Part shown: positions 1 to 64,000 of the stretch, one piece after another
How positions within the stretch are numbered: position 1 is the first letter of the stretch
Layout of the letters: each line of letters opens with the position of its first letter
Assembly (NCBI GenBank): GCA_016218765.1
Contig: JACRCZ010000118.1
Location: 1,772 to 65,771 of the forward strand
Length of the DNA stretch: 64,000 nt
Direction of reading: 5' to 3'
From: Deltaproteobacteria bacterium
Lineage (GTDB): Bacteria; Myxococcota_A; Polyangia; DRWM01; JAAZOP01
Notes under the pieces: generated by a model
Database searches by the model: none
What the model saw: the letters and a program-made list of their open reading frames with translations, nothing else
What the model was told of the DNA's origin: nothing
Made by a program: the position numbers and the translations under genes

Positions 1-2
1 CG

Positions 3-1100
3 GAGATCGTGCCGTGGCTGCACGCCGGGTTGTCGTGGAACAACCCGTTCGGGCTCGGGACGTACTGGCCCAAGGACTGGGACGGGAAGTTCACGGCGTA
101 CCAGACGTACATCGAGACGCACTTCATCGAGCCGACGCTGGCGTTGGACATCGCGGCGCTTCTCGACATGCCGGACAAGTACGCCTTGAGCTTCGCCGTC
201 GGCGGCACGTACGTCTACGGCAAGGCGAAGCTGACGCAGCTTGTGGACGCGACGGAGGTCTACGACCTGTTCCACGAGGCGGACGATCCGCTGCCGATCG
301 TGGAGATGGCGATGGAGGGGGACGGGCACGGCGGAGGCTACCAGTTCTCGTTTTTCGCGGCGGACAAGGACTGGATTTCGTTCGGGGCGTCGGTGCGCAG
401 CAACGTGGTGATGGACTTCTCGGGCACGGCGCATTTCACGGCGCCGGCGGCGGCCTTCCCCGGCTGGGGCGAGATCATGCGCACGCTCGGCCTGCTCCCG
501 GAGTCCACGCCGGGGAGCACGACGATCGAGCTGCCGTGGAACATGAACTTCGGGGTGGCGTTCCTGGGGTTGCCGCACTTCACGTTCGCGGCGGACGTGT
601 ACGTGGCGTTGTGGGAGAGCTACGACCAGCTCCAGGTGCGGTTCGACTGCGAGGGCAGCCCGGCGCCGAACAACTGCGGGGGCGAGCTGAACGCGAACGC
701 GATCTACCCCAAGAAGTGGAACACGGGGGTGCAGATCGCGTTCGGCGCGGAGTACCGGCCGATCACGGACCTGGCGATCCGGCTGGGCTACGGGTTCGTC
801 TCGAATCCTGCCAACCCTGTGTACTACGACGGCATGCTGCCCGACGGCAACCGGCATCTCATCACGGTCGGTCTCGGCTATCGGGCGCCGACGCTGTTCA
901 AGGTCGACGTCGGCTACATGCTGGCGCTGTGGGGCGACACGAAGGACAACGACGTCGGGTCCGCCTCGCCCAGTTTCACGAACGGCCAGGCGAACGGCGC
1001 GTACGACACGCTGACGCACGTCATCGCGATCAGCCTGGGCTTCTCGTTCGACGTGAACGGGATGGCGCCGCCTCCGACGCTCGAGCCTACCGAGATCTGA
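3..1100 (+). CDS. Outer-membrane transport beta-barrel, FadL/OmpP1/TodX-like (5' partial, open to window edge)
   Basis: ORF 9..1100 stays open upstream to the window edge. It has an alternating-hydrophobic strand pattern with aromatic girdles and a last strand ..AISLGFSF. GC3 is high. The family call is from pattern memory only. Confidence 0.5.
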   Translation, partial: EIVPWLHAGLSWNNPFGLGTYWPKDWDGKFTAYQTYIETHFIEPTLALDIAALLDMPDKYALSFAVGGTYVYGKAKLTQLVDATEVYDLFHEADDPLPIVEMAMEGDGHGGGYQFSFFAADKDWISFGASVRSNVVMDFSGTAHFTAPAAAFPGWGEIMRTLGLLPESTPGSTTIELPWNMNFGVAFLGLPHFTFAADVYVALWESYDQLQVRFDCEGSPAPNNCGGELNANAIYPKKWNTGVQIAFGAEYRPITDLAIRLGYGFVSNPANPVYYDGMLPDGNRHLITVGLGYRAPTLFKVDVGYMLALWGDTKDNDVGSASPSFTNGQANGAYDTLTHVIAISLGFSFDVNGMAPPPTLEPTEI

Positions 1101-1138
1101 GTTCCGTTCCGGATCGTGACGCCACGTCGGTCTTCTCC

Positions 1139-1205
1139 GGAGGGGGAGAGGAGAGGGGGGGAGGTCGGCTGGAGAGGGGGGGAGGGGGCGGGGGCACGCG
1201 GGGGG
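1139..1205. repeat. Dispersed purine-rich repeat, family B (core GGAGGTCGGCTGGAGAG)
   Basis: The same core recurs at about 2331, 18656 and 38110. This copy is intergenic, 3' of the FadL-like gene. Confidence 0.7.
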
Positions 1206-1206
1206 A

Positions 1207-2169
1207 TCAGTCGCGATCGCCGTGGGAGATGTGGAGTTGGACGATGCGCCAGGCTTCGTTCTCGAGGAGCCAGACGAAGAGGGCGCGGCTGGTGCGGGTG
1301 GTGCGGGCGCGGTCGACGATGACGCTGGTATCGAGGTTGCAGGCGACGAAGCCGGCGGAGCCGCCGGGTGCGAGGGCTGCGCGGACGCCGCCGGTGCGGG
1401 AGAAGCGGACGGCTTCGCCGGCGACCTTGGCCCGGACGTATTGCCGGGCGGCATCGCCGCCCTCGGCGCGGTCGTCCAGGCCGAGGCCGAAGAGGAAGGT
1501 GTCGGGGCGGGTGGAGATGCGCGCTTCGAGGGCTTCGGGCGAGGCGAGTGCCTCGTCGAGGGCCGCGACGAGGGTCTCGGCGCCGGCTTCGACGTCGTCG
1601 GCGATGGGGGCGGGGGACCCGGCGCCGGCGGGGGCGTCGTCGGCTGCGAGACCGACCGACCAGTGCTGGGCGGCGACGAACCAGCGATCGCGGTCGCGGA
1701 CGACGAACGAGGTGACGCGGTAGGCGGTTTCGAGGGTCGAGCCGTCCGGCAGCAGGTGTGTGCCGGGCATTTCCTCGGCGACCCAGGCGGCGCGCCGGTC
1801 GGCGGTCGCGCCCACGGACTGGGCGGGCGTGCAGAAGCTGCAGAGCGACGCGGCGCCGTCGGGTGCGCCGAAGAGGGCGCGAGCGGCATCGATGGCGGCG
1901 GGGCGTCCGGCGACGGCGTAGGCGTCGCCGGGACCGATCCAGAAGACGTCGGGCGTCATGAGGGCGCCGAATCCCTCGAAGTTGCCCTGCGTGAGCAGGA
2001 CATCCTCGGTGTCCATGAAGCTTTCCACCTGGACCTCGATGCTCTCGAACTCGACCGACACGGGCTCGTCGGGATCCCGCGCGGCTGACGGTGCTGGTAC
2101 CGCGCTGCAGGCGGACAGCGCGGCGAGCAATCCTGCCGCGATCGGCGCTCGATGAGGGGTTCGGGTCAT
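1207..2169 (-). CDS. Lipoprotein with two NTF2-like (SnoaL/DUF4440-type) domains
   Basis: ATG at 2169 is preceded by GGAGG. Signal MTRTPHRAPIAAGLLAALSAC carries a lipobox. Two halves each end in an NTF2-like ..W(F/R)(V/I)..H(W/I)S motif. The longer track ORF (to 2316) starts inside a repeat. Confidence 0.6.
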   Translation of the reverse strand: MTRTPHRAPIAAGLLAALSACSAVPAPSAARDPDEPVSVEFESIEVQVESFMDTEDVLLTQGNFEGFGALMTPDVFWIGPGDAYAVAGRPAAIDAARALFGAPDGAASLCSFCTPAQSVGATADRRAAWVAEEMPGTHLLPDGSTLETAYRVTSFVVRDRDRWFVAAQHWSVGLAADDAPAGAGSPAPIADDVEAGAETLVAALDEALASPEALEARISTRPDTFLFGLGLDDRAEGGDAARQYVRAKVAGEAVRFSRTGGVRAALAPGGSAGFVACNLDTSVIVDRARTTRTSRALFVWLLENEAWRIVQLHISHGDRD

Positions 2170-2287
2170 CCTCCACCTTCCCTGTCCCCCCCCCGGGTCG
2201 TTTCCGCACGGCTTCCCCGGTCCCCGCGGGGAAGGAACCCAACCGTAAGCACCGTTCGGGGCGGCGCAAGGGGAGAGGGGGGGAGGG

Positions 2288-2330
2288 TTGGTCAATTGGG
2301 TCTCGTTATAGGTCATAGGTTATCGGTCGG
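2288..2330. repeat. Dispersed repeat family A (TTGGTCAATTGGGTCTCGTTATAGGTCATAGGTT)
   Basis: Near-identical copies lie at 3955 and 4017. It produces the recurrent spurious peptide MTYNETQLTN on the minus strand. Confidence 0.85.
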
Positions 2331-2373
2331 GCGGGGAGAGGTGGGGAGGCCGACTGGAGAGGGGGGGAGGGGG
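2331..2373. repeat. Dispersed repeat family B copy
   Basis: GGAGAGGTGGGGAGGCCGACTGGAGAGGGGGGGAGGGGG directly abuts the family A copy. Confidence 0.7.
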
Positions 2374-3885
2374 TCAGCGGGCGAGGTACTCGACGAAGCC
2401 CTGGAGGATGGCGGCGTGGAGGAGGTCGCCGAGGATTTCGCCGCCGGCGGGGGCGAGGTGGGTGAGGTCGCCGAAGGCGCGGCGGGGATCGGAGCGGTAC
2501 CAGCGCCACATGGTGTTCTCGCCGCCCATGGCGCTGAACGTGTCCCAGAACGCGCAGCCTTCGGCCGATGCGACCTCGCGCTGGACGGCGACGAGCTTGG
2601 GGATGATGGAGCGGGTCTCGCGGGTGTTGGGGTCGCCGCGGTCGGGAGGGCCGGCGAGCAGGCAGGAGGCGAAGGGGGCGACGGTGCGGAGGCGCCGCAC
2701 GACGCGCTGGAGCTGTTCGCGGTAGCCGCTCACCGACAGGTCGTGGTCGCTCTCGTTGGTGCCGAAGGTGAGGACGACGAGATCGGGGCGGCGATGGGCG
2801 AACTGCTCCTTCCAGTGCGTCTCGTCGGGCTCGAGCAGCGCGCGGGCGGAGGCGCCGAGCAGGCCGATGCCGTCGTAGACGACGCCGGGGCCGTCGCGCT
2901 CGAGCGTCACGCCGAAGAGGCGCACGGGGCCGCCGCCGGCGGACTGGACGACGACGGAGTGCGGGCCGTCGGGCATGCGGACGAGGTGGAAGCCGGAGCC
3001 GACCGTCGGGGCCTCGGTCGACAACGGGTCGGCGACGACGCCATCGAGGGAGACCTGGACGTCGCCGCCTTCGGGCTGGGCGAGGAAGTAGACCTCGCAG
3101 CGGGAGACGGCGCGGCCGGTAGCGCCCTCGGACACGGTGGCGTAGGTGGCCTTGGCGCCCGGGCCGCCGGCGACAAAGCTGACGCCGCCGTACCCGTAGA
3201 GGTCGTCGTGCGCGTGGCCGTTGGTGACGCGGTAGAAGTGCCAGGCGTCGGTGAACTCGAGCTGGACGTCGAGGTGGCCGTACCACTCCCACGGGCGGGC
3301 GAGGAAGAGGAACCCCGGGCCGCCGTCGCCGAAACGTTCCTGCAGGCGTTTGCGGACGGTCGACGTCCAGAGATCCTCGATGATGATCGAGTCGCCGAAG
3401 TGGGTGACGCGGGTGACGGCGTTCTTCTCGCGGAGGGCGGTGCGGCGGAGCGCGGCGTAGAAGCGGTCCATGGCGCGCTCGGCGCATGCGTTTGGTTCTT
3501 CGCGCAGGCACGGATTCTCCAGGGGCCGGATGGTGGTGTCGGATGGGGCGGCGAGAGCCGGGTCCAGGGCGCCCGGGGCGGTCGGTGCCGTGCCGGCAAC
3601 CGCCGTCGCCGGCCTTTGCGTGTCGAGGGCGAGGGGCGCGGCGGCGGGCGTCGTGCCGGGTCCGCGGACGACGGGCGAGGGAAGGGCCGGACGTGGCCGT
3701 GCGAGGAGGGCGTCGAGCGTGCGGTCCAGGTCTCCGGTGGCGGCGACGATGCTTTCGCGGGACACCTCGCGTGCGGGGCGGGCTCGGTGCTTCCGCCGGG
3801 CAGGAGGGTTCGCCAGGGTGGGAGCAGGTCCAGGTCCGCGAGGCCATCGATGGCGTAGGCCAGGGCGGTCAGGGCGATGGCCCAT
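2374..3885 (-). CDS. SGNH/GDSL-family hydrolase; 5' end unresolved (possible frameshift)
   Basis: Block motifs are HFGDS, GTNES and DLTHL. GC3 is high only downstream of about 3775. A TM-anchor-like segment (TAWAIALTALAYAI) sits upstream in another frame (2907..3983). Confidence 0.75.
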   Translation of the reverse strand: MGHRPDRPGLRHRWPRGPGPAPTLANPPARRKHRARPAREVSRESIVAATGDLDRTLDALLARPRPALPSPVVRGPGTTPAAAPLALDTQRPATAVAGTAPTAPGALDPALAAPSDTTIRPLENPCLREEPNACAERAMDRFYAALRRTALREKNAVTRVTHFGDSIIIEDLWTSTVRKRLQERFGDGGPGFLFLARPWEWYGHLDVQLEFTDAWHFYRVTNGHAHDDLYGYGGVSFVAGGPGAKATYATVSEGATGRAVSRCEVYFLAQPEGGDVQVSLDGVVADPLSTEAPTVGSGFHLVRMPDGPHSVVVQSAGGGPVRLFGVTLERDGPGVVYDGIGLLGASARALLEPDETHWKEQFAHRRPDLVVLTFGTNESDHDLSVSGYREQLQRVVRRLRTVAPFASCLLAGPPDRGDPNTRETRSIIPKLVAVQREVASAEGCAFWDTFSAMGGENTMWRWYRSDPRRAFGDLTHLAPAGGEILGDLLHAAILQGFVEYLAR

Positions 3886-3954
3886 GCGGTGACGCGGGTG
3901 GCGCGACCGAGCAGGCGGGTTCGAAGGGAGGGGGGAGGGGGAGGGGGAGGGGAG

Positions 3955-4067
3955 TTGGTCAATTGGGTCTCGTTATAGGTCATAGGTTTTCGGTCTTCGG
4001 GCGGGACGGGGGGGAGTTGGTCAATTGGGTCTCGTTATAGGTCATAGGTTTTCGGTCTTCGGGCGGG
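3955..4067. repeat. Tandem pair of family A repeats (period 62 nt)
   Basis: About 54 nt (GAGTTGGTCAATTGGGTCTCGTTATAGGTCATAGGTTTTCGGTCTTCGGGCGGG) is repeated exactly. The second copy contains the TAA stop (4035..4037) of the 1686-codon ORF. Confidence 0.9.
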
Positions 4068-7000
4068 GGGGAGCTTCGTTCGGCGGCGCAGATGGAGCCA
4101 GAGGCCCAGGCGCAGCAGGGGCAAGGGTGCGGTCGCACGGCGGGTTGTGCGGCAGCCGCAGCCGTCGCCGGTGGGGTCGTTGCTGGTGGAGCCGTCGCCT
4201 CCTTCCGGGGAGGTGTCGGCGGAGGTGTCGGGGGACGAGTCGGGGGGCGAGTCGGCGGACGAGTCGGCGGACGAGTCGGCATTGGCATCGGCGTCCGCGT
4301 CGGCATCGGCGTCCGCGTCGGCGGCGCCGCAGGTGCCGGAGAGGCAGAGTTCGAAGGCGCCGAGGTCGAGTGGGGGCTCGAGCGGTCGCGGCTCGGAGTC
4401 CTGGTGGACGACGTACTGCCGCAGGACGTCGTGGTCGGGGAGAACGTCGGGCAGGAGGCTCGTGCCGGCGTTGAGGCAGGGCGAGGCGGCGTCGAGGTGG
4501 AAGTCCTGGGTAGCCTCGCCGAGGAAGCCTGGCGAGGGGCCGCCGACGGCGGTGCCGTCGTCGTTGATCGTGCCTTCGAGCGTGTCGTGGGTCGGGACGT
4601 AGCCGGGTTTCATCCAGTTGTGGGAGAGATCGAGGACGCCGGTGCCGGAGGTGAGGGCGAGGGCGCCGCCGTCGGCGGTGACGTAGAGGATGTTGTTGCG
4701 CGCGTCGCAATGTTCGTCGTTGCTCGAGAGGCGGAAGAGGGTGGTATTGCCGGCGCGGGTGGAGACGACGGTGTTGTTGTGGAAGTAGAGGGTGCCCTTG
4801 CGGTAGATGCTTTCGTCGCCGCTGTCGCCGCCGTAGTGGACGATCTGGCTGTTGCCTTCGCCGTCGGCCTCGAGGAGGAGGTTGCCGTAGACGAAGGTGC
4901 GGCGGTAGCGGGGATCGCCGATGACGACGGGGGAGTCTTCGCCGTCGACGAGGTCGAGCTGTCGGTTTCCGTTCTCGATCCAGTTGTAGCGCACGACGAG
5001 GCCTGCGGAGCGGTCCTTCAGGTTGTTGCCGCCGCAGCCTGCGCGCAGGGGTCCGTAGTGGTTGTACTGGAAGATGATGCCCATGGCGGCGGTGTAGCTG
5101 TTGTGTTCGTAGTAGGAGCCTTCGATTCCGTTGTCGTAGATCCAGTTGCCCTCGACCAGGATGTCCTGCGTGAGTCCGCCGTTGACGCCGACGAACAGGC
5201 CGTTGCCGGAGTCGTGGATGATGCAGCGGCGGATGGTGATGTTGCGGCCGACTTCGACGTAGATCGAGGCGGCGTTGTCGGCAAAAACGCCGCCGCCGCG
5301 TGAGCTGGTGAAGGAGAACGGGGGTCGTGCGGAGCGGACGTCGAGGTTCTCGAGGGTGATCCAGCTCGGGACGCAGTCGGGCTGGTCGCAGGGCGGGGAG
5401 TTCGCGCCGCCGATCTTGATCACGCCGCGATCCTCGTTCCAGAAATTCAGGGCATCGCGGGTCGAGGCGCCGTTGCCGTCGATGACGGGGAGCTGTCCCG
5501 TCCCGTTGGGGACGCCGCGGACGACGACGGGGAGCGCTTCGGTGCCCTGGGCGGCGACGACGAACTTGTCGTTGTAGGGCGTGTCGCGCCAGTGGATGAG
5601 CACGGTATCGCCGGGTGCGAGGGACTCCCACGGCACGTCGCCGACTTCGGCGAGGGGCCTTCCCGGTCCGACCTCGTAGGTGGCGCCTTGCGCCGTCGAG
5701 GCGGCAAGGCAACCGGCCAGGGCGACCAGGGGCACGGCGAGGCGGATTCTGCGGCGGAGTCCGAGCACGACCGCGGCGAGCGCCGCCGCGAGCCACCCTC
5801 CCCTGCCCGGGTTTCCGGCGGCGCGGCAGCCGCAGCCGTCGTCGGACGAGCCGGGATCGGCGGGGGGGCATTCGGGTTGATCCATGCAGACGCAGACGCC
5901 TGCGGCGGTGCATCCGCGGAACGCGTACGGCAGGCAAGCGGCCTCGCAGGAGGCCGGATCGCAGGTTCCTTCGCCCGGCGTGTCCTCCACGGCGTCGGCG
6001 TCCGCGTCCGCGTCGCCGTCGGCGTCCGCGTCCGCGTCGCCGTCGGCGTCCGCATCGGCGTCGGCGTCGCCGCCCATGAGGGTCTCGATGCGGTCGGCGA
6101 TTCGTGCGCGCGCGGCGTAGAGCTCGGCGGGGGTGGTGGCGGTGACTTCGTAGGCGGCGGGGAAGAGGGCGGCGGCTTCGGCTTCGGCGGTGGCGCGGTC
6201 GCCCAGCACTTCCAGGCGGTGGAGGTATTCGTAGTCTTCCATGCCTTCGCGGATGAGCTTGAGTCGGATGGATTCGACGGGGATGTCGGTGGTGCCGCCG
6301 ATGCGGTCGGGGCGGCCCGGGTAGAAGAGGGTGCCGTCGCCGTTGCCGGAGAAGTCGCACTGGTCGGTCCAGGCGCCGGGGAGCTTGTGAGTGGTCTGGA
6401 AGTAGAGCTCGCCGGTGATGCGGAAGCGGAAGGAGAGCCATTCCATGGCGCGGGCCTGGATGCCCGAGGCATCGATGACGTAGGACGGCCAGCCGGAGTA
6501 CCACGGGTCGGTGGTGGCGGAGCAGCCGGTGCCGCAGCCGTGCGACATGCACGACTGGTACCACCACAGCTCCTTGTCGGGGGAGAGGGCGAGGAACGGG
6601 TCGTATTCGCTGCGGCGGTCGGCGGCGCCGCGGGGGTGCATGTAGTTGACGACGGGGGTGAGGATGTCGACGTCGCCGGAGATGCCGTAGGTGGTGAGCT
6701 CATCGATGTCCGTGGTGACGAGGGTCCTCAGTCCTGCGGCGTGGACGGCAGCGGCGCGCGGCGGGATATCGGAGAACAGGCAGCCCGCGGGGGGTTCGTC
6801 GCAGGTGTAGTCGAAGAGGGCGTCGAGCCAGCCGCGGGAGGCGAAGTGGTCGTGCCACCAGACCATCTGGGCGGCGTCGGCGGTCATGAGGCGGATGGTG
6901 GTGAGTTTGGCGCCTGCGAGGCGTGTGGGGGCGGTGCCGTCCAGGAGCGGGGCGTAGACGGAGTCGAAGGGGATCCAGTCGTCGGAGATCGGGCCGGCGT

Positions 7001-9095
7001 AGACGACGGTTTCGATGGAGATGCGATGGTCGAGGGCGGCGCGAGCGTAGAGTGCGTGGAAGGCCTCGACGCCGGCGTCGCCGCAGGCTGCGTACGAGCC
7101 GCGGTGGGCGAGGCAGGCGTCGTTCCAGCCCATGCCGAAGGCCGATTTGAGGGTGGCGGTGGAGGGCAGGTCGAAGCCGCGCACGCGCAGGGTGATCGGG
7201 ATTGCGGTCGCCGGGAGGCCGGTCCCGGTGACGATGACGGAGCCGGAGTAGTCGCCCGGCTCGGCGACGGGCGGCACGAGGAGCTCGACCCAGACTGCGC
7301 GGCTCTGACCGGCGGGGACGTCGAAGGGGAACGCGTTGCGCACCTGTCCGGCGTAGGTATCGATCTCCGGGACGAGCGGATCGGGCCAGGGTCCGACGGC
7401 GCCTTCGGTGTTGGACGGGGTGACGACGTCGTAGAGGCCGACGCGGTAGAGGACGAACTCGGCGGCATCGATCCGTGCGCCGGCGGGTCCGTCGAGGCCG
7501 GACACCTCGGCGGTGACTCCCGTGACGCCCGACGTTCCGCCGCCGATGACGAGCTGGAACGCCTCGTATTCGTTCCGTGCCGCTTCGATCCGCGCTTCGG
7601 TCAGGGCGGGCACGGCGAAGCCGGGGCGGACTTTCTCGAGCGGGTTGGTGACGCCGACCTGCTGCGCGGAGGCGGCCGCGGGCAAGGACGACATCCCGGT
7701 CACGGCGACCACGATGGACAGCCACCGCTGGAAGCCTCTTCCGCCGTTCCTTCGCCTTCGGCGAAGGATCACGAATGCGATCGCGAGGGGTACCGCGCTC
7801 CATCCCGCGCCCGGCGCTCCCGCGGCGCGGCAGCCGCAGCCGGCTTCGTCGTCGCCGTCGTTGCCGGCGTCGGCATCGCGTGCGGCGTCGTTGCCGGCGT
7901 CGTTGCCGGCGTCGCTGCCGGCATCCGTGCCCGCGTCCGCGTCGCCGCCGTCGCAGGTCCAGCCGGCGCAGAACTCGTAGGCGCCGAGGTCCCACGAGGC
8001 TCCGACGGGACGACTTGTGCCGCGGATGTCGAGCGCGGCGGCGGGGTGGCCGTTCAGCTCGGCGAGGCCGGCATCGACCGCGGGGCAGCCGGCGCGGATG
8101 CGGTAGTCGTCCGTGGCTGCGCCGACGAAGAGGCGGTCCGGCTCGGTGACGAACGAGCCCAGCTCCCAGCCGCCGGCCTGGAGCTGGGCGAGGGAGACGA
8201 GGGTGGAGCCGCCGTCGGTGCTCATGCGATCGACGACCGCGTTGCGCGCGGAGGCGAAGCCGAGGTCGCCTTCGAGGGCCACGCTGCCGGCGGCGAGATC
8301 GGCGCTGAGGAGGATGTTGTCGAAGGCGACGTTGTCGGTGCCGAGGCCGCCGTTCGCGGCGAGGCGCAGTGCCCAGCCGCCGGCTTCCGGCAGCGAGATC
8401 GTGTTGTTGACGACGACGAGGCCGTCCGGGCCGGGGGCGCGGTCGCCGCCGACGGCGACGATGCCGCCGCCCGCGGTGTCGTAGATCACGTTGTTGCGCA
8501 CGACGGTCGCGTCGACGGGTCCCAGCGCGATGCCGGCGCCGGCGCAACCGTGGAGAACGTTGGCTTCGATCGTCGCACCTTCGGCATCGCCGATTTCGAT
8601 GCAAGCCGCACCAAGGCCGTCGCCCGAATCGGCCACGGCGTTGCCGCGCAGGACGATGCCCTGGGCCTGTCCGCCGCCGGCGCGCGCGACGCGGATGCCC
8701 GCGGCGGTCATGCCGGTGACGGCGAAGCCCTCGACGGTGACGAAGCCGTCGGCCTCGAGCAGCACGCCGAATCCACCCGGGACAGGTGAGGCATCGATGA
8801 CGGCGGCATCGGCGGCTGCGCGGAACACGATCGGTGCGGCTTCCGACCCGCCGGTCGCGAGCACGAAGCCCGCGTAGTTCCCGTCGGCCACGACGACCTC
8901 GTCGCCCGCGGCGACGGAGTCCGCGGCGTGCTGGAGCGTGGCCCACGGCGAGGTTTCGCTTCCGTCGGCCGTGTCGTCGCCGGCGGGGGGCGGAGCGACG
9001 TGGTAGGTGGCGGCGCCGGCGGCGGCCGGCAGGGCGATGGCGGCGACCAGGGCGAGGCAGACCGTCCGGCCGCGGTTGGCGTGGGTGTGCAGCAT
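4035..9095 (-). CDS. Tripartite secreted precursor with three enzyme units, each ending in a GCGC sorting signal. Unit 1 is a beta-helix (pectate-lyase-like), unit 2 is DUF4091/GH-like and unit 3 is a second beta-helix.
   Basis: A single uninterrupted frame of 1686 codons. N-terminal Sec signal. Beta-helix repeat motifs in units 1 and 3. ELYFQTT..GDGTLFYPG in unit 2. Three GCGCR + TM + RRR segments. Confidence 0.8.
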   Translation of the reverse strand: MLHTHANRGRTVCLALVAAIALPAAAGAATYHVAPPPAGDDTADGSETSPWATLQHAADSVAAGDEVVVADGNYAGFVLATGGSEAAPIVFRAAADAAVIDASPVPGGFGVLLEADGFVTVEGFAVTGMTAAGIRVARAGGGQAQGIVLRGNAVADSGDGLGAACIEIGDAEGATIEANVLHGCAGAGIALGPVDATVVRNNVIYDTAGGGIVAVGGDRAPGPDGLVVVNNTISLPEAGGWALRLAANGGLGTDNVAFDNILLSADLAAGSVALEGDLGFASARNAVVDRMSTDGGSTLVSLAQLQAGGWELGSFVTEPDRLFVGAATDDYRIRAGCPAVDAGLAELNGHPAAALDIRGTSRPVGASWDLGAYEFCAGWTCDGGDADAGTDAGSDAGNDAGNDAARDADAGNDGDDEAGCGCRAAGAPGAGWSAVPLAIAFVILRRRRRNGGRGFQRWLSIVVAVTGMSSLPAAASAQQVGVTNPLEKVRPGFAVPALTEARIEAARNEYEAFQLVIGGGTSGVTGVTAEVSGLDGPAGARIDAAEFVLYRVGLYDVVTPSNTEGAVGPWPDPLVPEIDTYAGQVRNAFPFDVPAGQSRAVWVELLVPPVAEPGDYSGSVIVTGTGLPATAIPITLRVRGFDLPSTATLKSAFGMGWNDACLAHRGSYAACGDAGVEAFHALYARAALDHRISIETVVYAGPISDDWIPFDSVYAPLLDGTAPTRLAGAKLTTIRLMTADAAQMVWWHDHFASRGWLDALFDYTCDEPPAGCLFSDIPPRAAAVHAAGLRTLVTTDIDELTTYGISGDVDILTPVVNYMHPRGAADRRSEYDPFLALSPDKELWWYQSCMSHGCGTGCSATTDPWYSGWPSYVIDASGIQARAMEWLSFRFRITGELYFQTTHKLPGAWTDQCDFSGNGDGTLFYPGRPDRIGGTTDIPVESIRLKLIREGMEDYEYLHRLEVLGDRATAEAEAAALFPAAYEVTATTPAELYAARARIADRIETLMGGDADADADADGDADADADGDADADADAVEDTPGEGTCDPASCEAACLPYAFRGCTAAGVCVCMDQPECPPADPGSSDDGCGCRAAGNPGRGGWLAAALAAVVLGLRRRIRLAVPLVALAGCLAASTAQGATYEVGPGRPLAEVGDVPWESLAPGDTVLIHWRDTPYNDKFVVAAQGTEALPVVVRGVPNGTGQLPVIDGNGASTRDALNFWNEDRGVIKIGGANSPPCDQPDCVPSWITLENLDVRSARPPFSFTSSRGGGVFADNAASIYVEVGRNITIRRCIIHDSGNGLFVGVNGGLTQDILVEGNWIYDNGIEGSYYEHNSYTAAMGIIFQYNHYGPLRAGCGGNNLKDRSAGLVVRYNWIENGNRQLDLVDGEDSPVVIGDPRYRRTFVYGNLLLEADGEGNSQIVHYGGDSGDESIYRKGTLYFHNNTVVSTRAGNTTLFRLSSNDEHCDARNNILYVTADGGALALTSGTGVLDLSHNWMKPGYVPTHDTLEGTINDDGTAVGGPSPGFLGEATQDFHLDAASPCLNAGTSLLPDVLPDHDVLRQYVVHQDSEPRPLEPPLDLGAFELCLSGTCGAADADADADADADANADSSADSSADSPPDSSPDTSADTSPEGGDGSTSNDPTGDGCGCRTTRRATAPLPLLRLGLWLHLRRRTKLPPARRPKTYDL
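4080..4163 (-). other. C-terminal MYXO-CTERM-type sorting signal 3 (GCGCRTTRRATAPLPLLRLGLWLHLRRR), degenerate
   Basis: aa 1645-1672. The hydrophobic stretch is interrupted by R and H. Confidence 0.5.
5742..5837 (-). other. Internal MYXO-CTERM-type sorting signal 2 (GCGCRAAGNPGRGGWLAAALAAVVLGLRRRIR)
   Basis: aa 1087-1118. It is followed at 5685..5741 by LAVPLVALAGCLAASTAQG, which looks like a signal peptide with a lipobox. Confidence 0.7.
7749..7841 (-). other. Internal MYXO-CTERM-type sorting signal 1 (GCGCRAAGAPGAGWSAVPLAIAFVILRRRRR)
   Basis: aa 419-449 of the 1686-aa ORF. It is followed at 7665..7742 by the signal-peptide-like RGFQRWLSIVVAVTGMSSLPAAASA. Confidence 0.7.
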
Positions 9096-9319
9096 GCGGA
9101 GACGGTAGCGTGCGGGGGGCGGGGGGGCAAGGGGGGGAGGGGGGGGATGGGGGGGATGGGGGGAAATGCAAATGCTGAAACATGCAATTGAAGATTGGAA
9201 ACGGGAGGGATGCGGGACGGCCGATGCAAGGTGGAAGATGGGGGGCGAATGCGGGTTCCTGGCGATCGCGCGGCTACCGGTGTACGTAGGGAGGGTTCGC
9301 CTGGACGGAGGAGAAAGAG

Positions 9320-10162
9320 ATGAACTGCAAAAACGCCCTGCTGCTTGCTTTCGGACTCGGGGTCGTTGCTGCGCCGGCGGGGGCGTCGCCGCCGTGCGAA
9401 TGTCCGATGCTGGAGTCGGTGCCGTCCGATGGGGCCACGGGGGTGCCGACGAACGTGCGCATTTTCGTGCTGCTGGGCGGGTTCACGGCGGACCAGGTGA
9501 CGCTGGCTCCGGAGGAGCAGCCGTTGGCGGCGGTGGCGGTGCGAGTGGAGGGGACGGGCGGCACGCTGGACGAGACGTGGATCATACCCCAGGCCGAGCT
9601 GGAGCCGGCGACGCGGTACCGGCTGACGCTGCCGGAGCCGTTGGCGGCGCGGACGTTCACGACGGGCGCGGGGCCGGACACGACGGTGCCGACGTTCGAC
9701 GGTGTGACGGTGGAGGGGACGAGCCTATCGGGTGCCTGCGACGATCATGTCGCCGCGGTGGTGGCGGTCCAGGGACTGGACGACGACGTGGTGTCGGTGG
9801 GCGACCTGCTCTTGCGGGTCGCGGTCGACGATCCGTCTGGGGAGGTGGAGACGCGGGTGGTCTGGCTGCGGGGCGAGCGGGGCGTGTTCGGTGCGTTCTC
9901 GGCGCCTTCCTGGCAGGGCTGTCTGCACAACTTTCCCGGCGTATCGACGGTGCGCGATTTGGAGGCGGTGGTCACGGCGCTGGACTGGTCGGGCAACGAG
10001 TCGGCGCCGTCGGAGAGCGCGACGTTCCGATTCCAGGACAACCCGTGGGCGGTCGCGTGCGACTGCGCGGTGCCCGGCTCGGGCTCCGCGGGGGGGTTAG
10101 GTGCGCTGGCTCTCTCGGCCCTTGGGATCCTGGGGCTTCGCCGGCGAGGGCGGCGCGGGTAA
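9320..10162 (+). CDS. Secreted Ig-like (SbsA_Ig-type) protein with a variant Cys sorting tail
   Basis: RBS GGAGGAGAAAGAG before the ATG. Signal MNCKNALLLAFGLGVVAAPAGA. SVPSDGATGVPTN motif. C-terminus CDCAVPGSGSAGGLGALALSALGILGLRRRGRRG. Confidence 0.7.
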   Translation: MNCKNALLLAFGLGVVAAPAGASPPCECPMLESVPSDGATGVPTNVRIFVLLGGFTADQVTLAPEEQPLAAVAVRVEGTGGTLDETWIIPQAELEPATRYRLTLPEPLAARTFTTGAGPDTTVPTFDGVTVEGTSLSGACDDHVAAVVAVQGLDDDVVSVGDLLLRVAVDDPSGEVETRVVWLRGERGVFGAFSAPSWQGCLHNFPGVSTVRDLEAVVTALDWSGNESAPSESATFRFQDNPWAVACDCAVPGSGSAGGLGALALSALGILGLRRRGRRG

Positions 10163-10165
10163 GAC

Positions 10166-11173
10166 CTATCCGGGGCAGCACCATTCGCAGTAGCCGTGGT
10201 AGCAGGTTTCGCCCGGGGGGCAGTCCGTCTCGAGCAGGCATTCGGTTCCTTCGGTGCGGCACTCTCCGATACACGGCGCGAGCACGTCGCCCCAGAAGAA
10301 GCAGAACAGGCCGGCGGCGCAGTCGCCGTCCTCGAACGGCGTGCAGGCCGCGCCTTCGGGATTCGGGCCCCGCGGGGCGCATTCCTCGGGGGAGGTGATC
10401 GGCCAGAACTCCCAGCCGTCGGCGTCGGTATCGACGAGGTATCCGTCGAGCCACAGCTCGCCCCAGGTGGGTTCCGGCGTGCAGGAGGCGTCGCATTCGC
10501 TGCCGGAGCAGCTCCACGGGACACCGCAGGTCGAGCCGCGCAGGGTGAACTGGCAGGCGATCGTCCGTTGCACCGGGGAGTCGAAGCACGCGTCGGGTTC
10601 GGGCGTGCAGGCGGAGGAGGTGGGCCCCAGCGACGGCCAGCCGTGGAGGGTGAGGAGCCGGCCGCGGTACTGTTCCCAGCCGCCGCGGGGGGTCACGGCG
10701 GCGTCGAAGATGCCGGCGGAAGGCGGGGCGTCGGTGGGCGCGCAGGCGTCGTCCACGCCGATGCAGCGGCCGGCGTCGCAGCGCGCGTCGTAGAAGCGGC
10801 GGCCTATCGGCCCGCAGGCGTAGCATTCGCGCCAGCAGTCGTCGTGGGTGTCGGTCCACGCGGTCCCGAGCTCGTGCAGGCAGTGGTCCTCCGCGAGGCG
10901 GGAGCGCGGGACGGCGAGGGGGTCGGGATCGCAGCAGCGCTCCTCGTTCAGGGCGACGATGCAGTCGTCATCGGTCGTGCACTCCGGGGGCGGCACGTCG
11001 GTTGGAGCGTCGGCCTCGTCCGGAGCGTCCGCGTCGCCGTCCTCCGCCGAATCTCGTGCTTCCACGGGTGGAACGTCGAAGGCGTCGGGATCGAGGGTGT
11101 CGAAGCAGCCGGAGCCAATTCCCAGCAGTAGCAGCGGCGCCGTCCACTTCGGCCAAGACGTGCGGACGCTCAC
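10166..11173 (-). CDS. Cys-rich lipoprotein, function unknown
   Basis: GTG at 11173 lies 5 nt after GGAGGA and overlaps the upstream stop as GTGA. Lipobox LLLGIGSGC. More than 30 Cys residues. Confidence 0.65.
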   Translation of the reverse strand: MSVRTSWPKWTAPLLLLGIGSGCFDTLDPDAFDVPPVEARDSAEDGDADAPDEADAPTDVPPPECTTDDDCIVALNEERCCDPDPLAVPRSRLAEDHCLHELGTAWTDTHDDCWRECYACGPIGRRFYDARCDAGRCIGVDDACAPTDAPPSAGIFDAAVTPRGGWEQYRGRLLTLHGWPSLGPTSSACTPEPDACFDSPVQRTIACQFTLRGSTCGVPWSCSGSECDASCTPEPTWGELWLDGYLVDTDADGWEFWPITSPEECAPRGPNPEGAACTPFEDGDCAAGLFCFFWGDVLAPCIGECRTEGTECLLETDCPPGETCYHGYCEWCCPG

Positions 11174-12201
11174 GGTGTCCTCCGGCCCGGGGGGGACCGT
11201 TGTCGGTTTCGTTGGAGCCTCGCGCGGCTCCACGCGGCGACGGCCGCCACGAGCAGGATCGCGCCGGCCGAGCGTGTCGGTCCGGCTGCGGCGGTGCAGC
11301 CGCGCGGCGTTTCGCGTGGCGGAGGTGCGGCTTCCGCGGCGCCAGCGTCACTTCCGGCGCCGGTGGGCGGTCGAAGGCCGTCGTGGTCGGGGGTTTCGGG
11401 TGCCGCCGGCGCTTCGGCCCCGGGCCGCGGGGGCGCGGTGACGGTCACTGTTTTCTCACCTACCGTCTCGTTGCCGGCGATGTCGCGCGCGGCGATCCGG
11501 TACTCCCAGGTCGCGGCCCACGCCTCGCGTTCCCAGGTGGACCAGGAGAAGAACCACGTTTCGCGGTCGGGGGTGGGCCGGAAGGTCCGCCATTCGTCCC
11601 AGGTCGCGTCGCCGGGGTGGCGGCGATCGAGCCGGTAGAGCAGCTCGTCGTGATCCCGGGGCGCGTCGGCCGCGGCGGCGAACTCCAGGCGCGTGAGCAC
11701 GACGTCGCCTTCCGTCGCCTCGCAGGGCGAGAGCGGCACGCTTTCCCGTTCCGCCGTCGCGGTGCCCGACTCGATCCCTGCGAACGCCGGGGCGTGTTCG
11801 TCGCGCTCTCCCGCGATGCGCACGCGCACGAGACGCTCCCATTCCCCGAGCGCATCGGTCGAGAGGGGGCGCCGCACCTGGAGCTCGACCTGTCCCGGCG
11901 GGAGGTCGGCGTCGGGCACGAGCTCCAGGAGCGACCTGGCCCACGGCTCGCGGTGGGACGGGATTTCGGTCCCGGTCGGGTCGATCACGCGGAATTGGTG
12001 TTCGGGGCCGTTTTCCACGCCGCCGCATCCCGGCGCGACGAGGACGCGGAAGCGCGTGTTGGGCGGGGCTGCGGCGCCATCCCGTGGGACGTCGGAGTAG
12101 GCGATCGGGCCGTTGGACGCGCACTCGTCCGCGCGGGCGCCCGAGGCGGCGAGGAGGAGGAAGAAGCCACCGATGCAAGCCGATGAACGCTGATAGCGCA
12201 A
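11170..12201 (-). CDS. Secreted protein with a variant sorting tail ([21 protein letters not shown])
   Basis: Signal [25 protein letters not shown]-terminal architecture resembles 9320..10162. Translationally coupled to the downstream gene. Confidence 0.65.
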
Positions 12202-12205
12202 GGCA

Positions 12206-14155
<1,950 letters not shown>

Positions 14156-14385
14156 GCGTCTCCTCCCGCTTTGCCCCGCCGACACCCCGTTCCTGGAAAT
14201 TGGCCTACCGGGGCGCGCGACGCAAGCCCGGTGGAGAGGGTGTGGGGCGGTGGCGGCGTGTCAGCCTTTTCCGGAGCCGGGCGTGGGGAGGTTGGGGAGA
14301 TCTGGGCGCGGATGGGTGTGGCGGCCGATGCGGCGGAAGGTTGACCGTGCTTCCTCCCCGGCGCCGGCCGGCGTAGATTCCGCGC

Positions 14386-15507
14386 ATGGGCCTTGGACCT
14401 TGCCGGCTCGTTGTGGTCCTCGCGGTGTCGGCCGCGTTCGCCGTCCCGGGGCGGTCGGCGGAGCCGCCGCTCCGCGTCGCCGTGCGGGTCGCTTCGCCTG
14501 TGGATGCGGCGCTCCTGGAACGCGTGGAAGGCCAGGCGTCCGACCTCGCGGTCGAGCTGCTCCCGTCGCCGTCCGGTCCGCTCGAGCCGACCCTGGCCGA
14601 GCAGCTCGCGACCGCGCGCGCGCTCGCGGGAGCTGCGGGCGCCGGCGTCGTGGTCTGGTTCTCGAGGGTCCTCGACGACGCCGGAAGCGGGGCGGTCCTC
14701 GTCCACGTCGCCGAGACCGCGTCCGGCCGCGTCCTCGCCCGCGTCGTCGGCGGAGGTTCCGGGGCCGGCGGCTCCGACGCCCCCGACTCGGCCACGGTCG
14801 AGCAGGCGGCGCTGGTGGTGCGCTCGACCCTCCGGGCGCTTGCCGCGGGAGGCTCGATCGGCGTTGAGGCGCCCGCGGCGCCCGCGACCCCCACGGCGCT
14901 GCCCGGACCGCCCGCATCCATGTCACCCGTCACGGCGACCCCGCCGCCGGCGTCCGAGCCTGTCGCCTCGACCCTCGGTTGGACTGTGGAGCTGGGATGG
15001 GCCGCGGTCTTCGATGGCGGCGCAGCCGCCGGCCAACACGGTCTCGAGGCTCGCCTCGGCCTGGCCATCCCCTGGCTCCGTCTGTCCGCGTGCGGTCGCG
15101 TCGGCTTCCCGTCCGAGCTGCCCGACCCTTGGGCCACGGTCGAGCTTTCCCGCCACGGAGTGGGCCTGGGCGTCGACGTCGTCCTCGAGCTGGCGGACGG
15201 CCTCGAGCTGCTGCTCGGCGTCGAGATCGGCGCCGCGGCCTGGCGCCGTGCGGCCGCGAGCGCGGGCCCGGGTGTCAGCCTGCACGCGGCCCGCACGTTG
15301 TGGTCGTTCGCCCTGGCGCCCGAGGTGCGTCTCGACTGGCGGCCCGCGGCGCTCGGGGGCGTCGGCTTCGTGATGGCCGTCGCAGTGGACTGGGTGCCCT
15401 CGGCGCCGCGGTTCGGCTACGACGAGGGCGGGACGTTCGCGGTGGCGCACGAGTTGAGTCCCGTTCAGGCGCGCGTGGGCTTCGGCGTTTCGTTTTCGGC
15501 AAGGTGA
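14386..15507 (+). CDS. Secreted hypothetical protein, C-terminal half beta-barrel-like
   Basis: Signal MGLGPCRLVVVLAVSAAFA. High GC3. Alternating-strand pattern ending ..VGFGVSFSAR. Confidence 0.55.
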   Translation: MGLGPCRLVVVLAVSAAFAVPGRSAEPPLRVAVRVASPVDAALLERVEGQASDLAVELLPSPSGPLEPTLAEQLATARALAGAAGAGVVVWFSRVLDDAGSGAVLVHVAETASGRVLARVVGGGSGAGGSDAPDSATVEQAALVVRSTLRALAAGGSIGVEAPAAPATPTALPGPPASMSPVTATPPPASEPVASTLGWTVELGWAAVFDGGAAAGQHGLEARLGLAIPWLRLSACGRVGFPSELPDPWATVELSRHGVGLGVDVVLELADGLELLLGVEIGAAAWRRAAASAGPGVSLHAARTLWSFALAPEVRLDWRPAALGGVGFVMAVAVDWVPSAPRFGYDEGGTFAVAHELSPVQARVGFGVSFSAR

Positions 15508-15557
15508 TCGTCGTCGTGAGTGACCCGAATTGGCCGTCCGGCTCCTCTATACCGGAG

Positions 15558-16169
15558 ATGGAAGCGGTCGGGCCGCGCGGCGGCCGCGACACGACGGAGG
15601 AGCCCCGCGATCCGCGGGTGGCGGCGGCGGCGCGCGGCGATCGCGCCGCCGCGGAGGCGTTGTTGGTCGAGACCCTGCCCCGGGTGCGCAACCTGGTCCG
15701 CTATCTCGTCCGCGGCGACGCCGTCGTGGACGACCTGGCACAGGACGCGCTGGTCGCGATCCTCCAGGGCCTGCCGACCTGCCGAGGAGAAGGACCTTTC
15801 ACCGCCTGGGCCGACCGCGTCACCGCTCGGACCGTCTTCTCCCAGCTTCGTCGCGGACGGGCGCGGGCCGCACGTCTCGCCGTCGTCGGCGACGAGATTG
15901 ACCGTGTCCGGGACGGCGCGGTGCGTCCGGACGACTACGTCGCCCGGCGGCGCGTGGTCACGTTCCTGGACGAGATGCCCGACGAGCAGCGCCACGCGGT
16001 CGTGTTGCACCATGTCGTGGGCCTGAGCGTCCCCGAGATGGCACGGGAGCTGGACGCGCCCGCCGAGACCGTTCGCAGCCGTCTGCGGCTGGGGATGCGA
16101 CGGCTGCGGGCCTCCTGCGGCGTGGCCGGCGCCGAGCCGGTGGAGAACGGGAATGACCAGCCCCGATGA
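15558..16169 (+). CDS. ECF-type RNA polymerase sigma-70 factor
   Basis: Region 2 (DDLAQDALVAILQG) and region 4 HTH (SVPEMARELDAPAETVRSRLRLGMRRL). About 200 aa. Confidence 0.85.
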   Translation: MEAVGPRGGRDTTEEPRDPRVAAAARGDRAAAEALLVETLPRVRNLVRYLVRGDAVVDDLAQDALVAILQGLPTCRGEGPFTAWADRVTARTVFSQLRRGRARAARLAVVGDEIDRVRDGAVRPDDYVARRRVVTFLDEMPDEQRHAVVLHHVVGLSVPEMARELDAPAETVRSRLRLGMRRLRASCGVAGAEPVENGNDQPR

Positions 16170-17091
16170 CGCGGCCGACGGCGCTCCCGACGGCCTTGGG
16201 CCGCTCGACGATCGGCCCGGACCAGCCCTGCCGCTCGCGCCGGCCCGCGCCGCCGCGCTCGTCGCCGCGGCCCTCGACCGCGCCGCTCGTCCGGCGCGTG
16301 CTCCGTCGCGCCGCAGACTGATGCTCGTCGCCGCTGCGGTGGTGGCGTTCGCGTCCGTCGCCGCCGCCACGGGGTTGTACCTCGTGCTGTCGGACTCGCA
16401 GCCGACCGCCGGGCCGGCCAGGCGTCCGGAGGAGGAGACTCGCACGGAGGCGCAGCCGCGCGGCCCGACGGCGCCGCGGTCCGGTCCGGACATGCCGAGC
16501 GTCGGGCCGCAGGCGCGCCCGACGACGATCGGACCGGAGCCTCGCGACGATTCGCCGGCCGGTCCGGTCGCGCCGCACCCCGCGGATGGAATCGAGCCTG
16601 CCGCCGGTTCCGGCCCGGCCGCGACGACGCCCCCCGCGACGGAAGTTCCTCCCGCGCCGCTCGCGCCCGACGACGAGGCCCCGACGCGACGGCCGCCGGC
16701 CGCCGCCGAGGATCTCCTGCTGCGGGCGAATCGCCTGCGCGGCGAGCGGCGGTGGGGCGATGCCGAGCGGACCTACGCGGAGGTCCTGCGTGCCGCCCCG
16801 GGGTCGGACGCGGCGTACGCGGCGGCGGTGGCGGCGGCCGCGCTGCGGCTCGAGCGTTTGGACCGACCGCGCGACGCGCTGGAGTTGTACGAGCGGGCGC
16901 TGGGCGAGCGCCCGCACGGGGTACTGGCTGAGGAAGCGGCCTTCGGAATCGCGGAGAGCAAGCGTGCGCTCGGGGACGCGAGCGGCGAGGCGGAGGCCCT
17001 GCGCCGGTTCCTGACCGATTGGCCCATGGCGCTCATGGCCGACCGGGCGCGCGAGCGGCTGGACGAGTTGGAATTGACGATCGGGCCGTAG
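16153..17091 (+). CDS. Putative anti-sigma factor: one TM segment plus a TPR-like C-terminal domain
   Basis: Overlaps the sigma gene by 17 nt. RBS GGAGAA. TM segment LMLVAAAVVAFASVAAATGLYLV. TPR-like helices at the C-terminus. Confidence 0.6.
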   Translation: MTSPDDAADGAPDGLGPLDDRPGPALPLAPARAAALVAAALDRAARPARAPSRRRLMLVAAAVVAFASVAAATGLYLVLSDSQPTAGPARRPEEETRTEAQPRGPTAPRSGPDMPSVGPQARPTTIGPEPRDDSPAGPVAPHPADGIEPAAGSGPAATTPPATEVPPAPLAPDDEAPTRRPPAAAEDLLLRANRLRGERRWGDAERTYAEVLRAAPGSDAAYAAAVAAAALRLERLDRPRDALELYERALGERPHGVLAEEAAFGIAESKRALGDASGEAEALRRFLTDWPMALMADRARERLDELELTIGP

Positions 17092-17135
17092 GCGCGGGGC
17101 CATTTGCAGGGGCCCCACGAACCGGGAGGTGGGAG

Positions 17136-18224
17136 ATGGGATTCCGAGGGTTCCTTGCACTGATCGCGATGACGGCCGCGGCGGGCTGCTCGCCCGAGGA
17201 CGACGAGGTGGGCTCGACCGACGGCGGGTGCTCGGCCGCGAGCTGCGCGAGCGCGTGTCGCGGCGCGGGTCTGCCGGGCGGCTTCTGCCTGGGAAGTCTG
17301 TGCGTCTGCGAGGGGAGCGACGGCGGCACCGACACCGACGCCGCGGACATCGCCGATCGCGCGCCTTCGGACGTCCCGGCCGAGCAATGCGACGTCGACA
17401 TCCTCTTCGTCTACGACACGTCCGGCTCGATGATGGACGCGGTCGGGCCGTTGACGACCGAGGCGTTTCCTGGTTTCGCGGACGCGCTGGCGGCCTACCC
17501 GCACCTGGGCACGGTCCACGTCGGGGTGAAGACCAACCTCTTCGGCGAGCACGCCTTCGAGAACGGCGGTGTCGGGTTCTCCTGCGACGGGGGGGTCGAG
17601 GAGACCGTCCAGACGTCGCTGTTCCTCACCAGCGGCTGGGACCTGGGCGAGCCGCACGACGCGCACTGCTGCGAGGAAATCCCGCCGCTCGACTGCGGCT
17701 TTGCCTCGGGGCAGCGGTGGATCGAGGGTCCATCGGCGACGATGCTCGACGAGTTCGCCTGTGCGGCCAACGTCCCCTGCCAGCAGGACGTGATGGCCGG
17801 CGAGCCGACGCTGGAGGCGGGGCTGCGGGGGCTCCAGCACGACGGCAACGCGGGGTTCCTGCGCGAAGGCGCCGTGCTGCTCACGGTGTTCATCACCGAC
17901 GAGGAGGACCAGTCGAGCCAGACGATCCGGTCGTTGCACGACGGGCTGGTCGCCCTCAAGGGCGGCGACGAGCGGTACGTCGGTGTGGTGACGATCGGCG
18001 GCCCGAGGGTGGGGACGGAAGAGGTCAACTCCGTGACGGGCGCCATGGGCTGCTTCGGCACGTACGGCGGCACGGAGGAGACGCCGCGGATCATGGACTT
18101 CACGGCCCTCTTCGGCGACAAGGGCGTGCACTACGAGATGTGCGGGGACAACGACCTCTCCGGCGCGCTCACCGCGGGCCTGGACATGCTCAAGCTGCGC
18201 TGCGACGAGATCATCTTCCTGTAG
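17136..18224 (+). CDS. Lipoprotein: defensin-like 6-Cys knot plus vWA-like domain
   Basis: RBS GGGAGGTGGGAG. Lipobox MTAAAGC. Knot spacing C-x4-C-x3-C-x9-C-x4-C-x-C. MIDAS-like motif DILFVYDTSGSM. Confidence 0.7.
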   Translation: MGFRGFLALIAMTAAAGCSPEDDEVGSTDGGCSAASCASACRGAGLPGGFCLGSLCVCEGSDGGTDTDAADIADRAPSDVPAEQCDVDILFVYDTSGSMMDAVGPLTTEAFPGFADALAAYPHLGTVHVGVKTNLFGEHAFENGGVGFSCDGGVEETVQTSLFLTSGWDLGEPHDAHCCEEIPPLDCGFASGQRWIEGPSATMLDEFACAANVPCQQDVMAGEPTLEAGLRGLQHDGNAGFLREGAVLLTVFITDEEDQSSQTIRSLHDGLVALKGGDERYVGVVTIGGPRVGTEEVNSVTGAMGCFGTYGGTEETPRIMDFTALFGDKGVHYEMCGDNDLSGALTAGLDMLKLRCDEIIFL

Positions 18225-18307
18225 CTCGCGGCGTTGACTTCCCTCTGATCGTCACGAAGTTGGCGGCGCGGCCTGACCGAGGAATTGCGGGCCGCGGGAG
18301 GATGGCG

Positions 18308-18604
18308 ATGGACAACGACCTCGAGAACGGACCGACCTGCTACGAGGACGGGTGCGAGGGCGGGAGGTGCGGCGACGCCGCCCCGTGCCTCGTTATCGGC
18401 ACTACCTGCGACGGCCCGAACGCCCCGGCGGTGTCCAGCGACTGCGGCATCAACTCCGGCGTGGTGCGCGCGTGGTCGTCCCGGGCGGTCGGGCACGGGG
18501 CTCCCTGGGCTTCGCGCGAGACGCTGCGGGTGGTCTGCTGCGACGACTGCTCCGTGCGGGAGGAGCAGCTCGTGGAAGCGCCGGAGCCTGCGTCCCCCGG
18601 CTGA
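18308..18604 (+). CDS. Small Cys-rich hypothetical protein
   Basis: ATG at 18308 (or 18302) after GGGAGG. High GC3. 10 Cys residues in about 98 aa. No family recognised. Confidence 0.4.
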   Translation: MDNDLENGPTCYEDGCEGGRCGDAAPCLVIGTTCDGPNAPAVSSDCGINSGVVRAWSSRAVGHGAPWASRETLRVVCCDDCSVREEQLVEAPEPASPG

Positions 18605-18655
18605 ACTACCGATCCCACGGTTCATGACAACGCGTCAGCCTTCTCCGGGCCGGAC

Positions 18656-18702
18656 GAGGAGAGGTGGAGAGGTCGGCTGGAGAGCTGGGGAGGTGCGATG
18701 GT
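18656..18702. repeat. Dispersed repeat family B copy
   Basis: GAGAGGTGGAGAGGTCGGCTGGAGAGCTGGGGAGGTGCGATGG. Confidence 0.7.
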
Positions 18703-18790
18703 GACACCCTTCCCCGCGGCCTTCGCTCGCGTTTGCCCCACCCCCCACCCCGCGCTACGCTGGTCCATCGAGTCGCTCGAGGAGGACGCC

Positions 18791-19888
18791 ATGGAATCGA
18801 ACCGCCCGCTCGTGCTCGTTTTCGCGGCGCTCGGCGCCGTCGTCGTCGCGGTCGTCGCCGGCTGCGGCAGGGAGTGCCCCGCTTCGTGCGGGGAAGGCAT
18901 GATGTGCATCGACGGCGCGTGCGTGTCCGCCTGCAACCCGCCGTGTCCCGCGACCATGCACTGCAATCCGGAACGGAATGCCTGCGAGCCGTTCGGCTCG
19001 GACGCCGACGCGGATGCAGATGCGCCCCTCGACGAGCTCGGGGCAGGGGATGCCGATGCGGATGCCCCCCTCGACGAGCTCGGGGCAGGGGATGCCGATG
19101 CGGATGCCCCCCTCGACGAGCTCGGGGCAGGGGATGCCGATGCAGGCCCGCCCGTCGTGGACCTCGTGCTTCTCGTGGAGAACGCCGGTTCGTGGTCCGT
19201 CGAGCGAGCGAACCTCGAGGCGTCGCTCGACACTTTGATGGCCCGGTACGGGTCCGGCGCGTACGGCTGGGATCTGGCGATCGGGGTGGCGCACTTCGGG
19301 GACTTCCCGGTCACGCCCCACGGTTCGCGCGGGGATCAGATTTTCGGCGTCGTGCAGGTCGTGAGCACTTCGCTGGCGAGCGCGGTCGCGGCGGTGGCGA
19401 CGGTGCCGTATCTGGCCGGGGGCGACGCGCAGGACGGCGCGGTGGAGGGACTGTACCGCCTGGCGACCGCCGCGCCGCTGCCGCCGTACTGGACGCCGAC
19501 GGGCCCGTGCCCGACGGGGGGTCTGGGGGCGCTGTGTTTCCGTCCGGGATCGCAGCGTTTCGTGCTGATGTTCACGGACTCCGAGATGCACAACGGTCCG
19601 CCCGACGGCCTGTACGAGCCCTGGTCATCGGCGGTGCTGCCCAGCAGCGGCGCGCTGGCGACCTACCCTGGCGCCATCGCGGCGCTGCACGCGGCCGGCG
19701 TCCGCGTCATCGTGATCGACACGTGGGACCAGGATTACCTGCTGGTTCACGAGCAGTGTGCGGCGCTGGCGGCGGACTCCGGTGCGGTCACGGCGAGCGG
19801 TTCCGCCAGCTACCAGCTTCCCGGCATGTCGGACGCCCCGCAGGATCTCGGTTTCGTGCTCGACACGATTGCGGAGCTTTTGCCGTAG
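18791..19888 (+). CDS. Lipoprotein with a degenerate vWA-like domain and a PLDELGAG tandem repeat
   Basis: RBS GGAGGA. Lipobox VVAGC. 3 x DADADAPLDELGAG. VDLVLLVENAGS replaces DxSGS. Confidence 0.65.
   Translation: MESNRPLVLVFAALGAVVVAVVAGCGRECPASCGEGMMCIDGACVSACNPPCPATMHCNPERNACEPFGSDADADADAPLDELGAGDADADAPLDELGAGDADADAPLDELGAGDADAGPPVVDLVLLVENAGSWSVERANLEASLDTLMARYGSGAYGWDLAIGVAHFGDFPVTPHGSRGDQIFGVVQVVSTSLASAVAAVATVPYLAGGDAQDGAVEGLYRLATAAPLPPYWTPTGPCPTGGLGALCFRPGSQRFVLMFTDSEMHNGPPDGLYEPWSSAVLPSSGALATYPGAIAALHAAGVRVIVIDTWDQDYLLVHEQCAALAADSGAVTASGSASYQLPGMSDAPQDLGFVLDTIAELLP
19001..19144 (+). repeat. In-frame 42-nt tandem repeat (GATGCCGATGCGGATGCCCCCCTCGACGAGCTCGGGGCAGGG) x3
   Basis: Read directly in the DNA. 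The same core recurs in the next gene and in intergenic copies. Confidence 0.9.
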
Positions 19889-20084
19889 GGCCGGCGCTGC
19901 GGCGCCCGGAGTTGCGCGGGCACGGCTGCGACAGGCAACAGGCAACAGGCAACGATCATCGCCCGGTGTCGGGGGCGGCGGGGGGCGGACCCTTCATTTC
20001 GTGGCCTACATGGTGGCCGGCTTGCCCTTGGCTCCCGCGCGTGACTGGGGTATGGTGGGCCTCGCCGGAGGAGAAGGGAGTCCG

Positions 20085-21299
20085 ATGATGTCGACGTGCC
20101 GTGCCATGGCCGCTGCCGGTCTGCTTTGCGCGTTGCTCGTCTCGTGCAACGACTCGGTCGGGAACGTGGCGTGTCCCGACGCCTGTGGCCCCTGCCAGGA
20201 ATGCTACTACGGCGTCTGCGTCCCCGACCCCGAGTGCGACGCCGGCACCGACGGCGCGGCGGACGCGCCTCTTGACGAGTTCGAGGCAGGGGACGACGTC
20301 CCGGACTCGTGGGACGAGTTCGCCCCGGAGGCGGAGGCGGACGCCGGACCGGACGCGCCCCTCGACGAGCTCGGGGCAGGGGATGCCCCCCTCGACGAGC
20401 TCGGGGCAGGGGATGCCGACGCCGACGCTCCCCTCGACGAGCTCGGGGCAGGGGATGCCGACGCCGATGCCCCCCTCGACGAGCTCGGGGCAGGGGACGC
20501 GGATGCCGGCTGCGATCCGAGCGTTTGGCGGGCTTTCCCGGGGACGGGGGTGCCGCTGGCGATCCCCGACGACAACGACACCGGAGTACTGAGCACCGTC
20601 GCCGTCTCCGGTTGTCCTGAGATCGCGGAGGACATCCTGGTCGAGGTGCACATCGTGCACGGATTCCGCGGCGACTTGCTCGTGACGTTGATCGCCCCGG
20701 ATTTTTCGGAGACGGTCCTGCACAACCAGGCGGGAGGCAGCGAAGACAACGTGGACGGCATCTATTCCGTCACGCTGTCCCCCAGCCGCAGTCTGTGCGC
20801 CGGTCTGCCGCGGCTTACCGCCGGCACGTGGGGGCTGCGCGTCATCGACGGCATGCCCAGCGACACCGGGGTCCTCACCTCATGGACGCTCTCGCTGCGG
20901 GGCGCCCGCGAGCGCTGCCCCGGCGGGCCCCATCCGTCCACCGACGCCTTCCCGATTCCCATCCCTGACGACAATCCCATCGGCGCCCGCAGCACCGTGA
21001 GCGTCTCCGGATCCGGCGCCCTTTCGCGCGTCGCAGTGTTCGTCGACATCCAGCACGAGTATCTGGGCGATCTGACGGTCTACCTCCAGTCGCCGGCAGG
21101 CACCAACGTCATTCTGCACGACCGGAGCGGCAGTTTCGACGACGACATCAACACCGTCTACCCCGTCGAGACTCCTGCGGCGGAATCGCTCGCCGCGCTT
21201 GTCGGCTCCGAGCGTCGCGGCACGTGGACGCTGTACGCCATCGACACGGGCGCGGCCTACTCCGGGAACATCCTGCGCTGGACGCTGTACGTCGAGTAG
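20085..21299 (+). CDS. Lipoprotein with two proprotein-convertase P-domains and no protease domain
   Basis: RBS GGAGGAGAAGGGAG. Lipobox LLVSC. Two copies of ..V.V.I.H...GDL.V.L..P.G......GTW.L...D....G.L..W.L. Confidence 0.75.
   Translation: MMSTCRAMAAAGLLCALLVSCNDSVGNVACPDACGPCQECYYGVCVPDPECDAGTDGAADAPLDEFEAGDDVPDSWDEFAPEAEADAGPDAPLDELGAGDAPLDELGAGDADADAPLDELGAGDADADAPLDELGAGDADAGCDPSVWRAFPGTGVPLAIPDDNDTGVLSTVAVSGCPEIAEDILVEVHIVHGFRGDLLVTLIAPDFSETVLHNQAGGSEDNVDGIYSVTLSPSRSLCAGLPRLTAGTWGLRVIDGMPSDTGVLTSWTLSLRGARERCPGGPHPSTDAFPIPIPDDNPIGARSTVSVSGSGALSRVAVFVDIQHEYLGDLTVYLQSPAGTNVILHDRSGSFDDDINTVYPVETPAAESLAALVGSERRGTWTLYAIDTGAAYSGNILRWTLYVE
20262..20504 (+). repeat. In-frame PLDE(L/F)(G/E)AG repeat array (about 5 copies, 30/42-nt units)
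   Basis: CTCGACGAGCTCGGGGCAGGGGA occurs at about 20361, 20391, 20433 and 20475. A degenerate copy lies at about 20267. Confidence 0.9.
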
Positions 21300-21305
21300 C
21301 AGCCC

Positions 21306-23381
21306 TTACCTCGCCTCGAACACCCAGGCCGTGGACACTCTTCGGTAGCGGCAGTTCTGGGCCGCGACCGCCCACTGGTACCGGCGTCCCGCCTCGCGTC
21401 CCGTCCACTCCTCGGTCGCCACAGTCCCGGAGAGGACGCCCTCTCGCCGCGCGACGGTTTCGAAGTCGGCCGCCGGCGCTTCGTACGGCACGACGAAGTC
21501 GCTGTCGGCGTCCGTTTCCCACTCCTCGCGCAGCGTGGAGTACGTCCGCACGTGCACTTCCCCCCGCGCGGGCGAGAACTGCATCAGGCGCAGCCACCCG
21601 TCCCCCCCGCCGTCGCGGCCCGGGTAGTCCGCGAGCAGGGTGTGGATCGTGTGTCCGTCGAAGGTGTCGGACCGTCGCCCTTCCCCGTGGATGTGTCCGC
21701 AGAGCATGAGATCGAGCTGCGGGAGGTCCCGAAGTGCCTCGTACGTCGCGCGTCCCTGCGCGCTCCAGGCCCCCGGATCGCCGATTCCGATCAGGGAGTG
21801 CAGGGTGACGAGCGCGTGGTGTCCGGGATGTCCCGCGATGACGTCGTGGGCCCAGGCCAGGACGTCCGGGTCGGCGCCGGTGTCGTATTCCAGGAACAGG
21901 GCCAGGTACGAGGAGTCGCCCGCCGTGAACTCGATCCAGTGGTTGTCGTTGTCGGCGCCGTAGTGTCCGCCGTAGTACGAGCGTGCGGCGAAGCGGTCGA
22001 CGCCGAAGGTCGCGTTGTAGAGGTCGGTGGTCCCGCCGATCTGGTCGTGGTTGCCGACGGCGAGTCCGTACGGCATCCCGTCCGGCCGCCCGGGGAGGGG
22101 GTCCTCCAGGACGGACATGGCGGCTTCCGCGTTGGCCCACTGGGTCGCGCTGGTGCCGTTGTCGGTGATGTCGCCTTCGTGCAGCACGGCGCGGATGTTA
22201 TAGCGCTCGGCGTTCGCGCGCACCCAGGTCGTCTGGTCCAGGAACGTCGCGGGGTGGGTGGCCGAGTAGTACTGGGTGTCGGGCAGGGCGACGATGGAGA
22301 AGTCGGGATCGACGGGCCGACCCAGGAACTCGACGGTCAGCGGCTGCTCGCCCCGCGCTTCGACCCACACGGACAGCGGGACGTTTCCCGCGGGCACGAT
22401 TGCCCCGTCGGCCGGCCCGACGAGCGCGATGGCCGGCGGGTCGAGGAGCTGGAACGGCGCGGTTTCGTCGGTCCAGACGGCCCCCGAGACGGCGCCGTCA
22501 TGTCCGCCGTGCGAATCGGCCGCGGCCGCTCCCGCCGTTTCGTCGAGGGCCCACCGCGCCACGAGTCCCTCGGCGTCGCCCGGCGGTCCTGCCATTCCCG
22601 CCGCGAGCTCGTCCTCCGTCCGCGCCCGATCCCAGATCCGGACCTCGTCCAGCTCGCCCGCGAAGGCGCCTTCCGCGGTGCCGCTCGAGTCGAACGCGGT
22701 TCCGAGGCCGACGTGCTGGACGCTGTCGAGGCGCGGGGTGGCCGCGACGGTGCGTTCGGCGTCGAGGGTCCCGTCGAGGTAGAGGCGCCACGTGGTGCCG
22801 TCGTAGGTGGCGGCCGCGTGGCGCCACACTCCGGGTTCCAGGGGGGTGGCGCCTGCGACGGGGTGGTTCGAGCCGTCGGCCAGGTCCTCGAAGTCCGCCG
22901 TGAGGACGTGGTCGCCCTCGCGGATCCCGAGCAGGTAGTTGCAGTCCACGTCGCTCCCGTCGGACTCTCCCCGTCCCTTGGCCAGGATGGGGATCGCCGA
23001 GACCCCGCCGCTCCCCGAGCCGGCCGCCGTCCCTTCCCCCGACCACCGCACCCACGCTTCCAGGGTGAACTGTGGCAGGCCCAGCCCGGCGGTGCCGGCG
23101 ACTTCGACGCGATCCTCGACCCCGTCGAAGGAGAGGGCCCCGCCGGTCATCGCGGGGCATTCGAACTCGGGGGCTGCGTCCTCGCCGGCATCGGCGTCGT
23201 ATGCCCCGAGCTCGTCGGCGGGTGCATCGTTGTCGGCGTCGGCGGCGCCGTCGCCCGCGGTATCGGCGTCTGCGCCCGGACCGCCGTCGTCGGTCTCGTG
23301 TGCCAGCTCTCCGCCGCACGACACCGCGAGCAGGGCAACCGCCCAAGCCCGCCATCCCCGCGGCCGTGATGGCTTCACCAC
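21306..23381 (-). CDS. Lipoprotein: LamG/concanavalin-like domain plus calcineurin-like metallophosphoesterase
   Basis: GTG at 23381 after AAGGAGAG. Lipobox LLAVSC. LamG-like segment LDEVRIWDRA. Phosphoesterase motifs GDITDNG, GNHD and CGHIHG. Confidence 0.8.
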   Translation of the reverse strand: MVKPSRPRGWRAWAVALLAVSCGGELAHETDDGGPGADADTAGDGAADADNDAPADELGAYDADAGEDAAPEFECPAMTGGALSFDGVEDRVEVAGTAGLGLPQFTLEAWVRWSGEGTAAGSGSGGVSAIPILAKGRGESDGSDVDCNYLLGIREGDHVLTADFEDLADGSNHPVAGATPLEPGVWRHAAATYDGTTWRLYLDGTLDAERTVAATPRLDSVQHVGLGTAFDSSGTAEGAFAGELDEVRIWDRARTEDELAAGMAGPPGDAEGLVARWALDETAGAAAADSHGGHDGAVSGAVWTDETAPFQLLDPPAIALVGPADGAIVPAGNVPLSVWVEARGEQPLTVEFLGRPVDPDFSIVALPDTQYYSATHPATFLDQTTWVRANAERYNIRAVLHEGDITDNGTSATQWANAEAAMSVLEDPLPGRPDGMPYGLAVGNHDQIGGTTDLYNATFGVDRFAARSYYGGHYGADNDNHWIEFTAGDSSYLALFLEYDTGADPDVLAWAHDVIAGHPGHHALVTLHSLIGIGDPGAWSAQGRATYEALRDLPQLDLMLCGHIHGEGRRSDTFDGHTIHTLLADYPGRDGGGDGWLRLMQFSPARGEVHVRTYSTLREEWETDADSDFVVPYEAPAADFETVARREGVLSGTVATEEWTGREAGRRYQWAVAAQNCRYRRVSTAWVFEAR

Positions 23382-25453
23382 GACGGCTCTCCTTCGCCCA
23401 GCTCCAGGTATCCGCGATCCGGGGCGGCGCCGGCGAAGGCGGCGTTGATCCCCGGGAGCGGGACGGCGGCGTCGATGTTGGCGCTTCCGCCGCCCAGCCC
23501 GAACAACAATGCCGGCGGATCGATCAGTCCCGGGTCCGCCTCCGTCCCATGACACTCGAGCCCCGTTGCCGCGCACCACTCAGCCATTGTGTCGTAGCGG
23601 ACGTTGTTCCACTTGAAGTGCGGGCCGCCGTCGGTGCGCGTGGTGTACCAGTCGTCGTGGTCCATGTCGACGCCGACGATGGTGTACGAGCTGTCCTCGT
23701 AGGCGTAGCGGGTGCCGCGGATGATGTTGTTGCGGAAGACCATGTTCGTGTAGGGCCCGGAGACGTCCATGCCGTTCTGGTCGGCGATGTCGGTCCAGCA
23801 GGTATTGTGGTACAGGAAGCAGGGGCCGGACGAGTCGAGGGACACCTTGAATCCGGTTCCGGTGTAGTGTGTGAACCGGTTGCGTACGATCCAGACGGGG
23901 CCGACGGTGATGGGCGCGAGGCTCAGGCCCGAGTGCACGTAGTCGCAGGCGTTGCGCCAGAAGCGGACGTTGACGTTCGCGCCTTCCGGCTCGAGGCCGT
24001 CGTCGCCGATGGTGCGCATGACGTTTTCGTAGACGTCTGTTTCGAAGGCGAGTGTCTCGTCGAGCTGGGCGTCCCAGTCGCCGGTGTAGACGCCGTTGAA
24101 CACGTTTTCGATGCGGTTGTAGCGCACGAGGTTGCCCGCTCCGCCGCCGATGTTGATGGCGCTGTTCTCGTGGCTGGTTCCCTTGACGGCGTCCCACGGC
24201 CACTCGGCGACTGGGGGGTCGGCGATCCAGTTCTCCTCGATGAGGTTCCGGTCGGCGACGGTCCCTTCGCGTGCCAGCACGATGACGCCGCTGGGCAGAC
24301 CGTGGATGTGGTTGCGCCGGATGACGCAGTGCGACGCGTCGCGCAGGTAGAACGCCTTACCGTAGTCGCCCGACCCGAAGTAGCGGATCTCGAACCCTTC
24401 GACCCAGACGTACTCGACCTGGGACAGGTAGAACGCTTCCTCGTGGACGGGCACGTGGTAGACGTGGCCGCAGGGGCAGTCGAGCGAGCGGGTCCAGATG
24501 GTTCCGCCTTGCACGACCCACCCTTCGTCGATGGGCACGTCGTCGTCCCCGAGGCCCGCGCGGAGTCCGGCCAGGTCGTTGTAGCGGTAGAACCGGCGTC
24601 CGTCGCGCGCGAGGTAGCCCGGGGTGCCCGTGAACGGCGCGGAGGAGACGAGCGGGTCGGCGGCGTCGGTCACCCAGGGGAACCCGACGCGCTCGATTTC
24701 GGCGTCCGAGCCGTCGACGATCGCGCCGTCCTGGCCCAGCACCTGGATGAAGCGGCCCGGTTCGCCCGAGCGCGGGAACTCGACCGTCTCGCGGTAGATC
24801 CCCGGGTGCACGAGGACCTGGTCCCCCGGCCCGGCGGCGTTCACCCCGTCCTGGATGGCCGCGAACGGTGCCGTCTCGCTTCCGTCGCCTCCGGCGGCGG
24901 CCCCTGCCTGCACGTGGAGCGTGCGTTCCACGGCCGTCGGCGGGCGCAGCGGGTCGGTGGCGGCCGAGCACGCGTAGGTCGCCAGCACGGCGCCGCCGGC
25001 GTCGCGTGCGTCGACTTCGACTTCGTATTCCGTCGCGGGTGCGAGCCACAGCAGCGAGCCCTTGAGGCGTCCGCCGGTCACTGCGGCCAGGGGATGGCCT
25101 TCCGTCCAGGCTCCCGCGGCGATTTCCCGGTAGCGCACGGCGGTCCCCGTCGTCCCCGCCGGCGGGGCGTTGATATGCAGGCCCATCGCGTGGATCGTGG
25201 GGTAGAGGACGAGCTCGTCGCAGGTCCGCGGCCCGGTTCCGTCCGCCTCGCCGCCTCCGTCGTCCGGGACGACGATGTCCGGGGCCGTCCCGTCTTCCCG
25301 CGCGTCGGCGTCGGCGTCGGCGCCGCCGTCCGTGTCTCGCAGACTTTCGTCGGCTCCGGCGTCTTCTCCGCCGCCGGAGTCGCTGCAACCCGCGCCCCAA
25401 GCCGCGACGAGCGTCGCGAGCGTCATGCATCGTGTCGCACGATCGATTCGCAT
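23375..25453 (-). CDS. Lipoprotein with right-handed parallel beta-helix repeats
   Basis: ATG at 25453, 5 nt after AAGGAGG. Lipobox AAWGAGC. Asp-rich linker. Beta-helix-type NxxI/V repeats. Overlaps the downstream start by 7 nt. Confidence 0.75.
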   Translation of the reverse strand: MRIDRATRCMTLATLVAAWGAGCSDSGGGEDAGADESLRDTDGGADADADAREDGTAPDIVVPDDGGGEADGTGPRTCDELVLYPTIHAMGLHINAPPAGTTGTAVRYREIAAGAWTEGHPLAAVTGGRLKGSLLWLAPATEYEVEVDARDAGGAVLATYACSAATDPLRPPTAVERTLHVQAGAAAGGDGSETAPFAAIQDGVNAAGPGDQVLVHPGIYRETVEFPRSGEPGRFIQVLGQDGAIVDGSDAEIERVGFPWVTDAADPLVSSAPFTGTPGYLARDGRRFYRYNDLAGLRAGLGDDDVPIDEGWVVQGGTIWTRSLDCPCGHVYHVPVHEEAFYLSQVEYVWVEGFEIRYFGSGDYGKAFYLRDASHCVIRRNHIHGLPSGVIVLAREGTVADRNLIEENWIADPPVAEWPWDAVKGTSHENSAINIGGGAGNLVRYNRIENVFNGVYTGDWDAQLDETLAFETDVYENVMRTIGDDGLEPEGANVNVRFWRNACDYVHSGLSLAPITVGPVWIVRNRFTHYTGTGFKVSLDSSGPCFLYHNTCWTDIADQNGMDVSGPYTNMVFRNNIIRGTRYAYEDSSYTIVGVDMDHDDWYTTRTDGGPHFKWNNVRYDTMAEWCAATGLECHGTEADPGLIDPPALLFGLGGGSANIDAAVPLPGINAAFAGAAPDRGYLELGEGEPSW

Positions 25454-25612
25454 CGCATCCTCCTTCGCCGGTGGACGGATCCCGGGCCCGCGTGGGTAGG
25501 CTAGGCCATTGTGGGCCGAGCCGCAAACGCGGGGAGACCCGGCGGGTGGTTCTCCTGGACGATGCGTGGGGAATGGCGCAGACTCGGGAGCCTGCCGGGA
25601 AGGAGGAGTGGC

Positions 25613-26266
25613 ATGCCGAAGCCGATTGCCGTTTGCCTGGAGGATCCGGGCGCTCGCGCGGAGGCCGAGCGTTTCCTGCGGTGCGTCGCGGTTCCCGGCC
25701 GTCGTCCGGGGCTGCGCATCGATCCTGCCGGGGCGGTCACGTGGTGCAGCGAGGCTCCGGCGGCGTGCGAGCTGTGGGTTTCGGCCGACGACAAGCTCAT
25801 GCTTTTCCGTCCGGAGGCGGCGGTTGCGGTGCGCCTGCGGCGCGCCGGGCGGGTCCTCGACGTTCCCGAAGCGAAGCCTGTCGTCCTGCGGACCGGCGAC
25901 GAGGTCACGGTCGATCGCCGTACGTTGCGGGTCCACCTGCACGGCGAGGTTTCGAGCGTCGTGGCGCCGTCTCCGCTGCCGGCGGCCGAGCGTCCCGGCT
26001 CGCTGCGGCGTGCCGCCGCGGTGGTGGCGATCGGGGCCGCGGCGTTTGCTCCCGGCTGTGGCGGCTCGAGCGCCGGGACGCGCGCGCCGGATCCGGAGCC
26101 TGCCGATGCGTCGGTCGCGGTGGAGCCTGCCGATGCCGCCGTTGCGCCGGAGCCCGAGGCCGGCGAGCCCGACATCGAGATCCGCTACATTCCGCCGGCT
26201 CCCTCCGAGGACATGAAGCTCGTCGTTCCTCCGGCGGAGCCTCCCGCCGGTTCGCGCGAGGAGTGA
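25613..26266 (+). CDS. Hypothetical membrane protein (FHA-like N-terminal region, one TM segment)
   Basis: RBS AGGAGGAG. LRTGDEVTVDRRTLRVHL resembles an FHA C-terminal strand. TM segment AAAVVAIGAAAFA. Confidence 0.45.
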   Translation: MPKPIAVCLEDPGARAEAERFLRCVAVPGRRPGLRIDPAGAVTWCSEAPAACELWVSADDKLMLFRPEAAVAVRLRRAGRVLDVPEAKPVVLRTGDEVTVDRRTLRVHLHGEVSSVVAPSPLPAAERPGSLRRAAAVVAIGAAAFAPGCGGSSAGTRAPDPEPADASVAVEPADAAVAPEPEAGEPDIEIRYIPPAPSEDMKLVVPPAEPPAGSREE

Positions 26267-26269
26267 CGC

Positions 26270-27730
26270 CTACGGTCTTCGGGCCCGTGCGCGTTCGTAG
26301 AGCGCCTCGTACTCCCGGGCGGTTCGGGCCCACGAGAACTCGCGCGACATCCCTTCCCGGCGCATGTGCTGCAGGTGTTCGGGCCGGTCGTAGAAGGTGC
26401 TCACGGCCCAGCCGACGGTGTCGTGCACGGCCCGTGGGGTGAGCGCGTCGAATTTGAATCCGGTTCCGGTCCCGGTGCGCTCGTCGTACTGCTCGACGGT
26501 GTCGTTCAGTCCTCCCGTCGCGCGGGCGATGGGCGGCGTGCCGTAGCGCAGGGAGTAGATCTGGTTCAGGCCGCACGGTTCGAAGCGCGAGGGCATGAGG
26601 AAGAAGTCCGCGCCGGCTTCGATCCAGTGGGCCAGGTCCTCGTCGTAGCCGATCCAGCTTGCGGCGCGTCCCGGGCGTCGTTCCGGCAATTTGGCGAAGA
26701 AGCTCTCCAGTCCCTTCTCGCCCGAGCCCAGGACGGCGAACTGGACGCGCATTTGGTCGAGGATCCCGTCGATGGCCTGGGCGACGAGGTCCATTCCCTT
26801 CTGGTCCACGAAGCGACAGACGCTGGCGACGAGAGGAATCGCCGGGTCGGCTTCCAGGTTCATCCGGCGCTGCAGCTCGCGTTTGCATTCCGCCTTGCCG
26901 GAGAGATCCTCGCGGGTGAAGCGGGCGGGGATTCGCCGGTCGACCGCGGGGTCCCATTCGTCGTAGTCCACGCCGTTCAAGATCCCGGTGTAGCGATCGC
27001 CGCGTGCCGCCAGGTAGGGGCCGAGCCCGTTCCCGCCGATGGGTCCCAGGGTTTCGCGGGCGTAGGTGGGGCTCACGGCGTTGAGGGCGTCGGCGAACGC
27101 GATGCCTCCCTTGAGCAGGTTGATCCGGCCGTGATCCTCGAACCTGCCGGGCGAGAAGTTGCCCGGCTGCAGTCCCAGGTAGGCGTAGGCTTCGGCGCCG
27201 TAGATCCCCTGGTGTGCGGCGTTGTGGATGGTGAGGATGCTGGCGGTGCGTCCCAGGGTGGCGTCGTCCCAGTGCCAGACCTTGAGGTAGGCCGCCGCGG
27301 CGGCCGTCGGCCAGTCGTGAGCGTGCACGACGTCGGCGGCGAAGCCGAGCGCGCGGAGGAGCTGCAGACCCGCGCGGCAGAGGAATCCGAAGCGGCGTGC
27401 GTTGTCGCCGTAATCGCGGAACTCGCGATCGTGGTAGACCCCGGGGCGGCCGAAGTACTTCTCGCTTTCGATGAACCAGCACGGGACTTCGTCGTGCACG
27501 GTCTGGTGTGCGGCGCACCATTCCTCGCGGTTTCCCATCCACACGCCGAGGGGCGCAACGGTGCTGCGCAGGCCCCAGCGTGCCGTGTCGATCGCGGCGT
27601 ATTTCGGGACCACGACGAGCACCTCGTGGCCCGCGGCGCGCAGCGCCTTGGACAGCCCTCCGACCGCGTCCCCCAGTCCTCCCACTTTCACGTAGGGGAC
27701 GCACTCCGACGCCAGCATTGCGACCTTCAT
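26270..27730 (-). CDS. glgA: Glycogen synthase (ADP-glucose type)
   Basis: N-terminus MKVAMLASECVPYVKVGGLGDAV carries the KxGGL motif. Full-length GT5 pattern. Confidence 0.95.
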   Translation of the reverse strand: MKVAMLASECVPYVKVGGLGDAVGGLSKALRAAGHEVLVVVPKYAAIDTARWGLRSTVAPLGVWMGNREEWCAAHQTVHDEVPCWFIESEKYFGRPGVYHDREFRDYGDNARRFGFLCRAGLQLLRALGFAADVVHAHDWPTAAAAAYLKVWHWDDATLGRTASILTIHNAAHQGIYGAEAYAYLGLQPGNFSPGRFEDHGRINLLKGGIAFADALNAVSPTYARETLGPIGGNGLGPYLAARGDRYTGILNGVDYDEWDPAVDRRIPARFTREDLSGKAECKRELQRRMNLEADPAIPLVASVCRFVDQKGMDLVAQAIDGILDQMRVQFAVLGSGEKGLESFFAKLPERRPGRAASWIGYDEDLAHWIEAGADFFLMPSRFEPCGLNQIYSLRYGTPPIARATGGLNDTVEQYDERTGTGTGFKFDALTPRAVHDTVGWAVSTFYDRPEHLQHMRREGMSREFSWARTAREYEALYERARARRP

Positions 27731-27803
27731 GGGGTCGCAGGATACCCGAAGCCGCTGTTCTTTGCGCCCCTTCGCGCGTTGCGGTCCTGCGTTTGTTCCC
27801 TCG

Positions 27804-28934
27804 CTAGCGGAAGTCCTGCACGGCCCAGATTTCCCCGTTCGGCATTTCGAAGAACCCGCAGGCCACTTCGCGGAACTCGGTCGATGACATGTTGAGGAAG
27901 TGGCCGTGTTCGCTGAACGGCTCGCCCGGCCCTTCGTCCCACATCTGTTGCAGGCAGAGGACGACGGTACTTTCGAGGGTCGGGTAGGCCGGGCAGGCGT
28001 TCTGGGCCCGTTCCCGGCAGGCGCCGAAGGAGCCGTGCGCGGTGCCGGTTTCGCTGTCGCTCCGCGCCTCGCCGTCGGTGCACGCCTCGGCGTCCGTCCA
28101 GCGTCCCAGCGGCGGCAGCCCCAGCGTTGCCCGGTAGCGGTTGATCCCCTCGACGCACCGTTGCCGGTACTCCTCCAGGTCCCCGGTCCCCGCCACGAGC
28201 GGGACCTGGGGTGTCCCTCCGCAGTCCGGGTCCTGCGGACATCTCGCGTTGCACGTTTCGTCCGCTCCGCAGTCCCCGTATTCCTCCAGGCACTCCGGAT
28301 CGCAGCCGCAGTCCGCCTCGCACGACCAGGCCAGATCGCACGTGCAGGGGCACTGCGTATCGCACGGGCATTCGTAGTCGCAGGCCCACGTCAGGTCGCA
28401 CGCGCACTCCTCGACCGGCGCCTGCGTTTCGCTACCGCAGTCCGGATCCCCCGGGCACCGCGCGTTGCACGCTCTGTCCTCCACGCAGTCCCCGTACCCG
28501 CCCACGCATTCCGGGTCGCACGCGCAGCCTTCTTCGCAGGACCATGCCTGGTCGCAGGTGCACGGGCACTCCGGGTCGCAGGCGCATTCGTAGTCGCAGG
28601 CTGCCGACGCGTCGCACGCGCACTCGCCCTCCCCGTCCGGCCCGCCGTCGCTTTCGGGATTCGCCGGTGCCGGAACCGCGGCGACGGTGGTCGTTTCTTC
28701 GCCTTGCCGTCCGCCGAGCTCCGGCGGCAGGACGTGCCCGCTGCGCTCGGGTTCGGCGCGGTAGGCCGAGCCCGGGTTCCCGGGTAGGCGGCTCACGTGC
28801 GACACGATGGTCGCTCCGCCCCACGGTCCGGCCCCGCTCCGCAGCTCCGGTTTCGCCCGCTCCAGGCAGCCCGCCGCCGCGAGCCCCAGTATTCCGACCC
28901 AGAACACGATCCGACCCAGTCCGCTGCTCATCAT
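27804..28934 (-). CDS. Lipoprotein: 2 x 16-Cys repeat plus CAP/SCP (PR-1-like) domain
   Basis: ATG at 28934/28931 after GGAGGA. Lipobox LAAAGC. Two 71-72-aa CxCD-rich repeats. C-terminal CAP-like motifs INRYRA..GHF.NM. Confidence 0.75.
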   Translation of the reverse strand: MMSSGLGRIVFWVGILGLAAAGCLERAKPELRSGAGPWGGATIVSHVSRLPGNPGSAYRAEPERSGHVLPPELGGRQGEETTTVAAVPAPANPESDGGPDGEGECACDASAACDYECACDPECPCTCDQAWSCEEGCACDPECVGGYGDCVEDRACNARCPGDPDCGSETQAPVEECACDLTWACDYECPCDTQCPCTCDLAWSCEADCGCDPECLEEYGDCGADETCNARCPQDPDCGGTPQVPLVAGTGDLEEYRQRCVEGINRYRATLGLPPLGRWTDAEACTDGEARSDSETGTAHGSFGACRERAQNACPAYPTLESTVVLCLQQMWDEGPGEPFSEHGHFLNMSSTEFREVACGFFEMPNGEIWAVQDFR

Positions 28935-29042
28935 GTTCCTCCAGACGCTCGACCCGTCAGCGTATTCGACCGGCGCGCGTGTTGGGAAGCGTTCGCGCCC
29001 TTCTACTCGACTCTCTCCCCTTCCGTCCGCTAGCATCCCCTC

Positions 29043-29426
29043 GTGCCTCGCTCAGCTTCCCCTTCGGTGCTCTCGCTCCTGCGCGTCCTCAACGACCCGG
29101 CCCGCGGCTCCTTTCTGGATGCCCTTGTCGAGGTCCGCAAGCGCCTCGCCGATCCCCGACCGTCCCTCTCCTGGGAGTCGCAAACCCTGGCTGCCCTGGC
29201 CGAAGGCATCCTGGAGCGCCTTGCTGCCGCCGGCATCCGTCCCCTCCTCCCCATCGGCCAGGCGCTGTCGCTCACGGCCCGGCAACTCGCCCGGCGGTTC
29301 GACTATCATGGTTCACCTTTCCTCCCCTCCGAGCGCCGCAAGCGGGTCGTCGTCGCCTCTCCCGGCTGGGCGGTCGGCAAGCGCATGGTGATCCGTCCCA
29401 CGGTGCGTGAAGAGGACTCCGCGTGA
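29043..29426 (+). CDS. Short GrpE-like protein (C-terminal beta-domain only); tentative
   Basis: GTG start. The C-terminus ..SPGWAVGKRMVIRPTVRE resembles the GrpE tail GY.l.gRvlRPA.V. The stop overlaps the Hsp70 start as GTGA. Confidence 0.35.
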   Translation: MPRSASPSVLSLLRVLNDPARGSFLDALVEVRKRLADPRPSLSWESQTLAALAEGILERLAAAGIRPLLPIGQALSLTARQLARRFDYHGSPFLPSERRKRVVVASPGWAVGKRMVIRPTVREEDSA

Positions 29427-31114
29427 CTCTTCCCTCTCCTCCCTCGCTTGGCATTGACTTCGGCACCACCACGTCCCTCGTCGCGGTGGGCCGGCCGGTC
29501 GCCGACGCGCGGGGCGTCGAGCCTTCCGTCCTTCCGGTGGACCACGACGAAGCCGGCGCGGCCCTCGACACGCTTCCGACTCTGCTCTACTTCCCGTCCG
29601 TGCGGAAGCTGGTGATCGGGGAGGCGGCCCGCGAGCAGCTCGGCCTGCGACCGGACCGCGTGGTCCGTCGGCTGAAGCAGCTCCTTGGCCGTTTTCCGCG
29701 CGTTGCGGTCGCGGGCCGCAGCTATGCCACGACCGACCTTGCGGCGGCGGTATTCCGGCGGCTCAAGCGCGCGGCGGAGACCCACGTCGGGTCCCGCGTC
29801 CGGGACGCCGTGGTCACGGTCCCTGCGTCGTTCGACGCCGGCCGGCGTCGGGCGCTCCTGGATGCGCTCGAGGCCGCCGGCTTCGCCGTTCGCGCGAACA
29901 CGCTTCTGGACGAGCCCGTCGCGGCGCTGGCCGCGTACCTTCATGGGCGGACGGCCGCGCCGCGCCGCGCCGTCTCGAGCCGGGGTGGACCCGCGTCCCT
30001 CTTGGATCCGGGCGCGATCGATTTTTCCGTCGAGCGCACGGTGCTGCTGCTCGACGTCGGGGGCGGCACGAGCGACGCGTGCGTCGCGCGGGTGCGGCCC
30101 GACGGCGGCGGGTTGGCCGTCGAGCTCCTGGCGCTTTCGCGTTTCACGCCCGTCGGCGGCGACGATTTCGACGCCCTGGTGGCCCGTGGTCTCATCGCGC
30201 GCTTCGCCGAGCGTTCCGGCCTTGACCTGGACGCGATGCCCAAGGGCGACCGTCTTCTGTTCCAGCACCGGATGATCCTCACGGCGGAGCGTGCGAAGCG
30301 CGACGTGTCAGCGGCGCCGGTGGACGGGGTCGAGCCCGTGGCGCGCATCCGGCAGATGTTCCTGCACGGCACGCACCATTTGCTGGAGACGATCGACCGC
30401 GCGCGCTACGCCGAGCTGGCCGCTCCATTGCTGGCCGATCCGCGCGCGGCTCGCGACGACGGGTGCTTGTCGGTTCTCGACGCCCCGTGGGACGCGCTGC
30501 GCAAGGCCGGCCTGGACCCTGCCGCTCTGGACGCCGTCCTCCTGGCCGGGGGCATGGCGCTTGTGCCGGCGGTGCGCGACGCCGTGGCTCGTCTTTTCGG
30601 TCGCGAGCCGTTGCTGGTTCCTTCGCCCTTGACGGCCATCGTTGCCGGGGCGGTGGTCCAGTCGTTTGCGCTTGCCGGTGGGCGACCCGGCCTGCGGCCC
30701 GCGGCGGCGATTGCGGCGGAGTCCGTCGGGGTGTGCACGGCCGGTGGTGGATTCCGGCGACTGATCGCGGCCGGTACGCCTCTTCCGGCCCGCGTGGTCG
30801 AGCGGGCGGCGTTCGCGCTGCCGCACGGTTGGGGTCGCTACGTGCGGATCCCGATCGCCGAAGGAGACGAGACCCGCGCCGACTGCCGCCGGACGCTCGC
30901 GACGCTCGCGTTGCGTTTCCCGCGGCGCGTTCCGGCGGACAGCCGCGTCACGCTGGAGGCTGTGTTGGACGAGAACAAGGTGCTGTCGGTGCGCGGCTAC
31001 CTGGAGGCCGATCCGTCGATCTCGGCCAGTGCGCGGCTGAACGTCGGGGGGGAGGGGGGAAGGGGGGAAGGGGGAAGGGGGAAACCACAGATGGACACAG
31101 ATGAACACAGATAG
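29423..31114 (+). CDS. Hsp70-family ATPase (atypical DnaK paralogue)
   Basis: GIDFGTTTS, VVTVPASFD and LLLDVGGGTSD motifs. The last 24 aa or so (..GGEGGRGEGGRGKPQMDTDEHR) and the TAG stop are encoded by repeat DNA. Confidence 0.85.
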   Translation: MTLPSPPSLGIDFGTTTSLVAVGRPVADARGVEPSVLPVDHDEAGAALDTLPTLLYFPSVRKLVIGEAAREQLGLRPDRVVRRLKQLLGRFPRVAVAGRSYATTDLAAAVFRRLKRAAETHVGSRVRDAVVTVPASFDAGRRRALLDALEAAGFAVRANTLLDEPVAALAAYLHGRTAAPRRAVSSRGGPASLLDPGAIDFSVERTVLLLDVGGGTSDACVARVRPDGGGLAVELLALSRFTPVGGDDFDALVARGLIARFAERSGLDLDAMPKGDRLLFQHRMILTAERAKRDVSAAPVDGVEPVARIRQMFLHGTHHLLETIDRARYAELAAPLLADPRAARDDGCLSVLDAPWDALRKAGLDPAALDAVLLAGGMALVPAVRDAVARLFGREPLLVPSPLTAIVAGAVVQSFALAGGRPGLRPAAAIAAESVGVCTAGGGFRRLIAAGTPLPARVVERAAFALPHGWGRYVRIPIAEGDETRADCRRTLATLALRFPRRVPADSRVTLEAVLDENKVLSVRGYLEADPSISASARLNVGGEGGRGEGGRGKPQMDTDEHR

Positions 31115-31290
31115 GGAGGGAGGGGGGGAGGGAAGGGGGGAACCACAGATGGACACAGATGGACACCGATAGGGAGGGAGGGGGGGAGGGAGGGGGGGAA
31201 CCACAGATGGACACAGATGGACACCGATAGGGGGGGAGGGGGGGAGGGAGGGGGGAACCACAGATGGACACAGATAGGGGGGGAGGGAAG
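31040..31290 (+). repeat. Family C repeat array: 4 units of [polypurine G/A tract + AACCACAGATGGACACAGATGRACACMGATAG], period about 58 nt
   Basis: Read directly. The core is about 40% GC in a roughly 70% GC genome. Other copies lie at 41476, 54589 and 56491. Confidence 0.9.
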
Positions 31291-31992
31291 TTCACGGGGC
31301 GGCGGGCGGCACCGTTGCACGGGTGGGCGGTCACCCCCCGCGAGGCGCTTGCCATCCAGCGGGGGCTGGCGCCGAAGATCGTCGTCGCTCCTCCTGTCGG
31401 TTCTCTCCGTACCGTCGCCGGCCTCGACGTATCGGTCGGTCGTTTCGAGAAGACGTGTCGGGCGGGGGCGGTCCTGCTGGAGATCGACACGCTTCGGGTG
31501 CTGGCCCGCGTTCGCGTGACGCGTCCGGTTCCGTTCCCGTACGTCCCCGGCTTGCTGTCCTTCCGGGAAATCCCCGTTTTGCTCGACGCGCTCGCGGGGC
31601 TTCCTTCGGTTCCCGACGTGCTCGTGGTGGACGGCCAGGGTTACGCCCACCCGCGGCGCTTCGGTCTCGCGTGTCATCTGGGGTTGTGGTGCGGCATCCC
31701 TTCGATCGGGGTGGCGAAGAGCATTCTGTGCGGCGTGCATGGTCCGCTCGGCCCCGCTCGCGGCTCCGTCGCGCCTCTCGTCCACGGAGGGGAGACGGTC
31801 GGCGTCGCCCTTCGGACCCGTGCGGGCGTGAAGCCCGTTTACGTGTCGGTCGGGCACCGGTTCGATCTGGACTCGGCGGTGTCGCTGGTCCTGCGGCTGG
31901 CCGTCCTTCGACGGGGCTCAGGACAGGCCCGTTTTCGGCTTGTGGAGCCGGTGCGGCAGGCGCATGCGCTGGTGAGTACCCGCGGCACGTGA
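31264..31992 (+). CDS. nfi: Endonuclease V
   Basis: GLDVS, PYVPGLLSFRE, VDGQGYAHPRRFGLACHLG, IGVAK and GHR motifs. The only upstream in-frame ATG (31264) lies inside the repeat array, so the start is uncertain. Confidence 0.85.
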   Translation: MDTDRGGGKFTGRRAAPLHGWAVTPREALAIQRGLAPKIVVAPPVGSLRTVAGLDVSVGRFEKTCRAGAVLLEIDTLRVLARVRVTRPVPFPYVPGLLSFREIPVLLDALAGLPSVPDVLVVDGQGYAHPRRFGLACHLGLWCGIPSIGVAKSILCGVHGPLGPARGSVAPLVHGGETVGVALRTRAGVKPVYVSVGHRFDLDSAVSLVLRLAVLRRGSGQARFRLVEPVRQAHALVSTRGT

Positions 31993-32012
31993 CCCGCGGG
32001 AGCACTTCCCCG

Positions 32013-33329
32013 CTACGGCATCTCCTCACGCCCGGCCCCTGCGGGCCCGCGCTGGGCTGCGTCGAAGGGTTGACGGCGTTCTTCCAGGCGTAGCTGCTGG
32101 TAGGCCAGCCGGACGGCCAGATCGTCGATGTTGGCGGCGGAATCGAAGAGGAGCGTCTCGCTGCCGTCTTCTCCTCCCAGGGCACCCGGGAGATCGTCCT
32201 CGCGCAGGGGCGGCGGCAGATCTTGCGGTTCCTGGGCGTCCCCGACGGACAGGTCCGGCACGATCCCGTTGCCTTGGATGGCGGTGCCGGCCGGGGTGTA
32301 GAGGCGGGCGACCGTCAGCCGCAGCGCCGACCCGTCGAGGAGCTCGAGCAGGCGCTGCACGGTCCCTTTTCCGAAGGTCTGCGCGCCCACGACGACGGCC
32401 CGTCCGTTGTCGTGCAGCGCCCCTGCCAGGATTTCGGCCGACGAGGCCGTGTAGGCGTTCACGACGACGGCCACGGGCAGGGATTCCCAGCGCTGGCCCG
32501 GCCCCGCGTCGTCCTCGTCGTTTTCGCCTTCCGCCTGTCCCCGCGTCGACACGATCACGCCGCTCGCCAGGAACAGATCGGCGATCCCCACGGCTTCGTC
32601 GACGACTCCGCCCGGGTTGTCCCGGACATCGAGGATCGCGCCCCGGAGACCTCGTGGGCTTCGGGCGTCCAGGGTGCGGAGCTGCGCGTCGAGCACGGAC
32701 GCCGCGTCCTCGTGGAAGTAGTGGATCCGCACCAGCGCGTAGCCCGGTTCCAGGAACTCCGCCGAGACGGTCGGCATCTCGACGGTCTGCCGCACCAGGC
32801 GCACGGTTCGCGGCTCCTCTTCCCGGCGTCGCAGCCGTACTTCGAGGACGGTCCCGGTCTCTCCGCGCATCTTCGTGACGATCTCGCTCATCGCCAGCCC
32901 GAACAGCGGCTCGCCGTTCACCTCGAGCAGCACGTCGCCTTCATCGATCCCGAGGCGTTCCGCCGGGGAATCGGGAAACACCTTGACGACGAGGTAGCTT
33001 CCGCCGCGGTACTCGACCTGGAAGCCCGCGCCGCCGTAGATTCCGGACAGGTCGTCCTGGAAGGCGCGGTAGGCTTCCGGGTCGAGGAAGTCCGAATGGG
33101 GATCCAGGGCCCGGACCATCCCCCGGATCGCGCCGTAGTACAGCTCGTCGGGATCGACGTCGTCGACGTACGAATCCTCGATGTGGGAGAAGACGCGCCG
33201 GAAGAGCGCCTCCGGATCGTTCCGCACGTCGCGCGCCGTGCCCCCTTCCTGCGCCGCCACGATTCCCACCGCGACGACGCCTATCGCTGCGGTCGCGCCC
33301 ATCCACCCCCAAGCCCGCCTCGTCTTCAC
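32013..33329 (-). CDS. S41 carboxy-terminal processing peptidase with PDZ domain
   Basis: GTG at 33329, 5 nt after GGGAGGG. TM/signal segment WGWMGATAAIGVVAVGIV. PDZ domain. DVRDNPGG, TASSAEI and GKGTVQ motifs. Confidence 0.9.
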   Translation of the reverse strand: MKTRRAWGWMGATAAIGVVAVGIVAAQEGGTARDVRNDPEALFRRVFSHIEDSYVDDVDPDELYYGAIRGMVRALDPHSDFLDPEAYRAFQDDLSGIYGGAGFQVEYRGGSYLVVKVFPDSPAERLGIDEGDVLLEVNGEPLFGLAMSEIVTKMRGETGTVLEVRLRRREEEPRTVRLVRQTVEMPTVSAEFLEPGYALVRIHYFHEDAASVLDAQLRTLDARSPRGLRGAILDVRDNPGGVVDEAVGIADLFLASGVIVSTRGQAEGENDEDDAGPGQRWESLPVAVVVNAYTASSAEILAGALHDNGRAVVVGAQTFGKGTVQRLLELLDGSALRLTVARLYTPAGTAIQGNGIVPDLSVGDAQEPQDLPPPLREDDLPGALGGEDGSETLLFDSAANIDDLAVRLAYQQLRLEERRQPFDAAQRGPAGAGREEMP

Positions 33330-33480
33330 CGGAACCCTCCCGCGAACTGGCCCCCCTGACAATTCCTTCCCTCTCAGCGCCCTCGGCCCCCTCCCCCATT
33401 GACGCTCCGGTCCGCGTTCCATACACTACCACACATCGGCGGCGCGCGGGCGCCGGCACGCCACGGACGGGGAGGACATC

Positions 33481-33684
33481 ATGACCGGTTCGGACAAGCG
33501 CAAGCAGAGCCTCTATTTCCCGGAAGACATGTTGCAGGAGATCCAGACCGAGGCGGCACGGCAGGACCGTTCCCTTTCGTGGATCGTCCAGAAGGCATGG
33601 AAGATTGCCCGCAAGGACATCATGAAGTTCCCCAGCGTGACGGAGGACACGGACGAGCCTGACGCGCGGGGGAAGGACGACTAG
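33481..33684 (+). CDS. Small ribbon-helix-helix-like DNA-binding protein
   Basis: RBS GGGGAGGA. KQSLYFPEDMLQEIQTEAARQDRSLSWIVQKAW fits an RHH strand-helix-helix. GC is noticeably lower than in neighbouring genes. Confidence 0.6.
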   Translation: MTGSDKRKQSLYFPEDMLQEIQTEAARQDRSLSWIVQKAWKIARKDIMKFPSVTEDTDEPDARGKDD

Positions 33685-33715
33685 CGCGGCGTCGTCGGGA
33701 CGCCCCGGAGCATCG

Positions 33716-34696
33716 ATGGCCGTCAACCGCCCTGTTTCCGTCGCCCCGCTTCTGGATGCGCTTTCGGCGCATCAGCTCATCGCGCGCATCGAGCGCGAGA
33801 TTCGGCAGGTGATTCTCGGCAAGGACGACGTGATTCGGGTGGCGGTCACGTGTCTTGTTGCGGGCGGGCACCTGCTGGTCGAGGACGTCCCTGGGGTGGG
33901 GAAGACGACGCTTGCCCGCACGCTGGCGAAGGCGATTGCGGGCTCGTTCCGACGCATCCAGTTCACGAGCGACCTTCTTCCGTCCGACATCCTCGGGGTA
34001 GCGGTCTACGACCAGACGGCGCAGGAGTTCCGTTTTCATCCCGGTCCGATTTTCGCCAACGTGCTCTTGGCCGACGAGATCAACCGTGCCACGCCGAAGA
34101 CGCAGAGCGCGCTGCTCGAGGCGATGAGCGATCGTCAGGTGACGGCGGACGGGGCGACGCGTCCTCTTCCCGAGCCGTTCCTCGTGGTCGCCACGCAGAA
34201 TCCGCTCGAGATCGTGGGCACGTATCCGCTGCCCGAATCGCAGCTGGATCGTTTCCTGATGCGAGTGGTCATGGGCTATCCTGCGCCCGAGGCGGAGCTG
34301 CAGCTCATGGCCGGCCATTCGAACGAGGACGCGTTGCGGCAGGTATCGCAGGCTTGTTCGGGCACGGATCTGGTTTCCCTGCAGCGGACGGTCGCCACGG
34401 TTCGCGTCGAGGATTCGCTGCTGGGCTACGTGCATTCGCTGATCCAGCGCACCCGGCAGGGGGGGGTGTTTTCCATCGGCGCCTCGCCCCGCGGCGCCAT
34501 GTCGCTGGTGTTGGCGGCGCGCGCGCGTGCGTTGGCCGAGGCGCGGGACTACTGCGTGCCGGACGACGTGCAGCGTTGTTTCCTTCCGGTCCTCGCCCAT
34601 CGCCTGCATCCTCCCGGCGGCATGCCCGAGGACGGCCGTGCGTACTCCGAGGACGCGTTGCGTCGCATTCTCGCTTCCGTGCCCGTGCCGACATGA
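33716..34696 (+). CDS. MoxR-family AAA+ ATPase
   Basis: Walker A PGVGKT, Walker B LLADEINR, and a full-length MoxR pattern. Confidence 0.9.
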   Translation: MAVNRPVSVAPLLDALSAHQLIARIEREIRQVILGKDDVIRVAVTCLVAGGHLLVEDVPGVGKTTLARTLAKAIAGSFRRIQFTSDLLPSDILGVAVYDQTAQEFRFHPGPIFANVLLADEINRATPKTQSALLEAMSDRQVTADGATRPLPEPFLVVATQNPLEIVGTYPLPESQLDRFLMRVVMGYPAPEAELQLMAGHSNEDALRQVSQACSGTDLVSLQRTVATVRVEDSLLGYVHSLIQRTRQGGVFSIGASPRGAMSLVLAARARALAEARDYCVPDDVQRCFLPVLAHRLHPPGGMPEDGRAYSEDALRRILASVPVPT

Positions 34697-34719
34697 TCCC
34701 ACTCGTTCATCGTCGTGGT

Positions 34720-34796
34720 CGAACCGAACCGCGGGCTTCAGCCCGCGGCTGGCCTAGCCGGACAGGCCGCACCCTGAAGGGTGCGGTTCGGTTGCG
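34720..34796 (+). repeat. Family D structured repeat: two 8-bp hairpins (loops TTCA/TGAA) enclosed by an outer inverted repeat
   Basis: CCGCGGGC-TTCA-GCCCGCGG and CCGCACCC-TGAA-GGGTGCGG are flanked by CGAACCGAACC / GGTTCGGTTGCG. A second copy lies at 53455..53521. Confidence 0.85.
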
Positions 34797-34819
34797 GCCG
34801 GGGCGCCCGGCCTGACCCG

Positions 34820-35881
34820 ATGGCCTCCAAGCTTCTCGCGCGTCTCCGCGCCTCTCGGCGGCGCCTGCGGTTCACGCGCGAGGGGCGCTGGTACTTCGGC
34901 ATCACGATTGGCATCGGGCTGGCGGCGATCAACACGCAGAACAACCTTCTCTACCTTCTCCTGTCGCTGCTCGTCTCGCTGATCATCCTGTCCGGCATTT
35001 TATCCGAGGCCGTGCTTCGCAGGCTCGACATCACGCGCACGCCTCCGCTTTCGATCGTGGCCGGCCGTCGCACCCCGATTGAGATCCGGGTTCGCAACCC
35101 CAAGGGTTATCCCTCGTACGCGGTCGAGGTCGAGGATCTGATCGACGGGCACGTCACGATGCGTCGTTGTTTCTACCTCAAGGTCTCGGCCGGCCGGGAG
35201 CAGGCCACGACGTACCCATTCGTGTTCCCCCGGCGGGGTCGTTTTCGTTTCCGCGGGTTCGAGCTGCGCACGAAGTTTCCCTTCGGGCTGTTCGTGAAGT
35301 CGCGCGTGATCGAGGCTTCGGCCGAGGTTCTGGCGTATCCCGAGCCGATCGCGGACGGCGCGCGGCCGGAGGCCGAGCGGGGTGCGGACGACGCGGCGCG
35401 GGTGGAGCGTCGCGGCACGGGTGCGGAGCTGCTTGATCCTCGGCGTTTCGTCGACGGCGACGACCCGCGACTCATCCGGTGGCGTCTTTCGGCCAAGACC
35501 GGTGCGCTTCTGGTGGCCGACCGTGCCGCGGACGAGTCTCGCCGGGTCGAGATCCGCATCGACAATCGCATTCCCGCGACGTTCGTCACGCCGGAGGACC
35601 TGGCCCGCGAGGAGGCGCGCGTGGAGCGGGAGATCTCGCGTGCCGCGTGGCTCGTCCTTGACGCGGCGCGGTCCCGTGCCGCGACGATTCGGATCGTCAC
35701 GGCGGACGGCGGCATGGGTCCGTCCCCGGCCTCGCGTTCGCGTTCGCTTCTGGCGTTCCTCGCGCTCCTCCCGGTGCTGCGCGAGCCCCCCGAGCAGGCG
35801 ATGGCCGCCCGCGGCGGCCGTCTTCCCACGCGACCGCCGACCGCCGACCGCCGACCGCCGACGGCGGAGCCTGTGCCGTGA
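34820..35881 (+). CDS. DUF58-family protein (MoxR partner)
   Basis: N-terminal double TM segment (YFGITIGIGLAAINTQNNLLYLLLSLLVSLIILSGIL). Position after moxR. The 3' end contains a CGACCGC heptamer run. Confidence 0.8.
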   Translation: MASKLLARLRASRRRLRFTREGRWYFGITIGIGLAAINTQNNLLYLLLSLLVSLIILSGILSEAVLRRLDITRTPPLSIVAGRRTPIEIRVRNPKGYPSYAVEVEDLIDGHVTMRRCFYLKVSAGREQATTYPFVFPRRGRFRFRGFELRTKFPFGLFVKSRVIEASAEVLAYPEPIADGARPEAERGADDAARVERRGTGAELLDPRRFVDGDDPRLIRWRLSAKTGALLVADRAADESRRVEIRIDNRIPATFVTPEDLAREEARVEREISRAAWLVLDAARSRAATIRIVTADGGMGPSPASRSRSLLAFLALLPVLREPPEQAMAARGGRLPTRPPTADRRPPTAEPVP

Positions 35882-38037
35882 GGTTCCGACGCATCCAGGA
35901 GGTCGTGCTTCTCGGCTTTGCCGCCATCGGCCTTGCGGTGCTTGCGCTTGCCGGCGCCGGCGGTCCGTTCGTGTCTCTCGCGGTCCCGGTCGCTTTCGTG
36001 ACGGCGCTTGCCATTCCCCGGGCCTGGATGGAGTCGCGTCGCTGGCAGCGTGCGTGGACGGTGGTTGCGGTCTGCGTCGTGGGGGCCTCGCTGGCCTCCG
36101 CCGCGGGTGGCGCCCCCCTCATCCCGGTCACGGCCCGTCTCGCGCTGTACCTCCAGATCCACAAGCTTTTCAACCGCGCCACGTCGCGCGACCAGGAGCA
36201 GATTGCGTTTCTCGCGCTCGGCCACGTCGCGCTGGCGACCATCCTGTTCAGCGGACTCCGGTACGCGGTCCTCCTGCTGTTCTTCGTGGCGCTGGCCCCT
36301 CTTCTTCTGACGCTGCTGCACCTGCGGCGCGAGATCGAGCAGAAGTACGCCGGCACGCCGGAAGGCGGGCGTGACGACCAGACGCTTGCGCGGGTGCTGC
36401 GGACGCGGCGGGTGGCGACTCCGGGCTTCCTTGCGGTGCTCCTTGCCAGCTCTCTCCCGCTTCTTGCGCTGACGGCTCTTTTCTTCGTGGCGCTGCCCCG
36501 CCTTGGTTTCGGCCTTCTGGCCGGGCGTGCGGGCGGCAGTTTCCTCGTCGGCTTCTCCAGCCGCATGGAGCTTGGGGATCTGGTCCCGCTGGCCGACGAT
36601 CGGACGCCGGTGATGCGTGTCGAGTTTCCGGACGGGGTTCCTTCGTCGGCGCGGCTTGCCACGCTTCTTTTCCGCGGCACGACGTTCGACACGTACGACG
36701 GCCACGCCTGGACGCGCACGACGGGCGCCGCCGGTCCGCCCGCCGTTGCGGTCCCTCCGGACTACGGCCTGGTGGTTCCGGGTCCGCGGCCGGCGGACCA
36801 GTTCACGGTCCGGGTCCTCCAGGAGCCGTTCGATCCTCGGCTGTTGTTCCTCCCCGCGGGCACGCGTGCCTTCCGATTTCGCGGTCCCAAGCCCCGCCGT
36901 CCCCGCGTGGTGGTTTCGCCTCTTTCGTGGGAGGCGGACGGCACGGTCTCGTATCGCGAGGCCGGGGAGGAGGGCGTGTTTTTCGAGGCCCTGGTCGGGC
37001 GCTGGTCCGACGGGCCGCGCACGCCCGAGGCGGGTCGGCGCCGGCCCGCGGTGTTGGAGGATCCGTACCTCGAGCTGCCTCCCGAGCCGCAGCGGCTCCA
37101 GGAGCTGGCCCGGCGATTGACCGCGGGCCTGGACGATCCGCGTGCGCGTGCCGACGTCATCCTTGAATGGCTCCGTTCGAACTTCCGCTACACGCGTTCC
37201 ACGCACGCCGACGCCGGGCCGCGTCCGCTCGAGGATTTCCTGTTCCGCTGGAAGGAGGGGTACTGCGAGTATTTCTCCTCGGCGATGACCATCCTGGCGC
37301 GTGCCGCGGGCCTGCGTGCCCGCAACGTCTCCGGTTTTCTCGGCGGGCACTGGAACGACGTCGGCGACTACCTTGTGGTGCGGCAGTCCGACGCGCATTC
37401 GTGGGCCGAGGTGGAGATTCCCGGCCAGGGCTGGGTCGTCTACGACGCCACGCCGCCGGGAGAGGCGGCGCGGGTGACCAGCACGGGCGGCATCTTCGGC
37501 TGGCTTTCGGACGTGCTGGATGCGATGCGGACCGCCTGGCAGCGCCACGTCATCGCCTTCGACGTCCCGCGGCAGCTCGGCATCCTCCGTGCGATCGGGG
37601 AGGGGCTGCGCTGGATCAAGAACGGCGCCGTCGCCTTCGCCCGCGACCGCAGGAACGCCCTCATCGCCGTCGCCTCGCTCGCCGTCGCGGTGACCGTCCT
37701 TCTTCTTTTCCGCCGTCACTGGCGCCGTCGCGCCCGCGCTCTTGCGCCGCGAACGGGCCTCCTGCGCGCCTCCATCGACGTCCGCTCGCTGGCCGAGGCG
37801 CGTCGCCTGCTGGGCGACCTGGAGCGGGTACTGCGGGGGGAGGGCATCGAGCGTGCGTCGCACGAGCCGGCAGAGCGACTTGCCGAGCGAGCGGTGCGGC
37901 ACGGTCCGGCGCTTGCGGACGCCACCCGGGTGGCGGTCCACCGCTATGCGGCGGCGCGTTTCGGTGGCCAGCCGCTGCGTCCCCCCGATCGTCGCGCGCT
38001 GGTCCACGGCGTCAACCGCGCCCTCCGCCGATCGTAG
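35878..38037 (+). CDS. Transglutaminase-like membrane protein (TgpA/DUF3488-type)
   Basis: GTGA start overlap. N-terminal polytopic region. Catalytic core GYCEYFSS..DAHSWAEV..VVYDAT. Confidence 0.85.
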   Translation: MRFRRIQEVVLLGFAAIGLAVLALAGAGGPFVSLAVPVAFVTALAIPRAWMESRRWQRAWTVVAVCVVGASLASAAGGAPLIPVTARLALYLQIHKLFNRATSRDQEQIAFLALGHVALATILFSGLRYAVLLLFFVALAPLLLTLLHLRREIEQKYAGTPEGGRDDQTLARVLRTRRVATPGFLAVLLASSLPLLALTALFFVALPRLGFGLLAGRAGGSFLVGFSSRMELGDLVPLADDRTPVMRVEFPDGVPSSARLATLLFRGTTFDTYDGHAWTRTTGAAGPPAVAVPPDYGLVVPGPRPADQFTVRVLQEPFDPRLLFLPAGTRAFRFRGPKPRRPRVVVSPLSWEADGTVSYREAGEEGVFFEALVGRWSDGPRTPEAGRRRPAVLEDPYLELPPEPQRLQELARRLTAGLDDPRARADVILEWLRSNFRYTRSTHADAGPRPLEDFLFRWKEGYCEYFSSAMTILARAAGLRARNVSGFLGGHWNDVGDYLVVRQSDAHSWAEVEIPGQGWVVYDATPPGEAARVTSTGGIFGWLSDVLDAMRTAWQRHVIAFDVPRQLGILRAIGEGLRWIKNGAVAFARDRRNALIAVASLAVAVTVLLLFRRHWRRRARALAPRTGLLRASIDVRSLAEARRLLGDLERVLRGEGIERASHEPAERLAERAVRHGPALADATRVAVHRYAAARFGGQPLRPPDRRALVHGVNRALRRS

Positions 38038-38109
38038 GCGAGGCTGCCGTTTCGGACCGGCAAGTCACGGAGCACGGAGTCGTCCGGGCTGCTCGTCGGA
38101 CGCGAATGC

Positions 38110-38186
38110 GGAGGGGGAGAGGTGGGGAGGTCCCTTCGACTGCGCTCGGGGCAGGCCGGCTGGAGAGGTGGCGAGGTGCGGTGGTT
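38110..38186. repeat. Family B repeat carrying a nested 25-nt insertion (38132..38156)
   Basis: GGAGGT[CCCTTCGACTGCGCTCGGGGCAGGC]CGGCTGGAGAGGTGGCGAGGTGCGGTGG, compared with the uninterrupted copies. Confidence 0.75.
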
Positions 38187-38203
38187 CAGGTGCCGTTCCC
38201 CCC

Positions 38204-38220
38204 TGGCCCGGAACCTGCTT
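38204..38220 (+). promoter_or_regulatory. Candidate sigma-54 -24/-12 element (TGGCCCGGAACCTGCTT)
   Basis: GG and GC lie exactly 12 nt apart as in TGGCAC-N5-TTGC. About 145 nt upstream of the cupredoxin-like gene. A sigma-54 activator is encoded 3 kb away. Confidence 0.25.
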
Positions 38221-38366
38221 TACCAACTTCGTCGCAGGTTCCGCTCCGCGCGATTTCGCGGGACCGGCGATGAGGGCGTTCGAAACTCGCGGGACGTCGG
38301 CGCGCGGCCGGCGTCCCGCGAACAAACAACCGGATCCGGCTTGTCCGGAACCACTGGAGGTGTCCG

Positions 38367-38822
38367 ATGCGGAAGTCTGCACGAAGCTCGACCTTGGCGA
38401 CGGTGGCCGCCATACCACTGCTCGCGTTCGCCGGGTGCGCCGACGATTCGTCGGTGAGCACCGTCTCCATGGGCCTGGACGAATTCTCGATCTCACTTGA
38501 TCGGAGCAGTGTTCCTGCCGGGATGGTGCGCTTTGTCGGCGAGAACACGGGCGAGGATCTCCACGAGTTCGTCATCCTGCGCACCGATCTGGCGTTGAGC
38601 GCGTTGCCGCTCGACGCGAGCGGTGATGTCGACGAGCACGGCGCCGGCCTCGAGATCATCGGGGAAGTCGAGGACATCGAGCCCGGGATGACGGGCGAAG
38701 TGACTCTCGACCTGGCCGCGGGCCGCTACGTCGTCATTTGCAACATCACGGAGACCGAGCCGGACGGCACGGTCGAGCACCACTTCGGCCTCGGCATGGC
38801 CACCACGTTGATCGCGAAGTAG
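38367..38822 (+). CDS. Cupredoxin-like lipoprotein
   Basis: RBS GGAGG. Lipobox LAFAGC. Candidate type-1 Cu ligand pattern: H (HEFVIL) ... C-x12-HH-x4-M (VICNITETEPDGTVEHHFGLGM). Confidence 0.6.
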   Translation: MRKSARSSTLATVAAIPLLAFAGCADDSSVSTVSMGLDEFSISLDRSSVPAGMVRFVGENTGEDLHEFVILRTDLALSALPLDASGDVDEHGAGLEIIGEVEDIEPGMTGEVTLDLAAGRYVVICNITETEPDGTVEHHFGLGMATTLIAK

Positions 38823-38889
38823 TCCCTCCGGGTCTTCGAAGACGCCAACGTTGGCGAATCTTGCGGTCGAAGTTTGAGCCCCTCGGGCG

Positions 38890-39576
38890 CTACTGGAAGT
38901 TCTGGATGGCCCAGACGCTCCCGCCCGGGGTCGTGTAGAAGCCGCACGACACGCGGGAGTAGCTGGTGGAGCTCATGTTGATGTAGTGCCCGTGGGCGCT
39001 GAACGGCTCGCCCGGTCCCTCGGCCCACATCATCGCCAGGCATCCCGTGACGGTGTCCTCCAGGGAGCCCCAGCCGGGGCACTCGTTCTGCGCCCACTCT
39101 CCGCACGAGCCGAACGCGCCGTGTGCCGTCCCGGTCTCGCTGTCGCTTCGGGCCTCTCCGTCGGTGCAGGTTTCCGCCTCGCGCCAGCGCGCGTACGGCG
39201 CCTTTCCCTCGGTTGCCCGGTAGCGGTTGATCGCGTCCACGCACTGTTGCCGGAACGGCTCCAGGGGATCTCCCGAGTCCGCGTCGGCATCGGCATCGGC
39301 ATCGGCGTCCGCATCGGCGTCCGCATCGGCGTCCGCATCGGCATCGGCATCTCCTGCCCCGCCTTCATCGGGGGACCCGTCGCCGTCGGCGCCGCCGTCC
39401 CAGTCGCCGGTGCAGGAGCACGACCCGTTTTCCAGGCACGCGCCGCCCGCGAGTCCTTGCGAGCGGCAGAAGCTGTCGCACCCTTCCATGGTGCAGGGCA
39501 CGGTCCCGCCGTCGTCGCAGCCCGGCGTTCCGCAGGCGACGAGCACGATCCACGCCGCTGCTTTGCGCATCGTCAT
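38890..39576 (-). CDS. Lipoprotein: defensin-like 6-Cys knot plus (DA)n linker plus CAP/SCP domain
   Basis: Lipobox VLVAC. Knot spacing C-x4-C-x3-C-x9-C-x5-C-x-C. The CAP domain is paralogous to 27804..28934 (INRYRA..ETGTAHG.FG.C..GH(F/Y).NMSST). Confidence 0.75.
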   Translation of the reverse strand: MTMRKAAAWIVLVACGTPGCDDGGTVPCTMEGCDSFCRSQGLAGGACLENGSCSCTGDWDGGADGDGSPDEGGAGDADADADADADADADADADADADADSGDPLEPFRQQCVDAINRYRATEGKAPYARWREAETCTDGEARSDSETGTAHGAFGSCGEWAQNECPGWGSLEDTVTGCLAMMWAEGPGEPFSAHGHYINMSSTSYSRVSCGFYTTPGGSVWAIQNFQ

Positions 39577-39603
39577 CCCTCCCGAGGTTCGAAGCCCACG
39601 CGT

Positions 39604-39837
39604 CTACCGACCCTCCCGGCACGCCTCCGGGTTCTCGGCCGAGTCGCAGTCGTCCACGGTTCCGTCCAGGTCGCCCTGGTTCATGGCCGAGTCCACGTAC
39701 CGCGAGTCCAGCCCCGGTCCGCATCCTCCCAGGGACGTCGCGGTCATCGAGGCCGCCACGAGTGCTCCTCGCCACGCGTTGCGCACCAGGCTCGGGTACT
39801 TCGCCTGCACGGCCATTCGCAACGGCTTGAGTTTCAT
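39604..39837 (-). CDS. Small lipoprotein with a Ca-binding-like DxDGxxDDCD motif
   Basis: ATG at 39837 after GGAGAGGAG. Lipobox SLGGC. 77 aa. Confidence 0.5.
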   Translation of the reverse strand: MKLKPLRMAVQAKYPSLVRNAWRGALVAASMTATSLGGCGPGLDSRYVDSAMNQGDLDGTVDDCDSAENPEACREGR

Positions 39838-39892
39838 CCGTCCCGCTCCTCTCCCCCCGCCTCCGTCTCGCCCGTCCAGTATACTCCACTTT

Positions 39893-41500
39893 GTGCCCGC
39901 CGCCTTCCTCACGGCTGCTCTCCTGGTTCTTGCCGCTCCCGGCGTGCTGTCGTCCCGTCTCGCCGCCCTTTTCGCCTGGGTCGCCTTCTTCCCGCTTCTC
40001 GTCCACCTCCCGAAGGTCACTCTGGTTCGCGCCGCGTTTCTCGGCTGGCTCGCCGGGGTCGTCACCACGTTGGGTGCCTGTGCCTGGTTTCCGGGTCTCC
40101 TCGCGCGTTTTTCCGGCCTTCATCCTCTGGTCTGCGTGCTGGTCGTCTTCGCCATTGCCGCGTGGCAGGCTGCCGGGTGGGCCGCGTGGGCCGTGCTGGT
40201 CCGGGTCGCGTCCGGCGCGGCGGGGTCCTCCGACGGTTCTCACCCGGGGATTCGTCGTCTGCGCGCCGCCCTGACGTTCGTGCTACCCGCCGCCGCTTTC
40301 GTCGTGTTCGAGCGCTGGCTCCCGGTGATTTTCCCTTCCTCGGTCGGCATCACGCAGTACCGCTTCCCGGTGCTCGCGCAGTCGGCGGAGCTTGGCGGGC
40401 CGTACGTGCCGGCATTCCTGTGCCTGTTGTTCTCCACGGTCCTGGCGCGCGCGTTTGCCGCGGCGCGTGGGTCGCGTGGTCTGCCCGGCGGCGCGATTTC
40501 CGGCTTCTTCGCCCTCCTGGTCGTTTTGCTCGTCTTCGGCCTGGTCCGGCTTCGCGGGATCGACCGCGAGCGCGGCGCGGCGCCGCGATTCCGCGTTGCC
40601 GCGGTGCAGGCCGGGGTGGTCAAGACCGGCTGGAACACCCCGCCCGACGACCCCCAGCGTCTCGGCCGCTACCAGCGTCTCTCGGCCGAGGCGGAGCGCG
40701 ACGCCCGCGCCGTCGACCTGCTGGTCTGGCCGGAGAAGGCCTATCCGTTCCCGCTCCGCAGCGACGCCCGCCACGACTATCGCCCGGACGACAAGCATCG
40801 CATCCGGCGTGGTTTCCGGTCTCCGCTCCTGTTCGGCGCGACGGCCGTCGATCCCATCTCCCGTCGGCTGTCCAACTCCGGCTTCCTTCTCCTGCCCGAC
40901 GGCGGGTTGCGCGACGTCTACGACAAGGTCCGGCTCATCTTCTACAGCGAGCGGTTTCCGTCCTGGCTTTCCTGGCTTGCCTCGCCGCGCACCGGGTATC
41001 TCCCGGGCTCGAAGTTCGATCCTGCTCCGGCCGCCGCGCCTCTCGCCGTCTTCATCTGTTTCGAGGCCACGTTCCCCGACCACGTGCGCGCGCTCGTGGC
41101 TCGTGGTGGCCGACTCCTGGTCAATCTCTCGGACGACTCGTGGTTCGGGGAATCGGCCGAGCCCGAGCAGCACCTGGCCCACGCGGTTTTCCGGGCGATC
41201 GAGTCCCGGCGCGACCTGGTGCGCGCGACGGGTTCGGGCGTCAGCGCGCACGTCTCCGCGGCGGGCGAGATTCTCGGGCGCACGCGCCTCAATCGCTATG
41301 CCTCGGAGGCCGACGTGGTCCTCGTGGCGGATGCCCGGCTCCTCGATCGCCGGAGCTTCTACGCCGCGTTGGGAGACGCATTCTGTTGGTTGTGCGTCGC
41401 GTTCGTGGTGACAGGCCTCGTCGTCACCCGTTGCCGCCTGCCGATCCTGCGGTCGTCCCGGCCCGATCGGGAAAGAGAAACCACAGATGGACACAGATAA
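39893..41500 (+). CDS. lnt: Apolipoprotein N-acyltransferase
   Basis: Polytopic N-terminus. CN-hydrolase triad context VWPE / YDKVRL / FICFE. GTG 39893 is a provisional start. The last residues (..ETTDGHR) and the TAA stop lie in a family C repeat. Confidence 0.85.
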   Translation: MPAAFLTAALLVLAAPGVLSSRLAALFAWVAFFPLLVHLPKVTLVRAAFLGWLAGVVTTLGACAWFPGLLARFSGLHPLVCVLVVFAIAAWQAAGWAAWAVLVRVASGAAGSSDGSHPGIRRLRAALTFVLPAAAFVVFERWLPVIFPSSVGITQYRFPVLAQSAELGGPYVPAFLCLLFSTVLARAFAAARGSRGLPGGAISGFFALLVVLLVFGLVRLRGIDRERGAAPRFRVAAVQAGVVKTGWNTPPDDPQRLGRYQRLSAEAERDARAVDLLVWPEKAYPFPLRSDARHDYRPDDKHRIRRGFRSPLLFGATAVDPISRRLSNSGFLLLPDGGLRDVYDKVRLIFYSERFPSWLSWLASPRTGYLPGSKFDPAPAAAPLAVFICFEATFPDHVRALVARGGRLLVNLSDDSWFGESAEPEQHLAHAVFRAIESRRDLVRATGSGVSAHVSAAGEILGRTRLNRYASEADVVLVADARLLDRRSFYAALGDAFCWLCVAFVVTGLVVTRCRLPILRSSRPDRERETTDGHR

Positions 41501-41510
41501 GCACAGATGG
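41476..41510 (+). repeat. Family C repeat, single unit
   Basis: GAAACCACAGATGGACACAGATAAGCACAGATGG. Confidence 0.85.
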
Positions 41511-41555
41511 CTCCGGCCTTCGCCTGACCCGCGCTCCTGAATCGGCGTCGCGCGT

Positions 41556-42722
41556 TCAGCGGCCTGCCAGGCCCATTTTCGCGATTTTCCGGATGAGGTT
41601 CCGGCGGCTCACGCCGAGCAGGGCGGCGGCGTGGGTCCGGTTGCCCTTCGTCCGGCGCAGCGCCTCTTGGATCTGGCGCCGTTCCAGCGCCTCGACGTTC
41701 GCGTGCAGCCCGGTCCGGCTCGGCGTGCCGGCCTTCCCCGCGGACTCCGACCGCACCGTCCGCGCGATTTCCGGCGACAGGTGCTCGGGCCCGATCTCCC
41801 CCACCTCCCCGGAGAACACCCACAGGCGTTCGACCTCGTGTCGCAGCTCGCGCACGTTGCCGGGCCAGTCGTGCTGTGCCAGCCGTTCCAGGCATTCCCG
41901 GGAGAAGCGCCGCGCCCTCCCGTCCCTTTCCTCCAGTTTCGACCGGAAGTGTTCCACCAGCAGCGGGATGTCCTCCGGCCGCTCGCGGAGCGGCGGCACG
42001 CGCAGGACGAGCACGCTCAGCCGGTGGAGCAGGTCCTCGCGGAACGCCTTGGTTCGGGCCAGCTCCTCCAGGTCGCGGTTGGTCGCCGCCACGACCCGGA
42101 CGTCGACCCGCCGCGGCTCGACGGCCCCCACGGGCACGAGCTGACCTTCTTCCAGCACGCGGAGCAGCTTGGCCTGGAGCGCGGCGCTCATCTCGCCCAC
42201 TTCGTCGAGGAACAGCGTCCCGCCGCTCGCGGCCTCGAACAGTCCGACCCGGTCCGTCACGGCTCCCGTGAACGCGCCGCGCACGTGACCGAAGAGGGTC
42301 GAATCGAGCAGGGTCTCCGGCATTGCGGAGCAGTTCTGGGAGATGAACGGACCTCCCGCCCGTCGCGAGCGCCGGTGCACGGCCCGAGCCGCCAGCTCCT
42401 TCCCCGTGCCGTTTTCGCCCAGGACGAGCACGGTGGCGTCCGCGTGCGCCACGCGATCGAGCCGCCGGAGCATCTCGCGGATGGCGGTGCTGGCGCCGAT
42501 GATCCCGTCGGCCTCTCCCGCCCCGCTCGGCCGCTCGCCTTCCCGCTCGACCGCTCGGCCGCTCGACGGCGTTGCTTCCCCGCGCTCCTGCCTGAACCGC
42601 CGCAGGATCTCGGCTGCCTGCGCCGCCCCGACCTCCACCCCGCAGACCCGGCGGAGGGCTTCCGCCATGGCCCGCGCCTCGTCCCCGCCGCCGTCGCCTT
42701 CGTGGTATAAGCGCTGTCGCAT
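41556..42722 (-). CDS. Sigma-54-dependent transcriptional activator (AAA+ plus Fis-type HTH, no obvious sensor domain)
   Basis: [14 protein letters not shown] and the ESELFGH-like TLFGH motif, plus a C-terminal [23 protein letters not shown]. The start is 42722 or 42668. Confidence 0.9.
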
Positions 42723-44421
42723 GTCGGGCCTGAAAGACATCCTTCTTTTCATCATCCTATTGGGCGTCCTGATCTTTGTCCACGAGCTGGGGCATTTCAT
42801 GTGGGCCAAGATCTTCGGCGTCAAGGTCCTCAAGTTCTCGCTGGGCTTCGGCCGGAAGCTGGTGGGCTTCCGGCGCGGCGAGACGGAGTACCTGATCTCC
42901 GTGATTCCCCTGGGGGGCTACGTCAAGATGCTGGGGGAGGGAGCGACCGGCGGGGACGGTGTCTCCGACGAGGTTCCGGAGGACTCCGAGGTCCGGACGC
43001 CCGAGGATCGGGGGCGTGCGCTGGCCGACAAGCCGTTGTGGCAGCGTGCGGTGATTCTCGTGGGCGGTCCTGCGATGAACCTTGTCTTTCCCATCTTCAT
43101 CTATTTCTTCGTCCTTCTCGGTCGCGACACGATCGCCCCGCCCTCGGTCGGCACGGTTTTCGCGGGGCAGCCCGCGGCGCAGGCCGGCCTGCGTCCCGGC
43201 GACCAGATCGTCTCGGTCGACGGCACGGCGACGTACGGCTGGGAGGACGTGGTGGACGAGGTGGAGGATCGCCCTGGGGAGCCGCTCGAGTTCCGCGTGC
43301 GTCGCGGATCCGAGGAGATTTCCCGCACGATCACGCCCCGGACGGCGCAGGTCGTGATGCCGATTCTCGGCTTCGTCAGCGAGGTCGGCCGCATCGGCGT
43401 TTCGCCCTACTATCGCACGTCCATTCTCGGCCCGCCCCCGTCCGCGGCGTCTCCGTCCGGCCTGCGGGCATTCGACGAGGTCGTGACGGTCAACGGCAAG
43501 CGCGTCCGGCGGCTCATCGACCTCGAGCGCGCCCGCACTCCGGACAGCGGCCGTCTGGAGGTGGGGCTGCTGCGTGCCGCGCCCGTTCGCACGGGACTGG
43601 GGGCGGTCTTCGTGGCCGAGGCGCTCCGCGTCGGTCTCGACGCCGTGCCTGGCCGGCCCGTCGCCGACGCGCTTGGTGCGACGAGCTCCGATCTTGTGGT
43701 CAGCCGGGTCGACCCCGGCAGCGCTGCCGCCCGGGGCGGGCTCCGGGTCGGCGACCGGCTTCTGCGTCTCGACGACAAGCCTCTCGTCACGTGGCTCGAC
43801 GTCGGGCTTTCGCCGGAGTCCGATCCGGAGGGTGCGCACACGCTGCTGGTCGAGCGGGACGGCCGTGAGGTTCCGCTCACGCTCGACCTTCGCACGGAGA
43901 CGTTCCGCGACCCCTTCGGGCAGGAGCAGAAGCGGTTTTCGATCGGCATCACGGGCTACCAGCGCAACTTCCCGGACGATCCGATCCCCAACCCCAACCG
44001 TCTTTCCCGCGCCTTTTTCGGTGCCTTTGCCGAGACGGGCAACGTCATCCGACTCACGGCGCTCGGCTTCGCCGCCATCTTCCAGGGCAAGGTATCGGTT
44101 TCGACGATCGGCGGCCCCGTGCTCATCTTCGACGTCGCCGCGCACTCCGCCGAGGCGGGTGCGACCTCGTATCTCTGGGCGATGGCGCTCATCAGCATCA
44201 ACCTGGGTCTGCTGAACCTCCTGCCCATCCCGGTCCTGGACGGCGGCCAGCTTCTGTTCTTCGCGATCGAGGCGGTGCGCCGCAAGCCTCTTTCCCGCCG
44301 CACCCGTGAGATCGCCCAGACGGTCGGCCTGATCCTGATCCTCGCGCTCATCGCCCTTGCGCTGAAGAACGACATTGCACGCAAGTGGGCCGACATCGTC
44401 GGCCTGTTCGGCTGCAGTTGA
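42721..44421 (+). CDS. rseP: RIP site-2 zinc metalloprotease with PDZ domains
   Basis: HELGH at the N-terminus, PDZ-like repeats, and NLLPIPVLDGG near the C-terminus. Confidence 0.9.
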   Translation: MSGLKDILLFIILLGVLIFVHELGHFMWAKIFGVKVLKFSLGFGRKLVGFRRGETEYLISVIPLGGYVKMLGEGATGGDGVSDEVPEDSEVRTPEDRGRALADKPLWQRAVILVGGPAMNLVFPIFIYFFVLLGRDTIAPPSVGTVFAGQPAAQAGLRPGDQIVSVDGTATYGWEDVVDEVEDRPGEPLEFRVRRGSEEISRTITPRTAQVVMPILGFVSEVGRIGVSPYYRTSILGPPPSAASPSGLRAFDEVVTVNGKRVRRLIDLERARTPDSGRLEVGLLRAAPVRTGLGAVFVAEALRVGLDAVPGRPVADALGATSSDLVVSRVDPGSAAARGGLRVGDRLLRLDDKPLVTWLDVGLSPESDPEGAHTLLVERDGREVPLTLDLRTETFRDPFGQEQKRFSIGITGYQRNFPDDPIPNPNRLSRAFFGAFAETGNVIRLTALGFAAIFQGKVSVSTIGGPVLIFDVAAHSAEAGATSYLWAMALISINLGLLNLLPIPVLDGGQLLFFAIEAVRRKPLSRRTREIAQTVGLILILALIALALKNDIARKWADIVGLFGCS

Positions 44422-45869
44422 TGCTTCCGGGCCTCGCGCCACGCCTTGCCGCCGCCGTTGCGCTGCAGCTCGTCGAGCGCGATCGCGCGTACCTCACCAA
44501 GGCGCTCGACGAGGCGTGGCGTCCGTTCCCGGCGCCCGCGCACGACGAGCGCGCCTTTTCCACCGAGCTTGCCCTGGGGACGTGCCGCTGGCGCGGCATT
44601 CTCGACGGTCGCCTTGACCCTCTCCTCCCCCGCGGGCTCGCTTCCCTCGACGACCTCACGCGCCAGATTCTCCGCCTTGCGGCCTACGAGCTGCTCGGCC
44701 CGCACCCCACGCCGCCGCACGCGGCCGTCCACCTTGCGGTGGAGGCCGCCAAGCAGGCGCGCAACCCTTCCCTTGCCCGTCTGGTCAACGCGGTCCTTCG
44801 CCGGCTCACACGGGGCTCGTTGCCGGCAGCTCGTCGCTCGCAGCCGAGCTCCCCGCCGACCCTGCGCCACGAGGAATCACCTCCGGACCCGTCGGACGCC
44901 TCCAAACCCGTGACTCGACCCGGACGACCGACCGACGACCAACGACTCCTCTGCGCCCTCCCTCCCTGGCTCGCCACCGCTTTTTCTTCCGCCTGGGGTG
45001 AGCCCGTCGCCCTCGCCATTGCGGAATGGTCGCTCGACCGCCCCGCCCGTTCCCTTCGCCTGAACCGCCGCCACCCGGAGTTCCAATCGCACCTTCACAA
45101 CGTCTCCCCCCCCTCCCCGGCTCCTCCGGACCAACGACTCGACCCAAACGACCAACCAACGACCAACAAGTCTTCCCCCCTCGTCCTCCTCCCTCCCGGC
45201 GCGGGCGACCTCCGTTCGCACCCTCTCGTGGCCGCCGGTGCCGCCACGCCCCAGGAGCACGGTGCGTTCCTCGTCGCCGAGGCCCTTCCCCTCCGCCCCG
45301 GCGCGATCGTCCTGGACGCCTGTGCCGGCCGCGGCACGAAGACCACGGCGCTCGCGGAGCGCCTTCCGCCGGACGCCACGCTGCTGGCCGCCGACGTCAA
45401 TCCCGACAAGCTGGCGCGGATCGCGCCCGAGCTTCAGCGCCTGGGTCTTCCTCCGGTCGAGACGCTCGCGGTCGATTGGTCGGTCGGCGTCGCCGGCATC
45501 GCCGGCTCCTTCGATGCCATTCTCGTCGACGCGCCCTGTTCCGGCACGGGCACGCTTTCCCGCCGTCCCGAGATCCGCTGGCGTCTGGAGCCTTCCGACG
45601 TCGTCCGGCTTGCCGCGCTCCAATCCGCCATCCTCCGTCGCACGGCGTCGCTGCTTGCTCCCGGCGGGGTCCTGCTCTACGCGGTCTGTTCCCTCCTGCC
45701 CGACGAGGGTCTCTCCCAGGCGCGAGCGTTGCTTGCCGAATCGCCCGGGCTCCTCCCCGTCCCCGGCGTTTTTCCCCCTCCCTGGCATCCCCTCGAGGTC
45801 GGCGCCGTCCTTCTGCCCCACGAGTCCGGCACGGACGGTTTCTACTCCGCGCTCCTGCGACGCCCCTGA
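44421..45869 (+). CDS. rsmB: 16S rRNA (cytosine-C5)-methyltransferase RsmB with repeat-derived inserts
   Basis: TGATG overlap with rseP. NusB-like N-domain. LDACAGRGTKT, VDAPCSGTGT and YAVCSLLPDEG motifs. Confidence 0.85.
   Translation: MLPGLAPRLAAAVALQLVERDRAYLTKALDEAWRPFPAPAHDERAFSTELALGTCRWRGILDGRLDPLLPRGLASLDDLTRQILRLAAYELLGPHPTPPHAAVHLAVEAAKQARNPSLARLVNAVLRRLTRGSLPAARRSQPSSPPTLRHEESPPDPSDASKPVTRPGRPTDDQRLLCALPPWLATAFSSAWGEPVALAIAEWSLDRPARSLRLNRRHPEFQSHLHNVSPPSPAPPDQRLDPNDQPTTNKSSPLVLLPPGAGDLRSHPLVAAGAATPQEHGAFLVAEALPLRPGAIVLDACAGRGTKTTALAERLPPDATLLAADVNPDKLARIAPELQRLGLPPVETLAVDWSVGVAGIAGSFDAILVDAPCSGTGTLSRRPEIRWRLEPSDVVRLAALQSAILRRTASLLAPGGVLLYAVCSLLPDEGLSQARALLAESPGLLPVPGVFPPPWHPLEVGAVLLPHESGTDGFYSALLRRP
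44835..44948 (+). repeat. Family G low-complexity element inside the rsmB frame (insert 1)
   Basis: CTCCGGACCC..GACTCGACCCGGACGACCGACCGACGACCAACGACTC is related to the intergenic copies at 57463, 57801 and 58891. Confidence 0.6.
45102..45188 (+). repeat. Family G element inside the rsmB frame (insert 2)
   Basis: CTCCGGACCAACGACTCGACCC here, compared with CTCCGGACCAATGACTCGTCCC at 58891. Confidence 0.7.
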
Positions 45870-45883
45870 ACGGGAAGGGCCGC

Positions 45884-48800
45884 TCAGTACGTTTCGGGGG
45901 AGTGCGAGAAGTTGTGGCACCGCAGGCGACACGACCGGCCGGTGCTGCTCCACGTCGGGTCGGCCGCGTCTCCCGCCGGTCCGGACACGCTCGGCGCGAA
46001 GTTCACCAGACGCTGGTACGTCCGGTCCGAGGCCCACCCTGAGGTCCGGTTGCCGTGGAGGTTGTAGTGGCACTCCTTGCACACGGCGTTGCCCTGTCCC
46101 GAGCGTCCGTTGTTGCGGACGTCGATGTCGCCGGCGACGCCGCCGCGCGGGTTCCCGTCGATGTTCCCCATGTGGAACCCGTGGAAGCGGAACGCGGTGT
46201 CGGTGCGCGTGCCGGTGCCCGTGGTGGCGAACGGGGCCGAGGCGTGGCAGATGAAGCAGAACTCGAAGTTCGCGCTGGCGTAGGCCGCGGTGGAGGAGAG
46301 GTGTTCGACGCGGTAGTTGGCGCGGAGGATCTTCGAGCTGAAGTTCGCGTCGGTGGTCCCCGCGTCGGAGCCGTGCGGTCCGGTCGGGATCGCGCCGGTG
46401 TACCCGCTGAGCAGGGACACGGTGCGCGGCATGTCGCTGCTTGCGTGGCAGTCGCTGCACCACAGGACGCTCGACGTGGTCAGGTGGGGCAGGCCCGTGC
46501 CGCCCGCGAGGCTCGCGGTCATCGTCGCCGCCGTGTTGCGGCCTGCTGCTTCCACCGGGTGGAACGACTCGTTGGCCGGATTGAACAGCACCGCCAGGTC
46601 CGCCGCCCCCGCCGGCAAGGCGGTCCACGACGAATGGCACTTGAAGCAGACCTGATATTCGGCGACCGGGGCGCCGGTCGGGTCGGAGGCCGGGACGTAG
46701 GTGTACGCCGGCGCTGCGCCCGCGGCGCCGTTGGTCACCCGGATGCGGCCGACGCCGAGGAGGCGGTTCGAGCTGGTGGTTCCCGCGGTGTTCCCGGCGC
46801 GTGCATAGTGCGGGTTGTGGCAGTCGACGCACTCGGCATGCCTGTTGTCCGTCGGCGTCGCGCCGTAGGCCGAGGACGTGCCCGCCTCGAACAGGTCGTG
46901 GCGTCCGGTCCGGGAGACGGGGTGGTTCGAGGCCTTGGCGAGCTGGCCCTGGATGTTGGTCGCCGCCGGAGCACCGTCGTGGCAGGTCAGGCAGGGCGGC
47001 TCCTCGCTGTCGTACAGCACCGTCCCGGACGAGCTGCCGTGACGCTCGTGGCACGTCGAGCAGTCGTAGCCCGAGGCGTTATGGCTCGCGGGCAGGGTCC
47101 AGTACGAGGCGACGCTCGTCGGGGTCTGTCCCGTGAAGTACGGCCCTGCGCTGCCGTCGTGGCACGTGCGGCACAGCCCGCTCGACCCGGTGGCGGCGAA
47201 GGACCAGGTGTCGGTCGTGTCGGGGTCGACGATGACTCGCGTGCCCGTCAGGTGCGGGGCGCTCGCGTGGCACTCGGCGCAATTGGCCCGGATCACCGTG
47301 TCGGTCCCTCCCAGCCGGTGGCTTGTCCGCGGGATCAATCCGGGGCGTTCGTGGCACTCGCTGCAGGCGATCGTGGTGTCGGTCCAGGTCGCGGCGTTGG
47401 CGAGGTCGGGCGTGTCGCCCGGCACGGGGTTGTGGCAGCCGACGGTGCAGGTCGGGTTGCCTGCGCCGTAGCTTTCCGCGGGGGTCCCGCCGTTGTTCAT
47501 GGTGGTCCCCGCCGGATAGCTCACGCCGCTGGCGAACACGAGGTCCACGTTGGGTTGCAGGACGATGCCTCCTCCCTCGTTGTGCGTCGGTCCCGACCCG
47601 TCGTGGCCGTGGCACACGGCGCACCCGTAGCCGAGGGTCGTGACGTGCGCCGCGTGCGCGCCGCCCCCGCCCGCGTAGTCCTGGGTGGCGGGCGCCGGCG
47701 GATTGCCGTGGCAGGCGTCGCAGCCGCCGCTCACGTCCAGCACTCCGTCGATGTGCCTGGTCCGGTCGACGAACCGGGTTCCGTCGTACACGGCACCGTG
47801 GCACGTCCCGCAGTCGGTGCGCGAGGCGTGGGGCGCGGGCGGGGGCACTCCGTGGCAGGTCCCGCAGGCGTCCTGGGTCCCGTCCACGGTGGTCCATTGC
47901 GGCGACGTGAGCGTCCCCCCCGCGGCGAGCGTTGCGCCGTGGCAGTACGTGGATGAGCACCGCGCGCCGTCGAACGCCGGCGCGGCGCCGCCCGCGGTGG
48001 ACAGCCCGCCCCACGCCAGCTCCCCGGGCCGGGGATCGATGTGGCCCGGCGACAGCGCGTCGGCCGGGACGACGTGGCAGTCCGAGCAGCTCATGTCGGC
48101 GCGCCAGGTGGAGCCGGTGGCCACGTGCGTGGTGTGGGCGCCCACGCCCCGCACCGTGGTGGACGCCGCTCCCGCGACGTCCTCCGGCGGCGCGCCGGTG
48201 AGGTCCGCGACGCCGCCGTGGCAGAACGTGCAGTCCGCGCGAAAGCCCGTGTGGCAGCTCTCGCACGAGACGCCCACGGTTCCGCCGAGCAGGTCCGCGC
48301 CGTGGCAGCTCGTGCAGGCCGACGGGCCGGCGTCGAAGGCCGTGCCGTGCTGCACCGGGGCGTCCCACCCTGCCGGGTGGTACGCCGTCACCTCGACCAC
48401 GCCGTCGACGTGCAGCGCCGGCGCGACGAAGGCGCCGCCTGCCCCGATCACGGTCGCGTGGCACAGCTCGCAGCGGGAATCCGTCGGGTGCGGTCCGCCC
48501 GGCGGGAGGCCGTGGCAGGTGCCGCACGCGTCCTGGGTGCCGTCCACGGTGGTCCATTGGGGCGTGGTGATCGTCCCGCCGGGGTCGAGCGTCGTGCCGT
48601 GGCAGTAGGTGCCCGAGCAGCGCGTGCCGTCGTACGCCGGCGCGGCGCCGTCCGCGGTCGTGAGCGGACCCCAGGCCAGGTCCGCGGGCAGCGATCCGTC
48701 CATGTGCCCGGCGTCGCTGACCGAGGTCGGCACGCGGTGGCACTCGCTGCAGCGGATCTCTCCGTGCCAGGTCGAGGGCCCGAGGTGGCTGCGGTGCGCG

Positions 48801-50707
48801 CCCACGCCGGGCAGCGAGGTCGAGGTGCCCCCGGTCGTATCCTGCGGCGGCGCGGCCGACCCGCCGCCGCCGTGGCAGCTCTCGCACCCGCCGTAGCTGA
48901 CGTCGACGATTCCGTTCACGTGCCGCGACGCGTCGACGAACGTCCGACCGGCGCCGACCACCTCGCCGTGGCACGATTCGCACCGCGTGTCGGACGGATG
49001 GGTCCCGCCGGGCGGCAGGCCGTGGCAGGTCCCGCACGCCGCCTGCGTCCCATCCACCGTCGTCCACGCGGGGGTCGTGAGCGTTCCCCCCGGCAGCAGC
49101 GTCGCTCCGTGGCAGTAGTTTTCCGCACAGGTCGCCCCGTCGAACGCCGGCATGGCGCCGTCCGCGGCCGGCAACGGACCCCAGGTCAGCTCCGCCGGCA
49201 GAGCGGTGTCGATGTGCCCGACGTCGGAAACCGCCGCCGGCACCCGGTGGCACTGGCTGCAGGCGATTTCGGCGTGCCAGGCCGAGGTCCCCAGGTGGCT
49301 CCGGTGGGCGCCCACGCCGCGCAGGGCGGTCCCGGTCCCCCCTGTCGTATCCTCCGGCGGTGCGGCCGACCCGCCGCCGCCGTGGCAGCTTTCGCAGTCG
49401 CCGTAGGTGACGTCGACGATCCCGTTCACGTGCCGCGTCCGGTCCACGAACCTCAACCCCGCGCCGATCACCTCCCCGTGGCACCGCTCGCACCGCGTGT
49501 CGGACGGGTGCGTGCCGTCCGGCGGGAGGCCGTGACAGGTCCCGCACGCGGCCTGCGAGCCGTCCACCGTCGTCCACGCCGGCTCCGTCAGGCTGCCGCC
49601 GGGGAGCAGGGTCGGGCCGTGACAGTAGGTTGACGAGCACCTTGTCCCGTCGAACGCCGGTACGGCGCCGTCCGCGGTCGCGACGCCGCCCCACTGCAGC
49701 TCCGCGGGCAGGGGGGTGTCCACGTGCCCGGGCGACCCCAGCGTCGCCGGCACCTGGTGGCATTCCGTACAGGCGATGTCCGCACGCCAGTCGGATGTCC
49801 GGAGGTGGCTGCCGTGGGCGCCCACGCCCCGCAGCGTCGTGGACGATCCGCCGGCGGTGTCGATTGGCGGCGCGGGAGACCCGCCTCCGCCGTGGCACGA
49901 CTCGCAGTCGAGCGGGTCGGATTCGACGACGCCGTCGATGTGCAGCCCGGGGGCGACGAACGTCATGCCCGGCCCCATGACCGCGCTGTGGCACTGCTCG
50001 CAGGCGGCCGAGGGCGGGTGTCCGCCGCCGGCAGGGAGGGCGTGACACGTCCCGCACGCGGCCTGCGTCCCGTCCACGGTGGTCCAGGCGGGGGTCGTGT
50101 TCGTGCCGCCCGGCAACAACGTCGCGCCGTGGCAGTAGGCCCCGGAACAGCGCATGCCGTCGAACGACGGCGCCGCGCCGTCGGCCGTCGCGATGGCGCT
50201 CCACGTCAGCTCCGCCGGCACATCCGTGTCGATGTGCCCGGGAGAGCGCAGCTCGGCCGGCACGATGTGGCAGTCCTCGCACTGCACCTCGCGATGCCAG
50301 CCCGACGTACCGAGATGGCTGCGGTGGGCGCCCACGGCGCGATCCGTCGTCGCGCTCTCGCCGTCCAGGCTTGCCGGCGGCGCGGCGCTGGACGAGTCCC
50401 CGTGGCAGGTGCCGCAGGGCAACGCCCCGCCGTCGCCGCCGTCCCCGCCGTCCCGGCCGTCCCCGCCGTCCGACCCGTCGCCCGTCTCATCACCGTCGTC
50501 CGTGCCATCCGGGTCGAATCCCCCGTCGTCCTCCCCGTCGGCCGCGGCGTCTTCCGTCCCCGAATCGCCGCCGGCGTCCCCGCCGCCGTCGATGTCGACC
50601 GCCGCGTCGTCCTCGGGCTCGTGGCCTCCTCCCTCGCCGCATCCCGCCGCCCACAGCCCCAGGATCGCGCCCAGGGTCGTCACCATCGCCGGTCCACGAT
50701 GCCTCAT
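45884..50707 (-). CDS. Giant multihaem c-type cytochrome lipoprotein (CxxxxCH...CxxCH repeat family)
   Basis: ATG at 50707. Lipobox LWAAGC. D/G-rich linker. My manual count gives about 34 CxxCH, 5 CxxxxCH and 2 CxxxCH motifs. Five 170-aa modules are present. Confidence 0.85.
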   Translation of the reverse strand: MRHRGPAMVTTLGAILGLWAAGCGEGGGHEPEDDAAVDIDGGGDAGGDSGTEDAAADGEDDGGFDPDGTDDGDETGDGSDGGDGRDGGDGGDGGALPCGTCHGDSSSAAPPASLDGESATTDRAVGAHRSHLGTSGWHREVQCEDCHIVPAELRSPGHIDTDVPAELTWSAIATADGAAPSFDGMRCSGAYCHGATLLPGGTNTTPAWTTVDGTQAACGTCHALPAGGGHPPSAACEQCHSAVMGPGMTFVAPGLHIDGVVESDPLDCESCHGGGGSPAPPIDTAGGSSTTLRGVGAHGSHLRTSDWRADIACTECHQVPATLGSPGHVDTPLPAELQWGGVATADGAVPAFDGTRCSSTYCHGPTLLPGGSLTEPAWTTVDGSQAACGTCHGLPPDGTHPSDTRCERCHGEVIGAGLRFVDRTRHVNGIVDVTYGDCESCHGGGGSAAPPEDTTGGTGTALRGVGAHRSHLGTSAWHAEIACSQCHRVPAAVSDVGHIDTALPAELTWGPLPAADGAMPAFDGATCAENYCHGATLLPGGTLTTPAWTTVDGTQAACGTCHGLPPGGTHPSDTRCESCHGEVVGAGRTFVDASRHVNGIVDVSYGGCESCHGGGGSAAPPQDTTGGTSTSLPGVGAHRSHLGPSTWHGEIRCSECHRVPTSVSDAGHMDGSLPADLAWGPLTTADGAAPAYDGTRCSGTYCHGTTLDPGGTITTPQWTTVDGTQDACGTCHGLPPGGPHPTDSRCELCHATVIGAGGAFVAPALHVDGVVEVTAYHPAGWDAPVQHGTAFDAGPSACTSCHGADLLGGTVGVSCESCHTGFRADCTFCHGGVADLTGAPPEDVAGAASTTVRGVGAHTTHVATGSTWRADMSCSDCHVVPADALSPGHIDPRPGELAWGGLSTAGGAAPAFDGARCSSTYCHGATLAAGGTLTSPQWTTVDGTQDACGTCHGVPPPAPHASRTDCGTCHGAVYDGTRFVDRTRHIDGVLDVSGGCDACHGNPPAPATQDYAGGGGAHAAHVTTLGYGCAVCHGHDGSGPTHNEGGGIVLQPNVDLVFASGVSYPAGTTMNNGGTPAESYGAGNPTCTVGCHNPVPGDTPDLANAATWTDTTIACSECHERPGLIPRTSHRLGGTDTVIRANCAECHASAPHLTGTRVIVDPDTTDTWSFAATGSSGLCRTCHDGSAGPYFTGQTPTSVASYWTLPASHNASGYDCSTCHERHGSSSGTVLYDSEEPPCLTCHDGAPAATNIQGQLAKASNHPVSRTGRHDLFEAGTSSAYGATPTDNRHAECVDCHNPHYARAGNTAGTTSSNRLLGVGRIRVTNGAAGAAPAYTYVPASDPTGAPVAEYQVCFKCHSSWTALPAGAADLAVLFNPANESFHPVEAAGRNTAATMTASLAGGTGLPHLTTSSVLWCSDCHASSDMPRTVSLLSGYTGAIPTGPHGSDAGTTDANFSSKILRANYRVEHLSSTAAYASANFEFCFICHASAPFATTGTGTRTDTAFRFHGFHMGNIDGNPRGGVAGDIDVRNNGRSGQGNAVCKECHYNLHGNRTSGWASDRTYQRLVNFAPSVSGPAGDAADPTWSSTGRSCRLRCHNFSHSPETY

Positions 50708-50810
50708 GTCGAACCCACCCTCCCCCCCCCCGGGAGATCGGCACACGATTCCATATCGGATGTCTTGCCCGATGCGCGCTCTTTCTGAGCGAGATGCTTG
50801 CCCGACGGTT

Positions 50811-52157
50811 CTATCCGATGACGGGGCCGGGGCAGCCGTACACGACGTCGATGTCGCTCACCTCGCCGGCGAGGATGCGGTCGCACGCGGCGCCGTGGAA
50901 CTCCAGCCGCCCCGTGCTCTCGTCGTAGCTCCACCCGTCGGCGATGTCGGTCGGTATCCCCGCCGGGTCGTCGTTGAAGTAGACGTAGATCTCGGCCGGG
51001 TCGGGCACGTCGCCCTCCAGCCGGAAGTCGCACGTCACCTCCCGCCCCGCAATCTCCTCGAGCGCCGTGATCAGGTCCGCGGCCGAGTCGGCCTGGTAGT
51101 AGCGGTCCGTGCCGCCCGCCTCCGCGACCGCCGTGAGCTGCCCGGCATCGACGTCCCGGCTGAACCCGACCACGTACGTGCGCACGGGCGGGTCCTGGCC
51201 CAGCAGCGCGGCCGCGCCCGCCGGACCGTTCTCCCCGCCCGAGGTGCAATCCCCGCTTTCCTGGCCGTCCGTGACCAGCAGCACGGAGTTGTCGCGCAGG
51301 GGGTCCAGGAGCGACGGTTCCCCGACAAGCCTGAGCAGCGTCCGCCCCGTGCTCGTCTCCGGGTTGCCGCTGTCGCACAGGTAGTTCGGCGGAATGCCGC
51401 GCAGGCTCCCGCGCCCCAGCAGTGGAGCCAGGAACTCGTCGATCGCCACCGCGTTGTAGTCCGCGATCGGCACGACGATCTCCCCCGGCGAGCAGCCCCC
51501 GGGGCGGCACGCCGAGTACGTCGTCAACCCGAAGCGGATCTGGTCGTCGAACGCGAACGTGGCCTCCGCGATCGCCTCCTTCGCCACGTCCCACCGCGTG
51601 CGGCCGTCCACGTCCCCGTCCATCGAGCCGCTGCGGTCGAGCACGATCATCATGTTCGGCGGAAGTCGCGTCGTCGTGAACTCCGTCCCGCCGCACCCGC
51701 CCGGGACGCACCGGCTCGCCGCCTCGTCGCACACCAGCCCGCTCGCGCAATCTCCGTCGACCACGCAGGCCCCTTCGTCCAGGCACACGAGCGAGCCTCC
51801 GCCGCAGCGCCGCCCGGCTCCGCAGTCCGCGTCGACCAGGCACGTGCCCTCGCCGATGCAGTGCCCCGATCCGCTGCAGTACTGTCCCGCGGGGCAATCC
51901 CCCGGCCCCGTGCAAGTCCCGCCATCCGTCTCCGCGCCGTCCACCGCCTCGCTGGCGCCGTCCCGCACCTCTCCCCCGTCCCGAGGCCCCACCGCATCGT
52001 CCGCCCCCGCGCTGCACCCCGCGCCCCACACCCCAAACGCGGTCATCCACCCGACGAAGTCGTGCTTGGAAGGCCATGGGACATGGTGGAGCGTCATCCA
52101 CCTGACGACGCGGTATTCTGAAGGCCGTGGGACATGGCGGAGCGTTAGAAGTGACAT
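50811..52157 (-). CDS. vWA-domain lipoprotein with Cys-rich repeats
   Basis: MIDAS motif MMIVLDRSGSMDG. Cys-rich CxxxxxC repeats. Lipobox-like VWGAGC. The best RBS (GGGAGG) is before ATG 52157. Alternative starts are 52097 and 52046, within a 51-nt tandem duplication. Confidence 0.75.
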   Translation of the reverse strand: MSLLTLRHVPRPSEYRVVRWMTLHHVPWPSKHDFVGWMTAFGVWGAGCSAGADDAVGPRDGGEVRDGASEAVDGAETDGGTCTGPGDCPAGQYCSGSGHCIGEGTCLVDADCGAGRRCGGGSLVCLDEGACVVDGDCASGLVCDEAASRCVPGGCGGTEFTTTRLPPNMMIVLDRSGSMDGDVDGRTRWDVAKEAIAEATFAFDDQIRFGLTTYSACRPGGCSPGEIVVPIADYNAVAIDEFLAPLLGRGSLRGIPPNYLCDSGNPETSTGRTLLRLVGEPSLLDPLRDNSVLLVTDGQESGDCTSGGENGPAGAAALLGQDPPVRTYVVGFSRDVDAGQLTAVAEAGGTDRYYQADSAADLITALEEIAGREVTCDFRLEGDVPDPAEIYVYFNDDPAGIPTDIADGWSYDESTGRLEFHGAACDRILAGEVSDIDVVYGCPGPVIG

Positions 52158-52279
52158 GGCGGGACCTCCCTCGACGCCCGCATCTCCCGTCGGGCGTCTC
52201 CCGTGCCTCCCATCATGCCCCACCCCCGACCAACCAACAACCTTCCCGCTCTCCCCCCCTCCTGCTATGCTCCCCTTCC

Positions 52280-53410
52280 GTGAGCATCTGGCGCACCGCC
52301 AGGAACCGGGGGAAGTCCGAAACGCCGCGTACCGGTCCAACCAAGGCCCAGACCTACTGCGCCTACTGCCCGAAGCTCTGCCGTTTCGTCTGTCCGGTCT
52401 CCGCCGTCCAGGCGCGCGAGACGGTCACGCCATGGGGCAAGCAGACGGTGCTGCACGAGCTGGTCCGCCAGACTCTCCCGTTGGACGAGTCCGCCGCGCT
52501 CCCGCTGTGGGCCTGTCTCGAATGCCACGGCTGCCGCACGTACTGCGACCACGGCATCGAGGTCCCCGCTTCGCTGCGCGCGGGCCGCGTCCTCGCCTGG
52601 AGCCACCAGGTCGCGCCCAAGCCCGCTGCGGCGCTGGTCCACGGTTTTTCCGAACGCCAGCGTCGCATGCAGCTCAACGTCGCCGCGCTCGCCGCCGGCC
52701 GCGCCGTCTCCGCCGAGACGAAGCTGGCGTTGTTCCCCGGGTGCAAGGCGTGCATCGACCGTCCCCGCGAAGTTGCCGCGGCCCTGCGCGTGCTGGACGT
52801 CGGCCCCAACGGTCGCGCAGCGCTCGTCGCCGACTACTGCTGCGGGCTGCCCTTGCTCCAGGCGGGGGATCGCGACGGCTTCCTGGCGGCGGCGCGGCGG
52901 GTCCGGCGTGCGCTCTCCGGCATCCCGTTCACCGTGGTCCCCGACCCCGGCTGTTTGCATGCCCTGCGCGTGCTCTACGTCGAAGCCGGCGTGACGATCG
53001 ATACCCGGCTGCTGCACCTCTCCGAGGCCGTTCTTCCCGTGCTGGGCCGCTTCCGCAAGCTGTCGCTTGGCGGACCGGCGTTCTACCACGACCCTTGCCA
53101 CCTCGGGCGGGATCTGGGCATCTACGACGCCCCGCGCGACGTCCTCTCCCGCGTCCTGGGCGAGGGCATCGAGGAATTCCCGCGCAACCGGGAGAAGGCC
53201 GACTGCTGCGGCGGCGGCGGCGCGGTCCCGGAGGTCTATCCCGACACCGCGGTCGCGGTCGCCCGCCGCAGGCTCGAGCCTCTTGGTCAGCCCGAAGGCA
53301 CCCGCACCGTGGTCACCGCCTGCCCGTCCTGCCGGGAAATGCTCGCTTCCGCGGGTTCCGGCTGGCAGGTGAAGGACATGATCGAGCTGCTCGACGAGGC
53401 CCTCCTGTGA
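52280..53410 (+). CDS. (Fe-S)-binding oxidoreductase with 2 x [4Fe-4S] motifs and 2 x CCG domains (GlcF/LutA/HdrD-like)
   Basis: CAYCPKLCRFVCP, CLECHGCRTYC, CCGLP and CCGGGG motifs. The GTG 52280 start is provisional. Confidence 0.8.
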   Translation: MSIWRTARNRGKSETPRTGPTKAQTYCAYCPKLCRFVCPVSAVQARETVTPWGKQTVLHELVRQTLPLDESAALPLWACLECHGCRTYCDHGIEVPASLRAGRVLAWSHQVAPKPAAALVHGFSERQRRMQLNVAALAAGRAVSAETKLALFPGCKACIDRPREVAAALRVLDVGPNGRAALVADYCCGLPLLQAGDRDGFLAAARRVRRALSGIPFTVVPDPGCLHALRVLYVEAGVTIDTRLLHLSEAVLPVLGRFRKLSLGGPAFYHDPCHLGRDLGIYDAPRDVLSRVLGEGIEEFPRNREKADCCGGGGAVPEVYPDTAVAVARRRLEPLGQPEGTRTVVTACPSCREMLASAGSGWQVKDMIELLDEALL

Positions 53411-53454
53411 CACGTAGTCGCCGGCCCGCGCGTCCCGAAGCCTGCCCCCCACTA

Positions 53455-53521
53455 CCGAACCGCGCCCTTCAGGGCGCGGCGCCGTGCGGACCTCAGCCGC
53501 GGGCTGAAGCCCGCGGTTCGG
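53455..53521 (+). repeat. Family D structured repeat, second copy
   Basis: CCGCGCCC-TTCA-GGGCGCGG and CCGCGGGC-TGAA-GCCCGCGG flanked by CCGAACC / GGTTCGG. Confidence 0.85.
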
Positions 53522-53553
53522 ATCCCGGAACCGATAACCAAGAACCAATAACC

Positions 53554-54588
53554 GATGACTCCCTCCCCCTCTCCCGTCGCCGGTTCCTCGGCGCCGCCGC
53601 CGCTCCCTTGATCCTCCCCGTCCTCCCGGTCCTCGGCTGCAAGCCCTCCGAGGGCCACGCCGGCACGCGCAACGGCAAGGACGACCCCGACGCCGTCGTG
53701 CCCGATAACTCCGGCGGTCCGCGCGTCGCGCTCGCCGCCGATCCCGGCGTCGTCGATTCCCGCAATCGTGTCGATGGCGTCAAGGAGTTGATGTCGAGGG
53801 CCCTCGGCGGCGCCGGCGACGGCGAGCCGGGCGACTTCCTCCAGAAGCTGTTCCACGAGGACGAGCGGATCGGCATCAAGGTCAACACGCTTGCCGGGCG
53901 CGGCATGTCCACGTCGGTCGATGTGGTCGAGGCGCTGGTGGCCGAGCTTCGCGCGGCGGGCCGCGGCGGGCGGGGCATCATCGTCTTCGACCGCCTGAAG
54001 CAGGAGCTGGTGGACGTCGGCTACCCCTCCGGCCAGGCAGCCCGCGACCGCGGCTACCGCGTGCAGGGCACGGACGAGGCCGGCTACTCGCGCGAGCTGT
54101 ACGTGGCAGGGCGCGTCGGCAGTCTCCTCTCGGAAGTCTTCCTCGGGGTGGATGCGCTCATCACCGTCGGCGTGGTCAAGGACCACGACCTCGCGGGCGT
54201 CGGCGGTTGCACCAAGAATCTCTTCGGCCTCATCCACAACCCCAACCGCTACCACGACCACAACTGCGATCCCTACCTGGCGGACGTCCTGGGCCTGGAC
54301 GAGGTCAAGAAGCGCCTGCGCCTGGCCGTGGCCGACGGTCTCACGGCGGAGTGGCACGGCGGCCCGGCGTACGTCCGCGCCAACACCTGGTCGCTGGGGA
54401 CGATCGTCGCGTCCCCCGACTCCCTCGCCCTGGACGCTGTTCTGGCCGACATCATCGACGCCAAGCGCAAGGAGCAGGGTCTTCCGACTCTCGCCGAGGC
54501 CGACCGTGCTCCGCGCTGGCTCGACACGGCGGCCTCCCGCGGCCTGGGCGTCGTCGATCTGGATGCCATCCGCCGAGTCGAGAAATAG
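53554..54588 (+). CDS. DUF362-domain protein with a Tat-type leader and lipobox; start codon unresolved
   Basis: SRRRFLGAAAAPLILPVLPVLGC. DUF362-like core (IGIKVN.., VKDHDLAGV..). No canonical in-frame start lies upstream of the RR motif. ATG 53555 is one base out of frame. Confidence 0.7.
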   Translation, partial: DDSLPLSRRRFLGAAAAPLILPVLPVLGCKPSEGHAGTRNGKDDPDAVVPDNSGGPRVALAADPGVVDSRNRVDGVKELMSRALGGAGDGEPGDFLQKLFHEDERIGIKVNTLAGRGMSTSVDVVEALVAELRAAGRGGRGIIVFDRLKQELVDVGYPSGQAARDRGYRVQGTDEAGYSRELYVAGRVGSLLSEVFLGVDALITVGVVKDHDLAGVGGCTKNLFGLIHNPNRYHDHNCDPYLADVLGLDEVKKRLRLAVADGLTAEWHGGPAYVRANTWSLGTIVASPDSLALDAVLADIIDAKRKEQGLPTLAEADRAPRWLDTAASRGLGVVDLDAIRRVEK

Positions 54589-54735
54589 AAACCACAGATG
54601 AACACAGATAAACACAGATGGGGAAGGGGGACCGGGTCCGGCTCAAAATGAAACCACAGATGGACACAGATAGACACAGATGGGGAAGGGGGACCGGGTC
54701 CGGCTCCGATGACCGAAAACCGAAAACCGAAAACT
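54589..54735 (+). repeat. Family C repeat, 2 units (period 61 nt), plus a (CCGAAAA)n tail
   Basis: GAAACCACAGATGRACACAGATARACACAGATGGGGAAGGGGGACCGGGTCCGGCTC x2, followed by GACCGAAAACCGAAAACCGAAAAC. Confidence 0.9.
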
Positions 54736-55856
54736 GCCCCGTCCCGGCGCGTCGGGCGTTTCTCCGTAGCTGCACCGCCGCCGCTTGCGCGCTGGCGGCC
54801 ACGCGCGCCCGTCGGGCGCTCGGGCAGGAAGCCGAGGTCGTGGTGCCCGAGCCGCACGAGGCGAAGCACTGGGAGAAGCTTGCGGACAACAAGGTCCGCT
54901 GCCTGCTCTGTCCGCGGCGCTGCGAGGTCGCGGATCGCGAGCGCGGGACGTGCGGGGTGCGCGAGAACCGCGGCGGCGAGTACCGGACGCTCGTCTGGGG
55001 CCGCGTGTGTTCGGAGAACATCGACCCGATCGAGAAGAAGCCGCTCTTCCATTACCGGCCCGGCACCGATGCCTACTCGTTGGCGGCGCCCGGCTGCAAC
55101 ATCGAGTGTCTGTTCTGCCAGAACTGGGAGATTTCGCAATTCCGTCCCGAGCAGATCGAGACCTGGGAGCGCTCGCCCGCCGACGTCGCGTCTCTCTGCG
55201 CCGAGCGTGCCATCCCGACCATTGCGCTCACCTACTCCGAGCCTGTCGTCTGGTGGGAGTACGGGCGGGACATCGCGGTGGCGGCGAAGGAGCGGGGTGT
55301 CGGCACGGTGGTGGTGTCCAACGGCTACATCGAGGAGCAGCCGTTGCACGAATGGTGCGACGTCGTCTCGGCGATCAAGATCGACTTCAAGGCGTTCACG
55401 CAGCGTTTCTACCGCGACACGTGCTCCGGGGATCTGGGCCCGGTGCTCGATACGCTCGGGCGGATCAAGGATGCCGGGGTGTGGCTCGAGCTGGTGATGC
55501 TGGTCGTGCCCACGCTCAACGACGACGAGGCCGAGGTCCGGGCGATGGCGAAATGGATCAACCAGCGTCTGGGTCCGGACGTCCCGATCCATTTCACGCG
55601 TTTCCACCCCATGTACAAGCTGACGAACCTCGAGCCCACGCCGGTCGATACTCTTGAGAAGTGCCGCGACATCGCGCTCGCCGAGGGCCTCCATTTCGTC
55701 TATCTCGGCAACGTCCCGCGCCATCCCGGGGAGAACACGTATTGTCCCCGCTCCGGCGAGATCCTCATCGAGCGCGCCGGGTACACCATCCTCGAGAACC
55801 GCATCGTCGGCGGCAAGTGCCCCTGCTGCGACCAGTCCGTGCCGGGCGTGTGGTGA
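54660..55856 (+). CDS. AmmeMemoRadiSam-system radical SAM enzyme with a twin-arginine-like leader
   Basis: CNIECLFCQNWEIS (Cx3Cx2C). PFL-activase-like fold pattern. C-terminal CPxxG..CPCC. Leader PARRAFLRSCTAAACALAATRA. The candidate ATGs (54618, 54648, 54660) all lie in repeat DNA. Confidence 0.85.
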   Translation: MDTDRHRWGRGTGSGSDDRKPKTENCPVPARRAFLRSCTAAACALAATRARRALGQEAEVVVPEPHEAKHWEKLADNKVRCLLCPRRCEVADRERGTCGVRENRGGEYRTLVWGRVCSENIDPIEKKPLFHYRPGTDAYSLAAPGCNIECLFCQNWEISQFRPEQIETWERSPADVASLCAERAIPTIALTYSEPVVWWEYGRDIAVAAKERGVGTVVVSNGYIEEQPLHEWCDVVSAIKIDFKAFTQRFYRDTCSGDLGPVLDTLGRIKDAGVWLELVMLVVPTLNDDEAEVRAMAKWINQRLGPDVPIHFTRFHPMYKLTNLEPTPVDTLEKCRDIALAEGLHFVYLGNVPRHPGENTYCPRSGEILIERAGYTILENRIVGGKCPCCDQSVPGVW

Positions 55857-55902
55857 GAGGGGGCTGGTGGCGGGTGGTGGGGTGCCGGGCAGGTGGTGAG
55901 GC

Positions 55903-56436
55903 ATGAACGGCATGCAGGGCATTGGCCGGGTTCGCGCCGCGTGGAGCCTTGCGCTGTCGGTCTGGGTCGCGGGCTGCGGAGCGGCGGGCGGGTCGAGCGA
56001 CACGGACCAAGCGTACTGGGCGGACCAGGGGGACCCGTTCGTCTTCGGGTGGCTCCGCGCGTCGGAGGTGGAGCCTCTGGACCGGACACCGGCGGCGGCG
56101 GAGGTTTGTCCCGAGCAGGCGGCGCGAGCGGATTGCCGGATGCGCGTCCGGACGACGGTTCCGTGCAGCGGCGCCTGCTGGTCGCCGGAGGATCTCGCGG
56201 CGCGAACCGCGTGGATCTGCATCTGTGATCTGTGCGCCGGCGACGGCGACTGCACCGAGGGCCCGGGCGGGACCTGCGTCCTTCTTCCCGGCGACACGTG
56301 CGACGAGGATCGCCGGCTCTGCCTCTACGCGGGCGAGACGTGCCACGACGCGGCGTCGTGCTCCGACGGGCTCGCCCGCTGCATGCACCGCAACGGCCGT
56401 GCGGTCTGCGCCGAGCCCGCCGCGCCCCCGCCGTAG
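55903..56436 (+). CDS. Cys-rich lipoprotein, function unknown
   Basis: Signal MNGMQGIGRVRAAWSLALSVWVAGC. About 17 Cys residues after the lipobox. Confidence 0.6.
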   Translation: MNGMQGIGRVRAAWSLALSVWVAGCGAAGGSSDTDQAYWADQGDPFVFGWLRASEVEPLDRTPAAAEVCPEQAARADCRMRVRTTVPCSGACWSPEDLAARTAWICICDLCAGDGDCTEGPGGTCVLLPGDTCDEDRRLCLYAGETCHDAASCSDGLARCMHRNGRAVCAEPAAPPP

Positions 56437-56490
56437 TTTCGGCCCGGGCGGCCATGACGGGTGGCTTGTACGAAGCCGGGGCCGGACAGG

Positions 56491-56527
56491 AGGGGGAAGC
56501 CACAGATGAACACAGATGAACACAGAT
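56491..56527 (+). repeat. Family C repeat, single unit
   Basis: GGGGGAAGCCACAGATGAACACAGATGAACACAGAT. Confidence 0.85.
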
Positions 56528-56676
56528 TCCGGTCAGGGGAACGACCTGGACCTATGCAATGCACCCGGCCATGACGCGACGCGTGACGCGGCGATGGGGC
56601 CTGAGGCAGGGGGCGGGTGCTGGACGCGAGCCGGATCGGGGGTTAGCCTGTGCGATCGGGATGGAGGGAATCGGAC

Positions 56677-57432
56677 ATGCGTGAGCGGGTGGCGCGCGAC
56701 ACGAGCCGGATCGCGATCGTGCTGGTTGCCGGCGTCTTGGGACTCGCCGGCGTCGCGGCCTGCGGCGGTGTGGCGGAGGAACCCGACGTCGTCGCCTCGG
56801 ACGGTGACGGGAGCGAAACCGCGGCGGACGTCACGTTCGACGACGCCCGCGCGGACGCCGACGCGGACGCCGACTCCGACGCCGACTTGCCCGCTGAAGC
56901 GGATGCAGAAGCGGCCGTGGAGGTCGACGTACCCGCGGAGGCCGACGTACCCGCGGAGGCCGACGTACCCGCGGAGGCCGACGCCGACGTCGTCGACTCG
57001 GTCGACACTCACGATGCCGTCGACATCGTCGAGGTCATCGACGTTCCGGAGGCCGGCGATGTCGTGGAGGTGGTCGACGTTCCCGATGTGGGAGATGCGC
57101 TCGACGTTCCCGACGGCGTCGAGTGTCGGACGACGGACGACTGCATGTTGGGCCTGACCTGTTGTTCGGGGCGCTGCGCGAACCTGTACAACGATCCGAA
57201 GAACTGCTCCGGGTGCGGTTCGGCCTGCCCCGAGTCCGCGCCGTTCTGCGCGGGGGGCGCTTGCATCGAGATCCCGTGCGAGGGGGTGGACTGCGTGGGC
57301 GAGCAGTTCTGCTGCGGCGTTGTCTGCTGCCGTCCCGGGCAGATCTGTTGCAGCGTGGATGGTCCGGGACCGTCGTTCGGTCCCGGCTGCTACGACCTGT
57401 TCTGCCCGGGCGGCTGCCCGTTGTGCGGGTAG
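56677..57432 (+). CDS. Acidic lipoprotein with a Stig1-like Cys-rich C-terminal domain
   Basis: RBS GGAGGG. Lipobox GVAAC. (VPAEAD)n and D/V-rich linker. CCSGRCANLYNDPKNCSGCGSAC motif. Confidence 0.65.
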   Translation: MRERVARDTSRIAIVLVAGVLGLAGVAACGGVAEEPDVVASDGDGSETAADVTFDDARADADADADSDADLPAEADAEAAVEVDVPAEADVPAEADVPAEADADVVDSVDTHDAVDIVEVIDVPEAGDVVEVVDVPDVGDALDVPDGVECRTTDDCMLGLTCCSGRCANLYNDPKNCSGCGSACPESAPFCAGGACIEIPCEGVDCVGEQFCCGVVCCRPGQICCSVDGPGPSFGPGCYDLFCPGGCPLCG

Positions 57433-57595
57433 GGCCGCACCGGGTGATTCGCCGCGGTCGTCACCCCCCACCGTCCCGACCAACAATTCGACCCGATCGA
57501 CCCACCAACGCCCCGAAGGGACTCGGCGGCTCGGGCGCCGAGCACCACTTATCAAAAACTTGCCCGCCCTCCGCTTCCACCCTTACCCTCGCCCC

Positions 57596-57811
57596 ATGAC
57601 CACACGCATGACCGCAGCCGAAATCCAGTTCGCCTACCCCGACGAGTGGGTCGTCGCCACCGATCTCCCAGCCCCCCACGCCGCCCTGCCCCGCGAAGGC
57701 GTCGTCGTCTTCCACTCCCCCAACCGCAGCGCCGCCCTCAACGCCTTCGGCGCCGCTCCCAAGCCCGCCGCCCTGTGGTACGTCGCTCCCCCCGCCCTTC
57801 CAAACCAATAA
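57596..57811 (+). CDS. Hypothetical 71-aa protein
   Basis: High GC3 but no clear RBS. The stop lies in a family G repeat. Confidence 0.3.
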   Translation: MTTRMTAAEIQFAYPDEWVVATDLPAPHAALPREGVVVFHSPNRSAALNAFGAAPKPAALWYVAPPALPNQ

Positions 57812-57880
57812 CTCGTCCCGTTCGTCCCACTCCCCCCGTTCGACCCACCAACTACTCAACCCGATCGACCCACCCCCCCT
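57801..57880. repeat. Family G low-complexity repeat (ACCAATAACTCGTCCCGTTCGTCCC..CGACCCACC)
   Basis: 24 of 26 nt match the copy at 58891. Related copies lie at 57463..57512 and inside rsmB. Confidence 0.75.
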
Positions 57881-57881
57881 C

Positions 57882-58790
57882 CTACGGGCACACCCCGTCC
57901 ATATCGATGCACACCACGCCGTAAATCCCCACCTCGCAGCAGACCTCGCCGGCCGGACAGAAGTCGCACGCCCCGCACGTCGTGCACCCCACCGCCGGCT
58001 CATAGTCCTCGCAGTTCCCGTCGATGCAGAGCTGGTCCCGGTTGCACGTGTCCCCGCAGCTCCCGCAGTGCCGCACGTCCGTCGCGTAGTCCACGCACGC
58101 ACCGCGGCACAGGTCCAGGGTGCACTCCGCCCCGGGCACGCACGCACCGCTGACGCACGCCTGCCCGCACGCCCCGTCGCACGACCCGCAGTGATCCCGA
58201 TCGGCCTGCAGGTCCACGCAGCCGTCCACGCACGGCGACAGCCCGGGCCGGCACGCGCACAGGCCGTCCGCGCACACTTCCAGGTCGTCGCACCGCACGT
58301 CGCACCCGCCGCAGTTCTCCGCGTCCGCCGACGCGTCCCGGCACTCCCCCGCGCAGTCGACGTACCCCGCGGGACACGACCCCGTTCCCCCGCAAACCCC
58401 CGCCACGCACTCCTCGCCCGTCCCGCACCCGTTGTCGCACCCCCCGCAGTGCGCCGCGCTCGACGACACGTCCACGCACTCCGCCCCGCACAAGAGCAGC
58501 GGCGCCGCGCACTCCGCGCCCCCGTCCCCGTCGATTTCCGCGTCCGCCTCTTCCCCTCCGTCCGCCTCCTCCGTGCCGTCCCCATCCCCCGCGCCGTCCC
58601 CTTCCCCCATCCCGTCCCCGTCGCCGACGGCGTCCCCATCGCCGCCCGCGTCGTCGCCGGACACGTCGCCCACGACGTCCCCATCGACCCCGTCGCCCGT
58701 CACCTCCGCGTCCAGGTCGCTTCCTCCCCCGCCCCCTCCGCAGCCCAGCGCAAACAACACGACGACCACCCACGCCCGGTTCTGCAACAT
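57882..58790 (-). CDS. Acidic lipoprotein with repeated CGGC/CGSC Stig1-like Cys modules
   Basis: ATG at 58790, 5 nt after GGAGG. Lipobox FALGC. G/D-rich linker. Five or more C..C.D...D..(H/N)CG(G/S)C modules. Confidence 0.7.
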   Translation of the reverse strand: MLQNRAWVVVVLFALGCGGGGGGSDLDAEVTGDGVDGDVVGDVSGDDAGGDGDAVGDGDGMGEGDGAGDGDGTEEADGGEEADAEIDGDGGAECAAPLLLCGAECVDVSSSAAHCGGCDNGCGTGEECVAGVCGGTGSCPAGYVDCAGECRDASADAENCGGCDVRCDDLEVCADGLCACRPGLSPCVDGCVDLQADRDHCGSCDGACGQACVSGACVPGAECTLDLCRGACVDYATDVRHCGSCGDTCNRDQLCIDGNCEDYEPAVGCTTCGACDFCPAGEVCCEVGIYGVVCIDMDGVCP

Positions 58791-58890
58791 GTGAACCTCC
58801 ACGGACGGCGACGCGCCGCCCCGCCACCATCCGCTTGCCGCGACCACTCGGAATCTTACGCCGCCCCCGGGATCGTCGCTCCCCCCTCCC

Positions 58891-58993
58891 CTCCGGACCA
58901 ATGACTCGTCCCGTTCGCCCCACCAACGACTCGATCCAGGACGACCCACTCAGCCCAGGACGACCCACTCGTCCCCGGACGACCCACTCATCC
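58891..58993. repeat. Family G repeat plus a 3 x 19-nt tandem (CAGGACGACCCACTCNNCC)
   Basis: Tandem copies at about 58937, 58956 and 58975. The third copy contains the stop codon of the Memo-AMMECR1 gene. Confidence 0.8.
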
Positions 58994-60574
58994 CAGAAGA
59001 TCCACCAGCTCCTCCCCCCACACCACCGCCCGGAACCGCTGGATCCGCGTCGCCTCGTCCCGCCAACATCCCGTCGGCAATCCCGCCTTCCGGCACGTGC
59101 CGTCCAGGAACTGCTCCCGCGACCACCCCTGCTCCTCCGGCACCTGCGGCAGCAGGAGTCCCCGCCGTCCGCCCCGCGAGATGATCAGCCCGTCCCTTCC
59201 CACGACGATCGTCGTCGGATCCGTCACCGCCTCCGGCGGCGTCAGGACCGAGATCTCGTACGACAGCTCCCCCAACTCCCGCACCGACACCGGATCGAAG
59301 CGCGGATCCTCCACGGCCGCCGAACGCGCCACCTGTGCCACGCACCGGTACAGCGGGTCGTACGCCTCCACCATTCCGATGCATCCCCGCAGATCCCCGT
59401 GGGCCTTGAGCGTCACGAACGCCGCGCCGTCCCGTCGCAGCGCCTCAGACTCCGGCAGCGCCGGCTCGTACGACTCCCCTCGCACCGCCGCCGCCACCGC
59501 CGCCTTCGCGACGTCCATGAGCGCCTGCCGCTCTTCCCGCGTGTACATCCCGACCTCCCCTCCCCCGCTCGCCGCCTCCTCCCGGACCAGCGCCAACGCC
59601 CCGTACCCCACGACCCGCCCCCGCTCCCCCGTCACGTCGCCGCTGTTCGCGTACCGCAAGCGTTCGACTTTCGCCCCTTCCGGCGACAGCGCCAGCAGCG
59701 CACCCAACGCCACCCGCACCGGGTTGTACCCGCACATCCCGCTCTGCCCTTGCCCCGTGCGGTCGAACGTCTCCAGGTCGAGCGCCGCCAGCGCAGCCAG
59801 GTTCTCCTCGTCGTACGCCGTCGCCTCCTCGTACGTGAAGAAGTGCGACATGTCCGACGACGCCACAATCGCCACGTCGGCATGCTCGCGCACCACTCCT
59901 GCGATCGCCTGTCCCAGTCGCTCCAGCTCGTTCAGCGGCGTGTCGCCCACGATGACCGGCACCGCCGCCACCCCGGGCAACGCCACCTGCAGGAACGGCA
60001 ACTGAACTTCCAGCGCGTGCTCGCGCTCGAACGCCCGCGAGTCCACCACGATGTCGCCGCCCGCCGCTTCCACCAGCTCCGCCTGCAGCGCCGTATCCAC
60101 CCGCACGACCCCGAGCGGCGTCTGGTACCCGTCCTCCGCCAGCACCGCTCCCCCCGTGAACGGGTAGTGGTGGCTCGGCGCCAGCACGATCACGGTCGCG
60201 ATGGGCCCGACCTCGAAGTCCTTCCTCTCCGCCGCGGCCAGATAGCCTTCGACGCCCGCCCGCAGCGTCGCCGGATCGGCCGGGTAGAACCCCCCCGCCT
60301 GCTGCGCCGGGAAGATCGACACCGCCTCCCCTTCTGCGTGACCCGCGCCTGCGCCCTCGAGCTGCTTCCAAGCGAAGCCCGCCACGGCGCCCGAGTACTC
60401 GTACCCCGCGTGCGGCGAGATGATCCCGACCAGTCGAGCCCGCGCTGGACCTGCGGAGGAGCCGGTGTCTTCCCGCCCTTCCCGCTCTTCCCGCACTCCC
60501 TTCCGGCAGGTCGCCCCCAGCGCCAGGAGCGCACACGCCGCCAGCCCCACACTGCGCATGCCGGCTCGTCCCAT
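58988..60574 (-). CDS. Fused AmmeMemoRadiSam proteins B (Memo-like) and A (AMMECR1-like) with an N-terminal signal peptide
   Basis: RBS GGGAGAA. Signal MGRAGMRSVGLAACALLALGATC. Memo motifs PHAGYEYSG, AGGFYP, APSHH, EHALEVQLPFL and SSDMSH. AMMECR1 motifs LRGCIG and LLPQV. Confidence 0.85.
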   Translation of the reverse strand: MGRAGMRSVGLAACALLALGATCRKGVREEREGREDTGSSAGPARARLVGIISPHAGYEYSGAVAGFAWKQLEGAGAGHAEGEAVSIFPAQQAGGFYPADPATLRAGVEGYLAAAERKDFEVGPIATVIVLAPSHHYPFTGGAVLAEDGYQTPLGVVRVDTALQAELVEAAGGDIVVDSRAFEREHALEVQLPFLQVALPGVAAVPVIVGDTPLNELERLGQAIAGVVREHADVAIVASSDMSHFFTYEEATAYDEENLAALAALDLETFDRTGQGQSGMCGYNPVRVALGALLALSPEGAKVERLRYANSGDVTGERGRVVGYGALALVREEAASGGGEVGMYTREERQALMDVAKAAVAAAVRGESYEPALPESEALRRDGAAFVTLKAHGDLRGCIGMVEAYDPLYRCVAQVARSAAVEDPRFDPVSVRELGELSYEISVLTPPEAVTDPTTIVVGRDGLIISRGGRRGLLLPQVPEEQGWSREQFLDGTCRKAGLPTGCWRDEATRIQRFRAVVWGEELVDLLG

Positions 60575-60611
60575 CGTGTTTTCTCCCGGATCCCCCCGGA
60601 CGTGCGAAGCC

Positions 60612-61349
60612 CTATTTCTCCTCCGCGTCCGTATCGTCGGTGTCGTCCTCGTCGTCGTCGTCGTCCTTTTCCTTGTCCTTCTCCAGATCCTCGCGCGGCG
60701 GCGGCGGCAGGGGCGCGGCGCGGGGCACGACCGGCAACGGTCCGGCCAGCCGAGGGCCGGGTACGACGGGCGCGGGCGCGGCGGGAACGGGCTTCGGGAT
60801 CGCGCCCGCCTTCGGCGCGATCAGGAGGTGCATCGTCCGGCCCTCCATCCGGGACGTCTGCTCCACGACCGCTTCGTCCTTGAGGTCCGCCACGATGCGG
60901 TCCAGGAGGTGCTGCGCCACCTGCGGGTGCGCCAGCTCCCTCCCCCGGAAGCGCACCGTGATCTTCGCCTTGTCGCCCTCCGAGAGGAACCGGCGGATGT
61001 GGCGCATCTTGAAGTCGTAGTCGTGATCGTCCGTCTTCGGGCGGAACTTGATCTCCTTGATCTCGATCACCGTCTGCCGCTTACGCGCCAGGTTCGCCTG
61101 CTTCTTCTGCTCGTACTTGAACTTCCCGTAGTCCATCAGCCGGCAGACCGGCGGCGCGGCCTTCGGATTGACCTCGACCAGGTCCAGACCCGCCGAGCGC
61201 GCCCGGTCCAGCGCCTCCCCCGACGTCATGATCCCGATCATCGCGCCGTCGGCACCGATCAGGCGCACCTCCGGTACGCGGATGCGCTGGTTCACCCTCA
61301 CCGACGGCTCAGGCCGATCCTCTCCCGGTCGCAATCCCTTCTTGAACAA
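60612..61349 (-). CDS. infC: Translation initiation factor IF-3 with a Pro-rich/acidic C-terminal extension
   Basis: RVNQRIRVPEVRLIG, VCRLMDYGKFKYE and IKFRPKTDDHDYDFK motifs. There is no in-frame ATG before the N-domain, and the ORF opens with TTG. The tail is about 70 aa, ending DDDDDEDDTDDTDAEEK. Confidence 0.9.
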   Translation of the reverse strand: MFKKGLRPGEDRPEPSVRVNQRIRVPEVRLIGADGAMIGIMTSGEALDRARSAGLDLVEVNPKAAPPVCRLMDYGKFKYEQKKQANLARKRQTVIEIKEIKFRPKTDDHDYDFKMRHIRRFLSEGDKAKITVRFRGRELAHPQVAQHLLDRIVADLKDEAVVEQTSRMEGRTMHLLIAPKAGAIPKPVPAAPAPVVPGPRLAGPLPVVPRAAPLPPPPREDLEKDKEKDDDDDEDDTDDTDAEEK

Positions 61350-61447
61350 GACCTCTCTCTCCCTCCTTCAATTCCCCCGACCGCTCGCCCTGAGCCCGTC
61401 GAAGGGCCGACTCGTCCGCCCGACCGCCGACCGCCGGCCGCCGAGCC

Positions 61448-63358
61448 TCAAGAATACCGCAATTCCAGCTTCGGCGGTTGCGCCTCCGACGCCAGTCGTT
61501 CCACGAACGCGTCCACCGGCATGGCCCCCAAATCCCCCTCCGCGCGCGATCGCGGCGTCACGGTCCGCTCCGCCGCCTCCCGGTCACCCACCACCGCGAT
61601 GTACGGCACCCGCTGGTTGCGCGCCTCGCGGATCTTCGCCCCCAGCTTGTCCGACCCGTCGTCGACGTGCACCCGCAGGCCCCGCGCCCGGCACAGCTCT
61701 CCCACCTCGCGCCCCCACGCCTGCTGCTTCTCGCTCACCGTCACGACCGTCGCCTGCACCGGCGCCAGCCACGGCGGAAACCCCCCGGCCAGGTGCTCGA
61801 CCAGCACCCCGAAGAAGCGTTCCATCGATCCCAGGAGCGTCCGGTGCAGCATCACCGGCCGCGGCAACGTCCCGTCCGCCGCCGCGTAGCTCAAGTCGAA
61901 GTTTTCCGGCTGGATGAAGTCCGCCTGGATCGTGCTGCACTGCCACGATCGCCCCAGCGCGTCCTTGACCTGGATGTCGATCTTCGGCCCGTAGAACGCT
62001 CCCCCGCCCTCCTCCACTTCGAACCCCAGCCCGGTCTTCTCCAGACCCAGCCGCAGGTGGCGCTCCGCCTCCGCCCACAGCTCCGGATCCCCCGCGCTCT
62101 CCTTCGGCCGGGTCGACAACACCATCTGGTACTGCTCGAAGCCGAACGCCTTGAGCATGCCGGTGGAGAAATCGATCACGCGGATGATCTCGTCGCCGAG
62201 CTGCTCCCGCCGGATGAACAGGTGCGCGTCGTCCTGCGTGAACCCCCGCACGCGCATCAGGCCGTGGAGCTGCCCCGAACGCTCGAAGCGGTACACCGCC
62301 CCCAGCTCCGCCCAGCGCAGCGGCAGCTCGCGGTAGCTGCGCAGCCGCGAACGGTAGATCTCGATGTGGAACGGGCAGTTCATGGGCTTGAGGATGTACG
62401 GGTTCCCCTCGATCTCCATCGGGGCGTACATGTTTTCCTTGTAGAACCCCAGGTGCCCCGACTTCTGCCACAGCTCGGCCCGCCCGATGTGCGGCGAGAA
62501 GAGCAGCTCGTACCCGTGCGCCAGGTGCTGCGCCCGCCAGTAGTCCTCCACCTGTCGCCGCACGAACGCGCCCTTGGGATGCCACAAGACCAGCCCGCCG
62601 CCGATCGCGTCGCTCGTCGAATACAGATCCAGCTCGCGCCCCAGCTTGCGGTGGTCCCGCTTCTTCGCCTCCTCGATCCGCGCCAGATGCTCGGCCAGGG
62701 CCTTCTTGTCGAAGAACGCCGTCCCGTAGATCCGCGAGAGCATCTTGTTGCGCTCGTCGCCGCGCCAGTACGCTCCCGCCACCCCCGTGAGCTTGAACGC
62801 CTTGACCCATCCGGTCGAGGCCACGTGGGGCCCGCGGCACAGATCCGTCCACTGCCCGTGCCGGTACAGCGTGATCGAGGCGTCCGCCGGGAGGTCGCGG
62901 AGGATCTCCAGCTTGTACGGCTCCCCGAGCTTCGTGAACAGCTCCTCCGCCTCCGCCCGCGTCACCTCGCTCCGCTCCAGCGTCGCGTCCGCCTTCACGA
63001 TCTCCCGCATCGTCTCCTCGATGCGCGACAGATCCTCTTCCGTGAAGGCACCCTCGGGCCGGTCGAAGTCGTAGTAGAACCCGTCCGCGATCGACGGCCC
63101 GATCGTGACTTTCGTCCCCGGGAACAGCCGCTGCACCGCGTCCGCCATCACGTGCGCCGCCGTGTGCCGCACGATGGCCAGGGCCTTCTCGTCCCCGGCG
63201 CGGAGCGGCTGCAGGTCCGCGCCGTCCTCCACGACGGTCATGAGGTCCAGGACGTCGCCGCCCCGGACCACCGCGACCACGTCGTTCACCCGCTCGCCGC
63301 GCTCCTCGAGCCACCGGCGCACGGTGCGCCCCTGCGAACCCGCATTCGCTGTCGTCAT
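61448..63358 (-). CDS. thrS: Threonine--tRNA ligase
   Basis: Full-length class II pattern: TGS/editing domain HTAAHVMA, catalytic core, and anticodon-binding C-terminus. Confidence 0.97.
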   Translation of the reverse strand: MTTANAGSQGRTVRRWLEERGERVNDVVAVVRGGDVLDLMTVVEDGADLQPLRAGDEKALAIVRHTAAHVMADAVQRLFPGTKVTIGPSIADGFYYDFDRPEGAFTEEDLSRIEETMREIVKADATLERSEVTRAEAEELFTKLGEPYKLEILRDLPADASITLYRHGQWTDLCRGPHVASTGWVKAFKLTGVAGAYWRGDERNKMLSRIYGTAFFDKKALAEHLARIEEAKKRDHRKLGRELDLYSTSDAIGGGLVLWHPKGAFVRRQVEDYWRAQHLAHGYELLFSPHIGRAELWQKSGHLGFYKENMYAPMEIEGNPYILKPMNCPFHIEIYRSRLRSYRELPLRWAELGAVYRFERSGQLHGLMRVRGFTQDDAHLFIRREQLGDEIIRVIDFSTGMLKAFGFEQYQMVLSTRPKESAGDPELWAEAERHLRLGLEKTGLGFEVEEGGGAFYGPKIDIQVKDALGRSWQCSTIQADFIQPENFDLSYAAADGTLPRPVMLHRTLLGSMERFFGVLVEHLAGGFPPWLAPVQATVVTVSEKQQAWGREVGELCRARGLRVHVDDGSDKLGAKIREARNQRVPYIAVVGDREAAERTVTPRSRAEGDLGAMPVDAFVERLASEAQPPKLELRYS

Positions 63359-63415
63359 GTTCTCTCGACCGTCATCTGAGGTTGGACCTTGGACGCAACC
63401 AGGGCTGATCGGGAG

Positions 63416-63487
<72 letters not shown>

Positions 63488-63584
63488 CCACGGTCCTTCG
63501 GACACCGGGTACCCGCCCGGCAGCCCAAGGCCGATCGGGCGCGTATACGAAATCCGCCCCGGCAAGTCAACTCGCCGCGGCGGG

Positions 63585-63884
63585 TCACGCGACCGCGCCG
63601 AGAACCTTGTCCAGCTTCCGCGCCACCGAGGTCTCGATCGAACCCTTCATCATCCGCAGCATGAGCGGCAGGTCGATGTCGATCGACACCGTCGAGGCGT
63701 CCAGCACGATCCGCCCCTTCACCCCGCTCGCCATCCCGCTGCCCTCCAGGATCATCAGCGCGTCCCCCGCCCAGCGCCCCTTCACCGCGTACTTCGCCTC
63801 CAGGCTCCCCGACATCTCGTCGAGCTTCTTCTTCAGGTCCTCCACCTTCATCGCATGCGTCCGCCGGATTTCGATCGTCGCCAT
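63585..63884 (-). CDS. Putative polyhydroxyalkanoic-acid system protein (PHA_gran_rgn-type)
   Basis: ATG at 63884 after AAGGAGG..GGAG. A 99-aa protein starting MATIEIRRTHAM..; the pattern matches this small family from memory. Confidence 0.55.
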   Translation of the reverse strand: MATIEIRRTHAMKVEDLKKKLDEMSGSLEAKYAVKGRWAGDALMILEGSGMASGVKGRIVLDASTVSIDIDLPLMLRMMKGSIETSVARKLDKVLGAVA

Positions 63885-64000
63885 GGGTGCTCCACGCCTC
63901 CTTCGACCGCAGAGAATTGCCGAACCGCCGCCCGCTGGCAAGTGCTCGCCCGCAAATTTCGCCCGCAATTTTCATTGCATGTTTTGCCTTTTTCATTTCC

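Follow-up and report, generated by a model that had tools for sequence, protein, structure and literature searches.

Introduction

Correia elements of Neisseria are an example of MITEs that have an autonomous parent. Rickettsia palindromic elements (RPE) are palindromic, measure about 100-150 bp and occur in one genus only. STRR (short tandemly repeated repetitive) units are heptamers that form long runs with no linked gene. These STRR sequences of cyanobacteria, together with small dispersed repeats, were reportedly treated by Elhai in 2008. In REPIN-RAYT systems a single small transposase-type gene has an inverted copy of a short repeat on either side (Bertels and Rainey 2011, PMC3116915). 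The PD-(D/E)XK proteins of the GxxExxY family are not known to transpose, and their function is listed as unknown (PMC3424549). GxxExxY or PDDEXK_3 receives only passing mentions in the papers found.

The CACAGATG repeats described here are probably orphan end-modules of nuclease cassettes, REPIN- or MITE-like, horizontally acquired and selfish, and their effects on gene junctions are probably incidental. A full-text search of the literature with the repeat sequence found no publication.

Repeat units in the window

The window is the whole 64-kb stretch of DNA that was analysed. It contains a four-unit tandem array and four further CACAGATG-repeat units. The array spans 31072-31275 (period 58, 3.5 copies, 95% matches in Tandem Repeats Finder), and its unit has a G-rich polypurine tract and, after it, AACCACAGATGGACACAGATGRACAC[A/C]GATAG. 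The further copies are found at 41482-41508, 54593-54619, 54655-54681 and 56501-56527, all on the + strand, and a + strand ORF lies 5' of each repeat locus. The window has 16 occurrences of CACAGATG against 0.96 expected, a count reached in 0 of 100 shuffles, and 15 of the 16 are on the + strand. The features are as follows.

29486..31114, + strand: Hsp70-family gene, final ~25 codons repeat-derived
31045..31082, + strand: G-rich polypurine tract before unit 1, read into the Hsp70-like protein as its ..GGEGGRGEGGRG.. tail
31083..31112, + strand: unit 1 core, AAC and three decamers (CACAGATGGA CACAGATGAA CACAGAT)
31141..31170, + strand: unit 2 core (CACAGATGGACACAGATGGACACCGAT)
31199..31228, + strand: unit 3 core, same letters as unit 2
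31256..31275, + strand: unit 4 core, truncated to two decamers, contains ATG 31264-31266
31264..31992, + strand: nfi (endonuclease V) gene, ATG in unit 4
41479..41508, + strand: solo unit followed by a GGCTCCGSC module, lnt stop inside
54590..54619, + strand: unit 1 of a two-unit array (period 62 bp), begins 2 nt past the stop of the upstream gene
54618..55856, + strand: AmmeMemoRadiSam radical SAM gene, 5' end repeat-built
54652..54681, + strand: unit 2 of the two-unit array, ATG 54660 in frame with the radical SAM gene
54712..54734, + strand: heptamer array (AAAACCG)x3, which the radical SAM protein carries as RKPKTEN in its N-region
56440..56560, + strand: composite subfamily copy of ~100 nt, core 56498-56527 between the conserved arms GGTGGCTTGCACGAACCCGGGTCCGGACAGG.. 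and ..CCGGCCAGGGGGACGACCCGGACCTGTGCAACGCA

The module measures ~55-60 nt and consists of a purine run, AACC, three 10-bp decamers (CAC[A/C]GATGRA) and a G-rich tail. Its core consists of three direct decamers that exhibit no self-complementarity. Purines occupy 85-100% of positions -13 to -2 in the flank logo of all copies. The core has a GC content of 43% compared with 72% for the genome. It carries three ATGs spaced 10 nt apart, so an ATG falls in each reading frame, and the GATGA and GATAG/GATAA variants supply stop codons. The forward strand of the module thus has an ATG in every frame together with TGA, TAG or TAA, and no frame of its reverse strand is closed by a stop.

The composite subfamily has ~16 copies across the genome. 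Among these, 'empty' copies that would reveal a target-site duplication were sought and none was found. The subfamily was also considered as a structured RNA and rejected, as its consensus fold reaches -10 kcal/mol with 0 compensatory pairs. The RNA fold of the four-unit array is not significant (z=-1.47), and an Rfam scan of the window returned one tRNA as the sole match and no family for the repeat.

Gene ends inside the repeat

The identities of the adjoining genes were checked as Hsp70 family, endonuclease V (nfi), lnt and AmmeMemoRadiSam radical SAM. The Hsp70-like ORF terminates as ..GKPQMDTDEHR-TAG, with the TAG at 31112-31114 in unit 1, and its tail differs in the relatives G001 and G003, both of which have no repeat. 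The lnt gene terminates as ..RETTDGHR-TAA, with the TAA at 41498-41500 in the solo unit. The ATG of the nfi ORF (31264) lies in unit 4, 8 nt past the G-tract, and no canonical in-frame start other than ATG 31264-31266 precedes the conserved nfi N-terminus FTGRRAAPLHGW. The radical SAM ORF starts at ATG 54618 in unit 1 of the two-unit array and has a second in-frame repeat ATG at 54660, and the Tat-like RRAFLRSC motif of the protein lies downstream of both. Both in this genome (G000) and in its sister G004, repeat ATGs alone precede the conserved N-terminal residues as canonical in-frame starts. We infer that the repeat ATGs are used as starts.

These observations agree with the initial annotation, which had described the tandem four-unit array with further copies near 41476, 54589 and 56491, the low-GC core, the ends of the Hsp70-like and lnt genes in repeat codons, and the repeat-borne first in-frame ATGs of nfi and the radical SAM gene. 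The arrangement of copies was verified from the sequence and with Tandem Repeats Finder.

Across the genome, 23 predicted genes have their end within a core. Of 99 downstream ORFs, 57 can be extended to a core ATG without meeting a stop. Parts of the repeat occur in host proteins as C-terminal tails and N-terminal extensions and, where reversed, as hydrophobic signal-peptide cores.

Copies across the genome and in relatives

The family comprises ~215 units at 166 loci in G000 (113 on the - strand and 102 on the + strand). Units in tandem gaps are oriented at random relative to the flanking genes (43 same, 39 opposite, p=0.74). Their distribution among divergent, tandem and convergent gaps matches the expectation from intergenic length (p=0.28), with 50 loci in divergent, promoter-containing gaps, and the copies exhibit no genome-wide proximity bias to co-oriented starts.

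Three decamers are present in 180 of the 215 units. Single units without an inverted partner make up 130 of the 166 loci, and short-range neighbours are direct in 49 cases compared with 6 convergent ones. The local population is therefore unlike classical inverted-repeat MITEs or REPINs. The units are homogenised within the genome (101 AAA units with 48 expected; 50 CCC units with 6 expected), and each genome has its own majority variant of the module. Direct flank matches of at least 9 nt occur at 17 loci with ~4.7 expected; they are purine-rich and have no fixed length. The flank-to-flank test thus gave no clean target-site duplication, only a weak excess of purine-rich direct matches. The SD-like GGAGGAGGA at the nfi site may be duplicated.

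Searches of G000 for a gene-bracketing inverted pair of cassette size and for a Y1 transposase or RAYT gene (PF01797) returned no match. No GxxExxY gene flanked by CACMGATG decamers was found among the 3 of G000 or the 4 of G004, in assemblies that are 80-83% complete. The flanks of these genes carry other repeats.

The exact pattern was found in 2 of 61 same-class genomes, which are G000 (149) and G004 (129). The other three same-genus genomes have 0 copies, and the reversed-pattern control also gave 0. The exact 30-mer occurs in >116 stretches from >10 phyla; the carriers include cyanobacteria, Acidobacteriota, Verrucomicrobiota, Planctomycetota, Proteobacteria, NC10 and others. Carriers that are in culture are Scytonema sp. 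NIES-4073 or HK-05, Rhodopirellula sp. SWK7, Geothrix paludis and Holophaga foetida DSM 6591. A recent acquisition followed by a burst is suggested because only one of 60 same-class relatives (G004) carries the module, yet >10 phyla do.

The comparison of orthologous sites covers the loci of the window and exhibits presence/absence polymorphism, with sites that are empty in G001, G003 and G005 and filled in G004 and G000. The Hsp70-like/nfi junction has 4 units in G000, 1 in G004 and 0 in the other three. An ancestral GTG start of nfi that overlaps the upstream stop is present in G001, is present in G004 after the single unit, and is lost in G000. The two-unit array of the radical SAM gene is common to G000 and G004 only and absent in G001, G003 and G005. 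Near the same sigma-54 activator gene that neighbours the 41479..41508 unit, G004 carries an oppositely oriented unit. This comparison shows that the repeat overwrote the former stop/start junctions at the radical SAM gene and between the Hsp70-like gene and nfi.

Nuclease cassettes of other phyla

In other phyla, a tiny cassette with a gene for a ~120-aa GxxExxY (PDDEXK_3) nuclease has this 28-30-mer at each end, in inverted orientation. Identical 27-30-mers bound GxxExxY (TIGR04256/PF13366) genes on both sides in L044 (Blastocatellia), L048 ('Ca. Onstottus'), L011 and L005. The RBS, the ATG and the first codons (M-N/D-T-D) of the gene are all within the repeat, and 5 of 6 GxxExxY ORFs in the other-phyla stretches start inside it. 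XisI-like and RhuM-like small ORFs also begin at a repeat ATG. Neighbouring copies in other phyla are convergent in 43 of 59 pairs; the gaps of convergent pairs are 0-133 nt (34 pairs, gene-less) or 349-378 nt (7 pairs, gene-containing). Scytonema NIES-4073 has 68 exact copies that are mostly solo, and it also carries a GxxExxY remnant with an internal deletion, bounded by inverted triple decamers.

At 49 of 77 GxxExxY loci, collected with a single protein as query, a stretch of 12 nt or more at the gene start recurs exactly, in inverted orientation, in the 3' flank, compared with 0 of 74 for the distal-flank control. The two ends co-vary, with a median end-to-end match of 14 nt within a locus versus 8 between loci (p=3e-21). 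The GxxExxY proteins are only 55-74% identical although the 30-mer is identical. The end arrays of GxxExxY/PDDEXK_3 genes are 7-10-bp tandem repeats that include CACAGATGAA, CGCAGATGAA, CGCCGATGAA, CGCAAAGG, CGCCAAGA, GGAGAGGT and others.

A sequence search of the PDB with the GxxExxY protein gave no real match. Its AF2 model has a pLDDT of 93.5, and the best PDB match in the fold search is Cas4 SSO0001 (TM 0.60, probability 1.0). The predicted fold is accordingly PD-(D/E)XK, closest to Cas4. The D..ExK motif is intact.

Discussion

The findings in this work suggest that the lineage of G000 and G004 gained the module horizontally and then amplified it. The copies of G000 are solo units and direct arrays, with no cognate gene found in the assembly, and they lie in intergenic DNA regardless of gene direction. 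The module is presumably mobilised by the nuclease or, in trans, by a resident paralogue. Insertion at a junction would passively cut off the upstream ORF and supply a new start, because the forward strand of the module has ATGs and stops and its reverse strand is open. Both nfi and the radical SAM gene would have retained the new repeat start. In our reading, the donation of stops and starts is a by-product that is sometimes kept.

The initial annotation had proposed a portable cassette of stop, SD and start, or an element that acts as RNA and is co-transcribed with its operons, always lying in one orientation 3' of + strand genes. This holds for all four loci of the window, and the forward strand with one ATG per frame plus stops, the 23 genes that end in a core, the 57 of 99 downstream ORFs open to a core ATG and the repeat-built start conserved in G000 and G004 are in keeping with it. 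However, orientation and placement are random across the genome (a random orientation had been named there as refuting the proposal), and an in-frame repeat ATG is expected by construction with three frames and few stops at 72% GC. The comparison of orthologous sites, also proposed there, revealed that the repeat rebuilt the junctions in G000 and G004, whereas three of the four other same-genus genomes have no element and their orthologous genes work anyway. Because orientation and placement are random and no RNA fold is significant, the repeat is not a dedicated, transcription-coupled cassette, and we consider such a function very improbable. The SD-like purine run and the ATG are real and act as the RBS and start of the GxxExxY gene elsewhere; it is the dedicated role that is not borne out. 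The RNA-level element is not supported either, and an intrinsic terminator or other structured RNA was rejected on the same evidence (z=-1.47, no covariation in the composite subfamily, no Rfam match, random orientation). A host protein-binding array is quite improbable. Here a regulator or nucleoid-associated protein would bind three helically phased 10-bp sites selected in promoters, in line with the exact 10-bp phasing, the three units in 180 of 215, the strongly conserved core and the 50 loci in divergent promoter-containing gaps. However, the share of divergent gaps equals the intergenic-length expectation, copies also lie within coding tails and signal peptides, and orthologous sites differ in copy number. 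G001-G003 and the rest of the same-class genomes searched also lack the module, yet distant phyla have it in identical form.

The direction of the association with the nuclease gene could also be reversed, which we regard as unlikely. The arrays or inverted pairs would then be autonomous structures or targets into which cassettes of GxxExxY and other small genes home. They would spread by recombination, slippage or gene conversion and would not be moved by the nuclease. Inverted pairs are more often gene-less (34) than gene-containing (7), XisI-like and RhuM-like ORFs share the repeat ATG, bursts occurred in G000 and G004 without a cognate gene, arrays expand locally from 1 to 4 units, and the units of the genome are homogenised together. 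Against this, the RBS, ATG and first codons of the gene belong to the repeat, the ends co-vary with the gene lineage over many decamer variants, a gene remnant with an internal deletion lies between intact ends, and an identical 30-mer at >160 unlinked loci is beyond slippage alone. A locally generated simple-sequence repeat, microsatellite-like, immobile and with unrelated loci, is hardly credible. The short tandem units, the variable number of 58-62-bp units and the slippage-prone flanking G tracts recall such a repeat, but 166 unlinked loci and >10 phyla share identical 28-30-mers whose flanks are conserved, and the reversed-pattern control is 0. An in-situ run of variable length of the STRR/LSSR type was rejected, as three units are present in 180 of 215 and the sequence is identical across phyla.

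Mobile end-modules of a nuclease cassette remain our preferred explanation. A broader proposal is offered more tentatively. GxxExxY/PDDEXK_3 genes and their co-varying inverted arrays could be undescribed, very small mobile elements of >10 phyla driven by a Cas4-like nuclease, with REPIN-like populations of orphan ends that remodel gene starts, stops and signal peptides. With an ATG and a TGA in every frame, the triple-decamer design may be an adaptation for landing in operons without polar damage.

If the link between nuclease and repeat is functional, it would represent a second REPIN-like system that is independent of RAYT, and it would give a role to PDDEXK_3/GxxExxY, a large family of unknown role in many phyla. 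It would also explain the odd 'MNTDEHR..' and '..SVFICVHLW..' peptide ends in gene predictions from metagenome-assembled genomes. G000 would provide an example in which a selfish 30-nt module overwrote translationally coupled junctions (Hsp70-like/nfi and the pair that ends in the AmmeMemoRadiSam enzyme), with replacement start codons kept since the split of G000 and its sister species. Start and stop calls that adjoin these repeats should be annotated with caution.

Relation to described systems

The module resembles REPIN-RAYT in that a short repeat, in inverted orientation, flanks a small nuclease- or transposase-type gene on both sides. Singlets, and inverted doublets that enclose no gene, are likewise intergenic and number tens to hundreds, and each genome has its specific 'master' variant. 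However, the protein is a ~120-aa PD-(D/E)XK protein and not an IS200-like HUH tyrosine transposase, the repeat consists of three direct decamers whereas REP is an imperfect palindrome, and the start codon of the cassette gene is within the repeat. The copies of G000 are solo or direct, whereas inverted doublets are frequent in other phyla (34 convergent pairs with gaps of at most 133 nt). The module is patchy and crosses phyla, whereas REPINs are reported to be mainly vertically inherited.

MITEs and Correia elements share with the module small non-coding derivatives that have the ends of a longer element, including the internal-deletion derivative seen here, and insertions near genes that change expression signals. 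In contrast, the module exhibits no clean target-site duplication, its parent has no recognised transposase, and the second inverted end is missing in most G000 copies. The gene-less inverted pairs and internally deleted copies would stand to the cassette as REPINs stand to RAYT genes and MITEs to their parent element.

RPE are similar as selfish repeats that are translated within host proteins, whereas the module is a 30-nt triple decamer that occurs in many phyla and is linked to a nuclease gene. STRR sequences are similar as very short tandem units that are spread through intergenic DNA and abundant in Nostocales, and Scytonema carries the module described here. Unlike STRR, the module has a unit number fixed at three, and its array terminates a gene cassette.

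Repeat units at gene junctions of the window

The repeat units of the window are all on the + strand. The flanking genes were identified by NCBIfam.

Repeat units and flanking genes in the window
29486-31114, +, Hsp70-family protein gene (under the DnaK cut-offs)
31040-31290, +, four-unit head-to-tail array (period 58 bp, 3.5 copies, 95% matches)
31264-31992, +, endonuclease V gene (nfi)
39893-41500, +, lnt
41482-41508, +, further unit
54593-54619, +, further unit
54618-55856, +, AmmeMemoRadiSam radical SAM enzyme gene
54655-54681, +, further unit
56501-56527, +, further unit

The units of the array consist of a G-rich polypurine tract, AACC, and decamers CACAGATGRA, where the final unit has two decamers. 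For CACAGATG, the window has 16 occurrences compared to 0.96 expected, a count reached by 0 of 100 shuffles. The GC content of the core is 43% compared to 72% for the genome. The Hsp70-like ORF ends with ..GKPQMDTDEHR and lnt ends with ..RETTDGHR, both with their stops within the repeat core, and repeat ATGs open the ORFs of nfi at 31264 and of the radical SAM gene at 54618. The initial annotation had reported the array, further copies near 41476, 54589, and 56491, the low-GC core, and these stops and starts, all of which were recovered.

Next to the decamer units, positions 54712-54734 hold an (AAAACCG)x3 heptamer array that encodes RKPKTEN in the N-region of the radical SAM enzyme. Double AAAACCG heptamers occur 12 times in the genome. 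Two more repeats of the window have no relation to the decamer family, a perfect low-GC tandem repeat at 3949-4067 (62 bp, x1.9) and a repeat at 28219-28625 (216 bp, x1.9).

Genome-wide numbers and orientation

The assembly of the genome of the window (G000; 5.9 Mb, 154 contigs) is about 80% complete. Units with two or more decamers number 215 and are spread over 166 loci; the - strand carries 113 units and the + strand 102. The complete module according to the flank logo is GGRRRRRGGAAA-CC-(CACMGATGRA)x3 followed by a G-rich tail. Two discrete decamer subtypes were identified, CACAGATG (A-type) and CACCGATG (C-type), and decamers are uniform within units (AAA 101 compared to 48 expected; CCC 50 compared to 6 expected). 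In mixed arrays, the A-type unit usually precedes the C-type unit (19 versus 6), and the same spacer is often repeated. Contigs C54 (1-133) and C69 (6-138) both open within identical three-unit arrays. Seven loci are located at most 300 nt from contig ends compared to 2.6 expected, which indicates that the arrays break the assembly and that the number of copies counted is a minimum.

Gene prediction relied on codon usage and GC3, with the model trained on G000 itself (4387 genes, 90% coding). Based on the flanking gene directions, 141 intergenic loci were classified; 17 more loci fall within predicted genes.

Intergenic loci by gap class
Divergent gaps: 50
Tandem gaps, unit in the same direction as the genes: 43
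Tandem gaps, unit in the opposite direction: 39
Convergent gaps: 9

The loci in G000 are distributed among gap classes as predicted by intergenic length, without bias (chi-square p=0.28). The orientation in tandem gaps is random (43:39, p=0.74) and has no influence on how far the unit lies from the following start. Units in divergent gaps show no preference for the co-oriented start (nearer to it in 22/50). The initial annotation had claimed that the repeat always follows + strand genes in one orientation and had itself stated that random genome-wide orientation would refute it; the claim holds for the four loci of the window and fails for the genome. The co-orientation of those four loci is a local coincidence of about 1 in 8 to 1 in 16.

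Stops and starts within the unit

The stop and start pattern follows directly from the unit sequence. The decamer period of 10 is 1 modulo 3, hence the three ATGs of a unit fall one in each frame. GATGA variants likewise add a TGA per frame, and the unit often ends with GATAG or GATAA. The reverse strand is stop-free in all frames and translates as SVFICVHLW / LCSSVSICG. In G000, 23 co-oriented predicted genes end within the core compared to 0 on the opposite strand, and the distance to stops is 20 nt for forward units versus 50 nt for reverse units (p=7e-5). Among 99 units with a co-oriented gene at most 150 nt downstream, 57 have an ORF that extends without a stop up to a core ATG in its frame, which is largely expected by construction because of how the unit is built and because stops are rare in 72% GC DNA. 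The proposed stop/Shine-Dalgarno/start cassette describes the effect of the module at the four window junctions and is unsupported as a general property.

In five loci (L029, L047, L054, L049, and L019), long exported proteins begin with a translated inverted pair, M[ND]TD[EG]HR....SVFICVHLWL / LCSSVFICG, in which the reverse-strand copy provides the hydrophobic signal-peptide core.

Orthologous junctions in relatives

Both junctions that supply starts were compared among relatives, as the initial annotation had suggested; G001, G003, and G005 are empty and the sister genome G004 is occupied. At the Hsp70-like/nfi junction, the repeat is absent in G001 and G003 of the same genus, and stop and start overlap in G001 (GTGA). 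A single unit is present in G004, the closest relative (about 80% nucleotide identity), where the gene upstream terminates with ..EEEPQMNTDEHR and nfi retains its own GTG. G000 has four units and this GTG is gone, where ATG 31264 is the sole canonical in-frame start before FTGRRAAPLHGW, a motif conserved in 5/5 genomes. Local arrays clearly expand in place (one unit in G004, four in G000). The units are homogenised in concert.

At the radical SAM junction, the repeat is absent in G001, G003, and G005 (in G005, the stop is followed by 1 nt and ATG). Two units and an (AAAACCG)n array are common to G000 and G004, and in both genomes the repeat ATGs are the only canonical in-frame starts before the Tat-like RRxFLRxC motif. 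This arrangement has outlasted the divergence of both species, which argues that the repeat-built start is in use. Judged by sequence, start donation at the local junctions of the window looks real.

A decamer unit of G004 (C37:44718-44745) lies exactly at a synteny break relative to window 45871/52251, where G000 has two additional large minus-strand genes (45884-52097). This break may be a repeat-associated rearrangement.

Distribution across bacteria

The exact triple-decamer pattern was found in only two of 61 same-class genomes, 149 times in G000 and 129 times in G004, where the C variant predominates. It is absent from the remaining three same-genus genomes, and the reversed-pattern control yielded 0 matches in the 61 genomes. 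Among the matches listed, more than 116 stretches carry the exact 30-mer, and the carriers include cyanobacteria, Acidobacteriota, Verrucomicrobiota, Planctomycetota, several proteobacterial classes, NC10, Nitrospinota, Chloroflexota, and others. Neighbouring copies in these other-phyla loci, among the matches listed, are convergent in 43/59 cases, with gaps of 0-133 nt in 34 pairs and 349-378 nt in seven pairs. In the cyanobacterium Scytonema NIES-4073, 68 exact triple decamers were counted, most of them solo.

Association with the GxxExxY gene

The 349-378 nt gaps contain an ORF of about 120 aa that matches TIGR04256 'GxxExxY protein' (3e-45). The ORF starts at the ATG of decamer 2 or 3 (MNTD..) and stops shortly before the inverted copy. 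Because the ORF begins at a decamer ATG, the purine run and ATG, which had been likened to a Shine-Dalgarno sequence and start, are the predicted native translation start of this gene in other phyla.

The association was examined in 80 GxxExxY loci of many phyla, 77 of which were usable. In 49/77 loci, the gene-start region shares an exact inverted stretch of 12 nt or more with the 3' flank, compared to 0/74 for the distal-flank control (maximum 11 nt). The locus ends are decamer variants on a single theme (CACAGATGAA, CGCAGATGAA, CGCCGATGAA, CGCGGATGAA, CGCAAATGAA, and others). The median end-to-end exact match is 14 nt within a locus versus 8 nt between loci (p=3e-21). The 30-mers of CACAGATG type are identical although the proteins are just 55-74% identical. 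From these sequence comparisons, the gene-repeat association is general among GxxExxY loci.

Other inverted short-unit arrays (CGCAAAGG, GGAGAGGT, CGCCAAGA) flank the three GxxExxY genes of G000, the four of G004, and two of Scytonema NIES-4073.

GxxExxY genes with other short-unit arrays
G000: C105:21466-21813, C53:76249-76587
G004: L142, L143
Scytonema NIES-4073: L224, L225

These other flank units also form dispersed families in G000 (32 and 59 copies). The CGCAAAGG-type flank is common to G000 and a cyanobacterium. A GGAGGGAAGTTCACGCAAAG x4 array flanks the G000 gene at C105:21466-21813 and has 15 nt in common with GGGAGGGAAGTTCACG (window 31279-31294) at the 5' end of nfi; the nfi start region may combine two different micro-repeats.

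The GxxExxY protein model is of high confidence (pLDDT 93.5) and has a predicted fold nearest to PD-(D/E)XK nucleases of Cas4/RecB/lambda-exonuclease type (Cas4 SSO0001, TM 0.60, probability 1.0), with residues D66, E76, and K78 invariant. One GxxExxY remnant in Scytonema NIES-4073 has an internal deletion and still has inverted triple decamers at both sides. Internal deletion is the classical path by which autonomous elements give rise to miniature derivatives. A cognate nuclease gene flanked by decamers was looked for and not found in G004 and in G000, which is about 80% complete; a resident paralogue acting in trans, a lost master copy, or a copy missing from the assembly may account for this.

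Two other ORFs from other phyla start at a repeat ATG, an XisI-like 122-aa ORF (L014:1808, +; MNTDG..) and a RhuM-like ORF (L015:87, -; MDTDEHR..), so the module serves as a start for non-GxxExxY genes too. Both names were judged by sequence, and the XisI-like ORF has no NCBIfam match.

Comparison with known systems

The window repeats are probably orphan end-modules of the GxxExxY cassette family. The G000/G004 lineage would have gained the module by horizontal transfer and then amplified it. No paper with the repeat sequence came up in a full-text literature search, and GxxExxY/PDDEXK_3 receives passing mentions only, where its function is listed as unknown and 'multiple transfers' are noted (PMC3424549).

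The relation of REPIN to RAYT (PMC3116915), or of a MITE to its parent, is the closest analogy to that of the decamer module and its nuclease cassette. Membership in either system fails on defining features, as the decamer unit lacks a palindrome, the linked gene encodes no Y1 transposase (none is present in G000), and most G000 copies are without an inverted partner. No clean target-site duplication was seen at G000 units. Short-range neighbours in G000 are 49 direct versus 6 convergent, which sets the decamer family apart from both REPINs and MITEs.

Follow-up and report, generated by a model that had tools for sequence, protein, structure and literature searches.

The question raised by this locus is whether AmmeMemoRadiSam, a trio of protein families recognised by comparative genomics, can be directed out of the cytoplasm. 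A sequence-only reading of a 64,000-nucleotide stretch of a deltaproteobacterial contig (the window) had described a set that looks exported: a radical SAM (rSAM) enzyme with a twin-arginine-like leader, a fused Memo–AMMECR1 protein with a signal-like start, a Tat/lipobox DUF362 protein and a CCG oxidoreductase upstream, and Cys-rich lipoproteins between. HMM searches of the window ORFs matched all three AmmeMemoRadiSam families (TIGR04335, TIGR04336 and TIGR04337) above their curated cutoffs and also identified the DUF362 and CCG/Fe-S proteins. As in the system already described, the genes of all three families are clustered, and the four items listed earlier were all found in the sequence, with the corrections given below (Table 1).

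Table 1. Features of the AmmeMemoRadiSam locus, in window coordinates.
Feature	Position	Strand	Remarks
CCG/HdrD-like Fe-S protein	52280..53410	+	PF02754 70.2 bits, Fer4_8; MBI5501791
DUF362 protein	53407..54588	+	PF04015 71.2 bits
In-frame insertion of ~138 nt, n-region of DUF362 leader	53411..53547	+	Comparison with L091 and L092
Two strong hairpins in the insertion	53455-53521		
DUF362 twin-arginine motif	53572-53589		SRRRFL
DUF362 lipobox Cys	53638-53640		
62-nt dispersed repeat, two tandem copies	54583..54706	+	Core CACAGATGRACACAGAT; between DUF362 and rSAM genes
AmmeMemoRadiSam rSAM enzyme	54660..55856	+	TIGR04337 360.1 bits; conserved leader; MBI5501793
rSAM Tat-type leader	54660-54824		Ends ...RARRALG/QE
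rSAM twin arginines	54750-54755		R31, R32
Variable cargo	55903..58790		
Lipoprotein 1	55903-56436	+	Acidic, canonical lipobox
Lipoprotein 2	56677-57432	+	Acidic, canonical lipobox
orf71, 71 aa	57596-57811	+	76% identical in L090
Lipoprotein 3, MXAN_6577/Stig1-like	57882-58790	-	Acidic, canonical lipobox
Memo–AMMECR1 fusion, 528 aa	58988..60574	-	TIGR04336 and TIGR04335; annotated P0121
AMMECR1 domain	~59021-59524		
Memo domain	~59591-60442		
Sec/lipoprotein-type signal	60506-60574		

The rSAM enzyme lies well above the TIGR04337 cutoff of 220, and the model begins only at residue 82 of the ORF 54618-55856. It contains the N-terminal auxiliary motif of the family (Cx2Cx3C...C), the rSAM motif CNIECLFC, a core like that of pyruvate formate-lyase (PFL) activase, and a Cys ribbon at the C-terminus. 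The twin arginines (RR) are in frame and outside the family model, as numbered from the ATG at 54660 that opens the 398-aa protein annotated by NCBI. An in-frame RR leader is shared by 109 of the 120 best homologues, typically ending in A-x-A followed by Q-D, and both arginines are at least 90% invariant in the alignment of homologues (A1). Across 86 related loci, most encode such a leader, and these span more than 12 phyla (Acidobacteriota, Planctomycetota, Verrucomicrobiota, Caldithrix, KSB1, Aminicenantes, Latescibacterota, Eisenbacteria, Poribacteria, Lentisphaerae, Kiritimatiellae, Thermodesulfobacteriota and others). The leader is missing from 89 of the 150 nearest representatives at 50% identity, including cytoplasmic relatives in which rSAM, AMMECR1 and Memo form a single chain; the existence of these fusions implies that the three activities work within one compartment. 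With the TIGR01409 Tat-signal HMM (cutoff 16.7 bits), the window proteins scored 13.6 (rSAM) and 15.8 (DUF362), just below threshold, and orthologous leaders scored 20.7 and 20.2 bits, above it. A formate-dehydrogenase Tat-region model (TIGR02811) gave the window leader 16.4 bits, far under its 48.45-bit cutoff.

Differences between the rSAM leader and that of the nearest relative (L092) are distributed 10/8/26 over the three codon positions, a third-position bias. Judged by its sequence, the leader is coding and no ORF artefact, and the idea that the true starts lie downstream of the leaders is contradicted by leader conservation together with this bias. The alternative rSAM starts at GTG 54840 and 54843, which would yield a leaderless protein, are disfavoured because the leader is conserved. 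The in-frame ATGs at 54618, 54648 and 54660 are all provided by the 62-nt repeat, from which the rSAM start in L092 (MNTDEHRWG) comes too. Neither window insertion (138 nt; 2 x 62 nt) breaks the reading frame between its leader and a start upstream of it.

The DUF362 protein, whose leader contains SRRRFLGAAAAPLILPVLPVLGC, proved to have both the twin-arginine motif and the lipobox Cys expected from the earlier description. No ATG, GTG or TTG is found just upstream of its RR motif. In frame there are just two possible starts, GTG 53407 and TTG 53608, the latter being the PGAP start, which removes the motif. GTG 53407 overlaps the stop codon of the CCG gene, and the two genes are translationally coupled. 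The same arrangement occurs in L091 and L092, where the proteins begin at the overlap with VSDDLSRREFLG... and MKLSRRQFLG...IIGC, respectively, and GTG 53407 is probably the start in the window as well. The leader insertion is stop-free, is missing from these two relatives and forms an inverted repeat with a predicted RNA fold of -46.5 kcal/mol (z = -2.2). RR is carried by 87 of 119 DUF362 homologues. The DUF362 gene immediately precedes the rSAM gene in 40 of the 86 loci and is therefore regarded as a conserved fourth component; the intervening gaps are 1-11 nt in loci with gene calls, and the two genes form an operon. The AF2 model of the protein (pLDDT 93.4) finds its best PDB fold matches among enzymes of the LarA family (nickel-pincer nucleotide racemases/epimerases), although at only ~13% identity and a TM of about 0.36-0.49; there is no sequence-level match to LarA, and larB, larC and larE were not seen in the window. 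DUF362 and LarA share a Pfam clan, CL0471 (PMC11770544), and proteins of clearly extracellular architecture (CBM9-dockerin) can also include a DUF362 domain (PMC5742341).

Memo and AMMECR1 are indeed fused, with both models matched in the 528-aa ORF (TIGR04336, 207.5 bits against a cutoff of 26; TIGR04335, 180.3 bits against 99), and the start is signal-like (MGRAGMRSVGLAACALLALGATC). Its 'GATC' box is not a canonical lipobox, given the T at -1; even so, its Cys falls in the alignment at the position of the lipobox Cys in orthologues (LGVAC, VGCSERRP). A hydrophobic N-terminus of the Sec or lipoprotein type is present in 102 of 120 homologues, and 36 of the 40 fusions adjacent to an rSAM gene begin with a signal-like stretch, which in many includes a lipobox. 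The fusion adjoins the rSAM gene in about 40 of the 86 loci, and under looser clustering a Memo/AMMECR1 homologue lies within 6 kb of it in 69. In the window the first two sequence blocks of the Memo domain are swapped, an order found in 14 of the 120 homologues, all among the 15 closest, the fifteenth being N-terminally truncated. The AF2 model (pLDDT 91.4) matches the folds of PH0010 (TMt 0.84) and MEMO1 (TMt 0.71).

The conserved core is thus the DUF362 protein, the rSAM enzyme and the Memo–AMMECR1 fusion, four domains in three proteins, and the predicted N-terminal targeting sequences of all three are kept across more than 12 bacterial phyla. The impression that the set looks exported holds up, since the RR leader of the rSAM enzyme, the Sec/lipoprotein signal of Memo–AMMECR1 and the Tat-type DUF362 protein recur jointly in many phyla; export-like tagging, as predicted from these N-termini, is a conserved property and not an oddity of one locus. 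None of the three grounds for refutation named in the sequence-only reading turned out to count against it, and the DUF362 neighbourhood is conserved. We consider the locus to be, with fair probability, an envelope-directed (Tat/Sec-targeted and envelope-facing) variant of AmmeMemoRadiSam, export itself being deduced from the targeting signals. It departs from the system as described in the fusion of Memo and AMMECR1 behind a signal peptide, in the Tat-type leader that precedes the part of the rSAM enzyme covered by its family model, in the addition of a Tat-type DUF362 protein as a conserved component and, in this lineage, in the swapped Memo blocks and the added CCG Fe-S protein.

Tat-exported Fe-S/cofactor redox enzymes with their signal-less 'hitchhiker' subunits (for example DmsAB, FdnGH, the small and large subunits of NiFe hydrogenase, NapG) have the same leader architecture: RRxFLK, then an h-region rich in Cys, Ala and Gly, then A-x-A. 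The window cargo is likewise Fe-S-loaded, and a neighbouring Fe-S protein without a signal could leave with it; here, however, the cargo is an rSAM enzyme, and hitchhiking by the CCG protein is conjectural. Neither a Tat-tagged rSAM enzyme nor an exported precedent for rSAM cargo was found in the literature. The closest solved structure by sequence is PFL activating enzyme 3c8f (E = 7.6e-5), with which the window enzyme shares the CX3CX2C radical SAM core. It is distinguished from glycyl-radical activases by its score (43.7 bits against the TIGR02493 cutoff of 231.75) and by its extra N- and C-terminal Cys motifs, and no glycyl-radical enzyme is encoded near it.

Under the envelope-directed reading, the rSAM enzyme would receive its Fe-S clusters in the cytoplasm and be exported folded by Tat. 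The LarA-like DUF362 protein, probably cofactor-loaded, would also leave by Tat and then be lipid-anchored, and Memo–AMMECR1 would take the Sec route and end up anchored or released on the outer side of the inner membrane. The three proteins would then act jointly on an envelope or periplasmic substrate, which accordingly would not be a nucleic acid. We know of no source of SAM or low-potential electrons outside the cytoplasm, so the most plausible chemistry would be either a single turnover, perhaps using SAM that accompanies the enzyme through export, or one that might regenerate SAM as a cofactor. Electrons could, in other lineages, come through adjacent membrane polyferredoxins of the NapH+NapG-like or NosR-like (FMN_bind+Fer4_5) type, which in known systems feed periplasmic enzymes. 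These share the operon in 10 related loci and are joined to the rSAM domain via a TM helix in 3 representatives; none is present in the window. Quinol-level electrons without energy coupling would not reduce the radical SAM cluster. In this lineage, the signal-less CCG protein might work before export or ride along as a Tat 'hitchhiker'.

The supply problem vanishes if the radical chemistry takes place in the cytoplasm, with its supply of SAM and reductant, and the Tat leader merely couples the rSAM enzyme to the export or membrane location of a partner. That partner, for instance the DUF362 cofactor or the Memo–AMMECR1 or DUF362 polypeptide, would be modified before or during targeting, and the rSAM enzyme would be inactive or structural outside. 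Proteins destined for export are modified in the cytoplasm by the rSAM enzymes anSME and QhpD, and the translationally coupled, signal-less CCG protein would fit such an arrangement. Some loci are exceptions to the joint targeting and count against the envelope-directed reading: in Omnitrophota, the rSAM enzymes of L079 and L086 have no leader, although L086 has an exported-type Memo–AMMECR1 with a lipoprotein signal, and L076 and L080 of the Thermodesulfobacteriota pair an RR-leader rSAM enzyme with a stand-alone AMMECR1 that has no signal. L086, L076 and L080 would fit chemistry in the cytoplasm. Against this, an RR and cleavable-looking A-x-A maintained in many phyla would be costly without a role after export, and the polyferredoxin conduits adjacent or fused to the enzyme are directed to the periplasm. 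Memo–AMMECR1, moreover, is of the Sec type and would fold only after export, so it cannot be a folded cytoplasmic partner. Maturation coupled to export is a possible but unlikely account.

More doubtful is the idea that the leaders are uncleaved membrane anchors of a system acting on a membrane lipid or isoprenoid, whose shared trait would be attachment to either face of the membrane and not a soluble life in the periplasm. Some rSAM relatives have a strongly hydrophobic Sec- or TM-like N-terminus in place of RR, which fits poorly with an Fe-S enzyme that is exported in the folded state, and the flanking charges of one TM-anchored rSAM–Memo–AMMECR1 triple fusion suggest a cytoplasmic domain. 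A fused MFS/spermidine-synthase membrane protein adjoins the module in 47 of the 86 loci, L091 and L089 encode integral membrane proteins downstream of their rSAM genes, and Burroughs et al. 2019 reportedly tied Memo contexts to isoprenoid modification. The RR leaders, however, have h-regions of low hydrophobicity (Kyte-Doolittle 1.2-2.0 over 12 aa), as Tat signals typically do, and this is not enough to hold a protein stably in the membrane; A-x-A closes many of the leaders, and even an RR signal-anchor would place the domain outside the cytoplasm.

The fuller proposal of the sequence-only reading, with the Cys-rich lipoproteins as substrates and the DUF362 and CCG proteins as electron route, is largely refuted by the comparative data and appears very improbable. 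The gap between the rSAM and Memo–AMMECR1 genes (3131 nt) does hold three interleaved acidic Cys-rich lipoprotein genes (16, 23 and 41 Cys; pI 4.0-4.5); the Stig1/MXAN_6577-like resemblance is significant in the third alone (63.7 bits; NF041328, 163.7 bits), with the second under threshold at 20.8 bits and none detected by HMM search in the first. The same slot holds a different, Kazal-like Cys-rich lipoprotein in L001/L002, and a 1209-aa Cys-rich lipoprotein follows the rSAM gene in L004. However, no homologue of the three was found in the 86 related loci, and the closest relatives (L092/L090, L091, L087) are without them, the slot being empty in L087, occupied by two membrane proteins in L091 and by ~28 kb of defence genes in L090/L092. 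Lipobox ORFs number at least 14 in the window, and several that are Cys-rich lie away from this gap. The lipoproteins, orf71 (from its conservation a real gene) and the window's multihaem cytochrome and vWA protein, both missing from the closest relatives, are on this comparison unrelated variable cargo outside the system. As to electrons, the DUF362 protein has no Fe-S motif, its mature form having 3 Cys of which one alone is invariant, and a LarA-like fold. The CCG protein has the two [4Fe-4S] motifs and two CCG domains described, and falls under the cutoff of every NCBIfam equivalog; it lacks a signal peptide and is confined to the window, L001, L002, L091 and L092 (a Myxococcota-like lineage), which gives an electron route no support and marks its gene as an apparent lineage-specific accessory. 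The CCG-domain proteins characterised so far are, to our knowledge, all on the cytoplasmic side.

That the leaders are annotation artefacts of an ordinary cytoplasmic system, with true starts at GTG 54840/54843 and TTG 53608, is scarcely credible: the former would begin 6-7 residues ahead of the TIGR04337 model start, PGAP picked the latter and the rSAM ATGs sit within a dispersed repeat, but the RR and leader architecture is in frame across phyla, leader substitutions are biased to third codon positions, and insertion-free close relatives have canonical starts upstream of RR.

No rSAM enzyme is known to act outside the cytoplasm; if the locus has been read correctly, the conserved targeting of this variant suggests that AmmeMemoRadiSam can operate there.

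All three AmmeMemoRadiSam models were scored far above their curated cutoffs, which confirms the identification of this trio made in the sequence-only reading. The radical SAM enzyme (rSAM) scored 360.1 bits against TIGR04337 (cutoff 220) over residues 82-412 of the ORF at 54618-55856, whereas the Memo and AMMECR1 parts of the fused Memo-AMMECR1 protein scored 207.5 bits against TIGR04336 (protein B; cutoff 26; 157.2 bits for Pfam Memo) and 180.3 bits against TIGR04335 (protein A; cutoff 99), respectively. The two genes are convergent and lie 3.1 kb apart, in a window of ~70% G+C. Assignment of rSAM to the glycyl-radical activases (PFL-AE type) found no support, with 43.7 bits against TIGR02493 (cutoff 231.75) and 45.5 bits against TIGR02494 (cutoff 174.35), and the genes examined in the window and related loci included no glycyl-radical enzyme. 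In the comparison with HdrD/GlpC/DsrK-type Fe-S proteins, the protein encoded just before the DUF362 gene, with two [4Fe-4S] motifs and two CCG domains (CCG protein), matched CCG with 70.2 bits over two stretches together with Fer4_8, and every equivalog match stayed far short of its cutoff, the best at 84 bits against 530. Using [LVI][ASTVI][GAS]C after an uncharged h-region as the lipobox pattern, lipoboxes were found in the DUF362 protein (VLGC) and in lipoproteins 1-3 (VAGC, VAAC, and ALGC), which are encoded between the rSAM and Memo-AMMECR1 genes. In the Memo-AMMECR1 protein of the window the corresponding box reads GATC, which deviates from this pattern by its T at -1; orthologues have the Cys of a canonical lipobox (LGVAC, VGCSERRP) at the aligned position. 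Lipoprotein 3 matched the MXAN_6577-like/Stig1 models NF041328 (163.7 bits, cutoff 100) and PF04885 (63.7 bits, cutoff 24.1); in the same test lipoprotein 2 reached 20.8 bits, below 24.1, and lipoprotein 1 gave no match. The presence of MXAN_6577-like and CglB-like proteins points to Myxococcota. Rfam, promoter, and terminator scans of the region returned nothing relevant. Just downstream of thrS, at 63416-63487 on the minus strand, is a gene for a tRNA (Rfam RF00005, 67.4 bits).

Features of the AmmeMemoRadiSam locus and its surroundings (window positions)
Feature	Position	Strand	Remarks
Lipoprotein, 1620 aa, dozens of CXXCH haem motifs	45884-50746	-	cytochrome c7/c3, Geobacter C4xC-C2xCH, and MtrC-like matches
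Cys-rich vWA/CglB-like lipoprotein	50811-about 52100	-	
CCG/2x[4Fe-4S] protein	52280-53410	+	MBI5501791, first of the series MBI5501791-94
DUF362 protein	53407 or 53608 to 54588	+	PGAP form MBI5501792, 326 aa
rSAM, family TIGR04337	54660-55856	+	
Acidic Cys-rich lipoprotein 1	55903-56436	+	
Acidic Cys-rich lipoprotein 2	56677-57432	+	
71-aa ORF (orf71)	57596-57811	+	
Acidic Cys-rich lipoprotein 3	57882-58790	-	
Memo-AMMECR1 fusion	58988-60574	-	infC and thrS come next
Dispersed repeat, ~58-62 nt	31086-31275, 41482-41508, 54593-54681, 56501-56527	+ (all)	
Second, C-rich repeat family, ACTCGTCCCGTTCGYCCCAC and GACGACCCACTC units	57441-57505, 57766-57888, 58859-58996		

Three of these proteins, rSAM, DUF362, and Memo-AMMECR1, carry conserved sequences that are predicted to be targeting sequences of export types. 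The Tat pattern sought was an N-terminal S/T-R-R-x-F-L-K followed by a mildly hydrophobic h-region and a c-region with A-x-A. Tat-type motifs are present in rSAM (ARRAFLRS...ALG/Q) and DUF362 (SRRRFLG...VLGC), whose leaders scored 13.6 and 15.8 bits against the TIGR01409 Tat-signal model (cutoff 16.7), with orthologous leaders at 20.7, 20.2, and 16.6 bits. The chief threat to the finding is a start downstream of the rSAM leader: the part matched by TIGR04337 sets in only at residue 82 of the long ORF, and a leaderless enzyme could arise from GTG 54840/54843. Such a start is contradicted by conservation of the leader and by codon-position bias. In-frame [ST]RRx[FL]L is found in 109 of the 120 best rSAM homologues (54-80% identical), followed by an Ala/Gly/Cys-rich stretch and usually by A-x-A and then Q-D, and both arginines are at least 90% invariant in the rSAM alignment (A1). 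The same leader occurs on most rSAM genes of 86 related loci from many phyla, with a few KR or RK variants; the N-termini from Omnitrophota and Elusimicrobia are very hydrophobic, and only 2 of the 86 loci encode an rSAM without any leader. Over 67 leader codons, comparison with the closest relative, L092, revealed 10, 8, and 26 changes at codon positions 1, 2, and 3 (19 synonymous), and this bias towards position 3 is the signature of a translated region. A frameshift at ATG 54709 was also considered and rejected, because the frame encoding DRKPKTEN is kept in L092 and in the homologue P0001, and ATG 54660 is in frame.

The leaders of the two partner proteins are conserved as well. The first 25 residues of Memo-AMMECR1 are identical at 24 positions to those from L090, on the same contig as L092, and the linker that follows is wholly diverged. 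A hydrophobic N-terminus precedes the AGxFYP motif in 36 of 40 Memo-AMMECR1 fusions, several with clear lipoboxes, and independent homologue sets contain signal-like N-termini in 102 of 120 Memo-AMMECR1 proteins (often ...GCSERRP) and RR within the first 45 residues in 87 of 119 DUF362 proteins. The export-type leaders proposed from the sequence for all three proteins are thus upheld as coding sequence, through homologue conservation and, for rSAM, the comparison with L092.

No ATG, GTG, or TTG lies immediately upstream of the DUF362 RR motif, and the PGAP start, TTG 53608, falls within the signal h-region, so that the RR motif is lost from MBI5501792 and the Tat motif is hidden by the choice of start. 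A frameshift or an ATA start was suspected, as ATG 53555 is not in frame and the GTG start of the near relative L091 falls opposite ATA 53548 in the alignment. This idea was dropped because GTG 53407 is in frame and overlaps the CCG stop codon, as the DUF362 starts do in L091 and L092 (sequences VSDDLSRREFLG... and MKLSRRQFLGTTAAPLLLPILPIIGC). Behind GTG 53407, the n-region of the leader contains an in-frame insertion of ~138 nt with no stop codons and two strong hairpins. Between the DUF362 and rSAM genes, two copies of a 62-nt dispersed repeat supply the in-frame rSAM ATG (MDTDRHRWG...), an arrangement shared by L092, in which the repeat gives the annotated start (MNTDEHRWG...). Both insertions preserve the open frame through the leaders, and in relatives that lack them the gaps measure 8-11 nt and canonical start codons precede the RR motif. 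The DUF362 and rSAM genes are in an operon, to which the CCG gene is translationally coupled in the lineage of the window.

The dispersed repeat consists of a core, CACAGATGRACACAGAT, and a G-rich tail, with 15 core matches in the window against ~0 expected. Its copies, in tandem arrays of up to four, all lie just past the 3' ends of plus-strand genes. A structured RNA was considered and set aside, with z-scores of ~+0.7 and no predicted fold. The C-rich repeats of the second family flank orf71 and are also found downstream of the minus-strand lipoprotein 3 and Memo-AMMECR1 genes; they may mark the boundaries of inserted cargo.

To separate conserved from local components, the window proteins were used as queries against the 86 loci. 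DUF362 is encoded directly upstream of rSAM in 40 of these, including loci from Acidobacteriota, Planctomycetota, Caldithrix, KSB1, Aminicenantes, Eisenbacteria, Poribacteria, and 'delta proteobacteria'. Under a strict threshold, ~40 loci have the Memo-AMMECR1 fusion next to rSAM, and with looser clustering a Memo or AMMECR1 homologue lies within 6 kb of rSAM in 69. No homologue of lipoproteins 1-3 was found in any of the 86 loci. The only homologue of orf71 (76% identical) is in L090, where it neighbours Memo-AMMECR1 with no rSAM block alongside. The content of the slot that separates rSAM from Memo-AMMECR1 is itself variable: nothing in L087, a pair of integral membrane proteins in L091 and L089, and a single Kazal-like lipoprotein in L001 and in L002. 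The closest relative, L092/L090 (one contig, GCA_016218815.1), has ~28 kb of genes for toxins and defence (Tox-GHH, Wadjet JetABC, SbcCD) at this place, an insertion that marks the interval as a hotspot; on the other side of the CCG-DUF362-rSAM block it carries BREX-type BrxL/PglZ genes. Lipobox ORFs number at least 14 in the window, several of them Cys-rich and distant from the locus. The multihaem cytochrome and the vWA/CglB-like lipoprotein were rejected as members of the system, given that an RsmB gene directly precedes the CCG gene in L092; by this comparison of gene order they are apparent insertions between the RsmB-side genes and the CCG gene.

The variable slot, the lack of lipoprotein homologues in other loci, and the similar ORFs elsewhere in the window together indicate that the proposed substrates, along with part of the suggested electron route, are local cargo. 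The earlier suggestions that the Cys-rich lipoproteins are substrates and that DUF362 and the CCG protein conduct electrons are accordingly disfavoured. The CCG protein has no signal peptide and is confined to the window and its near relatives L001, L002, L091, and L092, and of the three Cys in mature DUF362 a single one is invariant, so this protein is no evident Fe-S electron carrier.

The predicted structure of DUF362 (pLDDT 93.4) is nearest to LarA-family nickel-pincer racemases (E 7e-5 to 8e-4), with query-normalised TM scores of 0.36-0.49 and ~13% identity. This fold agrees with the Pfam clan shared by the DUF362 and LarA families (PMC11770544); no sequence-level link of DUF362 to any solved structure, LarA included, was found. 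The Memo-AMMECR1 model (pLDDT 91.4) matches PH0010 (TMt 0.84) and MEMO1 (TMt 0.71). Its Memo blocks are swapped (60100-60440, minus strand; residues ~45-135), with PHAGYxYSG ahead of AGGFYP, the reverse of the canonical order. The swapped blocks are joined by Gly/Ala-rich linkers, and AlphaFold models a confident Memo fold that includes the swapped block. Of 120 homologues, 14 have this order; they belong to the 15 closest, of which the remaining one is truncated at its N-terminus. The order is confined to the lineage of the window.

Other partners were found across the 86 loci. A fused MFS/spermidine-synthase-like membrane protein of ~700-870 aa (NF037959, PF01564) adjoins the rSAM or Memo-AMMECR1 gene in 47 (e.g. 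L019:12685-15093(-) and L044:11117-13255(+), within a span of L006-L086), as a neighbour conserved across phyla, and a crude positive-inside analysis suggests a periplasmic location for its SAM-type domain. Membrane polyferredoxins, either NapH plus NapG-like or NosR-like (FMN_bind+Fer4_5), share the operon in 10 loci (e.g. L019:6359-8050 and L079:8149-10005), and DUF6599 lipoproteins co-occur in 10. None of these three kinds of partner is present in the window.

Leaders are less frequent in the wider rSAM family. Among 150 representatives, clustered at 50% identity from 1383 proteins with E <=1e-30, 89 have no leader, and ~15 of these are rSAM-AMMECR1-Memo fusions in a single chain. RR leaders are carried by at least 29, those closest to the window rSAM, and three (P0384, P0393, and P0396) are NosR/NapH-like-TM-rSAM fusions. 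Judged from these N-termini, the Tat-type form is a sizeable clade within a mostly cytoplasmic family. The cytoplasmic triple fusions imply that the three activities act in one compartment. Some loci do not fit a simple export model as far as their predicted N-termini can tell. In the Omnitrophota loci L079 and L086 rSAM is leaderless, with a lipoprotein signal on the Memo-AMMECR1 protein of L086, and in the Thermodesulfobacteriota loci L076 and L080 an RR-leader rSAM stands beside a stand-alone AMMECR1 without a signal; relatives with Sec-like N-termini are further misfits.

From these predictions, real extracytoplasmic targeting of the set seems somewhat probable. Tat would export rSAM loaded with its Fe-S clusters and the DUF362 lipoprotein, the latter probably loaded with a cofactor, and Sec would export Memo-AMMECR1, the three then working together on the outer side of the inner membrane. 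The CCG protein might work before export, or might simply hitchhike. That radical SAM catalysis actually takes place outside the cytoplasm is more doubtful. It might use SAM that travels with the enzyme for one turnover, or SAM that is regenerated as a cofactor, and in other loci NapGH/NosR-like proteins might give electrons and the MFS/spermidine-synthase protein might handle a SAM-type molecule. Only tentatively can this be extended to a whole AmmeMemoRadiSam clade active outside the cytoplasm, whose rSAM would be the first known to be both Tat-exported and catalytic in the periplasm. SAM in such a clade could be carried or regenerated, or could come, as SAM or decarboxylated SAM, from the neighbouring MFS/spermidine-synthase protein, with electrons arriving through NapGH/NosR-like conduits.

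A literature search found no paper that describes a radical SAM enzyme as Tat-tagged, periplasmic, or exported, or that reports a DUF362 link, and the AmmeMemoRadiSam literature found, leaving aside Burroughs et al. 2019 (JBC), consisted of mentions of the name only. That study is reportedly the most relevant prior analysis of Memo-AMMECR1-rSAM contexts and may already note signal peptides. The genes of the system are already annotated by family name.

The interest of the variant lies in its bearing on the function of the whole Memo/AMMECR1/rSAM family. Conservation of Memo and AMMECR1 extends from archaea to humans, and both proteins are linked to human disease; we know of no biochemical function for either, and the bacterial trio with rSAM is the main genomic clue to one. 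Were a complete and widely conserved trio directed to the envelope, the view of radical SAM chemistry as restricted to the cytoplasm would be challenged, DUF362, with its LarA-like fold, would join as a fourth partner, and the possible substrates of the whole family would be limited to molecules also present outside the cytoplasm. Should a clade indeed be active there, the substrate of Memo/AMMECR1 would be an envelope lipid, isoprenoid, or protein rather than a nucleic acid.
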